Of a DNA stretch of 64,000 bases, positions 1 to 64,000 are shown in pieces. Under the pieces are notes generated by a model that saw only the letters and a list, made by a program, of their open reading frames with translations, was not told the DNA's origin and did not search any database. Position 1 is the stretch's first letter, and every line of letters starts with the position of its first letter. A program made the translations under genes and the position numbers. This DNA comes from Syntrophales bacterium (GTDB lineage Bacteria > Desulfobacterota > Syntrophia > Syntrophales > PHBD01): the NCBI GenBank assembly GCA_963668175.1, contig OY764159.1, forward strand, positions 2,080,001 to 2,144,000. The letters run 5' to 3'.

Positions 1-113
1 CCCTCAAGGTTCTTCCCGATAAATACTAAAGAATTAATAATCGGGTACTCAAAATTTTTGTCCAAAAAATGCAATTGGAAATATGGTTTGCCATAAATGA
101 AATGCTTATTCAT
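1..113 (-). CDS. Putative immunity protein of orphan Rhs cassette 6 (runs off the window start)
   Basis: ATG at 113 preceded by AAAGGAG; reads MNKHFIYGKPYFQLHFLDKNFEYPII with no stop before base 1; AT-rich, directly downstream of an Rhs-CT. Confidence 0.6.
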   Translation of the reverse strand, partial: MNKHFIYGKPYFQLHFLDKNFEYPIINSLVFIGKNLE

Positions 114-154
114 ATATGCTCCTTTGCTTTTTCGGAGACTGGATTATCCTATAA

Positions 155-835
155 TCAAGGTACGAATACGGGACCCCTTGAAGGTGATCCGACCCCTTCA
201 CCTTGTCCACCGAATGAACCGCCTGGCACGAGGGGCGGAAACAATCTCCACCATGATTTATCTTCATTATTTGTTTTAGGACAATCATCATCTCCGCATT
301 CACAATTAATGGTCTTGTCGAAATCAAGTCTTTCAAGCACGGTTCCATTCTTCTCTTTAACTCGTCTGATCTTTTTTGTCCTCTGAACTTGACACGCCAA
401 TACGCCCTTGTTCCCGCAACGTAATTTACAGACGTCCCAGTCTGGCTTCTTGCATGGTTCGTAAGTTGTGTTCTGGTTTTGTTTCGCGAATCCATTTGGA
501 TCTACAGAATTAATCGGATCATTTTGGACGTAAGTAGAGAGATTCACATCCCCACCTGCAAACCCGATGGGGTCTTTCGTCACGAATCGTCCAGCCTGGG
601 GATCGTAGTAACGGGCGCGGTAGAAATACATGGACGTCTCGGCGTCGTATTCCCGGCCGGTGAACATAAAGGGTTGGCTGACATTACCGGAGCCGGAAAC
701 CGTGACATTCCCGAAGGCATCGTAGCCGTATGTCTGCACCATCGTTCCTGTTGCATCGCTCAATCCCGTAATCGATCCCAGCCCGTCGGCATGGTAGTAA
801 TAGGGCGTATATCCCGCCCCGCTCTTCGCCTCCAC
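155..835 (-). CDS. Orphan Rhs core + C-terminal toxin cassette 6 (Cys-rich CT); probably has no true start
   Basis: Near-identical to the core end of the full rhs (YYHADGLGS...FTGREYD...RARYYDP..GRF..KDPIG); PINSVDPNG cleavage motif; unique CT follows. Confidence 0.85.
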   Translation of the reverse strand: MEAKSGAGYTPYYYHADGLGSITGLSDATGTMVQTYGYDAFGNVTVSGSGNVSQPFMFTGREYDAETSMYFYRARYYDPQAGRFVTKDPIGFAGGDVNLSTYVQNDPINSVDPNGFAKQNQNTTYEPCKKPDWDVCKLRCGNKGVLACQVQRTKKIRRVKEKNGTVLERLDFDKTINCECGDDDCPKTNNEDKSWWRLFPPLVPGGSFGGQGEGVGSPSRGPVFVP

Positions 836-859
836 CGCCAGCGGTTCGTCGATGTCATA

Positions 860-945
860 TTTTCAAAGAACGGTTAGCTATCCGTAATTAAGTATACTGT
901 CCCCCGAATTATCTGTCCCCCGAATTATCCTAGTTTTCAAAGAAC
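860..945 (-). promoter_or_regulatory. Two copies of boxA-like motif GTTCTTTGAAAA (860-871, 934-945) upstream of cassette 6
   Basis: Same 12-mer also at 2420, 3863, 5070, 6318 and 7754, always in the coding orientation; resembles rrn boxA. Confidence 0.55.
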
Positions 946-1030
946 TTTCAATTACATTTATCTCAATTAAGTACCGCGTCCCCGACCAGGGGACGGGTCC
1001 CCCGAATGGGGATGCTGTCCCCGGAATTAT
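885..1030. repeat. Inter-cassette REP-like repeat (AATTAAGTA..CTGTCCCC.GAATT) with hairpin modules
   Basis: Related copies at about 2451-2536, 5101-5147, 7785-7851, and inverted at 52162-52204. Confidence 0.75.
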
Positions 1031-1171
1031 TCTGATGCAAAAAGCAGGGGAATAGAGTCCATCAAAGCAATGCCCCTGTGGCTTAGTCTCATTAGCATCA
1101 TCCTATCCTTCCGGTGTGTAGGGTGCTTATCTATCAATTCGGTACCCTCAGATTTATGGAATAAAAGGTCA

Positions 1172-1612
1172 TTAATCCTTGACTATTTCATACTTTCCAT
1201 TTACATCAGAAGGCCTCATTCCGTCAGGATAGGACACCCAGTAGAGATTAAGGTAAATATGTTTTCGATCTGTATCAACCCATGCATAACCAATATCCCA
1301 AATAGGTGTTTTACAGGATATCTTGTCAGGACTGTAAAAAAAGCCTTTTTGGTCACGGTAAGACCAATTCTCTCCTTTGCCGGTTAAGTTGATCGTATAA
1401 CGGCTATTTTCTTTTTTTAAAAAACCGTCAGCTGTGAATAAAGTCGTCTTATTAACTTCTATTTCCATAGTATATCCACCATCAGGATTTGTGCTGACTT
1501 TATAATTTATATCTTTAGCGGAACAATTTTCTACAATAATAAAATTTAAAAACAGAATTGATGCACTCAACAAAGGTATATATTTCATAATTCTCGTTTT
1601 CTTGTTTGACAT
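1172..1612 (-). CDS. Putative exported immunity protein (cassette 5)
   Basis: GGAGG RBS and ATG at 1612 right after the CT stop; N-terminal signal/TM segment; AT-rich. Confidence 0.75.
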   Translation of the reverse strand: MSNKKTRIMKYIPLLSASILFLNFIIVENCSAKDINYKVSTNPDGGYTMEIEVNKTTLFTADGFLKKENSRYTINLTGKGENWSYRDQKGFFYSPDKISCKTPIWDIGYAWVDTDRKHIYLNLYWVSYPDGMRPSDVNGKYEIVKD

Positions 1613-1616
1613 GTAA

Positions 1617-2396
1617 TTACCTCCCCGGACATGAACACTTTTCATGCCATCTATTCAACCATATTTTCGTCCATTCTTCTGCTCTACGCCATGCAGCATC
1701 ATCATTATCTGTGCTAAAGCCATCAAAAAAATGTCCAAAACCTAAGTTTTTCCAATACCGAAAAGGCATCCAACGATATCCTTTGGCAAAGTGCACAAAA
1801 TAATCTTGTCCACGATGCATAGCCCTTTGAAAATCATTACTGCTACAATTTGCGATTGCAGCTGATACATGTGCTTCTGACAAAGATAAATCGCGAAAAT
1901 GTCTTTCCGGATTACCAAATATTGTCGGCCCCGTTACGGGGTCTGTATCTTCAAGATAGTAGTCAAAAATATTAGAGCCTGAAAAATCCCTATGCCCTTT
2001 ATAGGCAGAACCTGGACCGCCTTTGTCAAATAACCCCAATGGATCATTTCCGTTTACGGGATCATTTGATACATAAGCATACTTGTTAATACCGCCTGCA
2101 AACCCTATCGGGTCCCTGGTCACGAATCGTCCTGCCTGGGGATCGTAGTATCTCGCCCGGCCCCCTATGCAGGGGGCGCAGTAGAAGTACATCTGTGTTT
2201 CCGCGTCGTACTCCCGGCCGGTGAACATGAACGGCTGGGCGACATTTCCGGAGCCGGAAACGGTGACATTTCCGAAGGCGTCGTAGCCGTATGTCTGCAC
2301 CATCGTTCCCGTCGCATCGCTCAATCCCGTGATCGAACCCAGGCCGTCGGCATGGTAGTAATAGGGCGTGAAACTGCTCCCCGCCTTGACTTCCAC
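1617..2396 (-). CDS. Orphan Rhs cassette 5; CT with HxxQDxxxH motif (Zn phospholipase C / Het-C-like)
   Basis: Rhs core, PVNGNDPLG motif, CT contains MHRGQDYFVH plus extra His residues. Confidence 0.8.
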   Translation of the reverse strand: MEVKAGSSFTPYYYHADGLGSITGLSDATGTMVQTYGYDAFGNVTVSGSGNVAQPFMFTGREYDAETQMYFYCAPCIGGRARYYDPQAGRFVTRDPIGFAGGINKYAYVSNDPVNGNDPLGLFDKGGPGSAYKGHRDFSGSNIFDYYLEDTDPVTGPTIFGNPERHFRDLSLSEAHVSAAIANCSSNDFQRAMHRGQDYFVHFAKGYRWMPFRYWKNLGFGHFFDGFSTDNDDAAWRRAEEWTKIWLNRWHEKCSCPGR

Positions 2397-2450
2397 CGCC
2401 AGCGGCTCGTCGATTTATGTTTTCAAAGAACTTTAAATTGCATCTATCTC

Positions 2451-2536
2451 AATGAAGTACCGCGTCCCCTGACCAGGGGACGGGTCCCCCGAATGGGGGA
2501 TGCTATTCCCGGAGTTATTGTTTCCCCCGAATTATT
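2451..2536. repeat. Inter-cassette REP-like repeat with two hairpin modules
   Basis: aagtac-cgcgtcccctgaccaggggac-gggtcccccgaatggggga-tgctattcccggagtt; matches the 965 and 7785 copies. Confidence 0.75.
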
Positions 2537-2577
2537 TGAAGATGTCGAAAATATTTGCATCCAGGAAATATTATACA

Positions 2578-3090
2578 TCACTGTTCAGTCGTTACGTTAA
2601 TCGTACTTTGTACGTTAATTTCTAATTCTTGGATTTTTTGCATCGCATAACTATCACACCACTGTTCTTCCGCTTTCGACGAAGATCCGATTAATTTATT
2701 ATTTGAATAGTGTTCAGAATAAACTACATGTCCAATCTCGTGAAATAACAAGAATATAGCATAACGTTTTGCATCAGCTAATTTCCATTTTATCAATCTA
2801 GTTTTTTTGTCGACAATACCCGAGAAGCGCTGGATTTGGTTTATATATTCTTTTTCATCTGTAAGAATCAAACTACTATAATTCTTTAGGCAGAAATTAA
2901 TTCGTATGTCATAATAATTTCCCTTTTGAACAGTCCGTCCTTCTTGAGTTGTTCTTGTATTGCAGCCAAATTCAATTAGTCGTATTTTATTTATATCTTC
3001 AATTGAAACGACGTTCTTAACTTTTGCCGCTTCACTTTTCGATAATGGATATAAATATTCGGCGGACACTTTATTGTATATGATTTTCAT
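2578..3090 (-). CDS. Putative immunity protein with HExxH zincin motif (cassette 4)
   Basis: LLFHEIGH followed by EEQWCDSYA (ImmA/IrrE-like pattern); downstream of the CT; AT-rich. Confidence 0.75.
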   Translation of the reverse strand: MKIIYNKVSAEYLYPLSKSEAAKVKNVVSIEDINKIRLIEFGCNTRTTQEGRTVQKGNYYDIRINFCLKNYSSLILTDEKEYINQIQRFSGIVDKKTRLIKWKLADAKRYAIFLLFHEIGHVVYSEHYSNNKLIGSSSKAEEQWCDSYAMQKIQELEINVQSTINVTTEQ

Positions 3091-3121
3091 GTTATTCCCG
3101 TTATGTGCATGATTTAGCTAC

Positions 3122-3838
3122 TTATCTTCTGCGCGGCCCTTTAGGTCCTTTCGGTACCCTATTATGTTCTTCACCGTCAGGATGCCCAACATTTCGTTCC
3201 CTTTCTCCACATTGTTTTCGTTCATCTGCTCCTTTACGCTTATTGGGATTTTCAGGTTTTGTATATTTATCCCTTCGGCTTTCCATCGGGGCATTGATCA
3301 AATCATATAATCCTTCACCAATGCCGCCTTCATAGAGTTGATGAGAAAGCCAATCTAAAATACCTACAGCATCATTACCGGCCTGTCGATATGCTTCATC
3401 TAATTGTTTGCTCTGCGGTGTTGGAAGTACAATTGGTAACGGTATAGGACCCGGTAATGCAATTGTCTGTAGACCCTCAGGATCATAATAATTCACAGGA
3501 TCATTTAGGACAAACGAAAATAGATTTACATCACCTGCCTCGAACCCGATGGGGTCTTTCGTCACGAATCGTCCCACAACGGGGTCATAGTAGCGGGCGC
3601 GGCCCCCTATGCAGGGGGCGCAGTAAAAATACATCCCGGTTTCCGCGTCGTACTCACGCCCTGTGAACATAAAGGGCTGGGCGACATTGCCGGAGCCGGA
3701 AACCGTGACATTCCCGAAGGCATCGTAGCCGTATGTCTGCACCATCGTTCCCGTCGCATCGCTCAATCCCGTGATCGAACCCAATCCGTCGGCGTGGTAG
3801 TAATAGGGCGTGAAACTGTTCCCCGCCTTCGCTTCCAC
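3122..3838 (-). CDS. Orphan Rhs cassette 4; basic CT ending HPDGEEHNRVPKG (possible nuclease)
   Basis: Rhs core, PVNYYDPEGL motif, unique basic CT. Confidence 0.8.
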   Translation of the reverse strand: MEAKAGNSFTPYYYHADGLGSITGLSDATGTMVQTYGYDAFGNVTVSGSGNVAQPFMFTGREYDAETGMYFYCAPCIGGRARYYDPVVGRFVTKDPIGFEAGDVNLFSFVLNDPVNYYDPEGLQTIALPGPIPLPIVLPTPQSKQLDEAYRQAGNDAVGILDWLSHQLYEGGIGEGLYDLINAPMESRRDKYTKPENPNKRKGADERKQCGERERNVGHPDGEEHNRVPKGPKGPRRR

Positions 3839-3903
3839 CGCCAGCGGTTCGTCGATGTTCGATTGTCAAAGAACTATCAGTTTAGGAGAAGAGAAAATCA
3901 ACA

Positions 3904-4395
3904 TTATCGCGCATCAGCGATCTTTGCATCACGGAGGATACCTTCTTTTGATCGCTGCTTTCCCATGAGATAAACAGAAAATCCATCCCTTACATTTTCA
4001 CAGTCTTTAATCGCATCAGAATAATAGCCCGCCTGATAATTCGCTTCTGCACGATAGAAGAACGAACTTTCTGTATAGTAATGATCGCTTATATCCTTTT
4101 CAATTCTAATTACTTCAGTAAAATCTTTGATCGCATCATCAATATTTCCAGATATTAAATTCCAACGACCTCTCGAGAAATAATCATCAGGTTCTATTGG
4201 TCCTATATTAATTATGGTATTGATATCTTCTATTGCGTCATTCCAACGTTCCATTCGGGCTAATATAAATGATCTTTGTTTATAGCCATCCCGTTCATTA
4301 GGATGATTCAAAATAAAATCATTACATATTTTGAGACCTTTTTCATAGAGACCAGCTTTTGCATATTGATATGCATTTTGGAGATTATCTTTCAT
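3904..4395 (-). CDS. TPR-repeat protein, putative immunity (cassette 3)
   Basis: GAGGTG RBS and ATG at 4395; TPR-like patterns (YFSRG...DAIKDF; FYRAEA...DAIKDC). Confidence 0.8.
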   Translation of the reverse strand: MKDNLQNAYQYAKAGLYEKGLKICNDFILNHPNERDGYKQRSFILARMERWNDAIEDINTIINIGPIEPDDYFSRGRWNLISGNIDDAIKDFTEVIRIEKDISDHYYTESSFFYRAEANYQAGYYSDAIKDCENVRDGFSVYLMGKQRSKEGILRDAKIADAR

Positions 4396-4409
4396 TGCGC
4401 ACCTCAAGA

Positions 4410-5045
4410 CTATGGATACCACTCAACTGGATTTCCACCACATCTTTGACTAACATGTCCACGAGCACAATCATGTATATTTCCGTATCCTCCGGTAATA
4501 CCCCTGCTGGGATTAGGCTTATTCAATTCTTTTCTGCACAATTCATAAGCATCTTCCCACTCTTTATCACAATCGTCTTTGCTATCTTCACATTTGGCCG
4601 TCTTAAATAATGGCTTGGGAGGATTCTTTATCAGTTGCGAGATCGCCAATATAACTGGCGGTCCATATACAACTGCCCATTGAATAATTTGAGTATAAAG
4701 ACCTTCTGGATCGTTATATCGAATGGAATTATTTTTAACATAAGTAAACAGATTAAAATCCCCGCCTGCGAACCCAATCGGGTCTTTCGTCAAGAATCGT
4801 CCTGCCTGGGGGTCGTAGTAACGGGCGCGGTAGAAATACATGGACGTCTCGGCGTCGTATTCCCGGCCGGTGAACATAAAGGGTTGGCTGACATTACCGG
4901 AGCCGGAAACCGTGACATTCCCGAAGGCATCGTAGCCGTATGTCTGCACCATCGTACCTGTCGCATCGCTCAATCCCGTAATCGATCCCAGGCCGTCGGC
5001 GTGGTAGTAATAGGGCGTATATCCTGCCCCGCTCTTCGCCTCCAC
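4410..5045 (-). CDS. Orphan Rhs cassette 3; small Cys-containing CT
   Basis: Rhs core, YNDPEGL motif. Confidence 0.8.
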   Translation of the reverse strand: MEAKSGAGYTPYYYHADGLGSITGLSDATGTMVQTYGYDAFGNVTVSGSGNVSQPFMFTGREYDAETSMYFYRARYYDPQAGRFLTKDPIGFAGGDFNLFTYVKNNSIRYNDPEGLYTQIIQWAVVYGPPVILAISQLIKNPPKPLFKTAKCEDSKDDCDKEWEDAYELCRKELNKPNPSRGITGGYGNIHDCARGHVSQRCGGNPVEWYP

Positions 5046-5167
5046 CGCCAGCGGTTCATCGATGTTAGATTTTCAAAGAACTTTAAATTACGTTTTTCTC
5101 AATTAATTACCGGGTCCCCTGACTAGGGGATGCTGTTCCCGAAATTACATAGACCCAAAAAATAAAA

Positions 5168-5509
5168 CTAATTACAGACTGTTTGTTTGCCGTCTCTCAT
5201 TAATTTATATTTTCCTTCAAGTACAAAACCGCTGCGTCCATCGGGTAAGCGTATTTCGATGATCATGTAGCTTTTCACATCTACGCATTTTGTAACTGGC
5301 ACACTTTGACTAGAAGACAGCGTTGCCATCGCATCAGGATGAGGCCATGTCATTGCCTCCTTTTCAGTTGCATAGACAGCCACTATATCTTCTGCAGTTA
5401 ATGTCATTCCGTTGGTCGACAGAATACGATGGATCGAAAAAGCTATCCCGAGTATGAGTAGAATCACTATAATTATGCTGATCAGCATCTTTTTTTTCAA
5501 TGTGCCCAT
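5168..5509 (-). CDS. Putative membrane-anchored immunity protein (cassette 2)
   Basis: N-terminal TM helix; overlaps the CT stop (alternative TTG start at 5500). Confidence 0.7.
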   Translation of the reverse strand: MGTLKKKMLISIIIVILLILGIAFSIHRILSTNGMTLTAEDIVAVYATEKEAMTWPHPDAMATLSSSQSVPVTKCVDVKSYMIIEIRLPDGRSGFVLEGKYKLMRDGKQTVCN

Positions 5510-6294
5510 GGCGCGTCTCTCCAATAATCGCGTGACGGACCTTGATAGAATTTTAATCTGTCAAGGTATATCGAGTTAAGTAAATCGTTGCCGATATTGA
5601 CTGGAAAATTTGAATCCGAGAAAGTCATTCCCGTGGCCTCTTTCAAGCATTCTTTATGCGGATCTCCACAGTTATTGGTAAATGTATTGTAATCCTTGCG
5701 TTTCTTTGCATAACATTCAATCAGTTTCTTTTCTTGATCAGGTGTAAGCCTAAGAATCGTACCAACACCGGAACGAAACTTCTCTTGGTTCTGAGCGTAG
5801 CTTGAAGCACTCGGATTACTATCCCATCCTCCTGGAGCCCAAGAGTAGTTTATTCCATTTACATTGGCTGATATATGACCAAATGAAGAACTACCCCATG
5901 TAACCGGCTGCCAGACAATTATTTCTGTATAGAATCCAAAGGAATCAACATAATTGACTGTGTTGTTTCCCACATACCCATACAAATTAAAATCCCCGCC
6001 CTCAAACCCGATGGGGTCTTTCGTCACGAATCGTCCTGCCTGGGGATCGTAGTATCTCGCCCGGCCCCCTATGCAGGGGGCGCAGTAGAAATACATGAAC
6101 GTTTCCGCGTCGTACTCACGGCCGGTGAACATGAAGGGCTGCGAGACGACGCCACTGGCCGTGACTTGGCCAAAGGCATCATAGCCGTATGTCTGGACCA
6201 TCGTTCCCGTTGCATCGCTCAATCCCGTGATCGATCCCAGGCCGTCGGCATGGTAGTAGTAGGGCGTATATCCCGCCCCGCTCTTGACCTCCAC
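5497..6294 (-). CDS. Orphan Rhs cassette 2; CT of permuted papain-like (DUF4105-like) type
   Basis: Rhs core; CT has FGHIS...YNTFTNNC (His before Cys). Confidence 0.8.
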   Translation of the reverse strand: MEVKSGAGYTPYYYHADGLGSITGLSDATGTMVQTYGYDAFGQVTASGVVSQPFMFTGREYDAETFMYFYCAPCIGGRARYYDPQAGRFVTKDPIGFEGGDFNLYGYVGNNTVNYVDSFGFYTEIIVWQPVTWGSSSFGHISANVNGINYSWAPGGWDSNPSASSYAQNQEKFRSGVGTILRLTPDQEKKLIECYAKKRKDYNTFTNNCGDPHKECLKEATGMTFSDSNFPVNIGNDLLNSIYLDRLKFYQGPSRDYWRDAPWAH

Positions 6295-6360
6295 CGCCAG
6301 CGCCTCGTCGATTTATGTTTTCAAAGAACGGTTAGTTAACTTGGTTTGACCCGTTGAGCG

Positions 6361-6951
6361 TCAAATATAATCAAAAAAGAAATCATTAACTGATAGCAAG
6401 ATGTTTGAGCCACACACCACAAGCGGAGAATGTGGAGCATGCTCAGGTATTAAATCATCGAATAATTGAGCCATTTTCTCGGCACTTCGAATATCTTCAA
6501 TTAATCCATAACTGTTTAATATTAAATGATTGTCTTCAATTAGATTTTCCTTAGAAAAGCGCAAGCTAAATCCGTAAATCGCACTTGTCTGCGTCATAGG
6601 ATCAACTACATCAAACCCGACAAAATCCCAGCCCTCTCGCATGTCAATCTCCGGGAGAGGTTGTGGCCTTGAGACATTACCTCTTAACAGGCGTACAACT
6701 AAATCGGTCGGCAGATCGAATGCAATAATGCGGGCTCCTAAAGGAAATTCCAATGATGAGATACTCGATGGATCAACAAAAAAAAGGTTGATCCCAGATC
6801 GATACTCTCGAGAATTCTCATAGATATTCTCATAGCGCACATCATTGTCATATGAAGTCATAAATAAGTTCTTCAGAGATGAGCTCTTTCGAATGTCAAA
6901 TCCAATAACGGTTCTTTCTGCTGCACAGAGTTTATCGGTTTTTTCTATCAT
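6361..6951 (-). CDS. Putative immunity protein (cassette 1), possible frameshift near the 3' end
   Basis: Starts 1 nt after the CT stop; AT-rich; apparent 2-nt duplication at about 6431-6434. Confidence 0.7.
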   Translation of the reverse strand: MIEKTDKLCAAERTVIGFDIRKSSSLKNLFMTSYDNDVRYENIYENSREYRSGINLFFVDPSSISSLEFPLGARIIAFDLPTDLVVRLLRGNVSRPQPLPEIDMREGWDFVGFDVVDPMTQTSAIYGFSLRFSKENLIEDNHLILNSYGLIEDIRSAEKMAQLFDDLIPEHAPHSPLVVCGSNILLSVNDFFFDYI

Positions 6952-6952
6952 C

Positions 6953-7729
6953 TCATCTGCTCCTACGGCCTTGAAAATCTGGGTAACTCGAACAGGGTTT
7001 CATGCCTGCCAGTGGTTCTTCCATAACACCAATACCAACCTTCCCACCAAGATATTGCCACTCACATTTCCCGGAAACCTTGAACATTTGGTAGATGTGA
7101 TAATGATTATTTAACGTTCCGTGACCATGTGTAGTGTGGGGTCCTTCGTAACACTTTGTTCCTACAGGTGGTTTGCAGTCTTGATCACTATTGCATTTCT
7201 TAGATGCAGTATCTTGTATCGAGTCAATCCAATTCTTGATATTTTCCCTTGGTCGACTAAAAAATTCTGTGAAGTCCTGCCATTGTTTCGGCGATAACTT
7301 TATTACGGGTATACCCCAAGATATGGGACCAAATCCTACTCGACTTCCTTCTGCGGAATCTAACCCGTCAGGGTCTATCAAGTTAACAGGCGAGTTCTCA
7401 ACATAAGCATAGAGATTAACATCCCCGCCTGCGAACCCGATGGGGTCTTTCGTCACGAATCGTCCAGCCTGGGGGTCGTAGTAACGGGCGCGGCCCCCTA
7501 TGCAGGGGGCGCAGTAAAAATACATCTGTGTTTCGGAATCGTACTCCCGGCCGGTGAACATGAACGGCTGGCTGACATTTCCGGAGCCGGAAACCGCGAC
7601 ATTCCCAAAGGCGTCGTAGCCGTATGTCTGCACCATCGTTCCCGTCGCATCGCTCAATCCCGTGATCGAACCCAGGCCGTCGGCATGGTAGTAATAGGGC
7701 GTATATCCCGCCCCGCTCTTCACTTCCAC
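6953..7729 (-). CDS. Orphan Rhs cassette 1; His/Cys-rich CT
   Basis: Rhs core, PVNLIDPDGL motif; CT contains HTTHGH...HYH. Confidence 0.8.
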   Translation of the reverse strand: MEVKSGAGYTPYYYHADGLGSITGLSDATGTMVQTYGYDAFGNVAVSGSGNVSQPFMFTGREYDSETQMYFYCAPCIGGRARYYDPQAGRFVTKDPIGFAGGDVNLYAYVENSPVNLIDPDGLDSAEGSRVGFGPISWGIPVIKLSPKQWQDFTEFFSRPRENIKNWIDSIQDTASKKCNSDQDCKPPVGTKCYEGPHTTHGHGTLNNHYHIYQMFKVSGKCEWQYLGGKVGIGVMEEPLAGMKPCSSYPDFQGRRSR

Positions 7730-7784
7730 CGCCAGCGGCTCGTCGATGTTCGATTGTCAAAGAACTATCAATTACATCTATCTC

Positions 7785-7851
7785 AATGAAGTACCGCGTC
7801 CCCTGACCAGGGGACGGGTTCCCCGAATGGGGGATGCTGTCCCCGGAATTC
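7785..7851. repeat. Inter-cassette REP-like repeat with two hairpin modules
   Basis: Near-identical to 965-1030 and 2451-2536. Confidence 0.75.
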
Positions 7852-7882
7852 TTGTCCTGCTTTCTTCAAGAAGTGGTCTATT

Positions 7883-8482
7883 TTAATTTGATTTTCTTCC
7901 AATATTTAGAATTATCTTTTTTAATAGTATTGCGCATGCAATAATAAAAATAGATTGAAACACCGCCAGCGCAGACATACTAAACCAAATACTCATCACT
8001 CCTTGAATTGCATAAGGGAACAAATTTACAAAGTATTCCCTTATTATACTGGAGATATCTATTAATACAGTTGGAGCAAGATTGACGAACATATTTGATG
8101 GAACAATTACAGGGAAATAGGTTACATAAACTACAATATCAGCGCCGTTTGATCTCTCCCAGTGAGACATGCCCATTGAAAACGACAGGAAGAATAATAA
8201 CGCAGAAATATCAATAGCGAACCAGATAACCATTAATTTATAAAGTCGTTTCCGGCTGATATAAAGAACAGTAGAAATTATCCAAACAAACCATACAAAC
8301 GGTATATATAAGACCAGCCAAGCGAAAAGAGTCTTCTCCGTACCAGCAAAAAAGAAGCTTATAAAAGGCGCGAGAATAGCGATAATGGTAATAACGATCA
8401 GGAAATTCATGAAAGCATCTTCAATACTAAAACGGCGGAGTGAGTAAAATCTATCTTTTATAATAGTACTAAGCCATTTCAT
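7883..8482 (-). CDS. Multi-pass membrane immunity protein of the full-length Rhs
   Basis: ATGA overlap with the rhs stop at 8479-8482; about 5 hydrophobic segments; AT-rich. Confidence 0.8.
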   Translation of the reverse strand: MKWLSTIIKDRFYSLRRFSIEDAFMNFLIVITIIAILAPFISFFFAGTEKTLFAWLVLYIPFVWFVWIISTVLYISRKRLYKLMVIWFAIDISALLFFLSFSMGMSHWERSNGADIVVYVTYFPVIVPSNMFVNLAPTVLIDISSIIREYFVNLFPYAIQGVMSIWFSMSALAVFQSIFIIACAILLKKIILNIGRKSN

Positions 8483-11400
8483 TGGAAGCATTCCTTTCTG
8501 CATGAATCATAAATGCCCTGCTGAACACGCTTACAATCTGCACCGTATTTCACACTGTAAAACAATACTTCTTGTTCTAATCTTTGCCATAGCCTTTCCG
8601 CACACTTGTCCATGCACTTGTTATTGTCATCTGCACCACAGACTGATTTTCCGTGACTAACATTTTCCCCGTCTTTCAAAATCTTTCCTTTTACGATACC
8701 GATAATTGCATTATCTATCCTGGAATTAGGATCTCTGCCATATCCGCGACACACTTGCTTCCCGTCTGAGCCAGTCCAGCAATGATATTCATGTGCCGCC
8801 GGACCAACCTGAGCACCCCAAAGAGCATCCAAGCCTGAGCTGCATTGCTGTAATAGTCCTTCTGGATCTATAAAATTCGCTGGATTGTTTTGTACATATC
8901 CAAACAGATTTATGTTTCCACCCCTGAACCCAATGGGGTCTTTCGTCACGAATCGTCCTGCCTGGGGATCGTAGTATCTCGCGCGGTAGAAGTACATTCC
9001 GGTTTCGGAATCGTACTCCCGGCCGGTGAACATGAATGGCTGGCTGACGCCGCCTGTCGCAACGACATTTCCGAAGGCATCGTAGCCGTATGTCTGCACC
9101 ATCGTACCCGTCGCATCGCTCAATCCCGTGATCGATCCCAGGCCGTCGGCATGGTAGTAATAGGGCGTATAGCTTGCCCCGCTCTTTACCTCCACCGCCA
9201 GCGGTTCGTCGATGTTCGGCCCGTGGGTATACCGGGCTGTTATTTCATTGCTACTATTATACTCTAAGATAATCGATTTGTCATCAAAAATGTAATACGT
9301 TGTACGCGGGCAGGTGTTCGGGCTTGTGCAGAGATTTCCGATGCCGTCGCTGACGACGGTCTTCGACACCCTGCGGCCGAAGGGGTCGTAGGCGAAAGTC
9401 AACTGCCGGACCTGGCCGTTCCTGTTCATCTGAATGCCCGTCAGGCGGTTCTCGTCGTCGTACGTGTAGGTCGTCGTTTCGTTCCCGGGGGGGACGGCGT
9501 CGGCGTTTTTCGTCAGGCGGTTGCCCACCTCGTCGTAGGTGTAGGCCTCCGTCTGGTGGACGCCCCCCGTGGGCGCGGCCTGCGTCAGGCGGTAGACGTC
9601 GTCGTAGGCATAGGCGTAGCTCTCCGCCGGTGCGGTCCGGGTGAGGCGGTTGCCCGCGTTGTCGTGGGTGTAGGTTACGCTGTCGACGGGCGCGCTGTTC
9701 TTCGTTGTCGCAATCCCCGTGAGGCGGCTGCTGGCGTCGTAGCCGTAGGCGGAGACGGTCCCGTTGGGGAGGGTCCGGGACATTCTCCTGTTCGCCGCGT
9801 CGTAGGCGAAGTCGAAGTTCCCCAGGGCCGTGGCGATACGGGCGGGGAGGCCGTTGTTGTCGTAGGTGTAGGTCAGGGTCCTGTTCTCCGGCGTGACCAT
9901 CGTCTGCCGGTTGCCCGCCGCGTCGTAGGTGTACCGGATCGTCCGGCTGTTCCCATCGACGATTTGCGTGACGCGGTTGTTCGCGTCGTAGGTGAAGGTA
10001 TAGGCTATGGCGGCGTTCCCCGCATAGGTCATGTTGCCCGCGTCGTCGTACTGGAAAGTCGCCGTGGAGCTGTCCGAATAGGTCTTGCCCGTGAGGCGGT
10101 TGTTGCCGTCGTACGTATAGGTGACGGTCTTGCTGTCGGGCCGGGTCAGGGTGTGCAGGTTGCCGTTCGCATCGTACGTATACGTCGTCGTCTTGCTCAG
10201 CGGGTCCGTCTCCCTGGTCAGTTCCCCGCCGGTGTTGTATTCGTACGCGGTGATATGGCTTTTCGCGTCCGTCACCGCCGTCAGCTTGTCCACGCCCGTG
10301 CCGCAGCCGGAGCAGCCGGAGCCGCTGTAGGCGAGATTGGTGATGTTGCCCAGGGCGTCGGTGATCCGCGTGAGCTGGTCGCGGTAATTGTAGAGGTAGT
10401 GAGCGGCTTTCGTGTTGGCGTCGGTGGACGACAGGCGGTTGCCCTTATAGTCGTAGGTATAGGCCGTGACGCGGTTACCGGGGTCCGTTGCCTGCGTGAG
10501 CTGGTTCAGGCTGTTGTACTGGAAATACGTGGTGTTGCCCAGGGCGTCCTTCTGCGAAAGCATGTTGCCCAGGCCGTCGTAAGTCATCTCGACGACGCCC
10601 AGCTTCGGGTCGGTGACGAACCGCAGGTTGTCGTACTGGTCGTATTCGAGGGTCGTGGTTTTGTTCAGGGGGTTCGTGATGCTTGCGATGTTCCCCCTGG
10701 CGTCGTAACCATAGTACGTGACGGCGTTCCCCGGCGCGGCGACGGACGTCAGGTTGCCCGCCGTGTCGTAGCCGTACTGCGTGACGTTGCTCCGGGGGTC
10801 GGTGACGGTCTCCACCAGGTTCAGGGCGTTGTACGTGTACGCCGTGGTCTTGTTCAGCGGGTCCGTCGCGGTGTGGAGGTTGCCGTTGGCATAGTAGGTG
10901 TATGTCGTGTAGCCCCCGCCGGGGTCCGTCTTTTTCGTGATGTTCCGGTTGGCGTCGTATTCGTAGGTCGTCTTGTGGCCCTGCGGGTCCGTCTTCTCGA
11001 TGAGGACGCCCAGGGCCTGATCGTACTTGTACGTCCAGACGCCGTTGTCCCTCTCCGTCACGAGCGTCGTGGCCGTCGCCGGGTCGTACGCCACGGTCCG
11101 CGTCTTGCTTTCCGGGTCCAGGGCCTGCGTCACTTTATGATCGGCGTCGTAGGTGTACCGGGTCTCGTTGCCGTCCGGGTCGGTCTTCGTCAGCATGAAG
11201 AGCTGGGCGTCGTACGTGAAGCCCCAGGTCTTTGTCCCCATGGGGGTCTGGGAGGCGATTTGCGTGAGGGCGTCGCCCGTGTACGTGAAGGTGTGGGTGT
11301 TGTTGTTGGGGTCGGTGATCGTGTCGATCCGGTTCCCCGCGTTGTACGCGAAGCCGATGGACTTGCCCCTGGGGTCCGTCACGGTTTCGAGGTAGCCGTT

Positions 11401-12903
11401 GCCGTCGTATGTCAGGGAGAGGGTGTTGCCGTTCCTGTCGGCGATGCTCGCGAGCTTATCGGCGTTGAACGTATAGACGGTGCCGTCCCTGAAGGCGAGG
11501 GTGCCCACGTCGTCCTGGTTTACGCTGAGCACCGGGTAGGGGGAGTATTCGGGCCTGTAGACGCCGCCGTCCGGATACAGGACGGTCTTACCGCCGTCCC
11601 CCCAGACGACCGTGTAGTAATCGTTGTTCTGGAGGCTGATATTATAGGAATGCGTCCAGCCCGTGGCGAGGAGGCCGTTGGCCCTGTCCGTGCTGTTGTA
11701 GGTCAGGGCGAGGTCCGGCATGAGGCGGGAATTGGGCACCCTGAAGAGCGTCTGGGTGTGTTGAAGATTGCCGCTCGCCACATTCGCCGTCGAGCCGAAA
11801 ACGAGCTTGAGCATCTTGGGGCCGCACTTGTCGCCATCGCTGCTTTCCGTAATAGTGAAGGTTGTGGTGGCAATTGCCGTACATGATCCTACTGTGGCGG
11901 TCAGGACGGCGGCATAGGTATTTCCGGGATTCAGCGGTCTGGTGCTTGCTATGCTTTTCCAGGTTCCGTCGGCGCTGGTGCCCGTACCGCTCAGGATCGG
12001 TACGTCGTCTACTGCGATATTCCAGGTTATCCCGGCGGGATTCGAGCCGGCGATGGTGCCGTTGAAAGTGATCGTTCCGCCGGTGCTGGGATCGATCTTT
12101 GTGGACGAAGCGCTAAACGACGAGATCGAAAGGCTGCACGGGGACGTGAGGGCCGCGGGACAGCAGCCCGCGGTTTTCATGGCAGCCGTTCTTTTATCGT
12201 AAGGACTATGTTCAATGTTATAGCGTGCGGACCCGGGAAGAAAATAATAGGCACAGGTGTTTCCATCTCTACGGCATAACATGAGATTTATACCATCTCC
12301 ACCTGCAGTATACAAATCGTTATAGGCTGTGCTGTCATGCACACAATAACTATAATCTCCTGGATGACAGCCCCTGTCATTACAGATATCGGCGTCCTTG
12401 GTCCCGCTTATGCAGCACTTTGCCGCCGATTCTGTTCCATCGCACTTATACCCGGTGGTGCATATACTGGCCGTATAAACACTACATCCTGTACAATATT
12501 GTGGACAGCCAAATTGGCAATCCGAATATTTGCTAACGGTAAAATCGGAAAAGGTGCGATACGCTTCTGCCGTTGAGGTGGAACCGTTCACCGCAATCTG
12601 CACTTCAGCAATCTGGCCGCATTCGTCGGTGACGCGGACGACGGGATTGCTGGCGCAGTTGGGATTCGATGAGGGGGCCGTGTAGACGCCGGCCTGTGTG
12701 ATGCTCCCGCCGCCGGTAACCGACCAGGTTTTGGTTCCGTCGCACCCGCCGGAGGCCGTCAGCGTCTGGCTGGTGTTGACGGCCATGGTCGGCTGCGGCA
12801 CCGAAATCGTCAGCGGAACGGCCCAGGCCGCGCCTGTCCAAAGCAGAAGAAAACCGTACATAACGGCCGCCGGCAGAAGATATCGTCTCGCCTGTCTTTT
12901 CAT
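8479..12903 (-). CDS. rhs: Full-length Rhs/YD-repeat polymorphic toxin with N-terminal signal peptide
   Basis: 1474 aa; signal peptide ending AWA; many YD repeats (YTYDxxGN); core motif PANFIDPEGL; AT-rich variable CT. Confidence 0.95.
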   Translation of the reverse strand: MKRQARRYLLPAAVMYGFLLLWTGAAWAVPLTISVPQPTMAVNTSQTLTASGGCDGTKTWSVTGGGSITQAGVYTAPSSNPNCASNPVVRVTDECGQIAEVQIAVNGSTSTAEAYRTFSDFTVSKYSDCQFGCPQYCTGCSVYTASICTTGYKCDGTESAAKCCISGTKDADICNDRGCHPGDYSYCVHDSTAYNDLYTAGGDGINLMLCRRDGNTCAYYFLPGSARYNIEHSPYDKRTAAMKTAGCCPAALTSPCSLSISSFSASSTKIDPSTGGTITFNGTIAGSNPAGITWNIAVDDVPILSGTGTSADGTWKSIASTRPLNPGNTYAAVLTATVGSCTAIATTTFTITESSDGDKCGPKMLKLVFGSTANVASGNLQHTQTLFRVPNSRLMPDLALTYNSTDRANGLLATGWTHSYNISLQNNDYYTVVWGDGGKTVLYPDGGVYRPEYSPYPVLSVNQDDVGTLAFRDGTVYTFNADKLASIADRNGNTLSLTYDGNGYLETVTDPRGKSIGFAYNAGNRIDTITDPNNNTHTFTYTGDALTQIASQTPMGTKTWGFTYDAQLFMLTKTDPDGNETRYTYDADHKVTQALDPESKTRTVAYDPATATTLVTERDNGVWTYKYDQALGVLIEKTDPQGHKTTYEYDANRNITKKTDPGGGYTTYTYYANGNLHTATDPLNKTTAYTYNALNLVETVTDPRSNVTQYGYDTAGNLTSVAAPGNAVTYYGYDARGNIASITNPLNKTTTLEYDQYDNLRFVTDPKLGVVEMTYDGLGNMLSQKDALGNTTYFQYNSLNQLTQATDPGNRVTAYTYDYKGNRLSSTDANTKAAHYLYNYRDQLTRITDALGNITNLAYSGSGCSGCGTGVDKLTAVTDAKSHITAYEYNTGGELTRETDPLSKTTTYTYDANGNLHTLTRPDSKTVTYTYDGNNRLTGKTYSDSSTATFQYDDAGNMTYAGNAAIAYTFTYDANNRVTQIVDGNSRTIRYTYDAAGNRQTMVTPENRTLTYTYDNNGLPARIATALGNFDFAYDAANRRMSRTLPNGTVSAYGYDASSRLTGIATTKNSAPVDSVTYTHDNAGNRLTRTAPAESYAYAYDDVYRLTQAAPTGGVHQTEAYTYDEVGNRLTKNADAVPPGNETTTYTYDDENRLTGIQMNRNGQVRQLTFAYDPFGRRVSKTVVSDGIGNLCTSPNTCPRTTYYIFDDKSIILEYNSSNEITARYTHGPNIDEPLAVEVKSGASYTPYYYHADGLGSITGLSDATGTMVQTYGYDAFGNVVATGGVSQPFMFTGREYDSETGMYFYRARYYDPQAGRFVTKDPIGFRGGNINLFGYVQNNPANFIDPEGLLQQCSSGLDALWGAQVGPAAHEYHCWTGSDGKQVCRGYGRDPNSRIDNAIIGIVKGKILKDGENVSHGKSVCGADDNNKCMDKCAERLWQRLEQEVLFYSVKYGADCKRVQQGIYDSCRKECFQ

Positions 12904-13020
12904 TGCCCCTGTCTCCCGATTGTGGATTGCGGTTCGGCGGCGTTCCGTCCGTGGCGGTTTCGGCGGCTTCGCGGCGAAGCCTCGAAGGCCGCGGCCGGGG
13001 GACGCGCCTCATCGGGAGGG

Positions 13021-13120
13021 ATGATATCACCGGGTTTGGCGGCGGATGGGCGGATAGCGGGCTTTCGCGGGGTTTCCGGGGGGGCTTCGGGGGGTGTTTC
13101 GGGGGTTATCGGGGTGTTAT
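13021..13120 (-). promoter_or_regulatory. Putative rhs promoter: six 11-bp phased degenerate direct repeats plus extended -10 (TGATATCAT)
   Basis: Minus strand ataacaccccg/ataacccccga/aacaccccccg/aagcccccccg/gaaaccccgcg/aaagcccgcta at 13120-13055; TGnTATCAT at 13029-13021. Confidence 0.5.
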
Positions 13121-13281
13121 TTTTCTTGACGGGTTTTCGGATACGGTCAGGGGCGGACGCACGGACGAAGCGGTGAACGGGCTGCCCGTTTACGGACCCT
13201 GACAGCCTTTTTATGGAAGGGCCGGCGGCTTTTTTCCTGTGAAAACGGTCGAAGCGGGTTCCCGAAAAACGTAATTATCGC

Positions 13282-13524
13282 TCACTCCCCGCCGTGTTCC
13301 GGTCTGCCGTTCTCCCGGACGGAAAAGCGCGTGTAGGCCCTGAAGTACTCGTCGATGTTGTCCGCGTAGGCGAGCCAGCGGCTGTCCTCGAAGCGGGCGG
13401 GCATGCCCCGGCCGATGTACTTCTTGAACATATATTCGGAGCAGGGCTCGCCGGATATCTTCCGGATGTACCCCTGGATCGCCTGCTTGCTCGTCAAAAG
13501 CTTGATCTGATTTTCCTCGCCCAT
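13282..13524 (-). CDS. Small phage-type DNA-binding protein (Xis/Nu1/MerR-like winged HTH)
   Basis: GGGAGG RBS; 80 aa; FKKYIGRGMPA...RWLA pattern like Nu1/Xis-type HTH. Confidence 0.6.
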   Translation of the reverse strand: MGEENQIKLLTSKQAIQGYIRKISGEPCSEYMFKKYIGRGMPARFEDSRWLAYADNIDEYFRAYTRFSVRENGRPEHGGE

Positions 13525-13785
13525 GGCTTCGCCTCCCGTCGGCTTTTTGCCGGACCGTTTCCCCGATTCTTTGTCGTCGTCCGATGACCGCAAGTATTCC
13601 ATAAATGAAATTATTAATCAACAAATAATTGCACAAATAGAATATGCGGCCGGGCTGCGCCGGACGTCGTTATGTGCAAGGCGGCGTTGCAATGGCGTTT
13701 ATTGATTACGTAAGGTGCGAAAGATATGGGCGATTATTCCTGACGAGGCACGAAGGAGGCCGGGGATCGGAGGGATTCGGCGCGC

Positions 13786-14607
13786 TTATCGGCCCGCCTT
13801 CCGGTTCTTCAGGGCTCTTGCGGCCTTCACGAGGACGTAGGCCGTAAGCAGCCCGCCGGCAAAAATACCGAAGAATAGGACCGTTGAAAGGACCGTCGCT
13901 TTCAGGTGATCCAGGGAGAAAAACGCCAGGTCCTTTACCAGTCCGGGAAAGAAGAGGAATCCTAAAATCACCTGAACAAGGTGGCATCCCAGCGCCAGGA
14001 AAAATGCGAGCCAAAATAGCTGCCGAACAGGAAGCTTCATCACGGCGGCGAACAACAGAGCGGTCATGGCTGCGAAGAAGACAACGTAGGTTATATCCTT
14101 GCCGGGATCGGCAAAACGGCTCTGGGCAATGCCGATAAAGGCGAGAAGGGAAACGAGCTCGATCAGGAGGCCCCACGCCGTTATTTTTGTCAGATCTTTC
14201 TTTATCAGCGGTTGTGCGGTTTTCGCAATCTTCACAAGAACGAAGGCCGAAAACAGCCCGCCCGCGGAGTGAGCTAAATATATAACCGTCCCGCGGACTA
14301 TGTGTTCTAAGTGAAGAAGGGAAAAGAACTCTATGCCTTTCACCAGGCCGGGAAAGAAGAGGTAGCCTAAAATATCCTCAATGATTTTACACCCCAGTGC
14401 GAGGAAAAACGCGAGTAGAAAGAGATGCCGCACAGACAGACGCAGAACGGCGTAAATCGATAGGGCGGCCATAGCCGCATAGGAGACGATTTCGACGATT
14501 TCCTTGCCGGGATCGGCCAGGTTGGAATGGGCGATGCGGATGAAAACAACAATGGCGATGAGCTCGATCAAGAGACCCCATGCCGCGATTTTCGCCAGAT
14601 CTTTCAT
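13786..14607 (-). CDS. Membrane protein made of two tandem homologous halves; putative immunity
   Basis: KDLxKIxAWGLLIEL...ADPGK...LAFFLALGC...LFFPGLVK occurs twice; ATGA overlap with the upstream gene. Confidence 0.75.
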   Translation of the reverse strand: MKDLAKIAAWGLLIELIAIVVFIRIAHSNLADPGKEIVEIVSYAAMAALSIYAVLRLSVRHLFLLAFFLALGCKIIEDILGYLFFPGLVKGIEFFSLLHLEHIVRGTVIYLAHSAGGLFSAFVLVKIAKTAQPLIKKDLTKITAWGLLIELVSLLAFIGIAQSRFADPGKDITYVVFFAAMTALLFAAVMKLPVRQLFWLAFFLALGCHLVQVILGFLFFPGLVKDLAFFSLDHLKATVLSTVLFFGIFAGGLLTAYVLVKAARALKNRKAGR

Positions 14608-15137
14608 TGTCTCACGATGACAAGAATGGGCTCCATATGCATCATTAATTTCGGTAATAACTCCTTATCACGATTCCCGATATTAATGCAACCCCCTGTT
14701 CCGATATGTGTGCCGCCGTGTAAATAGAATCCTGTTCTACCATAGGTGTCGGTTCCATCGGGAAGGAGTGCCGCCCGGTAGTTACCCCATGCTGCTCGAT
14801 CTTGAGGTCTCACGTCTTCGATTTTTGAGGGATCTAAAAGATATGTTCCGGGAGGAATGGGGCCTTTCCAGGGGATAGATGGATCTTTCTCTCCTGGTTG
14901 GCCGCTCTGAGCTGGATAGGAACCTATGAGCTTTCCACCCGAGCCGTAATAATGGACGTATCCGTCCTCGAAAATCAGCATGGGCCGCCGCCAGAGGTGT
15001 TCCCTGACGGTTACGCCGTCCTGATCGACGTCCTCAATAATATCCCGATCCTTGTCGTAATAACGATATTTCCCATCCTCAAAGATCAGGACAGGGGAAT
15101 TAGAACTCTCATTTTTGTTGTTCGTACTGTCTGCCAT
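14604..15137 (-). CDS. Tlde1/DUF2778-family (L,D-transpeptidase-fold) protein
   Basis: GPIPPGTY...RTGFYLHGG...GGCI motif set; AAGGAG RBS. Confidence 0.8.
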   Translation of the reverse strand: MADSTNNKNESSNSPVLIFEDGKYRYYDKDRDIIEDVDQDGVTVREHLWRRPMLIFEDGYVHYYGSGGKLIGSYPAQSGQPGEKDPSIPWKGPIPPGTYLLDPSKIEDVRPQDRAAWGNYRAALLPDGTDTYGRTGFYLHGGTHIGTGGCINIGNRDKELLPKLMMHMEPILVIVRQ

Positions 15138-15564
15138 GATTTGTTTGTCTCCTTTCTTGGCCCGCCTCTCAAGGCGGGGCCGCAGGGGGAGGTTCTTAAA
15201 AAAATGCTTCGGACCCTGCGGCGTCAGGTGGGTAAATAGGTAAATCTTAACGTCCGGGAATGGCGGCGGTTCGCGGGATATCCGGGGGACGCCGCCGAAT
15301 GCGGGGCATGTAACAACAAAAGGGAGCCGGCGGCTTTTTTGTTACGGTCAACCTTTATCCATACACACAGGCCGGGAGATGTCTCGGGGCAGGAGAACGT
15401 GCGGCCGTTTTCGATGCCGATAAACGCTGTCCGCACACGCAAGCAGCACCGTGCGGGTACGGCGGCACGAAAGCAACCGGCCGCACCGCGCCGCATCGAT
15501 CTCCATGCTCCGCGCATGGACAACACGGCGCAGGAAAACCCTCCGCGCTGCCATGAAAAAGCGA

Positions 15565-15954
15565 TCAAAAGGGCAGGCCGTTTCCGTCGCCGTTTTCGCC
15601 GTTCGGGCCGTCGCCATTACCGGCCGCCTTCCTGCTTTCCAGGATTCGGAGCGACGTGGCGACGATCTCCGTCGTCATGCGGCGGGAACCGTCCCGGTCC
15701 TCCCAGGGGCGCGTCCGGATCTTGCCCTCGATGTAGAGCAGGGCCCCCCGCTCGGCGCCGCTTGCGGCATGCTCCGCGAGGTCGCCCTTGACGACGACCT
15801 TGTGCCATTCCGTCCGGCTCTGGGGCTTGCCTTCCTTGTCCTTCCACCGGTCCACTGTGGCGACGGACAGGCTCACGACCATGACGGCGTCGGGTGTGTA
15901 GCGCACTTCGGGGTCGATGCCGAGGCGGCCGACGAGGAAGACCTTGTTGATCAT
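15565..15954 (-). CDS. ssb: Single-stranded DNA-binding protein (phage-type)
   Basis: MINKVFLVGRLGIDPEVRYT...TEWH...YIEGKIRTR.W; C-terminal LPF; ATGA coupling with erf. Confidence 0.93.
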   Translation of the reverse strand: MINKVFLVGRLGIDPEVRYTPDAVMVVSLSVATVDRWKDKEGKPQSRTEWHKVVVKGDLAEHAASGAERGALLYIEGKIRTRPWEDRDGSRRMTTEIVATSLRILESRKAAGNGDGPNGENGDGNGLPF

Positions 15955-16859
15955 GGTTCCTCGCCGCCTCCGGGGTCCGCCCAGAGGCCGAACGCCTCGC
16001 GGGCGCTCGCCCAGTTCTCGATGAGGCTCTTGGCATTCTTCCTGAGCATCGTGGCGAAGGAGGGCTTGCCGTGCTTCCTGCCGAGCCAGCGGACGGCCAG
16101 GAGCCATTCCTTGAAGAGGGCGCGGTCGATGCCGGCTTCGCGGATCAGGGCCTCGATCTTCTTGTGCATGGGCGACCCGGCGATAAGCATCGCGCCCGAT
16201 CCCGCGCCGCGTCCCCCGGGGGCCGCTTTTGCGGCGGCATGATCGCGTCCGGCCGCTGCCGCGCCGCCTGCGGGATTTTCGGACGTTGCGGGCGTTCCGC
16301 CGTCGGCGTCGGCGCCGGTCCCGGCCTGCGCCGGTCTTGCGTCGGCCGCCGGATTGCTTCCGCCGGAAGACGGTTCCGCCTGGCCTGCGGCCTCCGCCTT
16401 TTTTTCTGCTGCCGTTCCGGCGTCCTCGCGCCTTTTCCCGGGAGGCCGTTTAGGTTCCGCATCGGGATCGTCCCCGTCCGTGGGGATGTTGAAAAACCTG
16501 AGGAGGAAATACTTCTCCGCGTAGGTGAGGGCCTTGCCCACGCCCTTCTCGCCCTCGTCGAGGCCCTGGCCCACCCACTGGCAGGCGATGCGCTCGTCGG
16601 GGTTGTCGGCGTTCACCCAGGTGAATTCGATGTTGAGGACGGTGAAGTAGAGGCGGTCGCCCCGTTTGGTCTGGTGTTCGAGGACGCGCTCCGAGGCGAG
16701 GCGGGGGATAAGGAGAAGCCCGTGGGCATCCATCGCCTGCCGGAGCGCGCCCAATATCCGGGACGAGGATACGAACCGGACCCGTGCGCCCCGGCTGTTC
16801 TTGGAAAGCGCGGGGACGGCCTTCCGGACCTCGATCAGCTTCCGGTAGATGTTCGTCAT
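15951..16859 (-). CDS. erf: ERF-family single-strand annealing recombinase
   Basis: GQGLDEGEKGVGKALTYAEKYFL...FNIPT..DDPD signature; adjacent to ssb. Confidence 0.88.
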   Translation of the reverse strand: MTNIYRKLIEVRKAVPALSKNSRGARVRFVSSSRILGALRQAMDAHGLLLIPRLASERVLEHQTKRGDRLYFTVLNIEFTWVNADNPDERIACQWVGQGLDEGEKGVGKALTYAEKYFLLRFFNIPTDGDDPDAEPKRPPGKRREDAGTAAEKKAEAAGQAEPSSGGSNPAADARPAQAGTGADADGGTPATSENPAGGAAAAGRDHAAAKAAPGGRGAGSGAMLIAGSPMHKKIEALIREAGIDRALFKEWLLAVRWLGRKHGKPSFATMLRKNAKSLIENWASAREAFGLWADPGGGEEP

Positions 16860-17185
16860 GGGGTCCTGCCGCCCGCGTGCGGTCCGCAGCCGTCCGTGCA
16901 GGACGCCTGGCCCGCTGCTGCGTCCGTTTCGCCGCCGTCCGCGCGGGATGCGGGGCTTGCGCTTTCGTCGGCCGTTCCGTTGTGCCGCGTGCAGACGCCG
17001 GCCCCTGCGTGCGCTCCGCAGCAGGCTTCGGGATGTTCCCGTTGCGGCGCGGGGATATGCTGCGCGAGCGAGGAGAGGGCGGCCTGTATGGCCCGGATCT
17101 CTTTGCAGTCGCGGTCGTCCCAGCGGTCCTTGTGCTGGATGGCCGTCAGACGCTGCCGCAGGCTCTCTCTCGTTTCGGCGGTCAT
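16856..17185 (-). CDS. Hypothetical phage-like protein
   Basis: ATGA-coupled at both ends within the erf/ssb operon. Confidence 0.55.
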   Translation of the reverse strand: MTAETRESLRQRLTAIQHKDRWDDRDCKEIRAIQAALSSLAQHIPAPQREHPEACCGAHAGAGVCTRHNGTADESASPASRADGGETDAAAGQASCTDGCGPHAGGRTP

Positions 17186-17403
17186 GATGCGGCGGCGGCC
17201 AGCGTAACGGCGAGGATGAAGGCCAGCGCCGAGGCGAAGCCGATCAGAAACCATGCCGCGTGGGCAAGGGCCGACCCCAGCGAATCTGCATCCCCGCCGT
17301 TCAGGGCCGGGAGCCTTTCGCCGATCCCCCGCCTTTCCGGTTTCGCGGAATAGATCGCGAGGCGCTCCTCGGCGGAGATGCCATCGGAGAATGTCTGTTT
17401 CAT
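17182..17403 (-). CDS. Small hypothetical protein with C-terminal TM helix
   Basis: GGAGG RBS at 17411-17415; ATGA coupling to the next gene. Confidence 0.6.
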   Translation of the reverse strand: MKQTFSDGISAEERLAIYSAKPERRGIGERLPALNGGDADSLGSALAHAAWFLIGFASALAFILAVTLAAAAS

Positions 17404-17416
17404 GGACCGGCCTCCA

Positions 17417-17512
17417 CAGGCTGTTGAAAAACGCCCATCTGTCGCTTGTCACCTTCAGGTGACGCTGTGCCCCCTGCATAGGGGGCTCATAAACTGGATT
17501 TCCAAAAAGCTG
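17417..17512. mobile_element. MITE-like ~100-bp element with internal hairpins
   Basis: Ends AGGCTGTTGAAAAACGCCC and TTTCCAAAAAGCTG; related copy at 55984-56095. Confidence 0.5.
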
Positions 17513-18207
17513 CTAAATGGATGGGGGGAGGGTCTCTTCCTCCCCCCAAAGTCCCTGCAACAATGGTTTCCGCTGCTTCTTGCGGTGAAGCGTAACCGCC
17601 GGCGGGGAGGCGTACTCCCATGCAGCCGCGCGTTGCTGCGTCTTGACGACATTTTAAACGACGCCGGATTCGTAGGTTGGGCGGGTGTTCCGGGGCCGGC
17701 TACCGGGGACCCTTTGCCGCCGACGCCCGGAACGACATCTCCCGCCCCTGTCCGCACTGCTTTGCCCTGCGTCCTGGGCCTGCCCTCCCGGGTTTGGCTC
17801 CGACTTTGCCACCGGTGGAGGTCGCGCCTATGGTCTGCACTGGGGTATCGCCTACCCTCGCGGCATCGGTATGAATGGCGCGTTCTCGCGGGCGAACTGC
17901 TTTGTCTTTCCTCTTGTGTCTGGCAGGTATTGTTTCATAAGTGGAGTGAATTGTCAAGGTTTAATTGCATAAGTGAATATATATTGAACACCTAATGATG
18001 TGTGTTCTATGGTAAGGCATTGAAATAAAACTAGAATATGAAACTGAGGATTGGAAAGTGAATTAATGCAGATATTGATAGAGATTTAATCTGGGCATTA
18101 CATTATTAGGCTAGATTTATTGTGAATCTAATGATAAACATTATCTAATTATTATATTTTGTATATTCTGCTCTGATTGATCTAACCTGAGGGATATATG
18201 GAGTAGC

Positions 18208-18251
18208 TTACAGAAGCCCCGAATGTGTCAAACGGATTTCGGGGTTTTGTA
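18208..18251. terminator. Stem-loop upstream of the nuclease gene
   Basis: tacagaagccccgaa...ttcggggttttgta followed by a T-run. Confidence 0.45.
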
Positions 18252-18354
18252 TTTTTGAAAATTTAAAAGCTTTTGATGATTCTTTGACATGTGGTAATAT
18301 TCAATTATTATCGTCATTTCAACGAATTAGTATAGAGATGGAGGGACTTTATTT

Positions 18355-19539
18355 ATGTCACTTGTAGAGCTCTGGCAGTCTTCGCCGAAACAGTTATCGG
18401 AAAAACATGTTCAGCAAGTCATTGCATTTGCAGGAGATGGCAAACTTAAAGATGGAAATCTCACTAGTAATGAATTTCGGACTTTCATTGAATTGATCCC
18501 CTCATCATCACTTGCGCGTTACGCATCTGAATGTCTCGAATCCCGCTTTGATGATTCCGGTTTTGCTTTACAGGATATTGTTAATCAATCTGGTAGAAGA
18601 CTCGGTTTCCAAGTTCAGGATGGTCGTTATCGGGGAGCACAAAACACTATTGGATATGACGGACTGTGGGCATCTCCTTACGGTGACCAGATTGTGGTTG
18701 AAGTCAAGACGACGGATGTATATCGAATTGACCTTAATAAAATTGCAGAATATCGTCGTGCTTTAATTAGAGGTGGAACTATTGCGGAGGAGCGTTCGTC
18801 AATCCTAATTGTAGTAGGTATACAAGACACAGGAGATCTTGAAGCTCAGATACGCGGGTCAAGACATGCCTGGGATGTACGTCTATTAAGCGTTAATTCT
18901 TTGTTTCGTTTAGTTAGTATTCGTGAAGAAATTGAAGGCCCAGCCATTGCGCAAAAAATCTGCGATATCCTTATCCCACGGGAATATACACGCGTTGACA
19001 GTATTATTGATTTAGTATTTGCAACGGCTGCCGAAGCACGTTCTGAGATGCCGACCGATGAAATGAACGATGCGGATGTTACCGATGACCAAACTAAGGG
19101 AGAAAAAAAGCCCAAGTTTACACCGGTTAGTTTTCATGAAGAATGTGTTGTCCGTATTCAGGAAAAACTTAGAGTCCCTCTCGTTAGGCGATCTAAAGCA
19201 TCATTCATTTCACCGAACAAAGAAGTAGCATTGATCTGTGCTGTCTCTAGAGAGCACCCCGCAGGTCGAGGCGTGGGGTACTGGTTTGCCTTTCATCCTC
19301 ACCAGCAGGACATTCTTGGTGGCTTTGTGAATGCCTATGTTGCATTTGGGTGTGGCTCTGCTAAATCAATCTTATTAATACCTTTTAAAGACTTTCGAAT
19401 GTGGCTGAGTGGTATGAATATGACTCATGCGGAAGATAGAGAATACTGGCATGTTCAAATTATCAAAGATAAGAATAAATATACTCTACAACAAAAGGCC
19501 GGCTTAGATAAAGTCGATGTAACAAGATATCTTATTTAA
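18355..19539 (+). CDS. PD-(D/E)xK restriction-endonuclease-like protein (orphan, putative defence)
   Basis: GYDGLW...IVVEVKTT motif; AT-rich island; TTGACA-16-TATTAT at 18284-18311; GGAGGG RBS. Confidence 0.75.
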   Translation: MSLVELWQSSPKQLSEKHVQQVIAFAGDGKLKDGNLTSNEFRTFIELIPSSSLARYASECLESRFDDSGFALQDIVNQSGRRLGFQVQDGRYRGAQNTIGYDGLWASPYGDQIVVEVKTTDVYRIDLNKIAEYRRALIRGGTIAEERSSILIVVGIQDTGDLEAQIRGSRHAWDVRLLSVNSLFRLVSIREEIEGPAIAQKICDILIPREYTRVDSIIDLVFATAAEARSEMPTDEMNDADVTDDQTKGEKKPKFTPVSFHEECVVRIQEKLRVPLVRRSKASFISPNKEVALICAVSREHPAGRGVGYWFAFHPHQQDILGGFVNAYVAFGCGSAKSILLIPFKDFRMWLSGMNMTHAEDREYWHVQIIKDKNKYTLQQKAGLDKVDVTRYLI

Positions 19540-19595
19540 TTCTGATTTCAAGAATTTTATCATGCAGATTAAGCATCCGAGAATATTGTTTTCCC

Positions 19596-19692
19596 CTGCC
19601 ATGTAAACGCCCGGAAGTCCCGGAGGGATTTGGCGAGGACGCGGGGCTTCATGACGGACTGGATGTTGGAATACTTGTCCGTCCACGGCCGC
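19596..19692 (-). pseudogene. Diverged duplicate of the 3' end of the 25812-28043 gene (att-like copy 3)
   Basis: Translates RPWTDKYSNIQSVMKPRVLAKSLRDFRAFTW versus RPWTDKYSNLPSVMKPRVLVNSLRDFQPFKW in the gene. Confidence 0.85.
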
Positions 19693-19710
19693 CCGGCGTC
19701 GAGATATCCG

Positions 19711-19747
19711 TTGACAAATCATTATAAAATAATTATGGTTTAATTAT
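19711..19747 (+). promoter_or_regulatory. brnTA promoter with palindromic operator
   Basis: TTGACA-17-TATGGT; inverted repeat ATAATTA-N5-TAATTAT at 19729-19747. Confidence 0.6.
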
Positions 19748-20033
19748 GATCGGCTTTGCCTGGGATGACCGGAAAAGCGAAACGAACAGGAAAAAGCACG
19801 GCGTTTCGTTCGACGAGGCCAGAACGGTATTTTACGACGAGCACGCCGTCCGGTATTTCGATCCCGATCATTCCGGGGACGAAGACAGGTTCATTATGCT
19901 GGGATTGAGCCAAAAGCTCAGAACCATCGTCGTGTGCCACTGTTTTCGCGAGGACGATTCGATCATCCGGATCATCTCCGCCAGGAAAGCGACCCAAAGA
20001 GAAGAAGACCAGTACTGGAAGGAACGGGCATGA
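19746..20033 (+). CDS. brnT: BrnT-family toxin (type II TA)
   Basis: FAWDDRKSETNRKKHGVSFDEA...EDRF...IRIISARKAT..E. Confidence 0.92.
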   Translation: MIGFAWDDRKSETNRKKHGVSFDEARTVFYDEHAVRYFDPDHSGDEDRFIMLGLSQKLRTIVVCHCFREDDSIIRIISARKATQREEDQYWKERA

Positions 20034-20254
20034 GGAAAGAGTACGATTTCGGAAAAATGAAGGGGCAGAAGAACCCTTACATCAAGGAGCTGAAGAGCCA
20101 GGTCACCATCCGGCTCGACAGGGACACCATCGCCTATTTCAAAGGGTTGGCGAAGAAAACCGGCATGTCGTACCAGAACCTCATCAATCTCTATCTGCGC
20201 GACTGCGTCGAACGGAAGCAGGAGCCCGTCATCCGCTGGTCCGGCCCCGCCTGA
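20030..20254 (+). CDS. brnA: BrnA-family antitoxin
   Basis: MRKEYDF..MKGQKNPY...VTIRLD...YFK...YQNLINLYL; ATGA overlap with brnT. Confidence 0.9.
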   Translation: MRKEYDFGKMKGQKNPYIKELKSQVTIRLDRDTIAYFKGLAKKTGMSYQNLINLYLRDCVERKQEPVIRWSGPA

Positions 20255-20553
20255 GGGTTCGGCCATGCAGCGCCGCCGCCCCGCGCCGCCCGGCGGCCAC
20301 CGGCTATCGGCGGCAGGCGTAAGCGGCTCAGGCCGTTCTCTTCCGCCGCCGTCCCGCCGCCGACTATCCCCCCGGCCATGCAAGCGCCCGGACGTTCCGG
20401 AGGGCGTTGCCGAAGAGCGCCGGTGCGGGATCGATGCGGCGAAAAGATCGCGCCCGCCGGGAAAAAACGATTAAGCCATTGACAAAACTGGCTGATCCCG
20501 GTATGACTTCTCCACACACACGCCAATCAAATCTTTTAAGGGGGAAAAGACTC

Positions 20554-21516
20554 ATGAAGAAGATTTTTTCACTCTTAGCAATCCTGACGTTTGTTTTCGC
20601 AAGCACCGCCGCCGCCATGGAAATCAAGTTCGCCCACGTGGTGAACGAGAAGGACGCCTTCCACGTGGCCGCGGAAAAATTCAAGGAACTGGTGGAGAAG
20701 CGCTCCCAGGGCGCCCTCACCGTCAACATCTTTCCCAACGCGAAACTCGGCGACGAACGCACGCTCCTGGAGCGGATGAAGATGGGGATCGTCGATGCGG
20801 GCATCATCACCAACGGCCCGATCATCAATTTCGTTCCCTCCTTCGGCGCCGTCGACCTGCCTTTCCTCTTCCGCGACCCGAAGCATGCGTACAAGGTCCT
20901 GGACGGCAACATCGGCAAGAAGCTCATGGCCGACCTGGAGTCTCAGGGGTGGAAGGGGCTGGCCTTCGGCGAGCGCGGGTTCCGCAACCTGACGAACAGC
21001 AAGCACGCCGTCAAGACGCCCGCCGACATCAAGGGGCTGAAAATCAGGGTCATGCAGAACCCGGTCTACGTGGATTCCTTCAAGGCGCTGGGGGCCAACG
21101 CGGTGCCCATGGCCTGGACGGAAGTCCTCACCGCCCTCCAGCAGGGCACGGTGGACGGCCAGGAGAACCCCCTCAACGTCATCATGGCCTTCAAACTTTA
21201 CGAAACGCAGAAATACCTCAGCATCACGCGCCACGCCTACGCCCCCGCGCCGATCATCATGAGCATGGCCACCTGGAAGAAGCTCACCCCGGCCCAGCAG
21301 GGTATCGTCATGAAGGCCGCCCAGGAAGCGGCCGAGTTCGAGCGCGCCTGGGACAACAGGATGGAGGCCGAGTGGATGAAGGAGCTGAAGGCCAAAGGCA
21401 TGGTCATCGCCACGCCGGACCTCGCGCCCTTCCAGAAGGCGGTCAAGCCGGTCTACGACCAGTATTCGGCCAAGTTCGGAAAGGACCTGATCGAAGCCAT
21501 CCAGAAGACGAAGTGA
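20554..21516 (+). CDS. dctP: TRAP transporter solute-binding protein
   Basis: Signal peptide; GFRNLT, DIKGLKIRV and ALQQGTVDGQENP motifs. Confidence 0.95.
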   Translation: MKKIFSLLAILTFVFASTAAAMEIKFAHVVNEKDAFHVAAEKFKELVEKRSQGALTVNIFPNAKLGDERTLLERMKMGIVDAGIITNGPIINFVPSFGAVDLPFLFRDPKHAYKVLDGNIGKKLMADLESQGWKGLAFGERGFRNLTNSKHAVKTPADIKGLKIRVMQNPVYVDSFKALGANAVPMAWTEVLTALQQGTVDGQENPLNVIMAFKLYETQKYLSITRHAYAPAPIIMSMATWKKLTPAQQGIVMKAAQEAAEFERAWDNRMEAEWMKELKAKGMVIATPDLAPFQKAVKPVYDQYSAKFGKDLIEAIQKTK

Positions 21517-21524
21517 TGTAACCC

Positions 21525-22037
21525 ATGACGGAAACAGACACCAAGACGGGGGAGGCGGCCGAGCCCTCCTCCCTTCTTCTCAGACTGAGCGACGTGGTCA
21601 ACGTCTGGAGCGAAAGGCTCCTGTTCGTGCTCATGCTGGCCATGATCTTCTTCACGACGATCCAGGTTGTCTTCCGCGTGTTCTTCACGGCCTTTTCCTG
21701 GACCGAGGAGATCACCTGCTTCCTGCTTTTCTATGCCTCCCTCGTGGGGGCCGCCGTGGCCTTCAAAAGGGGGTCCCACATCGCCGTCACGTTCATCGTG
21801 GATCTGTTCCCCGGCGGCGGGCGGAAGTTCCTGGCCGTCGTGGTCCATCTTCTGGGCATCCTCTTTTTCGCCGTCGTCGCGATCTACGGCTCCATGCTCG
21901 TGCAGACCGAGGCCGTGCAGCTCTCCCCGGGCATGCAGATTTCCATGTCCGTGATCTATGTGGCGTTTCCCGTGGTCGGCGCGGTGGTCATGCTGCATCT
22001 TGTCGCCGGCATCCGGCAGACGCTGAGGAGGGGCTGA
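21525..22037 (+). CDS. dctQ: TRAP transporter small permease
   Basis: 4 TM segments; WTEE and HIAV motifs; lies between dctP and dctM. Confidence 0.93.
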   Translation: MTETDTKTGEAAEPSSLLLRLSDVVNVWSERLLFVLMLAMIFFTTIQVVFRVFFTAFSWTEEITCFLLFYASLVGAAVAFKRGSHIAVTFIVDLFPGGGRKFLAVVVHLLGILFFAVVAIYGSMLVQTEAVQLSPGMQISMSVIYVAFPVVGAVVMLHLVAGIRQTLRRG

Positions 22038-22040
22038 ACC

Positions 22041-23324
22041 ATGGGCTGGATTCTCTTCGGGACCTTTTTCTTTTTCCTGCTCATCGGCGTCCCCGTTGGG
22101 CTGGCGGTGGGCCTTTCGGCCCTCATCATCTTCATCGTGTCGGGCATCCCGCTGCAGATGGTGCCCCAGACCTTCTTCGAGGGCAGCAGCTCCTACGCCC
22201 TGGTCGCCGTTCCCTTCTTCATCCTCGCCGGGGACATCCTGGCGCGGGGCGGCATATCCGAGCGGATACTGGCCATCGCGGAGGCGACCATCGGCCGCGT
22301 CCGGGGCGGCCTCGGGATCGTGGCCACGGCCGCCTCGATGTTCATCGCCGCGATTTCCGGATCGGGCGCGGCGACAACGGCCGCCGTCGGGGCGTCGCTT
22401 ATGCCGGAGATGGAGAAGAAGAAATACGACGTGGATTTCTCCGCGGCGCTCATCGCCTCGTCGGGGACCATCGGCGTCGTCATTCCGCCCAGCGTTCCCA
22501 TGGTGCTCTACGCGGTCATCGCCGGGGAGTCCGTGGCGAAGCTTTTCATGGGCGGGTTCATTCCGGGGACGATCATGGGCGTCGGCCTGATGGGCTATGC
22601 CCTGTGGTTCGCGAACAAGCACGGCTACCTGTCGAGCGAGAAGATGCCCGGCAGCGTTGTGGCGCGGCGCTTCGTCGATTCCCTGTGGGGGCTCTTCACG
22701 CCGATCATCATCCTGGGCGGTATTTTCGGGGGCTACTTCACCCCCTCGGAAGCGGCCGCCATCGCCGTGGACTACACGCTGCTCATCGCGTGGCTCGTCT
22801 ACCGGTCCCTGACCTTCAAGCGGTTCTACGAGCTGGTGGTGGGCGCGGGCGTCACCTCCGCCCTCATCATGTTCATCATCGGCACGGCGAAGATCTTCGG
22901 CTGGGGGCTGGCCTTCTACGAAATCCCCGAGGCCGTGGCGAAGGCCATGATCTCCGTCGCCGGGAACAGCAGTTTTCTCATCTACCTCATGATCAACATC
23001 ATCGTCCTGATCGCCGGGTGTTTCATGGAGACGGCCTCCGCCCTGATCATCCTGACGCCCATCTTCCTGCCGCTCATCACGTCCGTCGGCGGGGACATGG
23101 TCCATTTCGGCGTTATCCTCACGATAGGCCTCGCCATCGGCATGGCGACGCCGCCCATGGCGATCAACATCTTCGTGGCGAGCGCGATCAGCGGCCGCAC
23201 CCTGGAACAGATCAGCAAGGCCATCTGGCCCATGGTCGTGATCCTCATCGTGGCGCTCATGATCTGCACCTACTTCCCCTGGTTCGTCATGGTCCTCCCG
23301 AGAACCTTCATGGGCGTGCAGTAA
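22041..23324 (+). CDS. dctM: TRAP transporter large permease
   Basis: AVPFFILAG, ISGSGAA, IPPS, TPSEAAA and TPP motifs. Confidence 0.95.
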   Translation: MGWILFGTFFFFLLIGVPVGLAVGLSALIIFIVSGIPLQMVPQTFFEGSSSYALVAVPFFILAGDILARGGISERILAIAEATIGRVRGGLGIVATAASMFIAAISGSGAATTAAVGASLMPEMEKKKYDVDFSAALIASSGTIGVVIPPSVPMVLYAVIAGESVAKLFMGGFIPGTIMGVGLMGYALWFANKHGYLSSEKMPGSVVARRFVDSLWGLFTPIIILGGIFGGYFTPSEAAAIAVDYTLLIAWLVYRSLTFKRFYELVVGAGVTSALIMFIIGTAKIFGWGLAFYEIPEAVAKAMISVAGNSSFLIYLMINIIVLIAGCFMETASALIILTPIFLPLITSVGGDMVHFGVILTIGLAIGMATPPMAINIFVASAISGRTLEQISKAIWPMVVILIVALMICTYFPWFVMVLPRTFMGVQ

Positions 23325-23527
23325 AAGTATCGCCCGCCCCGCGGATTGAAGGCCGATACGGGCCGATACGTGCGCCAAAAATAATCCTGCCCTTTTACCG
23401 TTCGTTCGGGTAAAATAGTCTCAGGCGGCGGGGGACGGCCGCATCGTGGGCGCGGTATCCGGCGAAACGGGGCGGCATCGGCCCGCTTGGCAACACAGTA
23501 TACTCGATTATCGTTCAGGAGGTCGTC

Positions 23528-23965
23528 ATGGAAGATCTGAAGAAGGCCGTTTTGGACTACATGGGCTCATGCGCTTCGTGCACCGTTGCGACGGCAGGAC
23601 CGGACGGCGAGCCGGATGCATCGACGGTCTATTTCTCCGTCTCGGGGCTCGATATCTATTTCAATACGGCGAAGAACAGCGAGAAGATCAAGAACATCAA
23701 GGCCAATCCGCGGGTCGCCATCGTGATGCAGAAGAACCCCGCGCCGAAGACCGATCGGGAAATCAGCGGCATTCAATACAGGGGCACGGCAAAAATCGTG
23801 ACGGCGAAAGAGCATGACGGCGTGCCCGGCCCCGTCATGGCCCGTCACAACGTATTCAACAGCATCAAGCCCGGCAATTCCGTCATTGTCAGGGTGACGC
23901 CCGTGGAAATCTACCTCATCGATTATACGAAAGGCTTCCGCCACCGCGACCGCCTCAAGGTCTAA
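23528..23965 (+). CDS. Pyridoxamine 5'-phosphate oxidase-like FMN-binding protein
   Basis: VATAGPDGEP...YFNT..S.K..NIKANPRVA; AGGAGG RBS. Confidence 0.85.
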   Translation: MEDLKKAVLDYMGSCASCTVATAGPDGEPDASTVYFSVSGLDIYFNTAKNSEKIKNIKANPRVAIVMQKNPAPKTDREISGIQYRGTAKIVTAKEHDGVPGPVMARHNVFNSIKPGNSVIVRVTPVEIYLIDYTKGFRHRDRLKV

Positions 23966-24004
23966 GCCCTGAGCTTCACACCGCTTGAACCTTTCTTTCG
24001 GGAC

Positions 24005-24096
24005 CGTGTGCCCTTCAGGGGTACGTGTGCCCTTCAGGGTACGTGTGCCCTTCAGGGGTACGTGTGCCCTTTAGGGTGCGTGTGCCCTTTAGGGTG
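24005..24096. repeat. Five tandem 18-19-bp mini-hairpin units (CGTGTGCCCTTCAGGG(G)TA)
   Basis: Read directly; no spacers between units. Confidence 0.9.
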
Positions 24097-24164
24097 CGGG
24101 TATGCGTTCCATCGGGTGAAACGAAAAGAAAAGGCTCGTATTCGCAAGGAACCCACTCCCCCCC

Positions 24165-24262
24165 CTACCACTTGAACGGCTGGAAGTCCCGGAGGGAGTT
24201 GACGAGGACACGGGGCTTCATGACGGAGGGCAGGTTGGAATACTTGTCCGTCCATGGCCGCA
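24165..24262 (-). repeat. 98-bp duplicate of the 3' end of the 25812-28043 gene (att-like copy 2)
   Basis: 3 mismatches versus 25812-25909, all synonymous. Confidence 0.92.
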
Positions 24263-24414
24263 AATCCGAATATTACGATCCCGGACAAATGGAAGTTGTG
24301 TGATAAGATGTGTAAGTAACGGATGTGATGTCTAAGAGGTAAAGACTTTTTGTAACCGGCTGGAGCGGCAGAAAATCTCGATTTGGCCTTGGTGAAAGAT
24401 GGATTTCGCTGAAA

Positions 24415-25551
24415 TCAGTCTAATGTGCGTAAATTCAATTTGTATCGATCGTTTTCCTGCGATAGAACAGTCAACTCCACCAATTTTGCAAGATCTCTTC
24501 TCGCCGTACGTTCGCTCACGCTCCTGTATAAGGCATTATAAGGAGGTTCTTGAAATAGTTCTTTTAGAGATATCGTACCGCCCCGATTCAGCAGGTTGCT
24601 TAACAAGTCGTGCTGCCTCTGGGTGATGACCTTGCCGGCATAGAGCGATGCATACAAATCCCGTATGACCAATTCACGAATTCTAAGCGTCACATCGTCT
24701 TTAATCTTATTCAAAGACTCGACGACGCCTTCCATCATAAATTTAAGAAACGGCGTTACGTCGTTGTCCGCCGCTTTTCTGGTGAGTGAAAAAGCCCAAT
24801 AATAATCGTCCATATTCCTGTAGTAGTAGTTCGACAGCATGGTCGGTACGTATTTCATGCCGGACGTTCTAAGGAGCAGCGCTTCGATGACCCGAATGGT
24901 CCGGCCGTTGCCGTTGCCGAAGGGATGGATCAACCCCAAATGATAATGCGCCAAGGCCGCCCTGACGAGCCCGTCCAATGCCAGGACTTCTTCGCTATTG
25001 ATCCAACCCACAAATTCTTTCATCAGATTGACAATGTCCGGCTGACATTTGGGCGGCGTATGGATGCCGCCGTGTTCTTTGTCGCCGACTTTTACGACGT
25101 GGTTTCTGTAACCGCCGGGAAGATTATCGGTCCGCTCGATGCCGCTTGTGATGATGCGGTGAGATTCTTTGATTATTTCCTCGGTCAACTTGAGGGGGGC
25201 TGCCGCCGGGGCAATCGTCTTGATCCGGTCATAGACTTTTTTAAGGTTCCGGATGGCTTTTTCCGCGTCGGTGATCTTTTGACCGCTTTCCGCTTGGGCT
25301 ATAATTTCCCCGACCTCTTCTTCTTTCAGGGGATTGCCTTCTAGTGCGGCCGTACTGAAAATGGACCGGCGAATGAGTTCTTGTTCCAAATGGGCCGACC
25401 ACGCCGGCAGGACAGGCAAATCGTCTATCGTTTTGTACAAAAGCTTGGACTCGAAAAGGAGATTATGAAGTTCGGAGGCGTCATATTTCGCGCTGAATGC
25501 AAAGTGACCGGATTTGAAGGTCATGACTTTTTTAACAAGATTGATGTCCAT
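24415..25551 (-). CDS. Fic-domain protein with C-terminal HTH
   Basis: HPFGNGNGRTIR; N-terminal STAALEGN inhibitory motif; SERTARRDL..L HTH. Confidence 0.92.
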   Translation of the reverse strand: MDINLVKKVMTFKSGHFAFSAKYDASELHNLLFESKLLYKTIDDLPVLPAWSAHLEQELIRRSIFSTAALEGNPLKEEEVGEIIAQAESGQKITDAEKAIRNLKKVYDRIKTIAPAAAPLKLTEEIIKESHRIITSGIERTDNLPGGYRNHVVKVGDKEHGGIHTPPKCQPDIVNLMKEFVGWINSEEVLALDGLVRAALAHYHLGLIHPFGNGNGRTIRVIEALLLRTSGMKYVPTMLSNYYYRNMDDYYWAFSLTRKAADNDVTPFLKFMMEGVVESLNKIKDDVTLRIRELVIRDLYASLYAGKVITQRQHDLLSNLLNRGGTISLKELFQEPPYNALYRSVSERTARRDLAKLVELTVLSQENDRYKLNLRTLD

Positions 25552-25811
25552 GATCTTGTCGCCCAAATAACCCGATTATACAATTCATTCGAAAAAGGTC
25601 ATGCCGTTTGCCGTCAAAAATGTATGGCGCCAGGATGTCCATATAACAATGACCGAAACGATTGTCAAGTATTATGACACATAAAATGTCAACATATAAT
25701 GTTATAATATCGACAAGATGAGTTAGCTGTGTTCCGATATATGTCATAAAATATGTCAATATGATTGGCCGATGATTGCAGGGATGGCATAGGGTGGGAT
25801 TTCGCCGCCCC

Positions 25812-28043
25812 TTACCACTTGAACGGCTGGAAGTCCCGGAGGGAGTTGACGAGGACGCGGGGCTTCATGACGGAGGGCAGGTTGGAATACTTGTCCGTCC
25901 AGGGCCGCACAGGCTTCAGCTCTGCATCCGCCGTCCTGTCCTGCCACTGCATCTGCGCCGTCAGCGTATCCCTGATCTTCCCGTTCCACGTCAGCGCCGC
26001 CCAGTCCGAAGCGAGAAGCGCGGAGCCCTGCGCCGTGTTCGAGGCGAAGAGCGCAAAAGCGCCGACGGCCCTGGCGTTGCTTACGATTACGGGCGCAAGG
26101 TCGATGTACCGGTTGCTGATGTGGAAGAGGATCAGGCCGTTGTCCTTCACGCGGGCCCTGTATTCCCCGATCGCCTCCGTCGTCAGGAGGTGCACGGGGA
26201 CCGAATCGCCGCTGAAGGCGTCGATGACGAGGACGTCGTAACAGGACGGCGGCATCTTCCGCAGGGCGAGCCGCGCGTCGTCATAGTAGAAGTTGAGCTT
26301 CGCCTTCGAAAGCGCAAGGTAGTCGAACATGCCGACGAAGGCCGGCATGTCCGGGTCAAGCTCGAAGAAGTCCATCTGCCCGCCCTTTTTCCCGTAGGCG
26401 GAGAGCGTCCCCACGCCCAGTCCCACGACCGCGACCCGGTCCATCGCGAACCTGCCGCCGCCGAGGATCTTCCCCACGGGCGTGTCGCGGTGGTAGTAGG
26501 CCAGGGGCTCCGCCCGCTCCTCGGGGTCCGGCGTCCTGTACTGCAAGCCGTGGAGCGTCGTCCCGTTTGCGAACTTGAGAAGGTGCCCGCTCGCCCTGAT
26601 CTCGTAGATGCCGTAGTAGTTCCGGAAGGTGCCGATGGCCTTGCCGTCCGCCGTCCAGGTGTTGTCCACGAACGGCTCTATGGCGAAGACGGCGAGGAGG
26701 CAGAGCGCGAGCGCCGTCCTGTGTCCCGCGAGGTCCCGGAAGATATAGGCAAATGCGATGAGCGCGATCCCGACGCCGAAGACGTTGTACTGCTTGAACT
26801 CCATCGGCCAGGCGATCACGAGGATGACGACGTACGCGATCAGGCGCAGGCGGTAGAAGCCGATCCGCGAGAAACCCTCTTTCAGCGCGAGGGACAGGCC
26901 GATGAGGAAGAGGCCGAGGAGGAACTCCACCGTCGAGGTGAAGAGGCGCGGGATGATCCACGTCACGACCATGCTCCCCGCGAATCCGCCCAGGGAGACG
27001 ATCAGGTAGAAGCCCGTGAGGCCGTCCTTCTCCGCGGGCCGGCTTTCGTACAGCTCGTGCTGGCAGAACATGCAGAGCGCGAAGAGCGCGACGGCAAACG
27101 CGATCAGCCCCGGCATGACGGGCAGTATCCGCCCCTGGACGAAGAAGTAGACGAGCACGCTGAAACCCATTACCAGGTGGAATTGCCGGCCGATCCATTC
27201 CGGGTAGAACGGCCGGTCCCGGAAGGTGAGCGTGAACGACGCGAGATAGATGCAAAGCGGGATGACCCAGAGAAGAGGGCAGGGAACGATCTCGTAGGTG
27301 ACGATGTTCGTGACGGAAAGGAAGAGGACGCACCCCGCCGCCGACAGGAGGAACCAGCAGAGCTTCCGCCTTGCGCCCTCGCCGGACATCCGGAAAGCCT
27401 CCCGGAAGCCCGATCCGCCGGAGAGCGCGCCGCCGGGGGCGCACGCCGCCGGGAAGCGGATCGCCCGGAGCGACAGGATATACGCGACGATGAAAAGGAC
27501 ATAGAGGATGCGCCAGATAACCACCTGCACGTCCAGGTCGAAATAAACCTCGAAAAGGAACGGGTAGCTCAGAAGCCCCAAAAACGACCCGACGTTCGAC
27601 ACGGCATACAGCATGTAGGGGTTGCCGCTTTCGGGCAGCTCGCTGTAGGCGAGCCAGCTTTGCGTGACGATGCTGATCGTGGAGAGGACGAAGAAGGCCA
27701 TCCCGATGGAGAGCGCAAGCTGCATGAAGATGTCGAGCACGAGCGGGATGCCGGGGTGCGCGGCGATCTCCGGGAGCGCCCGGCCGGGGAAGAAGAGAAG
27801 CGGAAGCGCGACGAGGATCAGGTGCAGGTAGCGGTACCTGTATATCCCGCATTTCCGTACGGCGACGTGGGCGTAGAGGTAGCCCAAGAGGAGCGCGAAC
27901 TGGAAGAAGACGATGCACGAGCCCCACACGAGATAGCTCCCGCCGAACCGGGGCAGGAATATCTTCGCGATGACAAGCTCGATCTGAAAAAGCAGGAACG
28001 CCGACAGGAAGCTCAAGGCATAGAGATAGTGGACCCGTTTCAT
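25812..28043 (-). CDS. Fused membrane / spermidine-synthase-like SAM-dependent transferase
   Basis: N-terminal multi-TM region (FGGS..VW, YAVSNVGS); GLGVG, FELDP, DAFSGDSVPVHLLT, PWTD motifs. Confidence 0.93.
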   Translation of the reverse strand: MKRVHYLYALSFLSAFLLFQIELVIAKIFLPRFGGSYLVWGSCIVFFQFALLLGYLYAHVAVRKCGIYRYRYLHLILVALPLLFFPGRALPEIAAHPGIPLVLDIFMQLALSIGMAFFVLSTISIVTQSWLAYSELPESGNPYMLYAVSNVGSFLGLLSYPFLFEVYFDLDVQVVIWRILYVLFIVAYILSLRAIRFPAACAPGGALSGGSGFREAFRMSGEGARRKLCWFLLSAAGCVLFLSVTNIVTYEIVPCPLLWVIPLCIYLASFTLTFRDRPFYPEWIGRQFHLVMGFSVLVYFFVQGRILPVMPGLIAFAVALFALCMFCQHELYESRPAEKDGLTGFYLIVSLGGFAGSMVVTWIIPRLFTSTVEFLLGLFLIGLSLALKEGFSRIGFYRLRLIAYVVILVIAWPMEFKQYNVFGVGIALIAFAYIFRDLAGHRTALALCLLAVFAIEPFVDNTWTADGKAIGTFRNYYGIYEIRASGHLLKFANGTTLHGLQYRTPDPEERAEPLAYYHRDTPVGKILGGGRFAMDRVAVVGLGVGTLSAYGKKGGQMDFFELDPDMPAFVGMFDYLALSKAKLNFYYDDARLALRKMPPSCYDVLVIDAFSGDSVPVHLLTTEAIGEYRARVKDNGLILFHISNRYIDLAPVIVSNARAVGAFALFASNTAQGSALLASDWAALTWNGKIRDTLTAQMQWQDRTADAELKPVRPWTDKYSNLPSVMKPRVLVNSLRDFQPFKW

Positions 28044-28541
28044 GGTTTCCCTCCCGGCGCGGATTATCGCGGATTCGGCGCGGCGCCGTCAAGCATTGAT
28101 TTGAATCGGCTGGGGGGGCCGCCGCCGGGGCGGTTCCTGCCCGGGGATACGCCGTCACGGAGCGCCGGGCGGGCGGTGCAGGAAGAACGGCGGCTGCGCT
28201 GCTTCATGCGAATTGTTTTCCCTTTCCGTTCCGGTCCGGATGAGGTAGAATTTTTGAAGGTTCCGGGAGAACGGAAGCCTTGCCGGCGAAAGCGAAAGGG
28301 AAGGGGAAGGCAGCCCGCGCCGCCCGACGCAAGAACAGAGAGCCGAATGCCCCGCCGCAAGCGAGGGCCGTGTCAATAATGGCCGCCCCGCCGAAAGCGC
28401 CTGCCGGAAGCTCGGCCCGCAAGCGCCGACGGCGAAAAACAAAGGCAGGGCAAACCGGGATGACACGCGCAACACGCGCGGATTCTCCGCGAAGGGACGG
28501 ATGACGATGCAGGGCGCGGACTATCCGCGAAAGGGGAAAGC

Positions 28542-29342
28542 ATGAGCCTGTCCGACGAGCCGGTCCTGAGACTCGCCTTTTTCTTCGGCGTCCTGGCGGC
28601 GGTGGCCGCCTGGGAGGCCGTCGCCCCGCGCCGCCCGCTTACGGACAGCAAGGCGCGCCGCTGGTTTGCGAACCTGTCCCTGGTCGCCGTCAACACGGCG
28701 GCCGCCCGGGTCCTTTTCCCCCTCCTGCCCGTCGGGATGGCCGTTCTCGCCGGGCAGCGGGGCTGGGGCATCCTCCCCGCCCTCGCCCTGCCGCCGTGGG
28801 CCGGGTTTGCCGTTTCCGTCGCGGCCCTCGACTTCGTCATTTACATCCAGCACGTGCTTTTCCATTTTCTCCCCGTCCTCTGGCGCTTCCACCGGATGCA
28901 CCACACGGACCTCGACATCGACGTCACCACGGGCAGCCGCTTCCATCCCGTCGAGATCGTTATTTCCTTCGGCATCAAACTGGCGGCGGTCGCCCTGATC
29001 GGCCCCCCGGCCCCGGCGGTCCTCGCCTTCGAGATCCTCCTGAACGCGACGTCCCAGTTCAATCACGGCAATGTCCGCATGCCCGCCGCGCTGGACCGCC
29101 TGCTGCGGCTCTTCGTCGTCACGCCGGACATGCACCGGGTCCATCATTCCGTCGTCCCCCGCGAGACGAACAGCAATTTCGGCTTCAACCTGCCCTGGTG
29201 GGACCGCCTCTGCGGCACCTACCGCCGGGAGCCCGAGGAGGGGCACGCGGGGATGACCATCGGCCTCAGGGAATACCGGGACCCGGCGCTCCTCACGCTG
29301 CCCAGGCTCCTCGTCCAGCCGTTCGTCCGGCCGAAGGCGTGA
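28542..29342 (+). CDS. Sterol desaturase / fatty-acid hydroxylase family protein
   Basis: His boxes HVLFH, HRMHH and HRVHH; NSNFGFNLPWWDRL. Confidence 0.92.
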   Translation: MSLSDEPVLRLAFFFGVLAAVAAWEAVAPRRPLTDSKARRWFANLSLVAVNTAAARVLFPLLPVGMAVLAGQRGWGILPALALPPWAGFAVSVAALDFVIYIQHVLFHFLPVLWRFHRMHHTDLDIDVTTGSRFHPVEIVISFGIKLAAVALIGPPAPAVLAFEILLNATSQFNHGNVRMPAALDRLLRLFVVTPDMHRVHHSVVPRETNSNFGFNLPWWDRLCGTYRREPEEGHAGMTIGLREYRDPALLTLPRLLVQPFVRPKA

Positions 29343-29628
29343 CGGCCGCAACGTTCCCGAAAACCGGCGCAGGGCCGCCCGGCGGCCGGCGATAAAATCG
29401 CAGGTGTCTTTCCGGCCCGCTTTCCACGCTGTTTTCCCTTTCCGTTCCGGCCCGAATAGGGTAAAATAAGGCGGACGACAAAAAACAAAAAGCCCCGTAT
29501 ATGAAACGCTCGACGGCCCCGGCGCATGCCAGACCTCCGGTGCAAGTGGATGCAGTATGGGTAGGGCGAAGGCCCGGCCCGCGGACTCGCTGATCGTCGG
29601 CTGAAACTGAGAAAGAAAGGCGCCTCAC

Positions 29629-30822
29629 ATGCAGGGTTACGAACTGGAACCGGATGCGCAAAGCGTCCCCGTTCCCGTCCTCGGAGGGAAATCCGTGCTG
29701 GGTCCGCAGGTCCGGGTTGCGCTCGCCGGGATCCGGAAGGGGACGCACGCCCACGGCATCGTCCAGGCGGTCCGCGACGCGGTCCTGGACATCACCGACT
29801 TCCGCTGGCTCTCCCGGGGCGACACCGTCTTCGTCAAGACGGCCAACAGCTCGCCCTTCCGCTATCCCGCCACAACGCATCCCCTGGCCGTGGTCGCCGT
29901 CGTCGGGCTCCTCCGGGAGCACGGGGCGGGCAGGGTCATCGTGGGCGACATGTCCGGCGTCCGTTACCTGCGCTTCACGCCCACGTCGTGCACCGGCAGC
30001 ACCCGCATGCTGATGGCCGATTCCGGCATGGCGGCGGCCGTCCTGGCGGCGGGCGGCGAGCTGCATTGCTTCGAGGAGCCCGGCTGGGACCACTTTTACG
30101 AGGAGAATCCCGCGCCGGGTTCGCACTGGAAGTACGGCCTCACGATGCCCGCCATCCTCAGGGAGGTCCGGCACATCGTCCTCATGCCCCGCTGCTCGAG
30201 GCACGTCATCACCGGCAGCACCCTGGGCCTGAAGGCGGCGGCGGGCTACTGGCGCCCCGACACGCGGCTGGAGTTCCACCGCGACGCCTCCACCCTGCAG
30301 GAGAAGACGGCGGAGGGCAACACGGTCCCGACCCTCCTCAAAAAACAGCGCCTGGTGGTTTCGATGGCGCACAAGATACTCACGACCGTGGGGCCGGACC
30401 GGGGCCACGTCTTCCAGCCCGGATACGGCCTGGTCCTCGCCTCCGAATCGGTCGTCGCCCACGACATGGTGGCGCTCGCGTGGCTTCTGGACAACCGGCG
30501 GTCCGTGCCCTTCTGGCGCTGGGACCGCTGGGTGGACCGCAGCGAGTACGCGGCCCGCTTCGCGAACCGCCTCGTCACGAACTGGCTGGGAGGGTGGCGC
30601 ACGGCCATGGAGGGGGAGCGGGTGAACAAGGACCCGCTGAACACCATCTGGGACGACCGGGTGCTGCTGCGCAGCTACGAGCTCTTCGGCGGCGTTCCCG
30701 ACATCCTGCTCGCCCCGGCCAACAAGGACATCGTCTCCGGCCTCCGGACCCGCCTCGCCCGGCTGACGGCCCCCCCGCCCGTCTATCCGCCCGAGAAAAC
30801 CGAAGAGCCCTATCTGGATTGA
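29629..30822 (+). CDS. DUF362-domain protein (paralog 1)
   Basis: GDTVFVK..S...YPATTHP, VIVGD, TLGLK motifs. Confidence 0.85.
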   Translation: MQGYELEPDAQSVPVPVLGGKSVLGPQVRVALAGIRKGTHAHGIVQAVRDAVLDITDFRWLSRGDTVFVKTANSSPFRYPATTHPLAVVAVVGLLREHGAGRVIVGDMSGVRYLRFTPTSCTGSTRMLMADSGMAAAVLAAGGELHCFEEPGWDHFYEENPAPGSHWKYGLTMPAILREVRHIVLMPRCSRHVITGSTLGLKAAAGYWRPDTRLEFHRDASTLQEKTAEGNTVPTLLKKQRLVVSMAHKILTTVGPDRGHVFQPGYGLVLASESVVAHDMVALAWLLDNRRSVPFWRWDRWVDRSEYAARFANRLVTNWLGGWRTAMEGERVNKDPLNTIWDDRVLLRSYELFGGVPDILLAPANKDIVSGLRTRLARLTAPPPVYPPEKTEEPYLD

Positions 30823-31123
30823 AAAGGGAAGGCCCGCCGCCTTCCCCCGGAGGCATCCGGCATTCGCGGTTCGATTCCGGCCGTTCCCTGTTCCGCCGTT
30901 CGGCCTCGCGGTGCGCCGTGCTTCAAGATAATGACGCTTTTACCCGCCGCCCCAAGGTTCAACCTACCACTTTCCATCCCAACAACTATGCTTGTATGTC
31001 GTCGTCGGCCCCTGTAATCTGAGGACGTACAAGGGGTTGAGCGATTGCAGGAAAAGCGCTGCGGTCCGCATCGTCCGGGCGGCTGCTGCTTCGCCGGCGG
31101 CACTTCTATAGGAGGGAAAAGTT

Positions 31124-31726
31124 ATGAAGAAATACATTCTGACAGCGGTTTTCGCATGGGCGCTCATGGCGGCGCCGGTCCAGGCGGCGATAGTCGATTT
31201 CAGCGGGCTGCCCGCCACCGTCGATATTACGTTCGAGAATAATCCCGCCGGCCTGACGCTGAACGGGGTCACCATGGGGTACGATAATTTCGGCAGCGCA
31301 ACCGACTTTGCCGCGGCCGATCAACTGGGCATTTACGGCACGACTTACGGCGTCCTCGTTTTCAACTTCGCCACCCCGTCCGTCGGGTTGAAATTCAATT
31401 ATTCCGTCTATTACACCGGCGGGCCCGATCCCAATGCCCTGGTCACGCTCTTTTACAACCTGGGAAACTCCGGCGATGTGGCGACGAATGCGGGAGTGTA
31501 CGATCCTTCCATGGATTCCATCAGCGGCGTATTCGACTATAGCGGCGCCGTTTTCGACCAGGTGTTCATGTACTTCAGCCCGTTTCAGACGGACCCCAAC
31601 CTGTCGCCCTATATCTTCACCGTCGATCATATCGAGTATACGCCCGCGCCCGAACCGGCATCCATGCTGCTTTTGGGCCTGGGGGCCGTCGGCGTCGCCT
31701 TCCTGAGGAGAAAGACCAAAGCATAG
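31124..31726 (+). CDS. PEP-CTERM sorting-domain protein
   Basis: Signal peptide; C-terminal APEPASMLLLGLG...LRRK. Confidence 0.92.
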   Translation: MKKYILTAVFAWALMAAPVQAAIVDFSGLPATVDITFENNPAGLTLNGVTMGYDNFGSATDFAAADQLGIYGTTYGVLVFNFATPSVGLKFNYSVYYTGGPDPNALVTLFYNLGNSGDVATNAGVYDPSMDSISGVFDYSGAVFDQVFMYFSPFQTDPNLSPYIFTVDHIEYTPAPEPASMLLLGLGAVGVAFLRRKTKA

Positions 31727-31999
31727 ACCCATCGTCCATCCCGTCGTCCATCCGGCCGACACCGTAGGCAGGGCAGGCAATGCCCTGCCTTTTCTTTTTC
31801 GCGATTTCTCGCACCGTCCCCCATCGGGAAAATCGTCCTTTTTTGAAGCTGCGTCGCGCAGCGGGAAGCCGGATGCGGGGCGGCGATTCGGCTGTGCTTG
31901 TGACGGCGCCGCCGTAAAGCGGACCGGAAAACCGGGCGAAGGCCGCGCCGCCGTGGGTTTTCAACGGCGACAAGGCACGCCGGACGGGGGCCGCTGCCG

Positions 32000-32345
32000 G
32001 AAAGGCGCGCCGGGGCAAGAAAGACGTGCCGGGGCAAGAAAGATGCGCCGGACGGCGGCTGCATCGTGCGGGTTGTCCGCGCGCGGGCGGTTGTGGTATA
32101 GATAAGCCGTCGTAGGAAAAAAAGAAGATCCGTCGGGCTGGAAAGCGCACCGGGGCAAGAAAGTCGCACCGGCGGGGCCGGAAAAATTCGCCGGAGCCGG
32201 AAAAGCGCGCCGGTGGCGGGGCCGGAGAGACGCTTCAGGGCCGGAAAGAAGCACCCGGGCAAGAAAAACACGCCGCTGCCGGAAATACGCTCCGGCAGGG
32301 CCATCACAACGGGGCCGTCACAACGGGGCCGTCACAACGGGGCCG
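32000..32345. repeat. Degenerate intergenic repeats (GCRCCGGGGCAAGAAAG about x4; TCACAACGGGGCCG x3 at 32304-32345)
   Basis: Read directly. Confidence 0.7.
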
Positions 32346-32390
32346 GAAAAACACGCCGGGAGAACGATCCCAGGCAGAAAGGCATCGGGC

Positions 32391-33545
32391 ATGCAGGGAC
32401 AGGAAATCGGACAGGAAGCGAAAAGCGCCGCCGTTCCCGTCACGGGCGGGAAGCGGACGCTCGGCCCCAGGGCGAAGGTCGCCGCGGCGGGGGTGAAAGA
32501 CGGGACGCCCGCGCACGGCATCGTCGAGGCGGTGCGGGCGGCGGTCCTGAAAGCGACGGACTTCTCCTGGCTCGCCAAGGGCGACACCGTCTTCGTCAAG
32601 ACGTCCAACAATTCCCCCAACGCCTATCCGGCCACCACGAGCCCCATCGCCGTGGTCGCCGTCGTCGGGCTCCTCCGGGAGAAGGGGGCGGGCCGGGTGA
32701 TCGTGGGCGACATGTCCGGCGTCCAGTACGTGCGGTTCTCGCCGGAAAGGACGACGGGCAGCACCCGGAAACTCATGGCCGCTACAGGCATGGCCGCGTC
32801 GGTGGCGGCCGCCGGGGGCGAGCTGCACTGCTTCGAGGAGGCCGGGTGGGACGCCTTTTACGAGGACATGCCGGCCACGGGATCGCACTGGAAGCGGGGC
32901 CTCATGATGCCCAATATCCTGAAGGCGGCGCAGCACATCGTCCTCATGCCCCGCTGTTCCCGGCACATGATCGCCGGCAGCACCCTGGGCCTCAAGGCGG
33001 CGGTGGGCTACTGGCGGCACGACACGCGGCTGGAATACCATCACGCCGCCGCTACCCTGCAGGAGAAGACGGCGGAAGGCAACACGGTTCCGACGCTGCT
33101 TGCCAAGCAGCGCCTGGTCGTCACGGCGGCGGACAAGCTCCTCGTCACCGTCGGGCCCGACATGGGGCATATCTACGTGCCCGATCCCGGCCTGATCTTC
33201 GCGTCCGAATCGGTCGTCGCGCACGACATGGTTTCCCTCGCCTGGCTCCTGTACAACCGGCAGGAGATGCCGGACCTGCGCTGGGAGGTCATGGCGGACC
33301 GGAGCGCCGTCGTGCCCCGCGTCGCGAACCGCGTCGTCACACGCTGGCTGGGCGGATGGGGCAAGGCCCTGACGGTGGAGCGCGTAACCAAGGACCGCCT
33401 CGACACGATCTGGGACGACCGCACCCTGAACCGCAGCTACGACCTCTTCGGCGGCGTTCCCGACGTCTCGCTCGCGTCGTCCAAAGGCGACATCGCCGCC
33501 GGACTCATCGCCCGCCTGGCCGGGATGACGGCCGTGCCGGACTGA
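32391..33545 (+). CDS. DUF362-domain protein (paralog 2)
   Basis: Colinear and highly similar to 29629-30822. Confidence 0.87.
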   Translation: MQGQEIGQEAKSAAVPVTGGKRTLGPRAKVAAAGVKDGTPAHGIVEAVRAAVLKATDFSWLAKGDTVFVKTSNNSPNAYPATTSPIAVVAVVGLLREKGAGRVIVGDMSGVQYVRFSPERTTGSTRKLMAATGMAASVAAAGGELHCFEEAGWDAFYEDMPATGSHWKRGLMMPNILKAAQHIVLMPRCSRHMIAGSTLGLKAAVGYWRHDTRLEYHHAAATLQEKTAEGNTVPTLLAKQRLVVTAADKLLVTVGPDMGHIYVPDPGLIFASESVVAHDMVSLAWLLYNRQEMPDLRWEVMADRSAVVPRVANRVVTRWLGGWGKALTVERVTKDRLDTIWDDRTLNRSYDLFGGVPDVSLASSKGDIAAGLIARLAGMTAVPD

Positions 33546-33712
33546 GCCGGGGCGCGCCGTTTGCCGCCCGATGTCGTCGCGCCACAACGGTGTTGATTAA
33601 TATTGCGGCAGGTGGTACGTCTGCCGGGCGTCCCGCGCTTCGCAAGGGGAGGGCGGGCCGCAAGCGAAAGTCTTAGCGCACAGGAACAAATGCCATAACA
33701 GGAGAAGAAAAG

Positions 33713-34009
33713 ATGATTTCACTCGTTGCGAAAATGACGGTAAAAGAGGACAAGAGGGAAGAGGCCGTCGCGGCCATCAGGGAATTGGTCGCGGAGACGG
33801 CCAAGGAAGAGGGAACGCTGTTCTATACGGTGAACCGCGATCTCAAGAATCCGGACACGTTCGTTTTTATGGAACGCTACAGGGACAAAGCCGCCCTGGA
33901 TGCCCATGCGGCAAGCCCGCATTTCAAGGCGTTTTCCGCCAAATGCCCGGGGTTCATGGCCGGCAAGGCGGAGCTTACGAGGCTGGAAGAAATCCTTTCG
34001 GCCAAATAG
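33713..34009 (+). CDS. Antibiotic-biosynthesis / putative quinol monooxygenase (ABM domain)
   Basis: EEGTLFY...FVFMERY.D..ALDAH..SPHF; AGGAG RBS. Confidence 0.9.
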   Translation: MISLVAKMTVKEDKREEAVAAIRELVAETAKEEGTLFYTVNRDLKNPDTFVFMERYRDKAALDAHAASPHFKAFSAKCPGFMAGKAELTRLEEILSAK

Positions 34010-34172
34010 ACTGCTCTCGCCAAATGCCCGGGGTTCCTGGCCGGCAAGGCGGAGCTTACGAGGCTGGAAGAAATCCTTTCGGCCAAATAGACTGTTCCGC
34101 CAAATGCCCGGCGTTCCTGGCCGGCAAGGCGGAACTTACGAGGATGGAAAAAATCCTTCCGGCCAAATAGAC
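33937..34172 (+). repeat. Three tandem ~80-bp copies of the monooxygenase 3' end
   Basis: Units start at 33937, 34018 and 34098, each ending GCCAAATAGAC. Confidence 0.92.
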
Positions 34173-34177
34173 GGTTC

Positions 34178-34350
34178 CAACCGCCGCCGAAGCTGCCATA
34201 GCCTCGGCGGCGTCCCCGATATCCTCCCGCTGCCGTCCTCCAAAAACGACACCGCCGATATATCGTTCGCGCCCCGAAGGCGGCATCGCCGCCGACACCC
34301 CCACCCGCCCGGCCCGGATGACGGCCCCCGCCACCTGTCTACCCGCCGGA
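34178..34350 (+). pseudogene. Degenerate 3' fragment of a DUF362 gene
   Basis: cggcggcgtccccgatatc...tccaaaaacgacaccgcc and gacggccccc..gtctacccgcc resemble the ends of both DUF362 genes. Confidence 0.6.
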
Positions 34351-34582
34351 GCCTGCCGATACTCACGATCTTGATTGCGAAGAAGGGCTGGCTGTAAGCC
34401 TTTTGCCCAGACCATACAATACAGAAATAAGTATAAGATTTGTCATCATAATTATATTAAAAAGCATTATTGACATGGCGTGTGGAAAAGTGTAGATGTT
34501 ACTAATCCTCTCCTCATAGTATTTATTAAGTCAAGTAGATACATATCAACATAACAAGACCTTTATTTAGGGCCAAAACGAC

Positions 34583-35188
34583 ATGACAGAAGATGATCGG
34601 AAGAAGAAACGTTTCGATGTGGCTGTCCAAATCAGAAATTTTGAAATTAACTTGTTTTGGAAGAGATCCCTTTTCTTTTGGGGCTTCATTGCATCGGCAT
34701 TCGTTGGCTATGCAGCATTGAGTAAATATCAGTCAGACCTCTCTGTCATTGTGGCGTGTTTTGGTATGGTTTGCTCGTTTGCGTGGACACTCGTCAATCG
34801 AGGTTCCAAATACTGGCAGGAAAGCTGGGAAACAAAGGTTGAGAAGTATGAAGCCGTCCTAATCGGTGCACTTTTTGCGGAAGAGGAAGCAGTGCAGAGT
34901 CATAAAGGTTTTTGGCTAGGTGCTAGAAAATATTCCGTAAGCAAACTTGCGACAGCGTTAAGTGATTATGTTTTCGTCCTCTGGTTTATAATTGTAGTTA
35001 AAGATTTCATCAATCGTTACCTGATCATATGTAAGTATGCTTATCTGGAAGAAATCGGAATCACTTCTTTCGTCGTATTTTCATTCAGTTACTTATTGCT
35101 CTTATTATGGTGCGGCCGGAAGACATCACGACCTAAAAAGACGGAATTATCATCCAAATGGAATGTCTCAAACCGAAACCGTCCATAA
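34583..35188 (+). CDS. Small membrane protein (FEINLFWKRS...GSKYWQE family, RipA-like); first gene of the AT-rich island
   Basis: 4 hydrophobic segments; motifs recalled from a family found in defence islands. Confidence 0.65.
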   Translation: MTEDDRKKKRFDVAVQIRNFEINLFWKRSLFFWGFIASAFVGYAALSKYQSDLSVIVACFGMVCSFAWTLVNRGSKYWQESWETKVEKYEAVLIGALFAEEEAVQSHKGFWLGARKYSVSKLATALSDYVFVLWFIIVVKDFINRYLIICKYAYLEEIGITSFVVFSFSYLLLLLWCGRKTSRPKKTELSSKWNVSNRNRP

Positions 35189-35201
35189 ATCGAATAAATA
35201 A

Positions 35202-36162
35202 GTGGAAAATGATATGGACACGCTGACTTTGATTCAAATCAGTGATCTGCATATGCCAAGATTAATAGGAGAGCCGTCGAATATTGACTGGAAAGATAAG
35301 GGGTTTCCAAAACAATTAGGTCAGATAATAGTTACTCCTCGATGGCAAAGCGTAATGAGAGAATTGATAGATTATATTGAAAATAACCGACATTCAATCG
35401 GGGGAATTATTATCTGTGGTGATTTGACGGACAAAGGTGATTTATCAGGTTATGAGAATTGCTTAACATATTTAAATGAAACTCTGCAAATCGCCGATGA
35501 ACAAAGATGGCAAAAAAATCAAGTGCATATAGTTCCAGGGAATCACGATATTAACCGCAAGACGAATGATTCTAACAGTGGGGACATTTATCTCAAATTT
35601 GAACCATTAATCATGGCATGGCATAATTTAGGATTGCCAATCCTAACTACGAGAGGAGCTAGGCAGACACAAATGTCGGCGAATGGTAATAGTGTTGATG
35701 TTTTTTCAATAAATTCCTGTATTGGATGTGGTGAAAAGCGCTATATGCCCGCAGAAATTAAGGAGCAAATGCATGAAATGCTCAGGACAAACAATGAGTC
35801 TAATCTAATTTGGGAACAACTAGATACGCCAGCATTTTCAGAAGACGATATTAACAAGATTATAGCTAAAATCGATCAATTGTCCGGTTTGTCAGTGGGC
35901 GTGGTTGTAGCTCATCATAATTTATTGCCCCAAGTATCCCCCAGGCTTGAGATATACACGGAGGTTATCAATGGTGGCCTTGTGAGATCACGGTTGTCCC
36001 AGTGTAAACACCCCGTGATATATTGTCACGGGCATGTTCACGAAGATCCGATTGAAGTGGTGTTCAATGCAAGATCGAGGCGTAGCCGTCTGATTTCGAT
36101 AGCGTGTTCCAAGTTCACTGACGGATTCAACATCATTAAACTACATTTCTCCCGTCACGAGG
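35202..36162 (+). pseudogene. Calcineurin-like metallophosphoesterase, 5' part (interrupted by IS)
   Basis: SDLH, GDLTD, PGNHD, HH and HGHVH motifs; frame continues at 37497 once the IS is removed. Confidence 0.9.
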
Positions 36163-36257
36163 TGAAGTAGCCCCCAATTGAACCGGACACTTTGAATCTG
36201 GAAATAAGTTGTAGGAATAGATATAGAGATATTACTACAACCAGAAAGAAGGTGTTT

Positions 36258-36635
36258 ATGGTTCCTGTAGAAGTGATCGTCGGTGTACAGAGGCGACGTC
36301 GCTGGTCGGCTGCCGAGAAGAAGTCGATGGTGCGGGAGGCGGAGCAGCCGGGAATGAGCATCTCGGCTGTAGCCCGGAAGTATGACATCCATCCGAACCA
36401 GTTGTTCCACTGGCGCAGGCTTGCCGAAGAAGGGGCTCTGTCGGCGGTTGGTGCAGATGAAGGCGTCGTTCCTGCATCGGAAGCCAGAGAACTGAAAAAG
36501 CAGATCCGGGAGTTGGAGCGTCTTCTGGGCAAAAAGACAATGGAGGTGGAGATATTAAGGGAGGCTGTCCGGATTGCCCGTGAAAAAAAACTGATCTCGC
36601 GGTTGCCGTTGTTGCCGGAGGACGATTCCCGATGA
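36258..36635 (+). CDS. IS3-family transposase OrfA
   Basis: RRRWSAAEK...SISAVARKYDIHPNQLFHWRR HTH; A8 slippery run at 36583-36590. Confidence 0.93.
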   Translation: MVPVEVIVGVQRRRRWSAAEKKSMVREAEQPGMSISAVARKYDIHPNQLFHWRRLAEEGALSAVGADEGVVPASEARELKKQIRELERLLGKKTMEVEILREAVRIAREKKLISRLPLLPEDDSR

Positions 36636-37480
36636 AGACGGTTGTCGATACGCTGGACGTTTCCCGTTCCCGGCAGTACGAAAGGCAAGGGAAGGAAGCC
36701 GATTCGAGAAGCCGCCATTACAGGAGAGGCGACGATGGCAGATATCTTCTTCTGATCAGGCAGGTTATTGATAATCGTCCCAGTTACGGCTATCGGAGAG
36801 TAACGGCAAGAATCAACAAGCTTCTGGAACGTCAGGGGCATCCGGGAGTTAATCCCAAACGGATTTATCGTCTCATGAAGATGCACAATCTGCTTCTTCA
36901 GCGGCATACGGGTAGGCCGGCAAGGCTTCACGAGGGTAAGGTCACGACGAGACGGAGCGATCTTCGTTGGTGTTCTGATGCGTTTGAGATTGCCTGCTGG
37001 AATGGGGACCGTCTCCGGGTAGCGTTCAGCATGGATTGTTGCGACAGGGAAATCATGAGTTATATAGCCACGACAGGGGGCGTATCCGGCGACATGGTCA
37101 GGGACTTGATGGCGGAAGCCATTGAGGCCCGTTTCGGTATGATCAATCGGCTGCCTCACAGAATCCAGTGGCTGAGCGATAATGGTCCTGCGTACACCGC
37201 CAGGGAAACGAAAAGCTTTGGGCAGATGATGGGGCTTGAGGTTTGCACGACCCCGTTCTATAGCCCGGAATCGAACGGAATGGCCGAATCCTTTGTCAAG
37301 ACCTTCAAGAGGGATTATGTTCATCTGAATATCCTGACTGATGCCGAAACGGTCATGAAGCAACTGCCCGGATGGTTCGTAGACTACAATGAAAACCATC
37401 CGCACAAGGGATTGAAAATGATGTCGCCCAGGGAGTATAGGAGACATCAAAATAAGTTAGAACAGTGTCCGGTGAAATAG
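36632..37480 (+). CDS. IS3-family transposase OrfB (DDE), in -1 frame relative to OrfA
   Basis: YGYRR, WCSD, WLSDNG, SPESNGMAESFVKTFKRDY motifs. Confidence 0.95.
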   Translation: MKTVVDTLDVSRSRQYERQGKEADSRSRHYRRGDDGRYLLLIRQVIDNRPSYGYRRVTARINKLLERQGHPGVNPKRIYRLMKMHNLLLQRHTGRPARLHEGKVTTRRSDLRWCSDAFEIACWNGDRLRVAFSMDCCDREIMSYIATTGGVSGDMVRDLMAEAIEARFGMINRLPHRIQWLSDNGPAYTARETKSFGQMMGLEVCTTPFYSPESNGMAESFVKTFKRDYVHLNILTDAETVMKQLPGWFVDYNENHPHKGLKMMSPREYRRHQNKLEQCPVK

Positions 37481-37496
37481 GGGCAACTCCACGAGG

Positions 37497-37822
37497 TGCC
37501 TTTAGGATGTACAATTATTCCATATCGAGTTAGGAATGATGGATCTGTGAAAACCCAGGAAGAGATAAGTATTCCATTACGGACAAGTTTAGATACCCAA
37601 CTAATCTCAGATCAATTAACAAAGGCCATATTATCGAACATTAGACATGATTGGATTCGATTTGAAGAGATACGAAATGGAGTTGAGAGCCAGGGAACAT
37701 CAAAGCCGCAGAAGAAAACACTTGCGCATGCACTCAAAGAGCTTCAATGGCTCGGTTGCATCGAGATTAGGAATTCTGAAGAGGATGCGAAGCATTGGCA
37801 AGTCAAAAGGACGGAGTCATGA
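37497..37822 (+). pseudogene. 3' part of the interrupted metallophosphoesterase (wHTH-like tail)
   Basis: In frame with the 5' part (...FSRHE-VPLGC...); reconstructed protein is 428 aa. Confidence 0.85.
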
Positions 37823-39819
37823 TGAAATCGCCTTTTCAAACGGCCAGATTTGAATATGAAGGAGAACATCTCTATTTTTTGCCAACAAATTTCATGAATG
37901 TTCTTGAATTACCTAAACCCGTTTACTTGATAGGATCCAGGGGTACAGGAAAAACTACGCTTCTTAAGGCATTAAATTGGAATGAACGAATTAACAATAC
38001 TTCTTTGCAGCGACAATTGGGATCAGATATTTTTATTAAGAGGTATATTGGTGTCTACTTCAAATTGCCTGATCATCGCTTTGATGCCCTTGATGCGAAG
38101 CTGCAACAAGAAAATAAAGACTTAGGCAATTTGATAAGATCTTTATATATAGATGTACTTGGTTTACAGCTCCTTGTCGATGCCATTTCCGAATTAATCA
38201 TCAATAAAATCATTATGGCCACACCAAAAGACGAGCAGAAATGTGTAACGTCAATTCTTGAGGACTTTGAAGAGTGGTTTCAGCCAATCATTGAGAATAT
38301 ATTTTCAAAAAAGCCTGCAACATTAAAGAATCTTAATAATTTGTTTCGTAGTATTCAGTTGACGATTGAACGATATGCGATCTATGGAGGAGAAGCTTCA
38401 TCTGTCGCGTCTGATTACACTGGTCAAATTGGTGAATTTGGAAGATGCGTTGCAAAGCGACTCGGTGAACTGTGCAATATACAAATCGATGAACCGATGT
38501 ATAAATGGTTTTTCAAAATCTGTATGGACGAGGGTGAGTGTCTAAGCAATAACGACCGTCTGGTATTTAACACAATGACCCGTCTTTCAGAATGGCCACT
38601 ATTTCACGTAGTATGCTTTGTTGAACGTCCAGAGGATATATCGAGCACGTTGATTCCGAATTTAACATTGTCTGATGCTGATCGCACACTGATATTGCTT
38701 GAAGATATGACTGATAGGGAATTCCGAATTCTGGGAGAAGGAGTGGCGACAATTCGGATGCAAGAGTTGCTGGAAGATTTTACCGTTAAATTTGATACCA
38801 AGATGTGTTTAGGAAAATTGAATATAAATAAGATGGCGATGTCTATCTTGGAAGAATCAACAAGTAGAAAAGCAAAAGATCTTCTAGCGAATGCGCGTGA
38901 GAAAATGAAAGATCCCATTATTTGTAATATGCTCTCAGGAAAGGCTGATCAACGCGCGGATGATGAAGATACGCTGATCGAAAAAAGTGAAGAAATAAAT
39001 TTAGATCTACTGCCCATTTATCAGACGTATCTTATTCAGAAACTTAATTTGGTATTACCGACGCCCGATGATCCGCAGTGGGCGAGAAGAGCACAGGAAA
39101 GCGCAGAGTTGAGAAAGAAAATGGTGGCAGCATATTTATCACTATGTGATGAGATGGGGATGAATGTTCGTTATGCGACAGCTGATATGGTTCTGCAAAT
39201 GAGTGATAAATGTATTCGTGATTTCTTGACTTTTATACATGAAATATTCATCGAAAGCAAGTTCAGCCTACATAATTTTATAAAGAATCAAGTTCCAATG
39301 AAAATTCAGGATAAAGCAATTAAACATGCCAGCAATCTAAAGAGAAATTCGTTAAAGCAGTCTGGAATAATATCACCAACTGAAGCTGGGCGTATAATCG
39401 ATGCTCTCGCGAAAATTACTAAATATATTCAAACGAAGAGTCCAGATCTTTCTCATTTAGAGGCCACTGAAAGAGGAAAATTCACTTTATCAATGCAGCC
39501 AACAGAAAGGGAAATATTCACTTCGGTGTTAAAATTGATTAAAGATGCAGCTCAGGCAGGGTTTTTAATCATCTCTCAGGAGGGTGAATCAAAATGGAAA
39601 TTCAGGGTTCATACCTCACTGGCCGCATTTTTTGGTTTTTCATATCGTGGGGCGTACTATGATACACCTCTGGATATTAAGGAATTAGACGCTATCAGAC
39701 AGAGTTCTGACCTAGATGATTTTGAGAAGCATGTTGAGAAAATATCCAAGAGATTAGCAGGCTGGAAGAATGATATAGGAACCCTATTTGAGTGGAATAA
39801 AGATGGAAACAGTATTTAG
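37819..39819 (+). CDS. ORC/CDC6-like P-loop ATPase
   Basis: Walker A GSRGTGKTT; Walker B-like ICMDEGE; ATGA overlap with the upstream gene. Confidence 0.85.
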   Translation: MMKSPFQTARFEYEGEHLYFLPTNFMNVLELPKPVYLIGSRGTGKTTLLKALNWNERINNTSLQRQLGSDIFIKRYIGVYFKLPDHRFDALDAKLQQENKDLGNLIRSLYIDVLGLQLLVDAISELIINKIIMATPKDEQKCVTSILEDFEEWFQPIIENIFSKKPATLKNLNNLFRSIQLTIERYAIYGGEASSVASDYTGQIGEFGRCVAKRLGELCNIQIDEPMYKWFFKICMDEGECLSNNDRLVFNTMTRLSEWPLFHVVCFVERPEDISSTLIPNLTLSDADRTLILLEDMTDREFRILGEGVATIRMQELLEDFTVKFDTKMCLGKLNINKMAMSILEESTSRKAKDLLANAREKMKDPIICNMLSGKADQRADDEDTLIEKSEEINLDLLPIYQTYLIQKLNLVLPTPDDPQWARRAQESAELRKKMVAAYLSLCDEMGMNVRYATADMVLQMSDKCIRDFLTFIHEIFIESKFSLHNFIKNQVPMKIQDKAIKHASNLKRNSLKQSGIISPTEAGRIIDALAKITKYIQTKSPDLSHLEATERGKFTLSMQPTEREIFTSVLKLIKDAAQAGFLIISQEGESKWKFRVHTSLAAFFGFSYRGAYYDTPLDIKELDAIRQSSDLDDFEKHVEKISKRLAGWKNDIGTLFEWNKDGNSI

Positions 39820-40819
39820 ACAATCATATCTCAAAGGGACGTCAAACAGATTAAACGATGTAAAACAACTTGAGGGAAAATATGATTTGTTCATATGTGC
39901 CTCAAGTTGGGATGGGAGGTGTGTTTGTGTAACGGATTCAAAAATCAGTGTGGATTATGCTATTCCCATATTTTTCAGCGTACGAGATAACATGGGGCTT
40001 CGTGATAAATATGATAAACTGATTTTAAAATACTGCAAAAGAATAGCAGCAAGAACGATTCCTATATCAGGAGCGTCGATAAACGTTGAAATGATGTGGA
40101 ATGATTTACATAAAAATATTTTGACAATAATGGAGAGTGTGCATCGTCCTTTGGATATAATAATTGATATTTCAACGCTGCCACGATATTACTACGGTGC
40201 TATTTGTGCCTTAGGAATTAAGACGGGATTTGCTCATAAGATTACCTGTTTCTATGCTGAGGCAAACTATCCACCCCCCAATCAAGCAGAGCAGGAAATC
40301 GCATTCACAGGAGGCAGTTGGAGGGCAATTCCAATTCCCGGGCTATTGGGTGATTATGATCCGAGAAAGAAAAGATTTTACTTAGTTTCAATTGGTTTTG
40401 AAGGATGGAAAACACTTCGTGTCGTTTCAAGGGCTGATCCAGAAAGAGTATCAATATTATTTCCTGATCCCGGATTTGATATGGAATATCCTGATAGAAC
40501 ACTAAATAATAATCAAGAACTGATCTGGCAATACAAAGTACCTGATACACAAGTCGTAAAAGCACATGCTGGTGATGCAATAGGAGCTTGGAAAGCGCTG
40601 AGCATTAATTCAGTAGAGAGGGCTGAAGAGGAGAATACATATTATCTCTGCAGTGGCACAAAACCGCATTCATTAGCCATGATTTTAAGGGCTATGGCGC
40701 TCAAATATCCAGTCGTCCTCTACAATCGGCCTGATGAACATAATGTAGTATTAATTGAGCCGAATGGAAAATATTGGAAATATGAAATTAAAGATTTAAC
40801 GGTATGTCGATATGAGTGA
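39803..40819 (+). CDS. Hypothetical Rossmann-like protein, partner of the ATPase
   Basis: IIIDISTLPR, SIGFEG and SGTKPHSL motifs; overlaps both neighbours. Confidence 0.75.
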   Translation: METVFRQSYLKGTSNRLNDVKQLEGKYDLFICASSWDGRCVCVTDSKISVDYAIPIFFSVRDNMGLRDKYDKLILKYCKRIAARTIPISGASINVEMMWNDLHKNILTIMESVHRPLDIIIDISTLPRYYYGAICALGIKTGFAHKITCFYAEANYPPPNQAEQEIAFTGGSWRAIPIPGLLGDYDPRKKRFYLVSIGFEGWKTLRVVSRADPERVSILFPDPGFDMEYPDRTLNNNQELIWQYKVPDTQVVKAHAGDAIGAWKALSINSVERAEEENTYYLCSGTKPHSLAMILRAMALKYPVVLYNRPDEHNVVLIEPNGKYWKYEIKDLTVCRYE

Positions 40820-41663
40820 TGAGAATCAACCGGTTTTCCCCATCCTAAAATGGCCGGGGGGAAAGTCATGGTTAGCCGAGAGACTTAGTCAGATTATTGG
40901 AGATGAGATTGCTACTAATGGCACATATTATGAGCCATTCTTAGGTGCAGGTTCTATATATTTCTATTTTCGACCAGAAAAGAGTATCTTGTCAGATGTA
41001 AATCCAGCACTGATAAATTTTTATAAATGTCTGAGAAATAATTCAGATAAGATTATTAAACGTGTGTGGTCATTTTCGAATAAAAGCGAATGTTATTATA
41101 AAGTGCGGAATATGCACCCTCGAACAGACATTGGAGAATCTGCGAGATTTCTATACCTAAATAAAACATGCTGGGGTGGTGTGTATAGACTGAATCAAAA
41201 AGGTGAATATAATGTACCATTTGGTAATTCAGGGAGGAAAATATGCAGTCGCAATAGGGTCTTAGCTGCTGCGGACGCTTTGCGCAATGCAACTCTGATA
41301 TGCTCAGATTTTGAACCTATAATGACAGCGGCTAAGAATGGAGATTGTATATACGCCGATCCACCATATAGTACCTTAGGGCAGAACAACGGATTCCTCC
41401 GGTATAATGAGAGATTATTCAAGTGGTCAGATCAACAAAGACTTGCCAGATCATGCCGAGATTCTGCCGATAGGGGTGCATTTGTCGCGATAAGTGCACT
41501 TTGGCATGATGATATATTAAAGTTGTTCCCTGATTGGTGGGCATGGAAAATAGAAAGAAAGTCACTAATAAGCAGAAAAATTGAAGGGCGTCGTTCAATT
41601 TGTGAAGTTGTTATATTCAGTAATAAGCCGGGATCGATATCAGAAAACATTACAAAAATATAA
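40812..41663 (+). CDS. D12-class (Dam-like) N6-adenine DNA methyltransferase
   Basis: LKWPGGK, YEPFLGAGS, NVPFG and YADPPY motifs. Confidence 0.95.
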   Translation: MSDENQPVFPILKWPGGKSWLAERLSQIIGDEIATNGTYYEPFLGAGSIYFYFRPEKSILSDVNPALINFYKCLRNNSDKIIKRVWSFSNKSECYYKVRNMHPRTDIGESARFLYLNKTCWGGVYRLNQKGEYNVPFGNSGRKICSRNRVLAAADALRNATLICSDFEPIMTAAKNGDCIYADPPYSTLGQNNGFLRYNERLFKWSDQQRLARSCRDSADRGAFVAISALWHDDILKLFPDWWAWKIERKSLISRKIEGRRSICEVVIFSNKPGSISENITKI

Positions 41664-42054
41664 AAAATGAGAGGCTGGATTCAATTAGATTAGCAGAAAA
41701 TAACAGAAATCCGATCATATTTTAAAACACGAATGATGAATTTTTTGTACAGTAGCGGTATTCACCTAACAGTCACCCCTGCGCGGGGATAGATATTCAG
41801 GCTGCCTTTTTCTCTTCTCTATAATCTTCGCATTCGATCCATAATCCTTTTGAAAAGCCCCCCCCACCCCCAAAATCCCCCAAAATAGTCCTGCCCTTTT
41901 TGCCGCTCTTCAAGTAGAATGACCGGACGGGCAGTACGGGCGGCTTGGCGTCCGGCCGGGATGTCGTACGGGATATCGGCCGGGCGGCGCGCCCTCGCAA
42001 CGGATAACGCCTGCGCGCAGGCAATACATATCGGGTGGACCGGAGGTTTTCGCA

Positions 42055-42648
42055 ATGAAGAAGGTCGTATGGGGATTGATTGGGGCCCTGCTTATGGCGG
42101 GGTCGGTTTATGCGGCGGAGGATGTGACGGGCAAGGACGTCTTTTCGGTGATTCATTCGCGGAAGAGCGTCCGCCATTTCACGGGGGCGGCCGTCTCCCG
42201 GGCGGATTTGGAAAAGATCGTCCGGGCGGGGATGGCGGCGCCGACGGCGGGCAACATGCAGCCGTGGTCGTTCGTCGTCGTCACGGAGCGCAAGACGCTC
42301 GACGACCTGGCGGCGGGCCTGCTGAATGCCCGGATGCTCGCCAAGGCGGGCGCGGCCATCGTCGTCTGCACGGAGGAGGCGAAGGCCAACGCGAAGAAGC
42401 GGGACCTGGCGATCAGCGATGCGTCGGTCGCGGGGGAGAACATCCTCCTCGCCGTCGAGGGGCTGGGGCTCGGGGGCGTGTGGACGGCCGCGAATCCCTA
42501 TGAGGACCGCGTGAAGGTCGTAAGGACGATCCTCAACATTCCCCCGGAGGTCATCCCGCTGAACGTCATCGCTATCGGCGTCCCCACGGGCGAGGACAAG
42601 CCGAAGGACAAGTTCAAAAAGGAAAAAATCCACTGGGAAAAGTGGTGA
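42055..42648 (+). CDS. Nitroreductase family protein (with signal-like N terminus)
   Basis: RKSVRHF, APTAGNMQPW, ENILLA..LGLGGVW motifs. Confidence 0.93.
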   Translation: MKKVVWGLIGALLMAGSVYAAEDVTGKDVFSVIHSRKSVRHFTGAAVSRADLEKIVRAGMAAPTAGNMQPWSFVVVTERKTLDDLAAGLLNARMLAKAGAAIVVCTEEAKANAKKRDLAISDASVAGENILLAVEGLGLGGVWTAANPYEDRVKVVRTILNIPPEVIPLNVIAIGVPTGEDKPKDKFKKEKIHWEKW

Positions 42649-42709
42649 CGGGACCAGGGCGGGCGTCTGCCGCCGCCGAAAAACGAAACAAAGGGGGGGA
42701 GCTTCATCC

Positions 42710-43282
42710 ATGAACGCGGACGACGAGAAGTGGATTGCGGATATCGAATCGGGCGACGTGACGGCGGCGTTCGAAGCCGTTAAGCAAATCGCCCATCGCG
42801 AACTCTCCGGGGAGGCCATAGACCGGATAGCCCGCATCGCGGGAAACGGGGCGGCGCTGCACAACCGGGCCGCGGCCACGGGCGTCCTCGGCAATGTCGG
42901 CAACCGGGATGCCGCCCTGACAGTATTGATCGGCCTTCTGGCCGCGCCGGACCAGCACGAATCCGTCCGCGGGTTCGCCGCCGAGGGTATCGCCGCGCAG
43001 CGCCCGGCAAACCGGACCAAGCTGAGAAAGAAGGCGGAAGGCGTTCTCATGCAGGCCCTGCGGGACCCCTCGCCGACGGTCAGGTTCTGGGCGTGTTACG
43101 CCGTCGGCCAGCTGGGCATGAAAAAGGCCCTTCCCATCCTGAAGGAAATGAAAGCGGGCGATTGCACGCTGTGCCCCGGCTGGTGGTACGTCTCGGAAGA
43201 GGCGGCGGACGCCGTCGAATGGATCCACGGACGGGCGGGCGAAACGCGGGTGCCGGTGCATGAAAGAACGTCGGAGCATTAA
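42710..43282 (+). CDS. HEAT-repeat protein
   Basis: LRDPSPTVRFWACYAVGQL; VRGFAAEGI. Confidence 0.8.
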   Translation: MNADDEKWIADIESGDVTAAFEAVKQIAHRELSGEAIDRIARIAGNGAALHNRAAATGVLGNVGNRDAALTVLIGLLAAPDQHESVRGFAAEGIAAQRPANRTKLRKKAEGVLMQALRDPSPTVRFWACYAVGQLGMKKALPILKEMKAGDCTLCPGWWYVSEEAADAVEWIHGRAGETRVPVHERTSEH

Positions 43283-43303
43283 CCGGCGCGGGAAGGCCGC
43301 CGC

Positions 43304-43861
43304 ATGAACCCGGCAACGCATTTTCTCGCCGGGTGGCTGATTGCGAACGTCGATCACCTGGGACGAAGGGACCGGGCGTTAGTGACGGCAGCGTCGGTCA
43401 TCCCCGATGCCGACGGCCTGGGGATCCTCGCCCACACCGTCACGAACGCCCACGACGGGTGGGCCTTCTACGCGAAGTACCACCACGTCCTTGCCCACAA
43501 TATCTTCTTCGGCCTGGCCCTGACGGCCGGCGTTTACGCCGTCTCGAAAAAGCGGGGCCTTGCGGCCTTTCTCGCCTTTCTCGGCTTCCACCTGCATCTC
43601 CTGTGCGATCTCATAAGCGGACGCGGCCCCGACGGGACCGTGTGGACCGTCGCCTATCTCTACCCCCTGGTCCCGGACTTCCGGCTTTCGTGGTCCGGCC
43701 AGTGGGAGCTGGACGCCTGGCCGAACTTCATCGTCACGGCCGTCTTTCTCGCGGCGACGTTCTATCTCGCCTGGCGGCGGGGCTTCTCCCCGGTGAGCAT
43801 CTTCTCGGAACGCGCGGACCGCGCCGTCGTCGCATCGCTCCGCAGCCGCTTCCCCCGGTAG
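43304..43861 (+). CDS. Membrane-bound metal-dependent hydrolase (YdjM-like)
   Basis: TH, PDAD, HH..AH and HLLCD motifs. Confidence 0.85.
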   Translation: MNPATHFLAGWLIANVDHLGRRDRALVTAASVIPDADGLGILAHTVTNAHDGWAFYAKYHHVLAHNIFFGLALTAGVYAVSKKRGLAAFLAFLGFHLHLLCDLISGRGPDGTVWTVAYLYPLVPDFRLSWSGQWELDAWPNFIVTAVFLAATFYLAWRRGFSPVSIFSERADRAVVASLRSRFPR

Positions 43862-44752
43862 GGCCGTCCGGGCGTCCTGCCCGGTTATGATGCGCGGTAG
43901 GGGCGTCCTCCCGGAAGACGCATAAAGACTGGGGCGAACTCCCTGCGGAATACTGCAAAGCCGGGGCTTTCCGCACGCGGATATCGGCCCGCGGCGGTTT
44001 CGTTCGGATTATTACGGATATCCTGGATGCGATGACGGCAGGGGGGGAAGGGTGCTGCGCACAAGCGGCAGCGGGGCTTCCCGGCATGGGGAGGTCCAGG
44101 CCCGCTACGCTTCCGCGGAGACGGTCCGCAAAACGGGGCCGCTGCCGCGGAAACGGGAGAATCGGGGCTGTCCTTTGCGGGGAAGAGTCGGCACGTCTGA
44201 AAGCCCCGGGACATCGTATGGAACAACATCCCGGGGCATCCAACGTGGAACGTTGGAACACCCCCACCACTGCACCCCCCATAACACATTTTTGCCCTCT
44301 TTTCACCATGGAAGTGACAATTTTCGTCTGCTGCCTGTGCCGCGAATAGCATAGGCGCGCAGTCGACGCTTCATGTTAACCGGTTTTTCCGCCCCGGCGG
44401 CGCGACCGCCGCGCCGCCTTCGCCCTATACATTCCTTATACAATAATGCTTTACAAAACAGCCCGATTCGTATATCGAAAATAGGAGCATTTGGAGGGGG
44501 GCCATGAGAAGCACACCTATGCTTCCTTTACCGGCACTTTTATCGTCGGCTTCCTTTGTCCTTCGGGCGGCCCGCCCGCGCCGCGCTTTCCCCGTCTCCG
44601 TCCGCCTGCGTTCGATTCCGGTCCGTCCGTCTCTCTCCGCCGCCGGCTTTCGTCCGCCTTTCTTTCCCGAACATCGGCATGCCTGTCTTCTGCGGCGTGC
44701 CTGTTTATAGGGTTCACTGTGGATTTCATTCATAGATACAGGGGGGTATTTT

Positions 44753-47245
44753 ATGAGAATATCTGCGGAATCGAAGCGGCGGGCGTTCGCGCTGTCGCTG
44801 CTTTTCATCCTTTCGGGCTGCGCGAGTTTCAAGGACATCGAACCGACGGACGTCTACTGCAGCATCGCGCCCTGTCCCGGCTACACGGAGTATAAAAAGG
44901 CGGGCGAGCTCTACATTCAAAGCGAAGTCGACGAGGCGCTGACCAGGATAGACGCCGCCCTGAAGGCGGCGCCGGGCCAGAAGAAGTACGGGGCCCTGAG
45001 GGTGGACATCCTCAAGCGGCTCCAGTATTTCCAGTTCCAGGAAGACTGGGAGGCGTACGGCAAGATCCCGAAGGGGGACCTGGCCAAAAGGTCGGCGTCG
45101 CTCAAGGATCTCAAGTATAAGACGGCGGCCTACGAGCCCTGCCGCGATGCGGATGACGCCGCGGCGAAGGTGGATGAGGAAAGCAAGGCCGTTGCGGCGG
45201 AGACGGAGGCGTTGAGCGACCTGCCGAAGAAGACCGGCGAGGCGGCCGCCAAAGGGGATTGCGACGGACTCCTAGCGCTCCTCGCCAAGGCGAAATATTA
45301 CCGGGCCTACCTGGAGGCGAACGGGAAGAAGGCCCCCGCCATCGAGGACTACCGGACGGAGCTGGAAGGCTGGATCGACAAGGAGTACGCCGCCCACAAC
45401 TACCGGCACGTCGTCTGGATCCTGAACAAGATGGACGAACTGGCCGGCGGAAGCGGCCTGGCCGGGAAGCGCCGCGCGAAGTACGCCGCCTTCTACAAGG
45501 CCAGGGGGGACGAGTTCCTCCGCAAGGGCCGGATCGCCACGGCGGTCTTCTATATGGCCCTGGCCGACCGCTTCAAGCCCGGAACGGCGGACAAGGCTGT
45601 CGTCGAGGGGGCGCAGAAGAGGCTCGCGGACTACAAGGAGAAGCTGTACGTCGCGATCCAGGGCGGCCCGGACGACAAAAAGACGAAGGAAAGCCTGGAA
45701 AACGCTGTCCGCGAAAAGATGGCCGCCGCCTTCGCGGGATATTTCGGCCGCGCGCAGACCCTCTCCGAGGCGACGGTTGCCGTGACGGTCGGCATCGACC
45801 GCCTGGAGAACGCCGTCGAGCAGTCCAAGACCCGGACCATGTATTCCAAGTTCGTCTCCGGATACAACAGGGTTCCCAACGACGACTATTACCGGACGGA
45901 GCGCCAGCTTCAGGATGCGCGGGCGAGGCTGCGGCGCCTGGAGCGGCAGAGGACGGACACGTGGGCCGGGGCCATCGTGAGCGGACTCGCCCAGGGCGTG
46001 CAGGCGGCGGAAGTGACCAACCTGGAGAAGAAGATGGCGAGCGACGACGTCTACGACAAGATACCGATCCTCGTCGATTACAGCTACCAGCGGACGGACG
46101 TCAAGATCGCCAACGCCGTAGGGCTTTCGTACCGCATCGTCGACATGAAGCGGAAGAAATCGCTCAAGGAAGACACCTTCGGCGAGACGGGCGGCGAGGC
46201 GCTCTCCGTCCTCGAAAACGTCCATCCCGAGGACAACGGCGGCCTGGTCAATTCGACGCCGTTCGATCCGGCTGCGAAGAAGCAGGAGTTCGACGAGTTC
46301 GCGGCAAAGGTCTTCCAGAAGGCCGCCGACAACATCGCGGGGGACGCGTCTGTCCTCTTCGACGAGCGGGCGAAGGACTACGCGGGGCTGGGCGAACTGG
46401 CCGACGCCGTGGACAGCCATCTGACGGGGTACATCCTCAAGGCGGGCAAGCTGCCGGACACCCTCTTCGACGCACTCCCGAAGGACGCCGCCGCCCGCAT
46501 CGACGACCTTTCGCCCCAGTCCGGCCTTGCGAAGAAGCTCGCGAAGCGGACCGCCGTGCAGATGCAGTTCGCATCGCGGCTGAAGACGACGACGATGACG
46601 GCCAGGGCCTCGGAACCGGCCGCGAAGGCGGCGGTGACGGCGAAGGCAGCGGATGGGGACGGCCCCGCCCTTGTCGAGGGCAGCAGGGGCAAGATCGTCT
46701 TCGTCAAGAACATCGCCAAATCGGGGATATCGCAGGGCAGCGGTTTCCTCGTCTCGCCCCGGGGCCACGTGGTGACGAGCCACCGGGTCGTGAGGAATGC
46801 GACTGCGATCGTCGTCCGGACGTCGGACGGCGCGGAGCACGTGGCGAAGGTGGTGAAGGCGGACAGCGCAAGCGACCTGGCGCTGCTCAAGGTCGATCTC
46901 AGCGACGCCCCGTTCTTTAAGCTCTGCGACTCCAACGCCCTGACGCCGGGCCAGGCGGTGGTCGCCGTCGGCAGCCCGCAGGGGGCGGAGCAGGCGGTTT
47001 CCCGCGGCGTCATCAGCGAGCTTGCCTATATGACGCCGGCCAAGTCGAAGGCGAAGCTCCTCGTCATCCGGACCGATGTGCCCGCCATGCAGGGAAACGG
47101 CGGCGGGCCGCTGCTGAACGAAGCCGGGGAGGTCGTGGGCGTCCATGCGCCGGGCCTCGACACGGGCGGGGCCGATAAGGAAGCGGGCCTTTGCGCCGTG
47201 GCGACGGACGAAATCAGGAAGCGCCTCCAGAGCGTCTTTCCGTAA
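44753..47245 (+). CDS. Lipoprotein with C-terminal trypsin/HtrA-like domain (catalytically degenerate)
   Basis: Lipobox LSGC; GSGFLV, VTSHRVV, DLALLK and GNGGGP motifs. Confidence 0.85.
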   Translation: MRISAESKRRAFALSLLFILSGCASFKDIEPTDVYCSIAPCPGYTEYKKAGELYIQSEVDEALTRIDAALKAAPGQKKYGALRVDILKRLQYFQFQEDWEAYGKIPKGDLAKRSASLKDLKYKTAAYEPCRDADDAAAKVDEESKAVAAETEALSDLPKKTGEAAAKGDCDGLLALLAKAKYYRAYLEANGKKAPAIEDYRTELEGWIDKEYAAHNYRHVVWILNKMDELAGGSGLAGKRRAKYAAFYKARGDEFLRKGRIATAVFYMALADRFKPGTADKAVVEGAQKRLADYKEKLYVAIQGGPDDKKTKESLENAVREKMAAAFAGYFGRAQTLSEATVAVTVGIDRLENAVEQSKTRTMYSKFVSGYNRVPNDDYYRTERQLQDARARLRRLERQRTDTWAGAIVSGLAQGVQAAEVTNLEKKMASDDVYDKIPILVDYSYQRTDVKIANAVGLSYRIVDMKRKKSLKEDTFGETGGEALSVLENVHPEDNGGLVNSTPFDPAAKKQEFDEFAAKVFQKAADNIAGDASVLFDERAKDYAGLGELADAVDSHLTGYILKAGKLPDTLFDALPKDAAARIDDLSPQSGLAKKLAKRTAVQMQFASRLKTTTMTARASEPAAKAAVTAKAADGDGPALVEGSRGKIVFVKNIAKSGISQGSGFLVSPRGHVVTSHRVVRNATAIVVRTSDGAEHVAKVVKADSASDLALLKVDLSDAPFFKLCDSNALTPGQAVVAVGSPQGAEQAVSRGVISELAYMTPAKSKAKLLVIRTDVPAMQGNGGGPLLNEAGEVVGVHAPGLDTGGADKEAGLCAVATDEIRKRLQSVFP

Positions 47246-47567
47246 TGCCCGGTGCGGCAGGCGGGCGGTTTTTCAAATGGCGGCAGGCGGGGACAGACGG
47301 TCTGACGTTTTGTCCCCTCGCGCCTGTCCCGAGGCGGCGGGGAACCGGGACCGCGACGATGCGGCCCGATCCGGGCCGCGCGGTGACTTTCCGGTCTCGA
47401 TACGAAAAGCCGTTGCATCATAAAATCCCGCCTTCGCCAACCGGGGGACGGTTTCCCCGGGGGTTCATTCGCCTTCAAAGTCAATCCGGATCGCATTCCC
47501 GCCGATCGTTTAAGCAAATCCCGGCCGGTGCAGCCCTCGAACCGATTTGCATCCTGTCATACCTGTT

Positions 47568-47670
47568 TGCGAAATATCGCACCGTTATTTGCGAATATTC
47601 GCATAAACCATGACGAAAATTTCCTAACATATTAATATTGCGTAATTTATTGTATGGCATAGTCTATGCT
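47568..47670 (+). promoter_or_regulatory. Sigma54 promoter with two palindromic enhancer sites
   Basis: TGCGAAATATCGCA (47568) and TGCGAATATTCGCA (47590); TGGCATAGTCTATGCT at 47655-47670. Confidence 0.75.
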
Positions 47671-47706
47671 TTATATAAGTTCAAAAAAGCTGCGAGGTTG
47701 ATAAAA

Positions 47707-47997
47707 ATGAAATGGCTAGAGATCGTGACTTTGCAGGTTGCCGGGAACAACCGGGAGATCGTGCAGCGAAAAATCGCCGGCTTGATGGATGTTATGGACT
47801 CCAACAGCGGCATAGAAAAAGTCAACGTATACCGCCGTGCCATGACGGGAAACGACGTGAGTGTCCATCTTCAGTGGGAATCGGAAAGTGTCAGCCCCCA
47901 GGGAAGCGCGCTGGGCCTCTGCCTGTGCAGCGCCCTTGCACAATACGGCCTCCTTTCGCACGAGGTCTGGACGGATAGCGGCAGGAAAGCCCTGTAA
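47707..47997 (+). CDS. Small hypothetical protein
   Basis: GAGG RBS; 96 aa MKWLEIVTL...; directly downstream of the sigma54 promoter. Confidence 0.75.
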   Translation: MKWLEIVTLQVAGNNREIVQRKIAGLMDVMDSNSGIEKVNVYRRAMTGNDVSVHLQWESESVSPQGSALGLCLCSALAQYGLLSHEVWTDSGRKAL

Positions 47998-48018
47998 CAA
48001 AAGGGGATGTTCCTTTTT

Positions 48019-49245
48019 TTAGAAGGTCTTCCCGGCGAATCCGTCGTATTCGTCGGCGTTTGCATCCATGGCCTTCCCGTCGACATCCACGCCGCCGAAC
48101 TTGAATACCCAGTGCGACGGATCGATCAGACCGTTGCCCGAAGCGTTCTGGCTGATCGTAAAAGAGACCGTGGCCCGGCAGGTCTTCGGGTCGTAAGTGA
48201 CGCTTTTCGGCAGAGGCGGTATCGCGATTTGCCTGTCGGCATCCTGCCGCATGCCGTTGTTATAAACCCCTGCCGTACCGCCGGCGGCCTTGCCGATGGA
48301 CCAGTTCATCGTGTTTTGCACCGAAGAAGGGTCCATCTGCCGGTCGAACTGAAACGCCATCGTGAATGTCTGCGACGCCCCCGGTGTTGCCAGCCTGTAA
48401 TCCAGAAAATAGAGGGGGGTGTTCGGCCCGAATCTGGACTGGAAGTCCGGTTTGTCGGCGCTCCCGCTTTTGCCTCCTTGCGTCATCCGGGGTTTTATCG
48501 CCGTCGACTGGATTTCGTTCGCCAGGGAACGGCCCAGATCCGTATGAAGATCGTTCAGCGCCTTGACCTGCTCCAGCGCCTTGTCCGTCTTGCCCAGACC
48601 GATATAGGCGTATGCCATATCGGCATAGGCATACTCGAATTTCGGTTTTATCTTGACCGCCTTCTGGAATTGTTTGACCGCCTCGTCGTATTTCTTCTGT
48701 TTGTTGTAAACCTGCCCAAGGCCGTAATACCCGGCTTCGTCGCCGGGGGCCAGGTTGATCATCGCGCTGAATTGAGCCGCCGCGTCCGTCAGGCGGTCGG
48801 TGGCCAGATAGATGCTTCCCAAATACTCGCGGGCGTCGGCGGATGAAGGCGACAGCTTCGATATTTTGAGAAATTGCTTCTCGGCGTTGGCATAGTCTTT
48901 GTTCTCTATGTAGGCTTTGCCGAGATTCTTCAGGGCGTCCGTCGAGGTCGGCTGCGCCTGCACCGCTTTTTGCAGCGTCTTCATGGCATCGTCGGCCTTA
49001 CCCAGCTTGTTGTACGCCGCAGCCAGGTATTTGTAGGCGTCCGTGTACGTCCGGTCGTACGAGATCGCGGCTTTGAATGCCGTTACGGCTTGCTGAACCT
49101 TATTTTTCTGCAAATAACGAATTCCCGCCGAATAAGCTGTTACGGCATAATCGTTATGTTGCGACTGGAGTCCGTCGAGGGAGGAAGTCGACAGGCCGGA
49201 TGAAGAGAAAAGAGAAGCGGAGATCAGATTGTTAAGACTCGACAT
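48019..49245 (-). CDS. TPR-repeat protein with C-terminal beta domain
   Basis: AAAGGA RBS; about 6 TPR motifs. Confidence 0.88.
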   Translation of the reverse strand: MSSLNNLISASLFSSSGLSTSSLDGLQSQHNDYAVTAYSAGIRYLQKNKVQQAVTAFKAAISYDRTYTDAYKYLAAAYNKLGKADDAMKTLQKAVQAQPTSTDALKNLGKAYIENKDYANAEKQFLKISKLSPSSADAREYLGSIYLATDRLTDAAAQFSAMINLAPGDEAGYYGLGQVYNKQKKYDEAVKQFQKAVKIKPKFEYAYADMAYAYIGLGKTDKALEQVKALNDLHTDLGRSLANEIQSTAIKPRMTQGGKSGSADKPDFQSRFGPNTPLYFLDYRLATPGASQTFTMAFQFDRQMDPSSVQNTMNWSIGKAAGGTAGVYNNGMRQDADRQIAIPPLPKSVTYDPKTCRATVSFTISQNASGNGLIDPSHWVFKFGGVDVDGKAMDANADEYDGFAGKTF

Positions 49246-49482
49246 ATGGATCCTTTCTATATTACCGAACCGGCAAAAACGGAATATTTCGGAAAACACG
49301 AAGATCGGGCGGCGTCTGTATTATCAGGCCTTGCTGCACGCTGTTATGCAGAGGCGACGGATCGATTCCTTCATCGAAATCGCGCGGGACCGGACATATG
49401 AGAAAAATATGACCTATACCCGGGATGAAATCGGCAATAAATGCCGGAAACGCCCTTTCCGTGTACCGATTGCAGTCATATA

Positions 49483-49498
49483 AGCATTAGCTATGCCA
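49483..49498 (-). promoter_or_regulatory. Putative sigma54 -24/-12 element
   Basis: TGGCATAGCTAATGCT, about 240 bp upstream of the TPR gene. Confidence 0.5.
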
Positions 49499-49714
49499 GG
49501 AGGGAACTTCGGGGATTTCCATGGGCCGGGATCGATCTCTTTCGCTTTTCTCCTATGATCTTATCGTGAAAAACGGTGCATCCCGGAGATCAGTGGATTG
49601 CATGATCGGACTGGCAAGCGGAAAGCAGGTTCTTGCCAGTCCGAATATTTCCTGGTGTGTTTTCAAAATATACCGGGTCAGGACCGATCCTTCTCCTCGC
49701 GGGCTCCTTTGACC

Positions 49715-51205
49715 CTACTCAATGTTGATAACGACGGTATAGCAACCCGTAATGTTGCCGCCCACCTCCTGCTCTATGCGCAGGCAGAAGCTGGTTCCTG
49801 TCTGGACTTCTTCCGGCGCTGTGATCTCAAGCTTAAGCGGAATAGGCTTCTTGGCTTCTAAAGGAATTCGCTTGAGCTGCTTCCATGCGACCGTCTTCTC
49901 GGTAATATTGGGAAGGAACGTATGTTTGTCGCGTCCCTGAAGAAGTTCGAAGTCCGTATCTCGTGGGCGTGTTGAGGGGCCCCATACCTTGCCGAAAAGT
50001 TCGCTCTGTTTTTCCGCGGTCAGATCGATGGGACGACGGTCGCCCAACGTGAATTGTACTTTTGGCAAGGCCACTTTCGGCGGGAAGCCAAAGACCGGCA
50101 AACGAGGCAATGATGTGAGACGGATGCGCAGGTCCGCATTGAGTTTCTTGATACCGTCGAACGGCAATCCGAATGCCAATTGCAGTCTCTCCTTGGATAA
50201 TCTCCTCAATCTGATCACGTGCACGTTGCGGGCGGCGATATTGTTATCCCAGTGAATAGTGAAAGGGTAAACGAGCGGGTCCGGATTGGTCGAGTCTTGG
50301 GGATTGTCGTTGACGTATGCGACGGCGAGAAGACACTGGTGCGCAGGGTTTGAAACTCCGGGCACCGGGGCCGGGGTCCAGTTGACGTATGGCGCTTGGA
50401 CACTTGAATAGGCCGGCACCGTGAACGCGTTCGTCGGGTTGGGATGGCCCGCCGTTCCCGGAATCATCTGCCAGCTCGAGGGGGCGAAGCCGGCATTCGG
50501 ATCGGCCCAATAATAGCGCGCTCGTGCATTGGCGATGTCGGCGCTGCCGCGATTATGAACCAACACCCGGACGCGGTTTACCGTTCCGAAGACCGCGTTT
50601 ACATTCGCCGACCCATAGGGGGGCGCGTCTACGAAGATGTCCGGGCTCGTCCATAACGAGTAACTGAACTGCTCGCCGTTGTCATCGCCGGCATCCCGAA
50701 TCCAGAGGTCGCCAATCCCTTGCAGCGGTAATATCTGTCGGAAGTAGGCGAGGTTAGAGCCATAATGAGGCGTGATGAGAGGTTCGAGGGGGATATGCAC
50801 GTACTCGGCCATGCCGCCCCATTTGCTGCGAACCTTGGTGCAGTTGCCCGTTGAATTTACCTCCCAGACCCGCCCGGTGTGCGTGGTTACGTTCCAGGAA
50901 TCTCGATAACGGATCACGTCCCCGCGTCGAAGAGAACCGTCCGCCACGGGGACGCAATTATCGTTGATGATCTGATCCACATCGCTGGAGCTATCAATCC
51001 TGTAGCGCCGGGGCAGGAAGGTGAATCCCCAGCAGTTGTACCTCGCAGTATGGCCAAGTTGTTCCTGACTAAGATCAAAATGCGTGTAATATTGGACCAT
51101 GGGAACAAGGTTCGGATCGGTTTCATCGGTCACCCCGTCGTCGTATTCCTCTACATATTGAAGCTCGACGCCGGCTGCTGTTTTAATACCTGAAATGTAT
51201 GGCAT
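49715..51205 (-). CDS. Hypothetical multidomain protein; N-terminal Cys/His papain-like domain
   Basis: YNCWG...GDVI.Y...THTG...SKWG; DLWIRD...WTSPDI module; AAGGAGG RBS. Confidence 0.75.
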   Translation of the reverse strand: MPYISGIKTAAGVELQYVEEYDDGVTDETDPNLVPMVQYYTHFDLSQEQLGHTARYNCWGFTFLPRRYRIDSSSDVDQIINDNCVPVADGSLRRGDVIRYRDSWNVTTHTGRVWEVNSTGNCTKVRSKWGGMAEYVHIPLEPLITPHYGSNLAYFRQILPLQGIGDLWIRDAGDDNGEQFSYSLWTSPDIFVDAPPYGSANVNAVFGTVNRVRVLVHNRGSADIANARARYYWADPNAGFAPSSWQMIPGTAGHPNPTNAFTVPAYSSVQAPYVNWTPAPVPGVSNPAHQCLLAVAYVNDNPQDSTNPDPLVYPFTIHWDNNIAARNVHVIRLRRLSKERLQLAFGLPFDGIKKLNADLRIRLTSLPRLPVFGFPPKVALPKVQFTLGDRRPIDLTAEKQSELFGKVWGPSTRPRDTDFELLQGRDKHTFLPNITEKTVAWKQLKRIPLEAKKPIPLKLEITAPEEVQTGTSFCLRIEQEVGGNITGCYTVVINIE

Positions 51206-51216
51206 ATTGACCTCCT

Positions 51217-51633
51217 TTATCGCAGCAAGTCCTGTGTTTCGATCAGTTCGGCGCGCGAATAGACAACTTCCAGAGGCTTGATCGGTAGTTGAAATGCGGA
51301 TCGAATAGCGTGTGCCGCAAAGTGAACGAAGAATGGGCCCGGTTTCTCCAGCGACTTGAGAAATAGCGAGCCAAGTACCTCCGGTGCGGTCTTCGCATTC
51401 ACATTCTCAATGATGAAGGCAAAGGCTGAAAGGGTAATCTCATCGAGATGCTTTGACTTACTGGTTTCCTCGGCAATAATCGGAATGACCTCCTTCCCGG
51501 CTGCTATCACCCGTTGTATTATGGGGTCAACCGCAAATATCTTACGCAGAACATAGGGTGAACTGGCGAGTTGCGCCTTCTTGATGCTTGACGAGTCACG
51601 AAGGGTGGTTATGTCTTTCTTCGGATCAGCCAT
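51217..51633 (-). CDS. Hypothetical protein
   Basis: GGAGGTG RBS; operonic with the downstream gene. Confidence 0.7.
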   Translation of the reverse strand: MADPKKDITTLRDSSSIKKAQLASSPYVLRKIFAVDPIIQRVIAAGKEVIPIIAEETSKSKHLDEITLSAFAFIIENVNAKTAPEVLGSLFLKSLEKPGPFFVHFAAHAIRSAFQLPIKPLEVVYSRAELIETQDLLR

Positions 51634-52161
51634 GTTTCACCTCCATAATAAATCGTTCTCATTTTTTAACCTGCCATTCTTCTTTGAGACGAGTTTCGGA
51701 GAGATTTCACGTTTTTTAAGAGACTTTTTCACCTCCCTTCTGCCGGCTTGAAGCCCGGCGGAAAATGGCCCGGCGGGATTCAGGGTGAATCCAGTCCGTC
51801 ATAGCATTCCCCGTCGGCGCTATTGGTCTTTTCGGTCGTTCTCCTGCGCATATTCCTGTCCTCATCGGCATCAGGCAGACTCCCCGTCTTCCGCATTATG
51901 GTCAAAACCGATGTGGATGGTTCTTTGGATGAAACAGCCCGAAACACGCCGATGATTGTAATTGGTCTTCCGCCACACGTGGCCCGAAGCAGAATCGAAT
52001 CAGGTTGAGTATTCGAGAGAGTGCCGTCTGTAGAGGAATAAAAGGGAGAGTAAATGTGATATGTTCAGTGAACTTTATGTAATAACAATCTGTTTGTCAA
52101 TAGATCTTTGATCGATATGCAAACAGTATATCCAGGTACCTTTGATTCTCTCTCATTACCC

Positions 52162-52204
52162 TAATTCCGGGGGGATACATCTCCCTGGTCGGGGGACGCG
52201 GTAC
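52162..52204 (-). repeat. Inverted copy of the Rhs inter-cassette repeat
   Basis: Reverse complement reads gtaccgcgtcccccgaccagggagatgtatccccccggaatta. Confidence 0.7.
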
Positions 52205-52516
52205 ATGAAGATTCAATCTTTTCTTTACCCCTTACGTGTTTCGGTCACGGCTTCCGGCGCGTGACGGTTCTGCCGGGCACAAAGGACATCCGGCCGGCAA
52301 TGGTCGCTGCCTGAATGTTCTGACGCTTCGTAATGGGCATCCTCGTGTCCCCGCTGCCGGACCGTGATTTTTGCCCCGTCCTCAAGCGAAATTCGGTGGA
52401 TTTTCGGCTTGATCCCTGATAAAAGGACTTTTCGCGTTTCCGCGGCCCGGCAGGGGAGGTTCCCGATGGGTTTTGCAACTGCCGGAGATAAAAGGATATC
52501 GTAAAGGGAGGAAGCA

Positions 52517-52903
52517 ATGGGATCGAAGCTGAGGCAGACGCAGGACGCCAAGAAGGCGACATTCACGAAGAACCTTGAGGCCCGGGTGGCCCTCCTGATC
52601 TCCAGGGGGATCGATAAGAAGCGGATCGACAAGGACACGATCATAAAGAACCTGAAGGCCAACATCGAGGCCGTGAACAGAAGGCTCGCAACCATCGACG
52701 CCAACGAGAAGAAGACGGCGGATCTGGCCGCGGCGAAGGCGGCGAAGGCGGCCGCGCCCAAAGCGGAGGCGAAGTCCGCCAAGGAGGCGAAGATCGAGGA
52801 AGCTCCGAAGAAGGAAAAGAAGGAGAAAAAGGCCAAGGAAGGCGCCCCCGCCGAGGCCAAGGAAAAGAAACCCAAGAAGGAAAAGGCCGCTCCGGCGGAA
52901 TAA
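52517..52903 (+). CDS. Lys/Ala/Glu-rich hypothetical protein
   Basis: GGAGG RBS; host-like codon usage; hairpin at 53010-53039 downstream. Confidence 0.8.
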   Translation: MGSKLRQTQDAKKATFTKNLEARVALLISRGIDKKRIDKDTIIKNLKANIEAVNRRLATIDANEKKTADLAAAKAAKAAAPKAEAKSAKEAKIEEAPKKEKKEKKAKEGAPAEAKEKKPKKEKAAPAE

Positions 52904-53100
52904 ATGTAAGGTTAATATCAGGGAGTACGGTTTTGGGAAGGCGGCTGAAAACAGCCCTTCTAAGTAGTTAAGTATAAATAAACAAACGATTTATTCAATA
53001 TGATCCGATAAAGGCGGGACGATGGCGGTCCCGCCTTTGCTGTTTTTTACTGCTCCGATTCCTGCCGCAAGTCCAGGAAAAATGGTAGCGCCGGCCTCCT

Positions 53101-53330
53101 GTCGAGGAGATTTACAGATGCTGGTTGTTCTTGCAACTTACTGTTATGTAGAAGTTAATTCGATTATTCATGGTCCCTGGAAGAGCCGGCAGGCCGGATA
53201 GTGGAAAAATTATTTACACATGCGGAAAGCGCCCTTTCGATGCCTTGAGCCATAATATGAGTAATATATCACTGTAGGGATCGAAATGCTGGCAAAGCGG
53301 GCAGGAATAAGGATTTGGTATGCAAATTGC
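53101..53330 (+). promoter_or_regulatory. Sigma54 promoter with TTTACA enhancer half-sites upstream of the PEP-CTERM gene
   Basis: TGGTATGCAAATTGC at 53316-53330; GT..N..TTTACA at 53101-53116 and 53201-53218. Confidence 0.7.
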
Positions 53331-53376
53331 GACTAGGAACGACGGTGAAATAAAAAAAAGCTATCGAGGAGGGAAC

Positions 53377-54168
53377 ATGAAAATGAAGTTTAAAGTTGCC
53401 GTGCTCGCGGCGGTCGTTCTGCTGTTCGGGCCGTTGTTTCAGGCCGTCGCCGTTTCCGAGACCCTGGACTTTACGAGCCTGTTCGGAGGATACACCGGAG
53501 GCGGTTATGATTCGCTTGTCTTCAACGGACTCACGATCACGTCGCGGACGAGCGTAGGTACGGGCATTGCGGACCCGTGGGGACCAAATCCGCCGGCCAG
53601 AAACGGCGTGCCCGGCGATGTCTATTGGGGCAACCTGGGAAATCTGGATGTACAGAATCAGAATTACTACGGACTGGGCGTCTTGACCAACGGGCAGGCC
53701 CCCTCCGACACGACGGGGCCCATCACGTATTCGGAGGTTCTGATTTTCCATTTCAGCAAGCCGCAGAACGGTCAGGCCGTCGGCCGGCAGGTCGGCTTCA
53801 CGGTGCTGGGATTGAATGCGAATCCCTCGGGCAGCAGTGCGGCGCCTGCGGACAGTATGCGGGTCTGGATCAAGGTCGCCAGCGGAGAAGTGACTTCCGT
53901 GGACATCAACGCCGGAGCCATCGGGATATTCGGCCCCGATTACGGAACCGCCATCAGCTACATCCTGCAGTACTCGAATTACGCGGACGAAAGCGTGACG
54001 GATTTCGCCATCGAGCAGACCTGGGGCAGCGCCACCAACCCCAACCGCCGGTTCGGCATCGGCAGCGTCACCTACGCGGCGGACCCGGTGCCGGAACCTG
54101 CCACGATGCTCCTTCTCGGCATGGGGCTGGCCGGTGCGGCGGTTCTCCGGAAGAGGTTCATGAAATAG
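53377..54168 (+). CDS. PEP-CTERM sorting-domain protein
   Basis: GGAGG RBS; signal peptide; VPEPATMLLLGMGLAG...RKR. Confidence 0.93.
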   Translation: MKMKFKVAVLAAVVLLFGPLFQAVAVSETLDFTSLFGGYTGGGYDSLVFNGLTITSRTSVGTGIADPWGPNPPARNGVPGDVYWGNLGNLDVQNQNYYGLGVLTNGQAPSDTTGPITYSEVLIFHFSKPQNGQAVGRQVGFTVLGLNANPSGSSAAPADSMRVWIKVASGEVTSVDINAGAIGIFGPDYGTAISYILQYSNYADESVTDFAIEQTWGSATNPNRRFGIGSVTYAADPVPEPATMLLLGMGLAGAAVLRKRFMK

Positions 54169-54194
54169 AGACAATCCAGTAAGAATCTTAATCG

Positions 54195-54229
54195 AAAGGC
54201 AGGGCCGGCGACGGTTCCTGCCTTTTTTG
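54195..54229 (+). terminator. Rho-independent terminator
   Basis: aaaggcagg...cctgcc followed by a T-run. Confidence 0.75.
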
Positions 54230-54521
54230 TTTCCGCCGCTCCGATCCCTACGGCGATGCAGGGCCCCGCCGTTCGCCCGCGGCCGGAACATCCGTCTCCG
54301 ATCCGCCGACACGATGCAATGCCCCGCCGGGCCGTCCATGGTCCGCCCCGGGGACGGACGGCATCCGTAAAAAGGGTTGACGTACCGCCCCGCTTTCCCC
54401 TATAAACTATTGACAAACAATGTCGAACAGATAGGCCGGGGTCGCGACGCAACGGACGCCGGAAGGCCGCGCCGGCCGCCGGTCCGGAAATCGTGCGACT
54501 GCCCGCAAGGAGGCTTAACCT

Positions 54522-64000: not shown

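Follow-up and report, generated by a model that had tools for sequence, protein, structure and literature searches.

A boxA-like word of rrn type at orphan Rhs cassette junctions and its possible role in the transcription of an immunity array

The analysed window, a stretch of 64,000 nucleotides from the source genome (G000), contains a group of rhs-related genes, all on the minus strand. The group is headed by a full-length rhs gene (8479..12903; open reading frame of 1474 aa; Pfam matches RHS_repeat, E=1.5e-97, TEN_YD-shell and DUF6531), followed by the candidate immunity gene of the main toxin (7883..8503; 206 aa, 34% G+C, membrane-like), whose role is assigned from its position and for which a Pfam search returned no family. 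Behind these lie six cassettes, each composed of an orphan (an Rhs core-end stub joined to a C-terminal toxin region) and a candidate immunity gene, and a boxA-like word was located at each cassette junction by exact search and alignment. Junction 1, between the main immunity gene and orphan 1, carries the word GTTCTTTGACAA (7754..7765), and is followed by orphan 1 (6953..7752) and candidate immunity gene 1 (6361..6951), in which AGGAG stands 3-4 nt ahead of the ATG. Junction 2 (GTTCTTTGAAAA, 6318..6329) precedes orphan 2 (5497..6316) and candidate immunity gene 2 (5168..5510), junction 3 (GTTCTTTGAAAA, 5070..5081) precedes orphan 3 (4410..5068) and candidate immunity gene 3 (3904..4395; TPR repeats, Pfam TPR_2, E=7e-11), junction 4 (GTTCTTTGACAA, 3863..3874) precedes orphan 4 (3122..3861) and candidate immunity gene 4 (2578..3090), and junction 5 (GTTCTTTGAAAA, 2420..2431) precedes orphan 5 (1617..2418) and candidate immunity gene 5 (1172..1612). 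A solo word (GTTCTTTGAAAA, 934..945) has no stub behind it and falls between the two hexamers of a promoter-like match, TTGAAA-16-GATAAT. After it come, in order, a partial repeat, junction 6 (GTTCTTTGAAAA, 860..871), orphan 6 (155..858) and the start of candidate immunity gene 6 (1..113), which runs past the window's left edge. Beyond this gene, 345 nt outside that edge, stands an eighth word (genome 2079655-2079666), and behind it a core stub of about 85 nt forms the array's end (word and stub, genome 2079666-2079575).

The stubs of the six orphans are 82-90% identical and diverge afterwards, with small AT-rich open reading frames bearing ribosome-binding sites downstream, and the locus fits an orphan Rhs array of putative toxin and immunity genes. 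The word is situated in untranslated sequence between the immunity stop codon and a stub devoid of start signals, and an in-frame TGA of the orphan frame falls inside it. A start codon paired with a ribosome-binding site was not found close to the word in any G000 orphan, the 5′ end of orphan 1 included, which agrees with the statement of an earlier, sequence-only reading that the orphan toxin frames lack real starts.

That reading had also counted seven copies on the coding strand, and exact search for GTTCTTTGAMAA returned the same seven in the window (starts 860, 934, 2420, 3863, 5070, 6318 and 7754), all on the minus strand like the rhs gene, the eighth copy being an addition from outside the window. 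The chance expectation in the window is 0.01, and at least seven copies were obtained in 0/100 shuffles. Eleven exact copies occur in the whole G000 genome (eight in the array, one in the 16S-23S spacer and two inside long open reading frames), so that eight of the nine copies outside long open reading frames belong to the array and the ninth is that of the rrn spacer. The claim that six copies stand near the onset of Rhs homology was confirmed by alignment: the word ends 1-6 nt upstream of homology to the main rhs core, which begins at one shared core position at all six junctions. At the equivalent place the main rhs gene has unrelated coding letters in the alignment, and the word is therefore not derived from rhs coding sequence. 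When the six orphans were aligned, 11/12 columns of the word were invariant, against 4/40 in the upstream flank and 1/6 in the linker, while the stub retained 199/300 invariant columns (third codon positions, 44/100); the word stands out as conserved between flanks that vary. The earlier remark that sequence further upstream varies thus applies to the immediate flank, but four junctions share a GGGGAC-hairpin repeat of about 90 nt and a fifth has a short form. The repeat just upstream of the first word (7766..7850) is a REP-like arm (AATTCCGGGGACAG...TACTTAATT) in its long form; it recurs at 2432-2535, 946-1028 and 5082-5133, short arms occupy 872-925, and the arm is absent at 3/8 G000 junctions. 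Palindromic copies of this arm occur in other genomes.

The array word was compared with the rRNA genes of the same genome. The single rrn operon of G000 has the word GTTCTTTGACAA in its spacer, 50 nt before the 23S gene, and the word GTTCTTTGGAAA in its leader, about 75 nt before the 16S gene and downstream of a TTGACA-17-TATATA promoter; the array word matches the former at 12/12 and the latter at 11/12 positions, and the proposed identity with rrn boxA therefore stands when checked against the organism's own operon. The spacer word is identical in four more genomes of the order (G032, G242, G120 and G112), and a one-base variant is found in G220. Variants of the leader word conforming to G[TACG]TCTTTG[GA][AC]AA and followed by TTGAATA occur in G000, G120, G126, G164 and G220; the leader word of G032 continues with CTGAATA, and that of G242 (GTTCTTTATAAT, followed by TTGAATA) falls outside this pattern. 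Genes for Rho and NusB were found in G000 and G032 (PF07497 and PF01029 matches over the cut-off).

Terminator prediction between the cassettes gave one weak sense-strand match only, and promoter-like words occur within the AT-rich toxin parts. The sense strand of the orphans is G-rich (C/G about 0.8), with C/G above 1.5 in 0-5% of 78-nt windows, so that orphan RNA has no obvious strong sites for Rho loading. Eight junctions were tested for folding, six from G000 and one each from G032 and a metagenome; none had significant structure (z -1.3 to +0.8), and the predicted folds contain no stable conserved pairing of the word, which is compatible with binding as single-stranded RNA. Within 15-18 kb on either side of the G000 array, none of the open reading frames searched (13 upstream, 11 downstream) matched an integrase, recombinase or transposase family at E<=1e-5; next to the G032 arrays lie ordinary IS genes and the reverse transcriptase of a group II intron.

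Homologous arrays were scanned in other genomes and in metagenome contigs. In G032, 14/14 copies of GTTCTTTGACAT lie in three arrays, and stub homology begins 10 nt past the word; three junctions with GATCTTTGACAA were found on two contigs of one sediment metagenome (L192 and L216); and in G382, from another order, 4/4 exact copies of the assembly sit at Rhs junctions. The G382 word continues with TTGAA, a feature of rrn leaders, and about 25 nt past the word stands a hairpin that has a 13-bp stem, two compensatory pairs and, in 3/4 copies, a U-rich tail; at the single G382 junction measured (L312), 48 nt separate the word from the stub frame, with the hairpin between. These four junction types (G000, G032, L192/L216 and G382) differ in truncation point and flanks, the distance from motif to stub ranges from about 2 to 48 nt, and all 29 junction-region copies lie on the sense strand. 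Since copies within a genome are related by duplication, the number of independent cases is four rather than 29. No boxA-like word was found in the arrays of 15/16 further genomes of the order, in those of 14/15 genomes from other orders of the phylum, at 76/78 metagenome loci (29/78 of the loci having two or more core ends), or at the rhsA and rhsC loci of E. coli K-12. The scan thus added three junction types to that of G000, but most orphan arrays examined are without the word, which is accordingly not required for orphan arrays in general.

The word was also found in two mutually unrelated insertion sequence families of this order. Inward-facing copies lie within both ends of an IS1182-family element (14 inverted pairs) and of an rve-type, IS481/IS3-like element (seven inverted pairs), about 48-75 nt before the transposase starts. 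Such an inverted pair is as expected of a DNA-binding site, and the word may have a DNA-level or mobile-DNA role; 0/6 IS1182 relatives from other classes contain the word, which is hence not a family-wide transposase site. In G220, position 2 is G or A in the rrn words and T in the IS copies, without strict covariation.

We give a slightly better than even chance to the reading that the array word is an rrn-type boxA which would act, cassette by cassette, as a loading site for NusB and S10 and shield untranslated orphan RNA from Rho. The whole array would be one long transcript from the rhs promoter, and the boxA heading each orphan cassette would, in the nascent RNA, load NusB and ribosomal protein S10, with NusA, NusG and SuhB. 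Past each immunity gene, the polymerase would meet 0.67-0.81 kb of ribosome-free orphan toxin sequence, where Rho would normally terminate; a boxA emerging first would make the polymerase complex Rho-resistant, as in rRNA operons, and the next immunity gene, bearing its own ribosome-binding site, would then be reached. With one boxA per cassette, each cassette would be self-sufficient wherever stub recombination placed it. All four elements of this scheme are inferred: that the array is co-transcribed, that Nus factors bind, that orphan RNA is sensitive to Rho and that polymerase reads through.

A role of NusB:NusE:BoxA in antitermination is described in PMC2800207. Like the rrn boxA of leader and spacer, the array word is on the sense strand, starts a long untranslated stretch and is repeated along what would be one transcription unit, and in G382 it shares the rrn-leader flank TTGAA(T); unlike it, the array word, whose function is predicted, precedes cassettes of toxin-immunity protein genes and not structural RNA and is present in up to eight copies per unit instead of two, and a boxC-like or processing-stalk context was not found around it. 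In CRISPR arrays, a boxA placed ahead of the array favours the expression of distal spacers (PMC7862264, citing Stringer et al. 2020, eLife). There too the array behind it consists of accessory DNA and is long, repetitive and not translated; transcription still reaches the distal units, and Rho is proposed as the factor counteracted. A single copy lies in the CRISPR leader, whereas the Rhs array has one before every cassette and its translated immunity genes alternate with untranslated stretches. Orphan rhs-CT/rhsI and cdiA-CT/cdiI arrays, as described in PMC3150448 and PMC7043789, share with the G000 locus the order of a full-length gene followed by cassettes of stub, distinct toxin region and immunity gene, with initiation signals absent from the stubs and present at the immunity genes. 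The orphan CDI toxin fragments of E. coli EC93 lack initiation signals and are co-transcribed with the main gene, and the immunity protein is made (PMC3150448), while internal promoters are reported for the toxin regions or core end of Salmonella rhs (PMC7043789); by comparison with the latter, the internal promoter-like words of G000 could drive immunity genes independently, which counts against antitermination. Co-transcription and internal promoters are thus the published routes of expression, and a junction boxA is unmentioned in the literature searched.

The order of boxA and hairpin in G382, with about 25 nt between them, resembles that of lambdoid nut sites, but the stem is GC-rich, followed by a U-rich tail and terminator-like, not a 5-bp boxB, and in G000 no hairpin follows the word, the hairpins being upstream. 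We know of no N-like gene for the boxA-then-hairpin arrangement. Integron attC sites, the core of which is GTTRRRY, are likewise short conserved elements at each cassette boundary of a one-directional array; the array word does not fit this core, lies at a distance from the cassette that varies by junction type, and in G000 has no imperfect inverted repeats, conserved fold or nearby integrase.

Several other explanations were weighed against these data. The word could be a DNA-level site, used by a recombinase, a transposase or a host DNA-binding protein or marking a crossover between the cassette (or upstream repeat) and the core, with the likeness to boxA incidental or due to a shared host factor. 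Its place at the homology edge of every cassette in one orientation, the reshuffling of upstream-flank and linker types among G000 junctions (which could mean exchange at the word), the tandem junctions at 934/860 with no cassette between, the presence in G000, in G032 and at one metagenome junction of REP-like arms, with "stuttered" partial copies, ahead of the word, and the inverted pairs just inside the IS ends all favour such a site. On the other hand, it is very unlikely that a recombination core should coincide by chance with the host's own boxA over 12 nt, and the coincidence would have to recur in four junction types, in G382 with the flanking rrn-leader letters; the 48 nt and the hairpin between word and stub frame in L312 imply that the word is not the joint itself; and the arm, missing from some G000 junctions, is present without the word in the G242 arrays. 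Single-crossover integration or excision between stubs would moreover account for the uniform stub boundaries with no special site. The site-specific recombination proposed as an alternative in the sequence-only reading is therefore weakened by the lack of a nearby recombinase, of an attC-like fold in G000 and of a fixed spacing, and keeps in its favour the word inside the ends of two IS families; a DNA-level site of any kind is held to be rather unlikely.

The sequence evidence for boxA would serve equally a Nus-factor site of opposite purpose, at which the bound complex blocks nearby translation initiation and so silences orphan toxin fragments or read-in transposases, as the Nus complex bound at the E. 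coli suhB leader reportedly does. The word stands directly ahead of the orphan toxin frame and shortly before the transposase starts, and the terminator-like hairpin of G382 would suit this purpose; yet the G000 orphans show no initiation signals near the word, leaving nothing obvious to repress, and the continued expression of downstream immunity genes would go unexplained; we find this reading distinctly unlikely. It is very improbable that the word is an inert hitch-hiker from one ancestral junction: stub-to-stub recombination and duplication would copy a functionless junction automatically, with the same stub boundary in all cassettes of one genome, as is seen, but the word was kept while both flanks diverged, is carried by four junction types with differing boundaries and flanks, and equals the rrn boxA. 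Hardly credible is a promoter for each cassette with the TTGACA/TTGAAA within the word as -35 box. The hexamer is perfect or near-perfect, the rrn promoters of the order carry GTTCTTGACA, one T shorter, and in the rrn spacers of G000 and G032 a -10 match of 4/6 follows the copy at a suitable distance; nevertheless, a search 16-18 nt downstream gave at best 1-2 of 6 at 24/24 Rhs junction copies tested, without the key A2 and T6, and the promoter scan found none at junctions except one spanning the solo copy.

Per-cassette antitermination is favoured by the identity of the word with rrn boxA, its rarity, its non-rhs origin, its conservation as an island, its recurrence at differing truncation points and its restriction to the sense strand in untranslated sequence, and also by the lack of a -10 box after it, the single weak terminator, the presence of rho and nusB and the printed precedents. 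It is weakened by the many arrays without the word, the G-rich orphan RNA, the internal promoter-like words, the inverted IS pairs, the reshuffled flanks, the kinship of copies by duplication and the lack of strict covariation in G220; the observation first made on the array is confirmed, and the interpretation given with it is supported in part. No description of boxA at Rhs orphan junctions or in these IS ends was found in the literature searched. The rrn-type word at each orphan cassette suggests an undescribed way in which an immunity array may be kept transcribed.

The rhs gene (12903..8479, minus strand; 1474 aa; RHS_repeat, E=1.5e-97) was followed downstream by a small AT-rich gene and then by six cassettes, each composed of a ~270-nt copy of the Rhs core end (stub), then a distinct C-terminal region, then a small gene that has a ribosome-binding site of its own. 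The stubs were 82-90% identical among themselves and to the main rhs gene. A pattern search of the window for the boxA-like word GTTCTTTGAMAA recovered all seven copies claimed in the sequence-only reading (860, 934, 2420, 3863, 5070, 6318 and 7754), all on the minus strand, with 0.01 expected from shuffles. Six of these had been placed near the start of Rhs homology, and they were indeed located 1-6 nt upstream of it, always at the same core position; the copy at 934 was solo. In the genome of the window (G000), an eighth copy was found 345 nt beyond the left edge of the window, and the array ends after it with a stub of 85 nt. Where the orphans have the motif, the main rhs gene shows unrelated coding sequence, and the word therefore does not derive from rhs. 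The TGA that the word contains is an in-frame stop closing each orphan frame upstream, and the orphan RNA expected to be ribosome-free amounts to 0.67-0.81 kb per cassette.

The G000 genome, which has one rrn operon, is assembled as a single contig of 4.57 Mb. It contains 11 exact copies of the array word, eight in the array, one in the rrn spacer and two within long reading frames (GntR-type regulator-like and acyl-CoA dehydrogenase-like, judged by eye). Raw reads of one sequencing run and contigs of three were compared with this stretch, one run having no reads there, and the contigs from three runs break at the stub repeats of the array. Joints near 871, 3876 and 7753 had short sides and inserts of no stated size and were left out of account. 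Several other features of the locus were recorded. A promoter-like TTGAAA-16-GATAAT (10/12) lies at 924-951 on the minus strand, with the solo motif copy within its spacer. A 21-nt palindromic insert (hairpin, seven G-C-rich pairs) interrupts the conserved Rhs core end in orphans 1, 2, 4 and 5 without breaking the frame (7493-7513, 6064-6084, 3602-3622 and 2160-2180, minus strand; also 17466-17486, plus strand), so that the seven residues CAPCIGG stand between YFY and RARYYDP; it is absent from orphans 3 and 6 and from the main rhs gene, and near-identical words occur at at least five other sites of the G000 genome. Upstream of rhs are a weak Tlde1-domain match (14604-15134, minus strand; E=2.7e-6, under the curated cut-off) and a Fic-family gene (24415-25563, minus strand).

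The six complete orphans were aligned and invariant columns were counted. The motif had 11/12 invariant columns, versus 4/40 in the upstream sequence, which agrees with the variability previously asserted for that region, and 1/6 in the linker between word and stub; the stub had 199/300 invariant columns, with 44/100 at third codon positions. Given this invariance between variable flanks, the word is a conservation island. Its sole variable position, A or C at position 10, also differs between the leader and spacer boxA of the rrn operon.

The leader and the 16S-23S spacer are the two places where a boxA is expected in rrn operons. The proposed comparison with the organism's own rrn boxA gave a match of 12/12 in the spacer and 11/12 in the leader: GTTCTTTGACAA was found 50 nt ahead of the 23S gene, after the spacer tRNAs, and GTTCTTTGGAAA precedes the 16S gene by ~75 nt and lies downstream of TTGACA-17-TATATA. 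Since its own rrn operon carries the word, the finding survives the test most able to kill it. Within the order, the spacer word was identical in G032, G242, G120 and G112 and differed by one base in G220. Leader words followed the pattern G[TACG]TCTTTG[GA][AC]AA and then TTGAATA in G000, G120, G126, G164 and G220; the leader of G032 continues with CTGAATA instead, and the leader word of G242, GTTCTTTATAAT followed by TTGAATA, falls outside the common pattern. Rho and NusB genes are encoded in the host genome. The reading of the junction word as a boxA is well supported. The -35 box of rrn promoters in the order (L001, the rrn operon, and L166 and L167) reads GTTCTTGACA, one T shorter than the boxA word, and the spacer boxA of G000 and G032 has a 4/6 match to a -10 box 16-17 nt after it. 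The word itself was tried as a promoter and rejected, no -10 box being found after any of 24 junction copies.

Related arrays were collected from 339 genomes of the order, searched at the protein level with the core end (matches in 86; 20 loci from 16 genomes fetched), from a metagenome scan (78 loci, 29 with two or more core ends) and from a phylum sample of 401 genomes (20 further array loci from 15 genomes). The expectation that the motif would recur in such arrays was borne out in G032, in one sediment metagenome and in G382, a genome of another order, and failed in most arrays examined. Among the 16 further genomes of the order, G032, of another family, alone has the word, which is absent from the arrays of 15/16; it is likewise absent from 76/78 metagenome loci and from 14/15 phylum-sample genomes, G382 being the exception, and all such counts include related genomes, which are not independent, and copies in one genome that share descent through duplication. 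No boxA-like word was found at the orphan junctions of the E. coli K-12 rhsC and rhsA loci.

All 14 of the 14 GTTCTTTGACAT copies in G032 belong to its three arrays and are sense-oriented, with a stub or a stub remnant after every one. The main genes there are of a different type (SpvB/TcdB-mid/RHS), homology to the main gene begins 10 nt after the word, and the stub starts ~298 residues before the core end, versus ~10. Two contigs of the sediment assembly (L192 and L216) contain a third junction type, with GATCTTTGACAA directly before the stub (n=3 junctions) and a stub that begins at yet another core position. In the G382 assembly, 4/4 exact GTTCTTTGACAA copies are at Rhs junctions, on four contigs, and identity to rrn leaders extends through TTGAA(T) after the word. 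Here 18-20 variable bases follow the word and TTGAA, and then a 13-bp GC-rich hairpin with two compensatory pairs and, in 3/4 junctions, a U-rich tail; at the one junction measured (L312), the distance from the word to the opening of the stub frame was 48 nt. The G382 module (L312, L317, L318 and L319) thus runs from a short 4-bp stem through the boxA word with TTGAA and the hairpin to the Rhs stub, with the boxA directly ahead of a terminator-like hairpin. The four cassette kinds headed by the same 12-mer differ in truncation point, flanks and word-stub distance, which favors selection on the word over the simple inheritance of a single junction. Two other candidates were discarded. A degenerate scan for junctions, GTTCTTTGAMAAN{3,9}ATYGAYGA, was too loose: it gave at least 120 matches, none an Rhs junction among the matches listed, the largest group of which was, by our own reading, ammonium-transporter genes coding FFDKxKIDDP. 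An apparent array of the word in L314 (G382:C2) was a coding coincidence, GTTCTTTGAAAT lying within the coding frame of each of three tandem paralogous lipoprotein-like genes (~580 aa each; residues EFFEIP).

Word counts over the order showed a large excess in some genomes. The word formed 14 inverted pairs ~1630 bp apart in G220 and seven inverted pairs 1161 bp apart in G120, and stood at contig ends in G164. The elements concerned (L169-L171 in G220, L172-L174 in G120, L175-L177 in G164 and L290-L291 in G112) are insertion sequences of two unrelated families, IS1182 (DDE_Tnp_1_6 and DUF772; relatives annotated IS1182) and an rve-type, IS481/IS3-like family. Each carries the word just inside both ends, pointing inward, within a longer subterminal inverted repeat; for RNA entering from either side, a boxA so placed would be in the sense orientation. 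When six IS1182 relatives from other classes, carried on plasmids of six other genera, were examined, they had the terminal repeat of the family, and a boxA-like word near the ends in 0/6; the word is therefore a lineage-specific addition and not the transposase site of the family. Dispersed copies in G143 and G112 (20 sampled) were mostly inside coding frames; one of the 20 lay, by eye, at the 3' end of a transposase frame of the integrase (rve-like) type, and the sample also took in one rrn spacer copy, two copies at IS481/IS3-like ends and one that was intergenic.

Upstream of the word, four G000 junctions bear a repeat of ~90 nt that contains GGGGAC hairpins, and a fifth bears two short arms (872-925, 946-1028, 2432-2535, 5082-5133 and 7766-7850 in the window). 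The arm, AATTCCGGGGACAGTATACTTAATT, also stands before the word in G032, where 12/12 of its copies do so, and at a single metagenome junction. Its consensus, AATTCCGGGGACA[GC][CT]ATACTTAATT, forms one arm of a palindromic, REP/MITE-like repeat whose partial 5' copies are 'stuttered', and its interpretation as a terminal repeat as such was rejected. Further arms are found at 2047083, 2169567, 2609819, 2660196/2660260 and 2901291 of the G000 genome and in L267-L271. The arm is enriched in the Rhs arrays of G000, G032 and G242; G242 has 50 copies of it as a palindromic REP/MITE-like repeat, one of them with an IS110-like gene (as judged by eye) between its two arms. Arm and word are separable, since the arm occurs without the word in the G242 arrays and the word without the arm at 3/8 G000 junctions. 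The hairpins of the repeat read as weak terminators on the antisense strand; on the sense strand, one weak terminator was predicted in the entire array.

In the proposed mechanism, the array would be one transcription unit in which each boxA, transcribed right after the end of an immunity gene, would load NusB-S10 and other Nus factors onto the polymerase, which would then traverse the 0.67-0.81 kb of ribosome-free orphan RNA without being stopped by Rho and go on to the next immunity gene. A boxA in every unit would keep a cassette expressible at any position, which would be useful because cassettes are probably movable by single crossovers between stubs. The role given to NusB:NusE:BoxA is that described in an excerpt of PMC2800207. 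What was observed of this scheme is the sequence identity of the word, its strand and position, its conservation and recurrence, and the presence of the host genes. Rho-site propensity judged by the C/G ratio was weak (orphan sense strand C/G ~0.8, few C-rich windows), and the premise that Rho acts on orphan RNA is weakened, not removed.

The main rival is a role of the word at the DNA level, and the inverted pair of the word at the insertion sequence ends is what a DNA-binding site gives. An attC-like site is disfavored, as the word showed no fold and, in G000, no recombinase lies within 15-18 kb; no conserved RNA structure was found at the G000, G032 and metagenome junctions either. A junction left over from an insertion sequence end is ruled out by geometry: the word in these elements points inward, 17-125 nt from the terminus, and insertion before a stub would leave a reverse complement at a distance, not a sense copy abutting the stub. 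The presence of one host-specific 12-mer in two unrelated insertion sequences, Rhs junctions and the rrn operon points to a host factor. Transcription across the junctions, binding and antitermination are the steps we infer, and an antitermination function there, plausible, specific and unproven, is the reading towards which we lean by a small measure. Quite tentative, and in our judgment rather doubtful, is the wider proposal that rrn boxA in this phylum serves as a portable 'anti-Rho passport' for accessory DNA, on Rhs cassettes and insertion sequences alike. If true, the boxA of orphan Rhs would keep a silent arsenal of immunity genes transcribed, the inward copies of insertion sequences would let transcripts from either side run through and make insertions non-polar, and mobile and polymorphic loci would have a general, host-encoded escape from Rho silencing of foreign, untranslated DNA.

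The observation of a boxA-like word at orphan Rhs junctions is confirmed and extended, and, if the function holds, it is a known mechanism in a new setting. The closest precedents are rrn operons, with boxA in leader and spacer, and CRISPR arrays, with boxA ahead of the array (Stringer et al. 2020, as cited in an excerpt of PMC7862264); a crude repeat scan of G000 for CRISPR arrays, as a second non-rrn context of boxA, found none. Expression of orphan modules is ascribed, in excerpts, to co-transcription in one E. coli strain (PMC3150448) and to internal promoters in Salmonella (PMC7043789). In the main texts of the full-text literature, supplements aside, boxA and polymorphic toxin were not found together, no account of boxA antitermination at Rhs arrays was found in the portions returned, and boxA together with insertion sequence, transposase and Nus appeared there only in the context of terminator prediction. 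Going by titles, GTTCTTTGAAAA has been used by several studies in Mycoplasma or phytoplasma detection and was taken as a spacer PCR primer.

Orphan toxin-immunity arrays are common, and expression of distal immunity genes across long untranslated toxin fragments is known in few cases; a boxA per cassette would be a third solution beside co-transcription and internal promoters. To our knowledge, natural Nus-factor antitermination on protein-coding accessory loci has few cases beyond rRNA, phage and CRISPR, and the per-cassette boxA would add one. A further gain would be a simple sequence rule for recognizing arrays kept transcriptionally alive, namely the genome's own rrn boxA at cassette heads, and the occurrence of this word in insertion sequence ends suggests that Rho silencing and mobile DNA may interact more widely.

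Follow-up and report, generated by a model that had tools for sequence, protein, structure and literature searches.

What is the block of low-GC DNA that interrupts the chromosome of this Syntrophales bacterium, and do the genes within it form a defence system that has not been described? The original prediction, drawn from a window of 64,000 nucleotides (the whole stretch of DNA analysed, to which all positions below refer), described an AT-rich island of five co-oriented and partly overlapping genes and read them as a methylation-based defence. The GC profile and the list of open reading frames bear out the architecture: between about 34400 and 41800 the GC content is 0.38-0.39, against 0.64-0.69 in the flanks (the genome is about 65% GC), with a block of 0.52 GC at 36000-37500 inside; and the open reading frames (34583-35188, 35202-36170, 37496-37822, 37819-39819 from an ATG, 39803-40819 and 40812-41663) all lie on the plus strand and include the overlaps at 37819/37822, 39803/39819 and 40812/40819. 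The island (34325..41873, no strand assigned) holds every gene discussed below and is strain-variable: one minor contig of run X1, at a depth of 3.3 where others have 16-21, connects 34324 directly to 41874 with the island absent. An integrase, a tRNA and a flanking direct repeat were looked for in the island and none was found. The island is foreign and AT-rich.

The genes of the island

The first gene (34583..35188, plus strand) encodes an 8xMP membrane protein (PF24838, 106 bits against a cut-off of 30, 1.8e-30; automatic Atlas cluster name 'RipA family octameric membrane protein'), which had been proposed as a component and possible effector of the system. That proposal falls: tblastn placed 8xMP near related cassettes in none of 53 fetched loci, Pfam found it among none of 100 flanking ORFs of related loci, and its plasmid homologues have unrelated neighbours, with the cassette genes not alongside. 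Being in none of the related loci, the 8xMP gene is thus no component of the cassette but shares the island with it as a neighbour.

The second gene encodes a metallophosphoesterase with a winged helix-turn-helix (wHTH) and is present in two pieces. Its 5' part (35202..36162, plus strand; PF00149, 35.6 bits against a cut-off of 21.5, 1.6e-08) keeps all five metal-binding motifs in alignment A3, namely GDxH (here SDLH), GD, GNHD, HH and GHxH, and as found reads through to a stop at 36168-36170 within an insertion sequence; its 3' part (37492..37822, plus strand) carries the catalytic domain's final beta-strands together with the winged helix of the C terminus, and aligns with the C-terminal third of intact homologues. 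The two halves lie in a single ORF in all 14 related loci in which both were detected, and the reading frame here runs on across the insertion site. The intervening element (36163..37491, plus strand, 1329 bp) has the features of the IS3 family: orfA (36192-36635, plus strand; HTH_Tnp_1 at 2.3e-19) overlapping orfB (36632-37480, plus strand; rve at 1.1e-14), TG...CA ends and a short target duplication, here the 5 bp CGAGG at 36158-36162 and 37492-37496. Loose read ends occur at both of its borders (36162/36163 and 37491/37492), and six full copies are found in the genome at 99-100% identity, every one with TG...CA ends and its own 5-bp duplication; the element is active. Its cut falls between the catalytic motifs of the phosphoesterase and the last beta-strands and winged helix, and the cassette copy in the host genome is dead or crippled. 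The value of a broken copy is therefore that of a pointer to a family and a case of inactivation by an insertion sequence, not that of a working system. In a second genome-level copy, L001, an ISL3 element lies inside the ATPase gene and another transposase inside the CARF6 gene, and insertions in these two copies suggest that the cassette is costly to carry.

The phosphoesterase fold was searched with a model of the homologue from locus L012, which is 47% identical. The model shows a calcineurin-like fold, and its best structural neighbours act on small molecules as phosphodiesterases: purple acid phosphatase, SMPDL3B, GpdQ and Rv0805, a cyclic-nucleotide phosphodiesterase (7ov8, 5kar, 2dxl and 3ib7; Z 21.3, 21.1, 20.9 and 20.7), whereas Mre11/SbcD nucleases rank lower (Z 16.4-17.7 over 224-230 residues); the predicted fold would be compatible with small molecules or with DNA as substrate, and alone is not decisive. 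Residues 360-436 of the model resemble the wHTH regulator RosR (6ez1; Z 9.4, rmsd 2.6, 73 aligned), and Pfam PF24408, a wHTH associated with calcineurin-like proteins, matched none of 18 rows at E <= 1 (16 full-length homologues and the host's two pieces, one covering the C-terminal region). Among sequence profiles, a weak match links the 3' piece to the tail of the PADLOC CARF3 model (6.6e-4), the PADLOC 'Effector Endonuclease' model matches the motif region at 1e-09, and the nearest NCBIfam models, DS-9A (DS9_1; 4.8e-13) and DS-8 (3e-07), match at motif level only. Membership of either equivalog was rejected, as the scores of 48.8 and 28.6 lie far under the respective cut-offs of 420 and 790 and the alignments extend over no more than the first 70-115 residues, and Pfam found no PUA, HAD or NACHT domain in the island.

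The third gene (37819..39819, plus strand), which overlaps its neighbours on both sides, encodes an ORC-CDC6-like AAA+ ATPase that is the predicted switch (PF24389, 162.7 bits against 27, 1.9e-47, spanning residues 18-611 of 666). Its Walker A (GxRGxGKTT) and Walker B (DExE) motifs are invariant across 26 homologues, at residues G38, R40, G41, G43, K44, T45, T46, D236, E237 and E239.

The product of the fourth gene (39803..40819, plus strand), a predicted nucleotide sensor of 338 aa, has no Pfam match. The suspicion that it is CARF-like has gained the agreement of profiles, an AF2 model and fold searches. Eleven PADLOC CARF6 models match it (best PDLC01922, 1.4e-17, residues 19-329), and a wide VIA-align search with the model (pLDDT 95.4) returned named CARF or SAVED proteins in 12 of the 13 top rows. 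The model aligns with Can1 (6sce; Z 11.9, rmsd 3.9, 238 aligned) and Csm6 (9w3u; Z 11.5, rmsd 5.2, 242 aligned), its C-lobe (residues 189-313) with the single CARFs of Can2, Card1, Cam1 and Csa3 (Z 9.5-10.9), and SAVED domains match at Z 7-8; Foldseek alone gave weak matches (TM 0.2-0.3). A two-lobed, single-chain CARF/SAVED-type fold, that is a tandem CARF of the CARF6 clade, is thus well supported as a prediction from the model. Two Rossmann-like lobes in one chain are also found in Can1 and SAVED proteins, but unlike Can1, Csm6, Can2, Card1, Cap4 and Cap5 the 338-aa protein has no fused effector domain and does not lie beside cas genes. Its invariant or nearly invariant residues (S35/W36/D37/R39, D122/S124/P127/R128, G198/G201/T204 and G285/K287/P288/H289) directly follow predicted strands; in CARF structures the ligand is held by loops that come after strands one and four of a lobe, and these conserved positions may form such a pocket. 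The cassette encodes no cyclase. A search of the complete host genome for Cas10 and SMODS gave no match to TIGR02577 (Cmr2-type) or PF18144 and, for the Csm1-type TIGR02578, a single match of 21 bits against a cut-off of 170; an obvious source of a CARF ligand is thus lacking.

The last gene (40812..41663, plus strand) encodes a Dam-family N6-adenine DNA methyltransferase (PF02086, 144.6 bits against 22, 5.7e-42; TIGR00571 'dam', 202 bits against 114.85), which scores 129.6 with the E. coli Dam equivalog, under its cut-off of 441. Across 21 sequences the invariant residues are D183 and Y186 of the DPPY motif, E41 and P42, and F43 and G45 of the FxGxG SAM loop; P184, the first P of DPPY, is conserved in at least 90%. 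It is the sole D12 methylase in the host genome. As had been predicted, it comes with no recognisable restriction nuclease: Pfam, PADLOC and NCBIfam profiles detected no such family in the island.

A conserved cassette and its relatives

Conservation of gene neighbourhood around the ATPase was one of the checks proposed for the prediction of a single system, and the phosphoesterase, CARF6 protein and methylase do co-occur with the ATPase as a conserved unit. Among 43 related metagenome loci, the ATPase gene lies upstream of CARF6 in all 29 that have upstream sequence, the phosphoesterase gene upstream of the ATPase in all 22 that are informative, and a methylase is present in 37; the order phosphoesterase-ATPase-CARF6 is kept down to 25% identity and recurs in all three Rhizobiales plasmids examined. 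Three loci (L014, L015 and L048) lack the methylase despite more than 1 kb of sequence 3' of CARF6, while in one lineage (L042 and L046, identical) CARF6 and the methylase are fused in frame. Metallophosphoesterase-wHTH, ORC-CDC6-like ATPase, CARF6 and Dam methylase form a real, conserved and widespread four-gene cassette, and in this clade the methylase belongs to its core. Correlated pairwise-identity matrices (ATPase-CARF6, r 0.81, reached by 1 of 2000 permutations; CARF6-methylase, r 0.66, by none of 2000; ATPase-methylase, r 0.58, by 3 of 2000) indicate, at the level of sequence, that methylase, CARF6 and ATPase co-diverged, a correlation that shared vertical descent would also give.

The cassette belongs to a larger modular family in which the ATPase-CARF6 pair is the constant core and the effector slot varies. 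PF24389 occurs in 8 of 401 genomes of the phylum and CARF6 of this clade in 2 of 401, the host included in both counts. All seven other PF24389 ATPases, from the 400 remaining genomes, are paired or fused with CARF6 (in one case a contig end separates the two), and the effector slot beside them is filled by PRTase-CE in three cases, by a fused kinase in three and by a Metallophos protein in one. The same families appear in unnamed conflict cassettes of PF24389 and CARF6 (PDLC01910-01925), which have the order effector-ATPase-CARF6, often a DNA methylase, and as effector PRTase-CE (PF24390), a fused Ser/Thr kinase or a metallophosphoesterase; the host cassette differs from these kin in being a metallophosphoesterase-wHTH and Dam version, broken by an insertion sequence. 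No methylase adjoins the Rhizobiales plasmid copies or the PRTase-CE versions, and methylation is therefore not universal in the family; other related cassettes carry a methylase of another class (N6_N4 in G342), or DruA or HAD in its place. At E <= 0.001 the CARF6 clade comprises 1368 representative clusters, and one of the PADLOC CARF6 models matches the Sinorhizobium meliloti plasmid copy at 2.9e-216, this copy being itself the family from which such a model was drawn. The adjacent accession numbers PF24389 and PF24390 suggest a common source.

How far, then, is the system undescribed? The component families are already known, being catalogued as Pfam PF24389 and PADLOC CARF6, and to that extent the claim does not stand; it does stand in that no named system matches, and what is new is the IS-inactivated copy with metallophosphoesterase-wHTH and Dam. 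The gene order was said to fit neither BREX, DISARM nor any other named system, and indeed the PADLOC models of named systems matched no more than a P-loop or the phosphoesterase motifs; MADS (mad1-mad8) was rejected on a match to mad8 of no more than P-loop length (residues 32-72, 4.4e-4). In the literature compared, neither a named system nor an experiment with a member was found; the two papers most likely to describe these families, by Makarova et al. (NAR, 2020) and by Nicastro et al. (NAR, 2023), lie outside it.

Candidate modes of action

We judge the chances to be about even that genes two to five are one horizontally mobile, probably anti-phage cassette, reading methylation and acting through the phosphoesterase. 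The Dam-family methylase would mark host DNA and be linked, physically or by regulation, to the sensor module; the ATPase and CARF protein would together form a nucleotide-gated co-sensor whose infection signal depends on methylation state, in the simplest case unmethylated DNA entering the cell, by analogy with BREX; and the ATPase would then activate the calcineurin-like phosphoesterase-wHTH, which may hydrolyse nucleotides, or less likely DNA, and so halt phage replication. The conserved gene order, the CARF6-methylase fusion, the correlated divergence, the effector swapping in related genomes, the CARF fold, the intact metal-binding motifs and the defence genes in the flanks of related loci favour this reading. 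So do the motif-level matches to DS-9A and DS-8, which are experimentally validated anti-phage phosphoesterases; catalytic mutants of metallophosphatases are reported to lose defence. Against it stand the lack of a cyclase, the family members that have no methylase beside them and the Mre11/SbcD matches of the effector. BREX type 1 is reported to combine an m6A methylase, the ORC/Cdc6-clade AAA+ protein BrxC and PglZ of the phosphoesterase superfamily with no classical nuclease (10.1101/2025.10.09.681413), and the likeness to methylase, ATPase and phosphoesterase here would extend to a logic of self-marking by analogy. The parts are, however, not homologous: PADLOC models of PglZ, BrxC and PglX matched none of the six proteins, the methylase is of the small Dam type where BREX has PglX, the phosphoesterase is of the calcineurin-like and not the alkaline-phosphatase-like kind, and the four-gene cassette has a CARF sensor, which BREX, with six or more genes, lacks.

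An unlikely rival turns the signal around, such that a phage degrading the Dam-marked chromosome would release m6A mono- or oligonucleotides, these would bind the tandem CARF, and the ATPase would assemble or activate the phosphoesterase for (d)NTP depletion, with abortive infection and not restriction as the outcome. Such a course has a precedent in DS-9 (PUA-Calcineurin-CE-HAD), for which m6-dAMP from Dam-methylated DNA is the reported trigger and depletion of dNTPs the reported effect (PMC12871103). Both DS-9 and DS-8 (metallophosphatase-NACHT) resemble the cassette in joining a calcineurin-like phosphoesterase effector to a sensor (DS-8 also has a P-loop NTPase and is described as SMPDL3A-like, against the SMPDL3B-like fold here), and PUA-Calcineurin-CE-HAD shares the link to Dam methylation; the cassette differs in sensing through CARF and an ORC-like ATPase and in encoding the methylase itself. 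The partial DS9_1 match, the best that the effector has in NCBIfam, the fold of the 338-aa protein as that of a nucleotide sensor, the lack of a cyclase in cassette and genome, and the standing of the methylase as the host's only D12 enzyme all favour this rival, as does the placement of the methylase-less copies examined on Hyphomicrobiales plasmids. Hyphomicrobiales hosts carry the m6A methylase CcrM. Against it, we know of no CARF that binds a methylated mononucleotide; the CARF6-methylase fusion and translational coupling point to a physical complex that it would not need; the winged helix and the ORC-like ATPase indicate contact with DNA; and kin cassettes use other methylase classes such as N6_N4, or DruA or HAD in place of a methylase. 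The specific form in which a portable 'methylome alarm' installs the Dam mark and a cyclase-independent tandem CARF senses m6A breakdown products is a shade more doubtful again; if true, a CARF sensor would for the first time be seen to respond to a signal derived from damage and not enzymatically synthesised, and a defence system for the first time to make the substrate of its own danger signal.

That the cassette is an unusual restriction-modification system, with the metallophosphoesterase-wHTH as DNA nuclease, the ATPase as motor or clamp, Dam as protection for the host and CARF as regulator, seems improbable. The close linkage of the methylase, the Mre11/SbcD and 'Effector Endonuclease' matches and the DNA-binding type of winged helix fused to the enzyme speak for it; yet the effector model is structurally closer to purple acid phosphatase, SMPDL3B, GpdQ and Rv0805, sister cassettes have in its place proteins that do not cut DNA (PRTase-CE or a protein kinase), and plasmid copies without a methylase would be self-toxic. 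The methylase resembles orphan and type II Dam enzymes in its TIGR00571 match and its DPPY and SAM motifs but is embedded in a cassette that is not of restriction-modification type, and no nuclease family was detected beside it as in type II systems, although the phosphoesterase, which matches Mre11/SbcD at Z 16-18, might itself cut DNA. Least probable is a role outside immunity, as a selfish addiction or epigenetic module or as an orphan regulatory methylase beside genes of nucleotide metabolism or signalling, for although the ATPase matches 34 plasmid records (30 typed conjugative), the cassette is on 2 predicted viral contigs and genes like those for thymidylate synthase, dUTPase or dCTP deaminase repeatedly adjoin it (L005, L013, L019 and L026), its flanks are rich in defence-island types (Mrr, AbiV, Schlafen/AlbA_2, CAP12 TIR, DndB, AbiE and TA pairs), its effector swapping is the pattern of conflict systems, and its spread through the phylum is sporadic and apparently driven by horizontal transfer.

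To our knowledge, the working of CARF and SAVED sensors is understood only where a Cas10 or CD-NTase cyclase acts upstream of them. In the CARF6 clade a tandem CARF is coupled to an ORC/Cdc6-like ATPase and to a DNA methylase, and no cyclase is apparent; the identity of its ligand would show how a nucleotide sensor works without a dedicated signal synthase, while the role of the methylase would tell the reading of non-self, as in BREX, from the generation of an alarm, as in PUA-Calcineurin-CE-HAD.

Conserved linkage and composition of the cassette

The genes for the metallophosphoesterase, the ORC-CDC6-like ATPase, the CARF6 protein and the Dam-family methylase are conserved as a linked cassette across related loci. 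A metagenome scan with a CARF6 alignment returned 45 loci, of which 43 were kept after L052 and L053 were dropped as chance matches of 30 residues, and linkage was scored by tblastn with the window's proteins. The ATPase gene lies directly upstream of the CARF6 gene in 29 of the 29 loci with more than about 150 bp of upstream sequence, the phosphoesterase gene lies upstream of the ATPase gene in all 22 loci that reach that far, and both phosphoesterase halves fall within one ORF wherever both were detected (14/14 loci). A methylase gene is present in 37 of the 43 loci, mostly right after the CARF6 gene; the exceptions in placement are L013 and L035, where it precedes the phosphoesterase gene, and L026, where it is on the opposite strand. 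Three of the six methylase-less loci end at most 301 bp from the CARF6 gene and so are uninformative, while L014, L015 and L048 have no methylase in more than 1 kb downstream of it. Because the loci include at least four near-duplicate pairs (L016/17, L029/30, L041/43 and L042/46), they represent fewer independent lineages than their number suggests. The phosphoesterase-ATPase-CARF6 order and the overlapping of the genes are also kept on three Rhizobiales plasmids at 25% identity, where the third gene is CARF6 by PADLOC and no methylase gene is adjacent.

Pairwise-identity matrices were compared for 15 of the 37 methylase-bearing loci, selected because their CARF6 and methylase ORFs are complete and not duplicates. 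The correlations (CARF6 with methylase, r 0.66, a value that 0 of 2000 permutations reached; ATPase with CARF6, r 0.81, 1 of 2000; ATPase with methylase, r 0.58, 3 of 2000) fit co-inheritance of the genes as one unit, but common ancestry by itself could produce them too. The overlaps between the window's genes that were described in the original prediction are indeed present (ATGA at 37819/37822, 17 nt at 39803/39819 and 8 nt at 40812/40819), and CARF6 and methylase form one open frame in L042 (7998-9866) and L046 (3-1412), which have identical sequences and represent one soil lineage. In L042 the CARF6 part has an early stop and the ATPase match spans only the C-terminal half of the ATPase; a search for longer, fused CARF6 forms found none, a result of little weight. 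This natural fusion, together with translational coupling, suggests that the methylase acts in a complex. Structure prediction for CARF6 and methylase homologues together returned 'no answer' (scores 0.00 and 0.00), which is evidence in neither direction.

The original prediction also counted as a component, and possible effector, the membrane protein encoded upstream by gene 1 (34583-35188); this does not hold, as 8xMP genes are absent from all 53 fetched loci (tblastn) and from the 100 flanking ORFs scanned, and plasmid relatives have unrelated neighbors. The protein was therefore rejected as a second effector, and is a neighbor rather than a part of the cassette. Its 201 residues match the 8xMP membrane protein family (PF24838, 1.8e-30), and the automatic name of its Atlas cluster is 'RipA family octameric membrane protein'; a sequence search of solved structures gave no match, and the literature searched held nothing relevant on 8xMP or the PF24838 octameric membrane protein. 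The closest plasmid relative (56% identity) adjoins a phospholipase-D-like gene on a Bacillus subtilis plasmid, a similarity that fits a low-GC origin for at least the gene-1 part of the island.

Gene 2 encodes a calcineurin-like metallophosphoesterase, the fold of which was read from a model of the intact homologue in L012 (47% identical; pLDDT 85.2), a protein without a match in a sequence search of solved structures. The best structural matches of the model are to purple acid phosphatase (Z 21.3), SMPDL3B (21.1), GpdQ (20.9) and Rv0805, a cyclic-nucleotide phosphodiesterase (Z 20.7), followed by Mre11 and SbcD (Z 16.4-17.7), and its residues 360-436 resemble a winged-helix regulator (Z 9.4). 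The ORC-CDC6-like AAA+ ATPase of gene 3 (PF24389, 162.7 bits) has invariant Walker motifs, and its profile found only matches of P-loop length in a sequence search of solved structures. Gene 5 encodes a Dam-family methylase, and the genome has no other D12 methylase. Its DPPY motif is conserved, the D and Y without exception and the first P almost without, and its SAM loop is invariant.

The 338-aa product of gene 4 belongs to no Pfam family, and its suspected likeness to CARF proteins is borne out by matches to 11 PADLOC CARF6 models and by its predicted fold (pLDDT 95.4). Foldseek gave only low-TM matches to tandem Rossmann folds, and a wide VIA search was required for the CARF matches: the best among 48,161 chains are Can1 (Z 11.9 over 238 residues, both lobes) and single-chain Csm6 (Z 11.5), next, at Z about 10, come matches of the C-lobe to the CARF domains of Can2, Card1, Cam1 and Csa3, and SAVED domains match across both lobes (Z 7-8). 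Gene 4 therefore encodes a two-lobed, single-chain protein of CARF/SAVED type. The complete genome holds no Cmr2-type Cas10 and no SMODS cyclase, and the match to Csm1 reached just 21 bits; the CARF ligand therefore cannot derive from those sources here.

The low-GC island and its interrupted phosphoesterase gene

Gene 1 and the cassette, five genes in all, are read in the same direction from the + strand of an island (34325-41873) with a G+C content of 38-39% across 34400-41800, against 64-69% for the genome. The island is strain-variable, as a minor contig of sequencing run X1 joins 34324 to 41874 and omits all 7.5 kb of it; at a depth of 3.3, compared with 16-21, this contig represents a strain or subpopulation without the island from the same sample. 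A further difference of this contig lies at 34224-34280. A search for att-like repeats at the island's right end found none, nor did one for tRNAs across the 64-kb window. Just left of the island, the 3' end of an ABM-monooxygenase gene (33713-34009), stop codon included, is present as three tandem copies of 80-81 nt at 33937-34177, of which the second and third share 98% and 90% identity with the first; they may be the footprint of repeated integration at the gene end, and the island-free contig omits two of them too (joint 34016 to 34182). Run X5, labelled as a different organism, contains short, identical island pieces at low depth (2-12) on 34065-35026 and 39404-39721, as well as pieces of the insertion sequence at a depth of 20-30. 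Promoter-like sites number 28, against 18.8 +/- 4.3 in shuffled sequences, as expected for AT-rich DNA, and a terminator scan found none on the + strand of the island.

A block of 52% G+C at 36163-37491 is an IS3-family element of 1329 bp, with an orfA carrying HTH_Tnp_1 and an overlapping orfB carrying rve. Six full copies at 99-100% identity are found in the genome (the others at 525259, 1667139, 2148602, 2402859 and 2741419 of the genome's contig C1), one of them about 4.6 kb past the window's right end. All six have TG...CA termini and are flanked by separate 5-bp target duplications, and the element seems to have been active recently. The island copy is bordered on both sides by CGAGG within the phosphoesterase gene, and removing it with one duplicate restores an uninterrupted frame (...HEV|PLGC...) that agrees with the consensus of intact homologues at that point. 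No Logan contig was seen to span an IS-free junction, a negative of no weight since such contigs break at the repeat. The shortened product retains the five metal-binding motifs and ends before the domain's final beta-strands and the winged helix at the C terminus. The window's cassette is an IS-inactivated member of its family. The cassette of another locus, L001:8530-15833 (from a MAG labelled Candidatus Multivoradales), is broken twice by transposases: an ISL3 transposase interrupts the gene for the ATPase, and a Transposase_29 gene reads through into the CARF6 gene.

Relation to known systems, the wider family and a proposed mode of action

No system-level PADLOC model matches the cassette, in line with the original prediction, which could match its gene order to no named system. 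The description of the system as undescribed stands in part: its components are already catalogued in Pfam and PADLOC, but no name for the cassette and no experiment on it were found in the literature searched, from which the likeliest sources (Makarova 2020 and Nicastro 2023) were out of reach. Passages on ORC-CDC6-like proteins in two papers do not describe the cassette, and a search for CARF6 returned only papers on plant ARF6. Among named proteins, the proposed effector comes nearest to DS-9A and DS-8, two phosphoesterases with validated anti-phage activity, at the level of motifs only and far below cut-offs; metallophosphatase mutants of both are reported to lose defense (PMC13092281).

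PF24389 occurs in 7 of 400 other genomes of the phylum, and in all seven the ATPase adjoins a CARF6 protein, is fused with one or, once, is cut from one by a contig end. The arrangements are PRTase-CE-ATPase up to the contig end (G202), HAD-PRTase-CE-ATPase-CARF6 (G093 and G309), D12 methylase-Metallophos-ATPase-CARF6 (G241), N6_N4 methylase-kinase::ATPase-CARF6 (G342), kinase::ATPase-CARF6-DruA (G023) and, in G145 (L079:2645-6737), a 1222-aa Ser/Thr kinase::ATPase::CARF6 fusion (PADLOC PDLC01925, E = 0) with a gene for a Vsr-type mismatch endonuclease directly after it. ATPase and CARF6 are therefore the constant core, around which effector and modification gene can be exchanged. Among 1.84 billion representative clusters, a CARF6 profile matches 1368 at E <= 0.001, a number that falls to 515 at <= 1e-10 and to 229 at <= 1e-30; the window's own CARF6 clade is rare in its phylum (2 of 401 genomes, its own included). 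The ATPase had no match among 50,697 phage genome records, and a genome scan with its alignment, overwhelmed by hits to the Walker A pattern, yielded L001 as its sole locus.

The flanks of related loci carry genes for Mrr, AbiV, Schlafen/AlbA_2-HATPase, CAP12-type TIR, DndB, ParB_N with PRTase-CE, AbiE and toxin-antitoxin pairs. In L025 (6444-8863) the cassette has as neighbors a TIR gene of the CAP12/Pycsar type and another metallophosphoesterase, which differs from its own and carries a fused prokaryotic YEATS domain. Thymidylate synthase (ThyX, or Thymidylat_synt fused with MtrA and pterin-binding domains) or dUTPase/dCTP-deaminase-like genes directly adjoin the cassette at L005:10183-11121, L013:9035-10012, L019:4732-6141 and L026:978-4130, an association with pyrimidine nucleotide metabolism.

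What is observed is that the genes are linked in a conserved way, that their catalytic motifs are intact, that one product has the fold of a nucleotide sensor, that related loci have a defense-island context and that effectors are swapped; all that is said of function is inferred. In the reading that we rank first, the methylase would mark self DNA, the ORC-like ATPase and CARF6 would act as sensor and switch, and the phosphoesterase would be the effector, unmethylated DNA being read in a BREX-like manner; as the exchangeable effectors are not nucleases, methylation would serve sensing rather than self-protection from a nuclease. A 'methylome alarm' model comes second; for comparison, PUA-Cal-HAD is reported to deplete dNTPs upon sensing m6-dAMP from Dam-methylated DNA (PMC12871103). 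True restriction-modification with a nuclease ranks third, and a non-immune role comes last. We infer that the cassette is a methylation-linked immune cassette.
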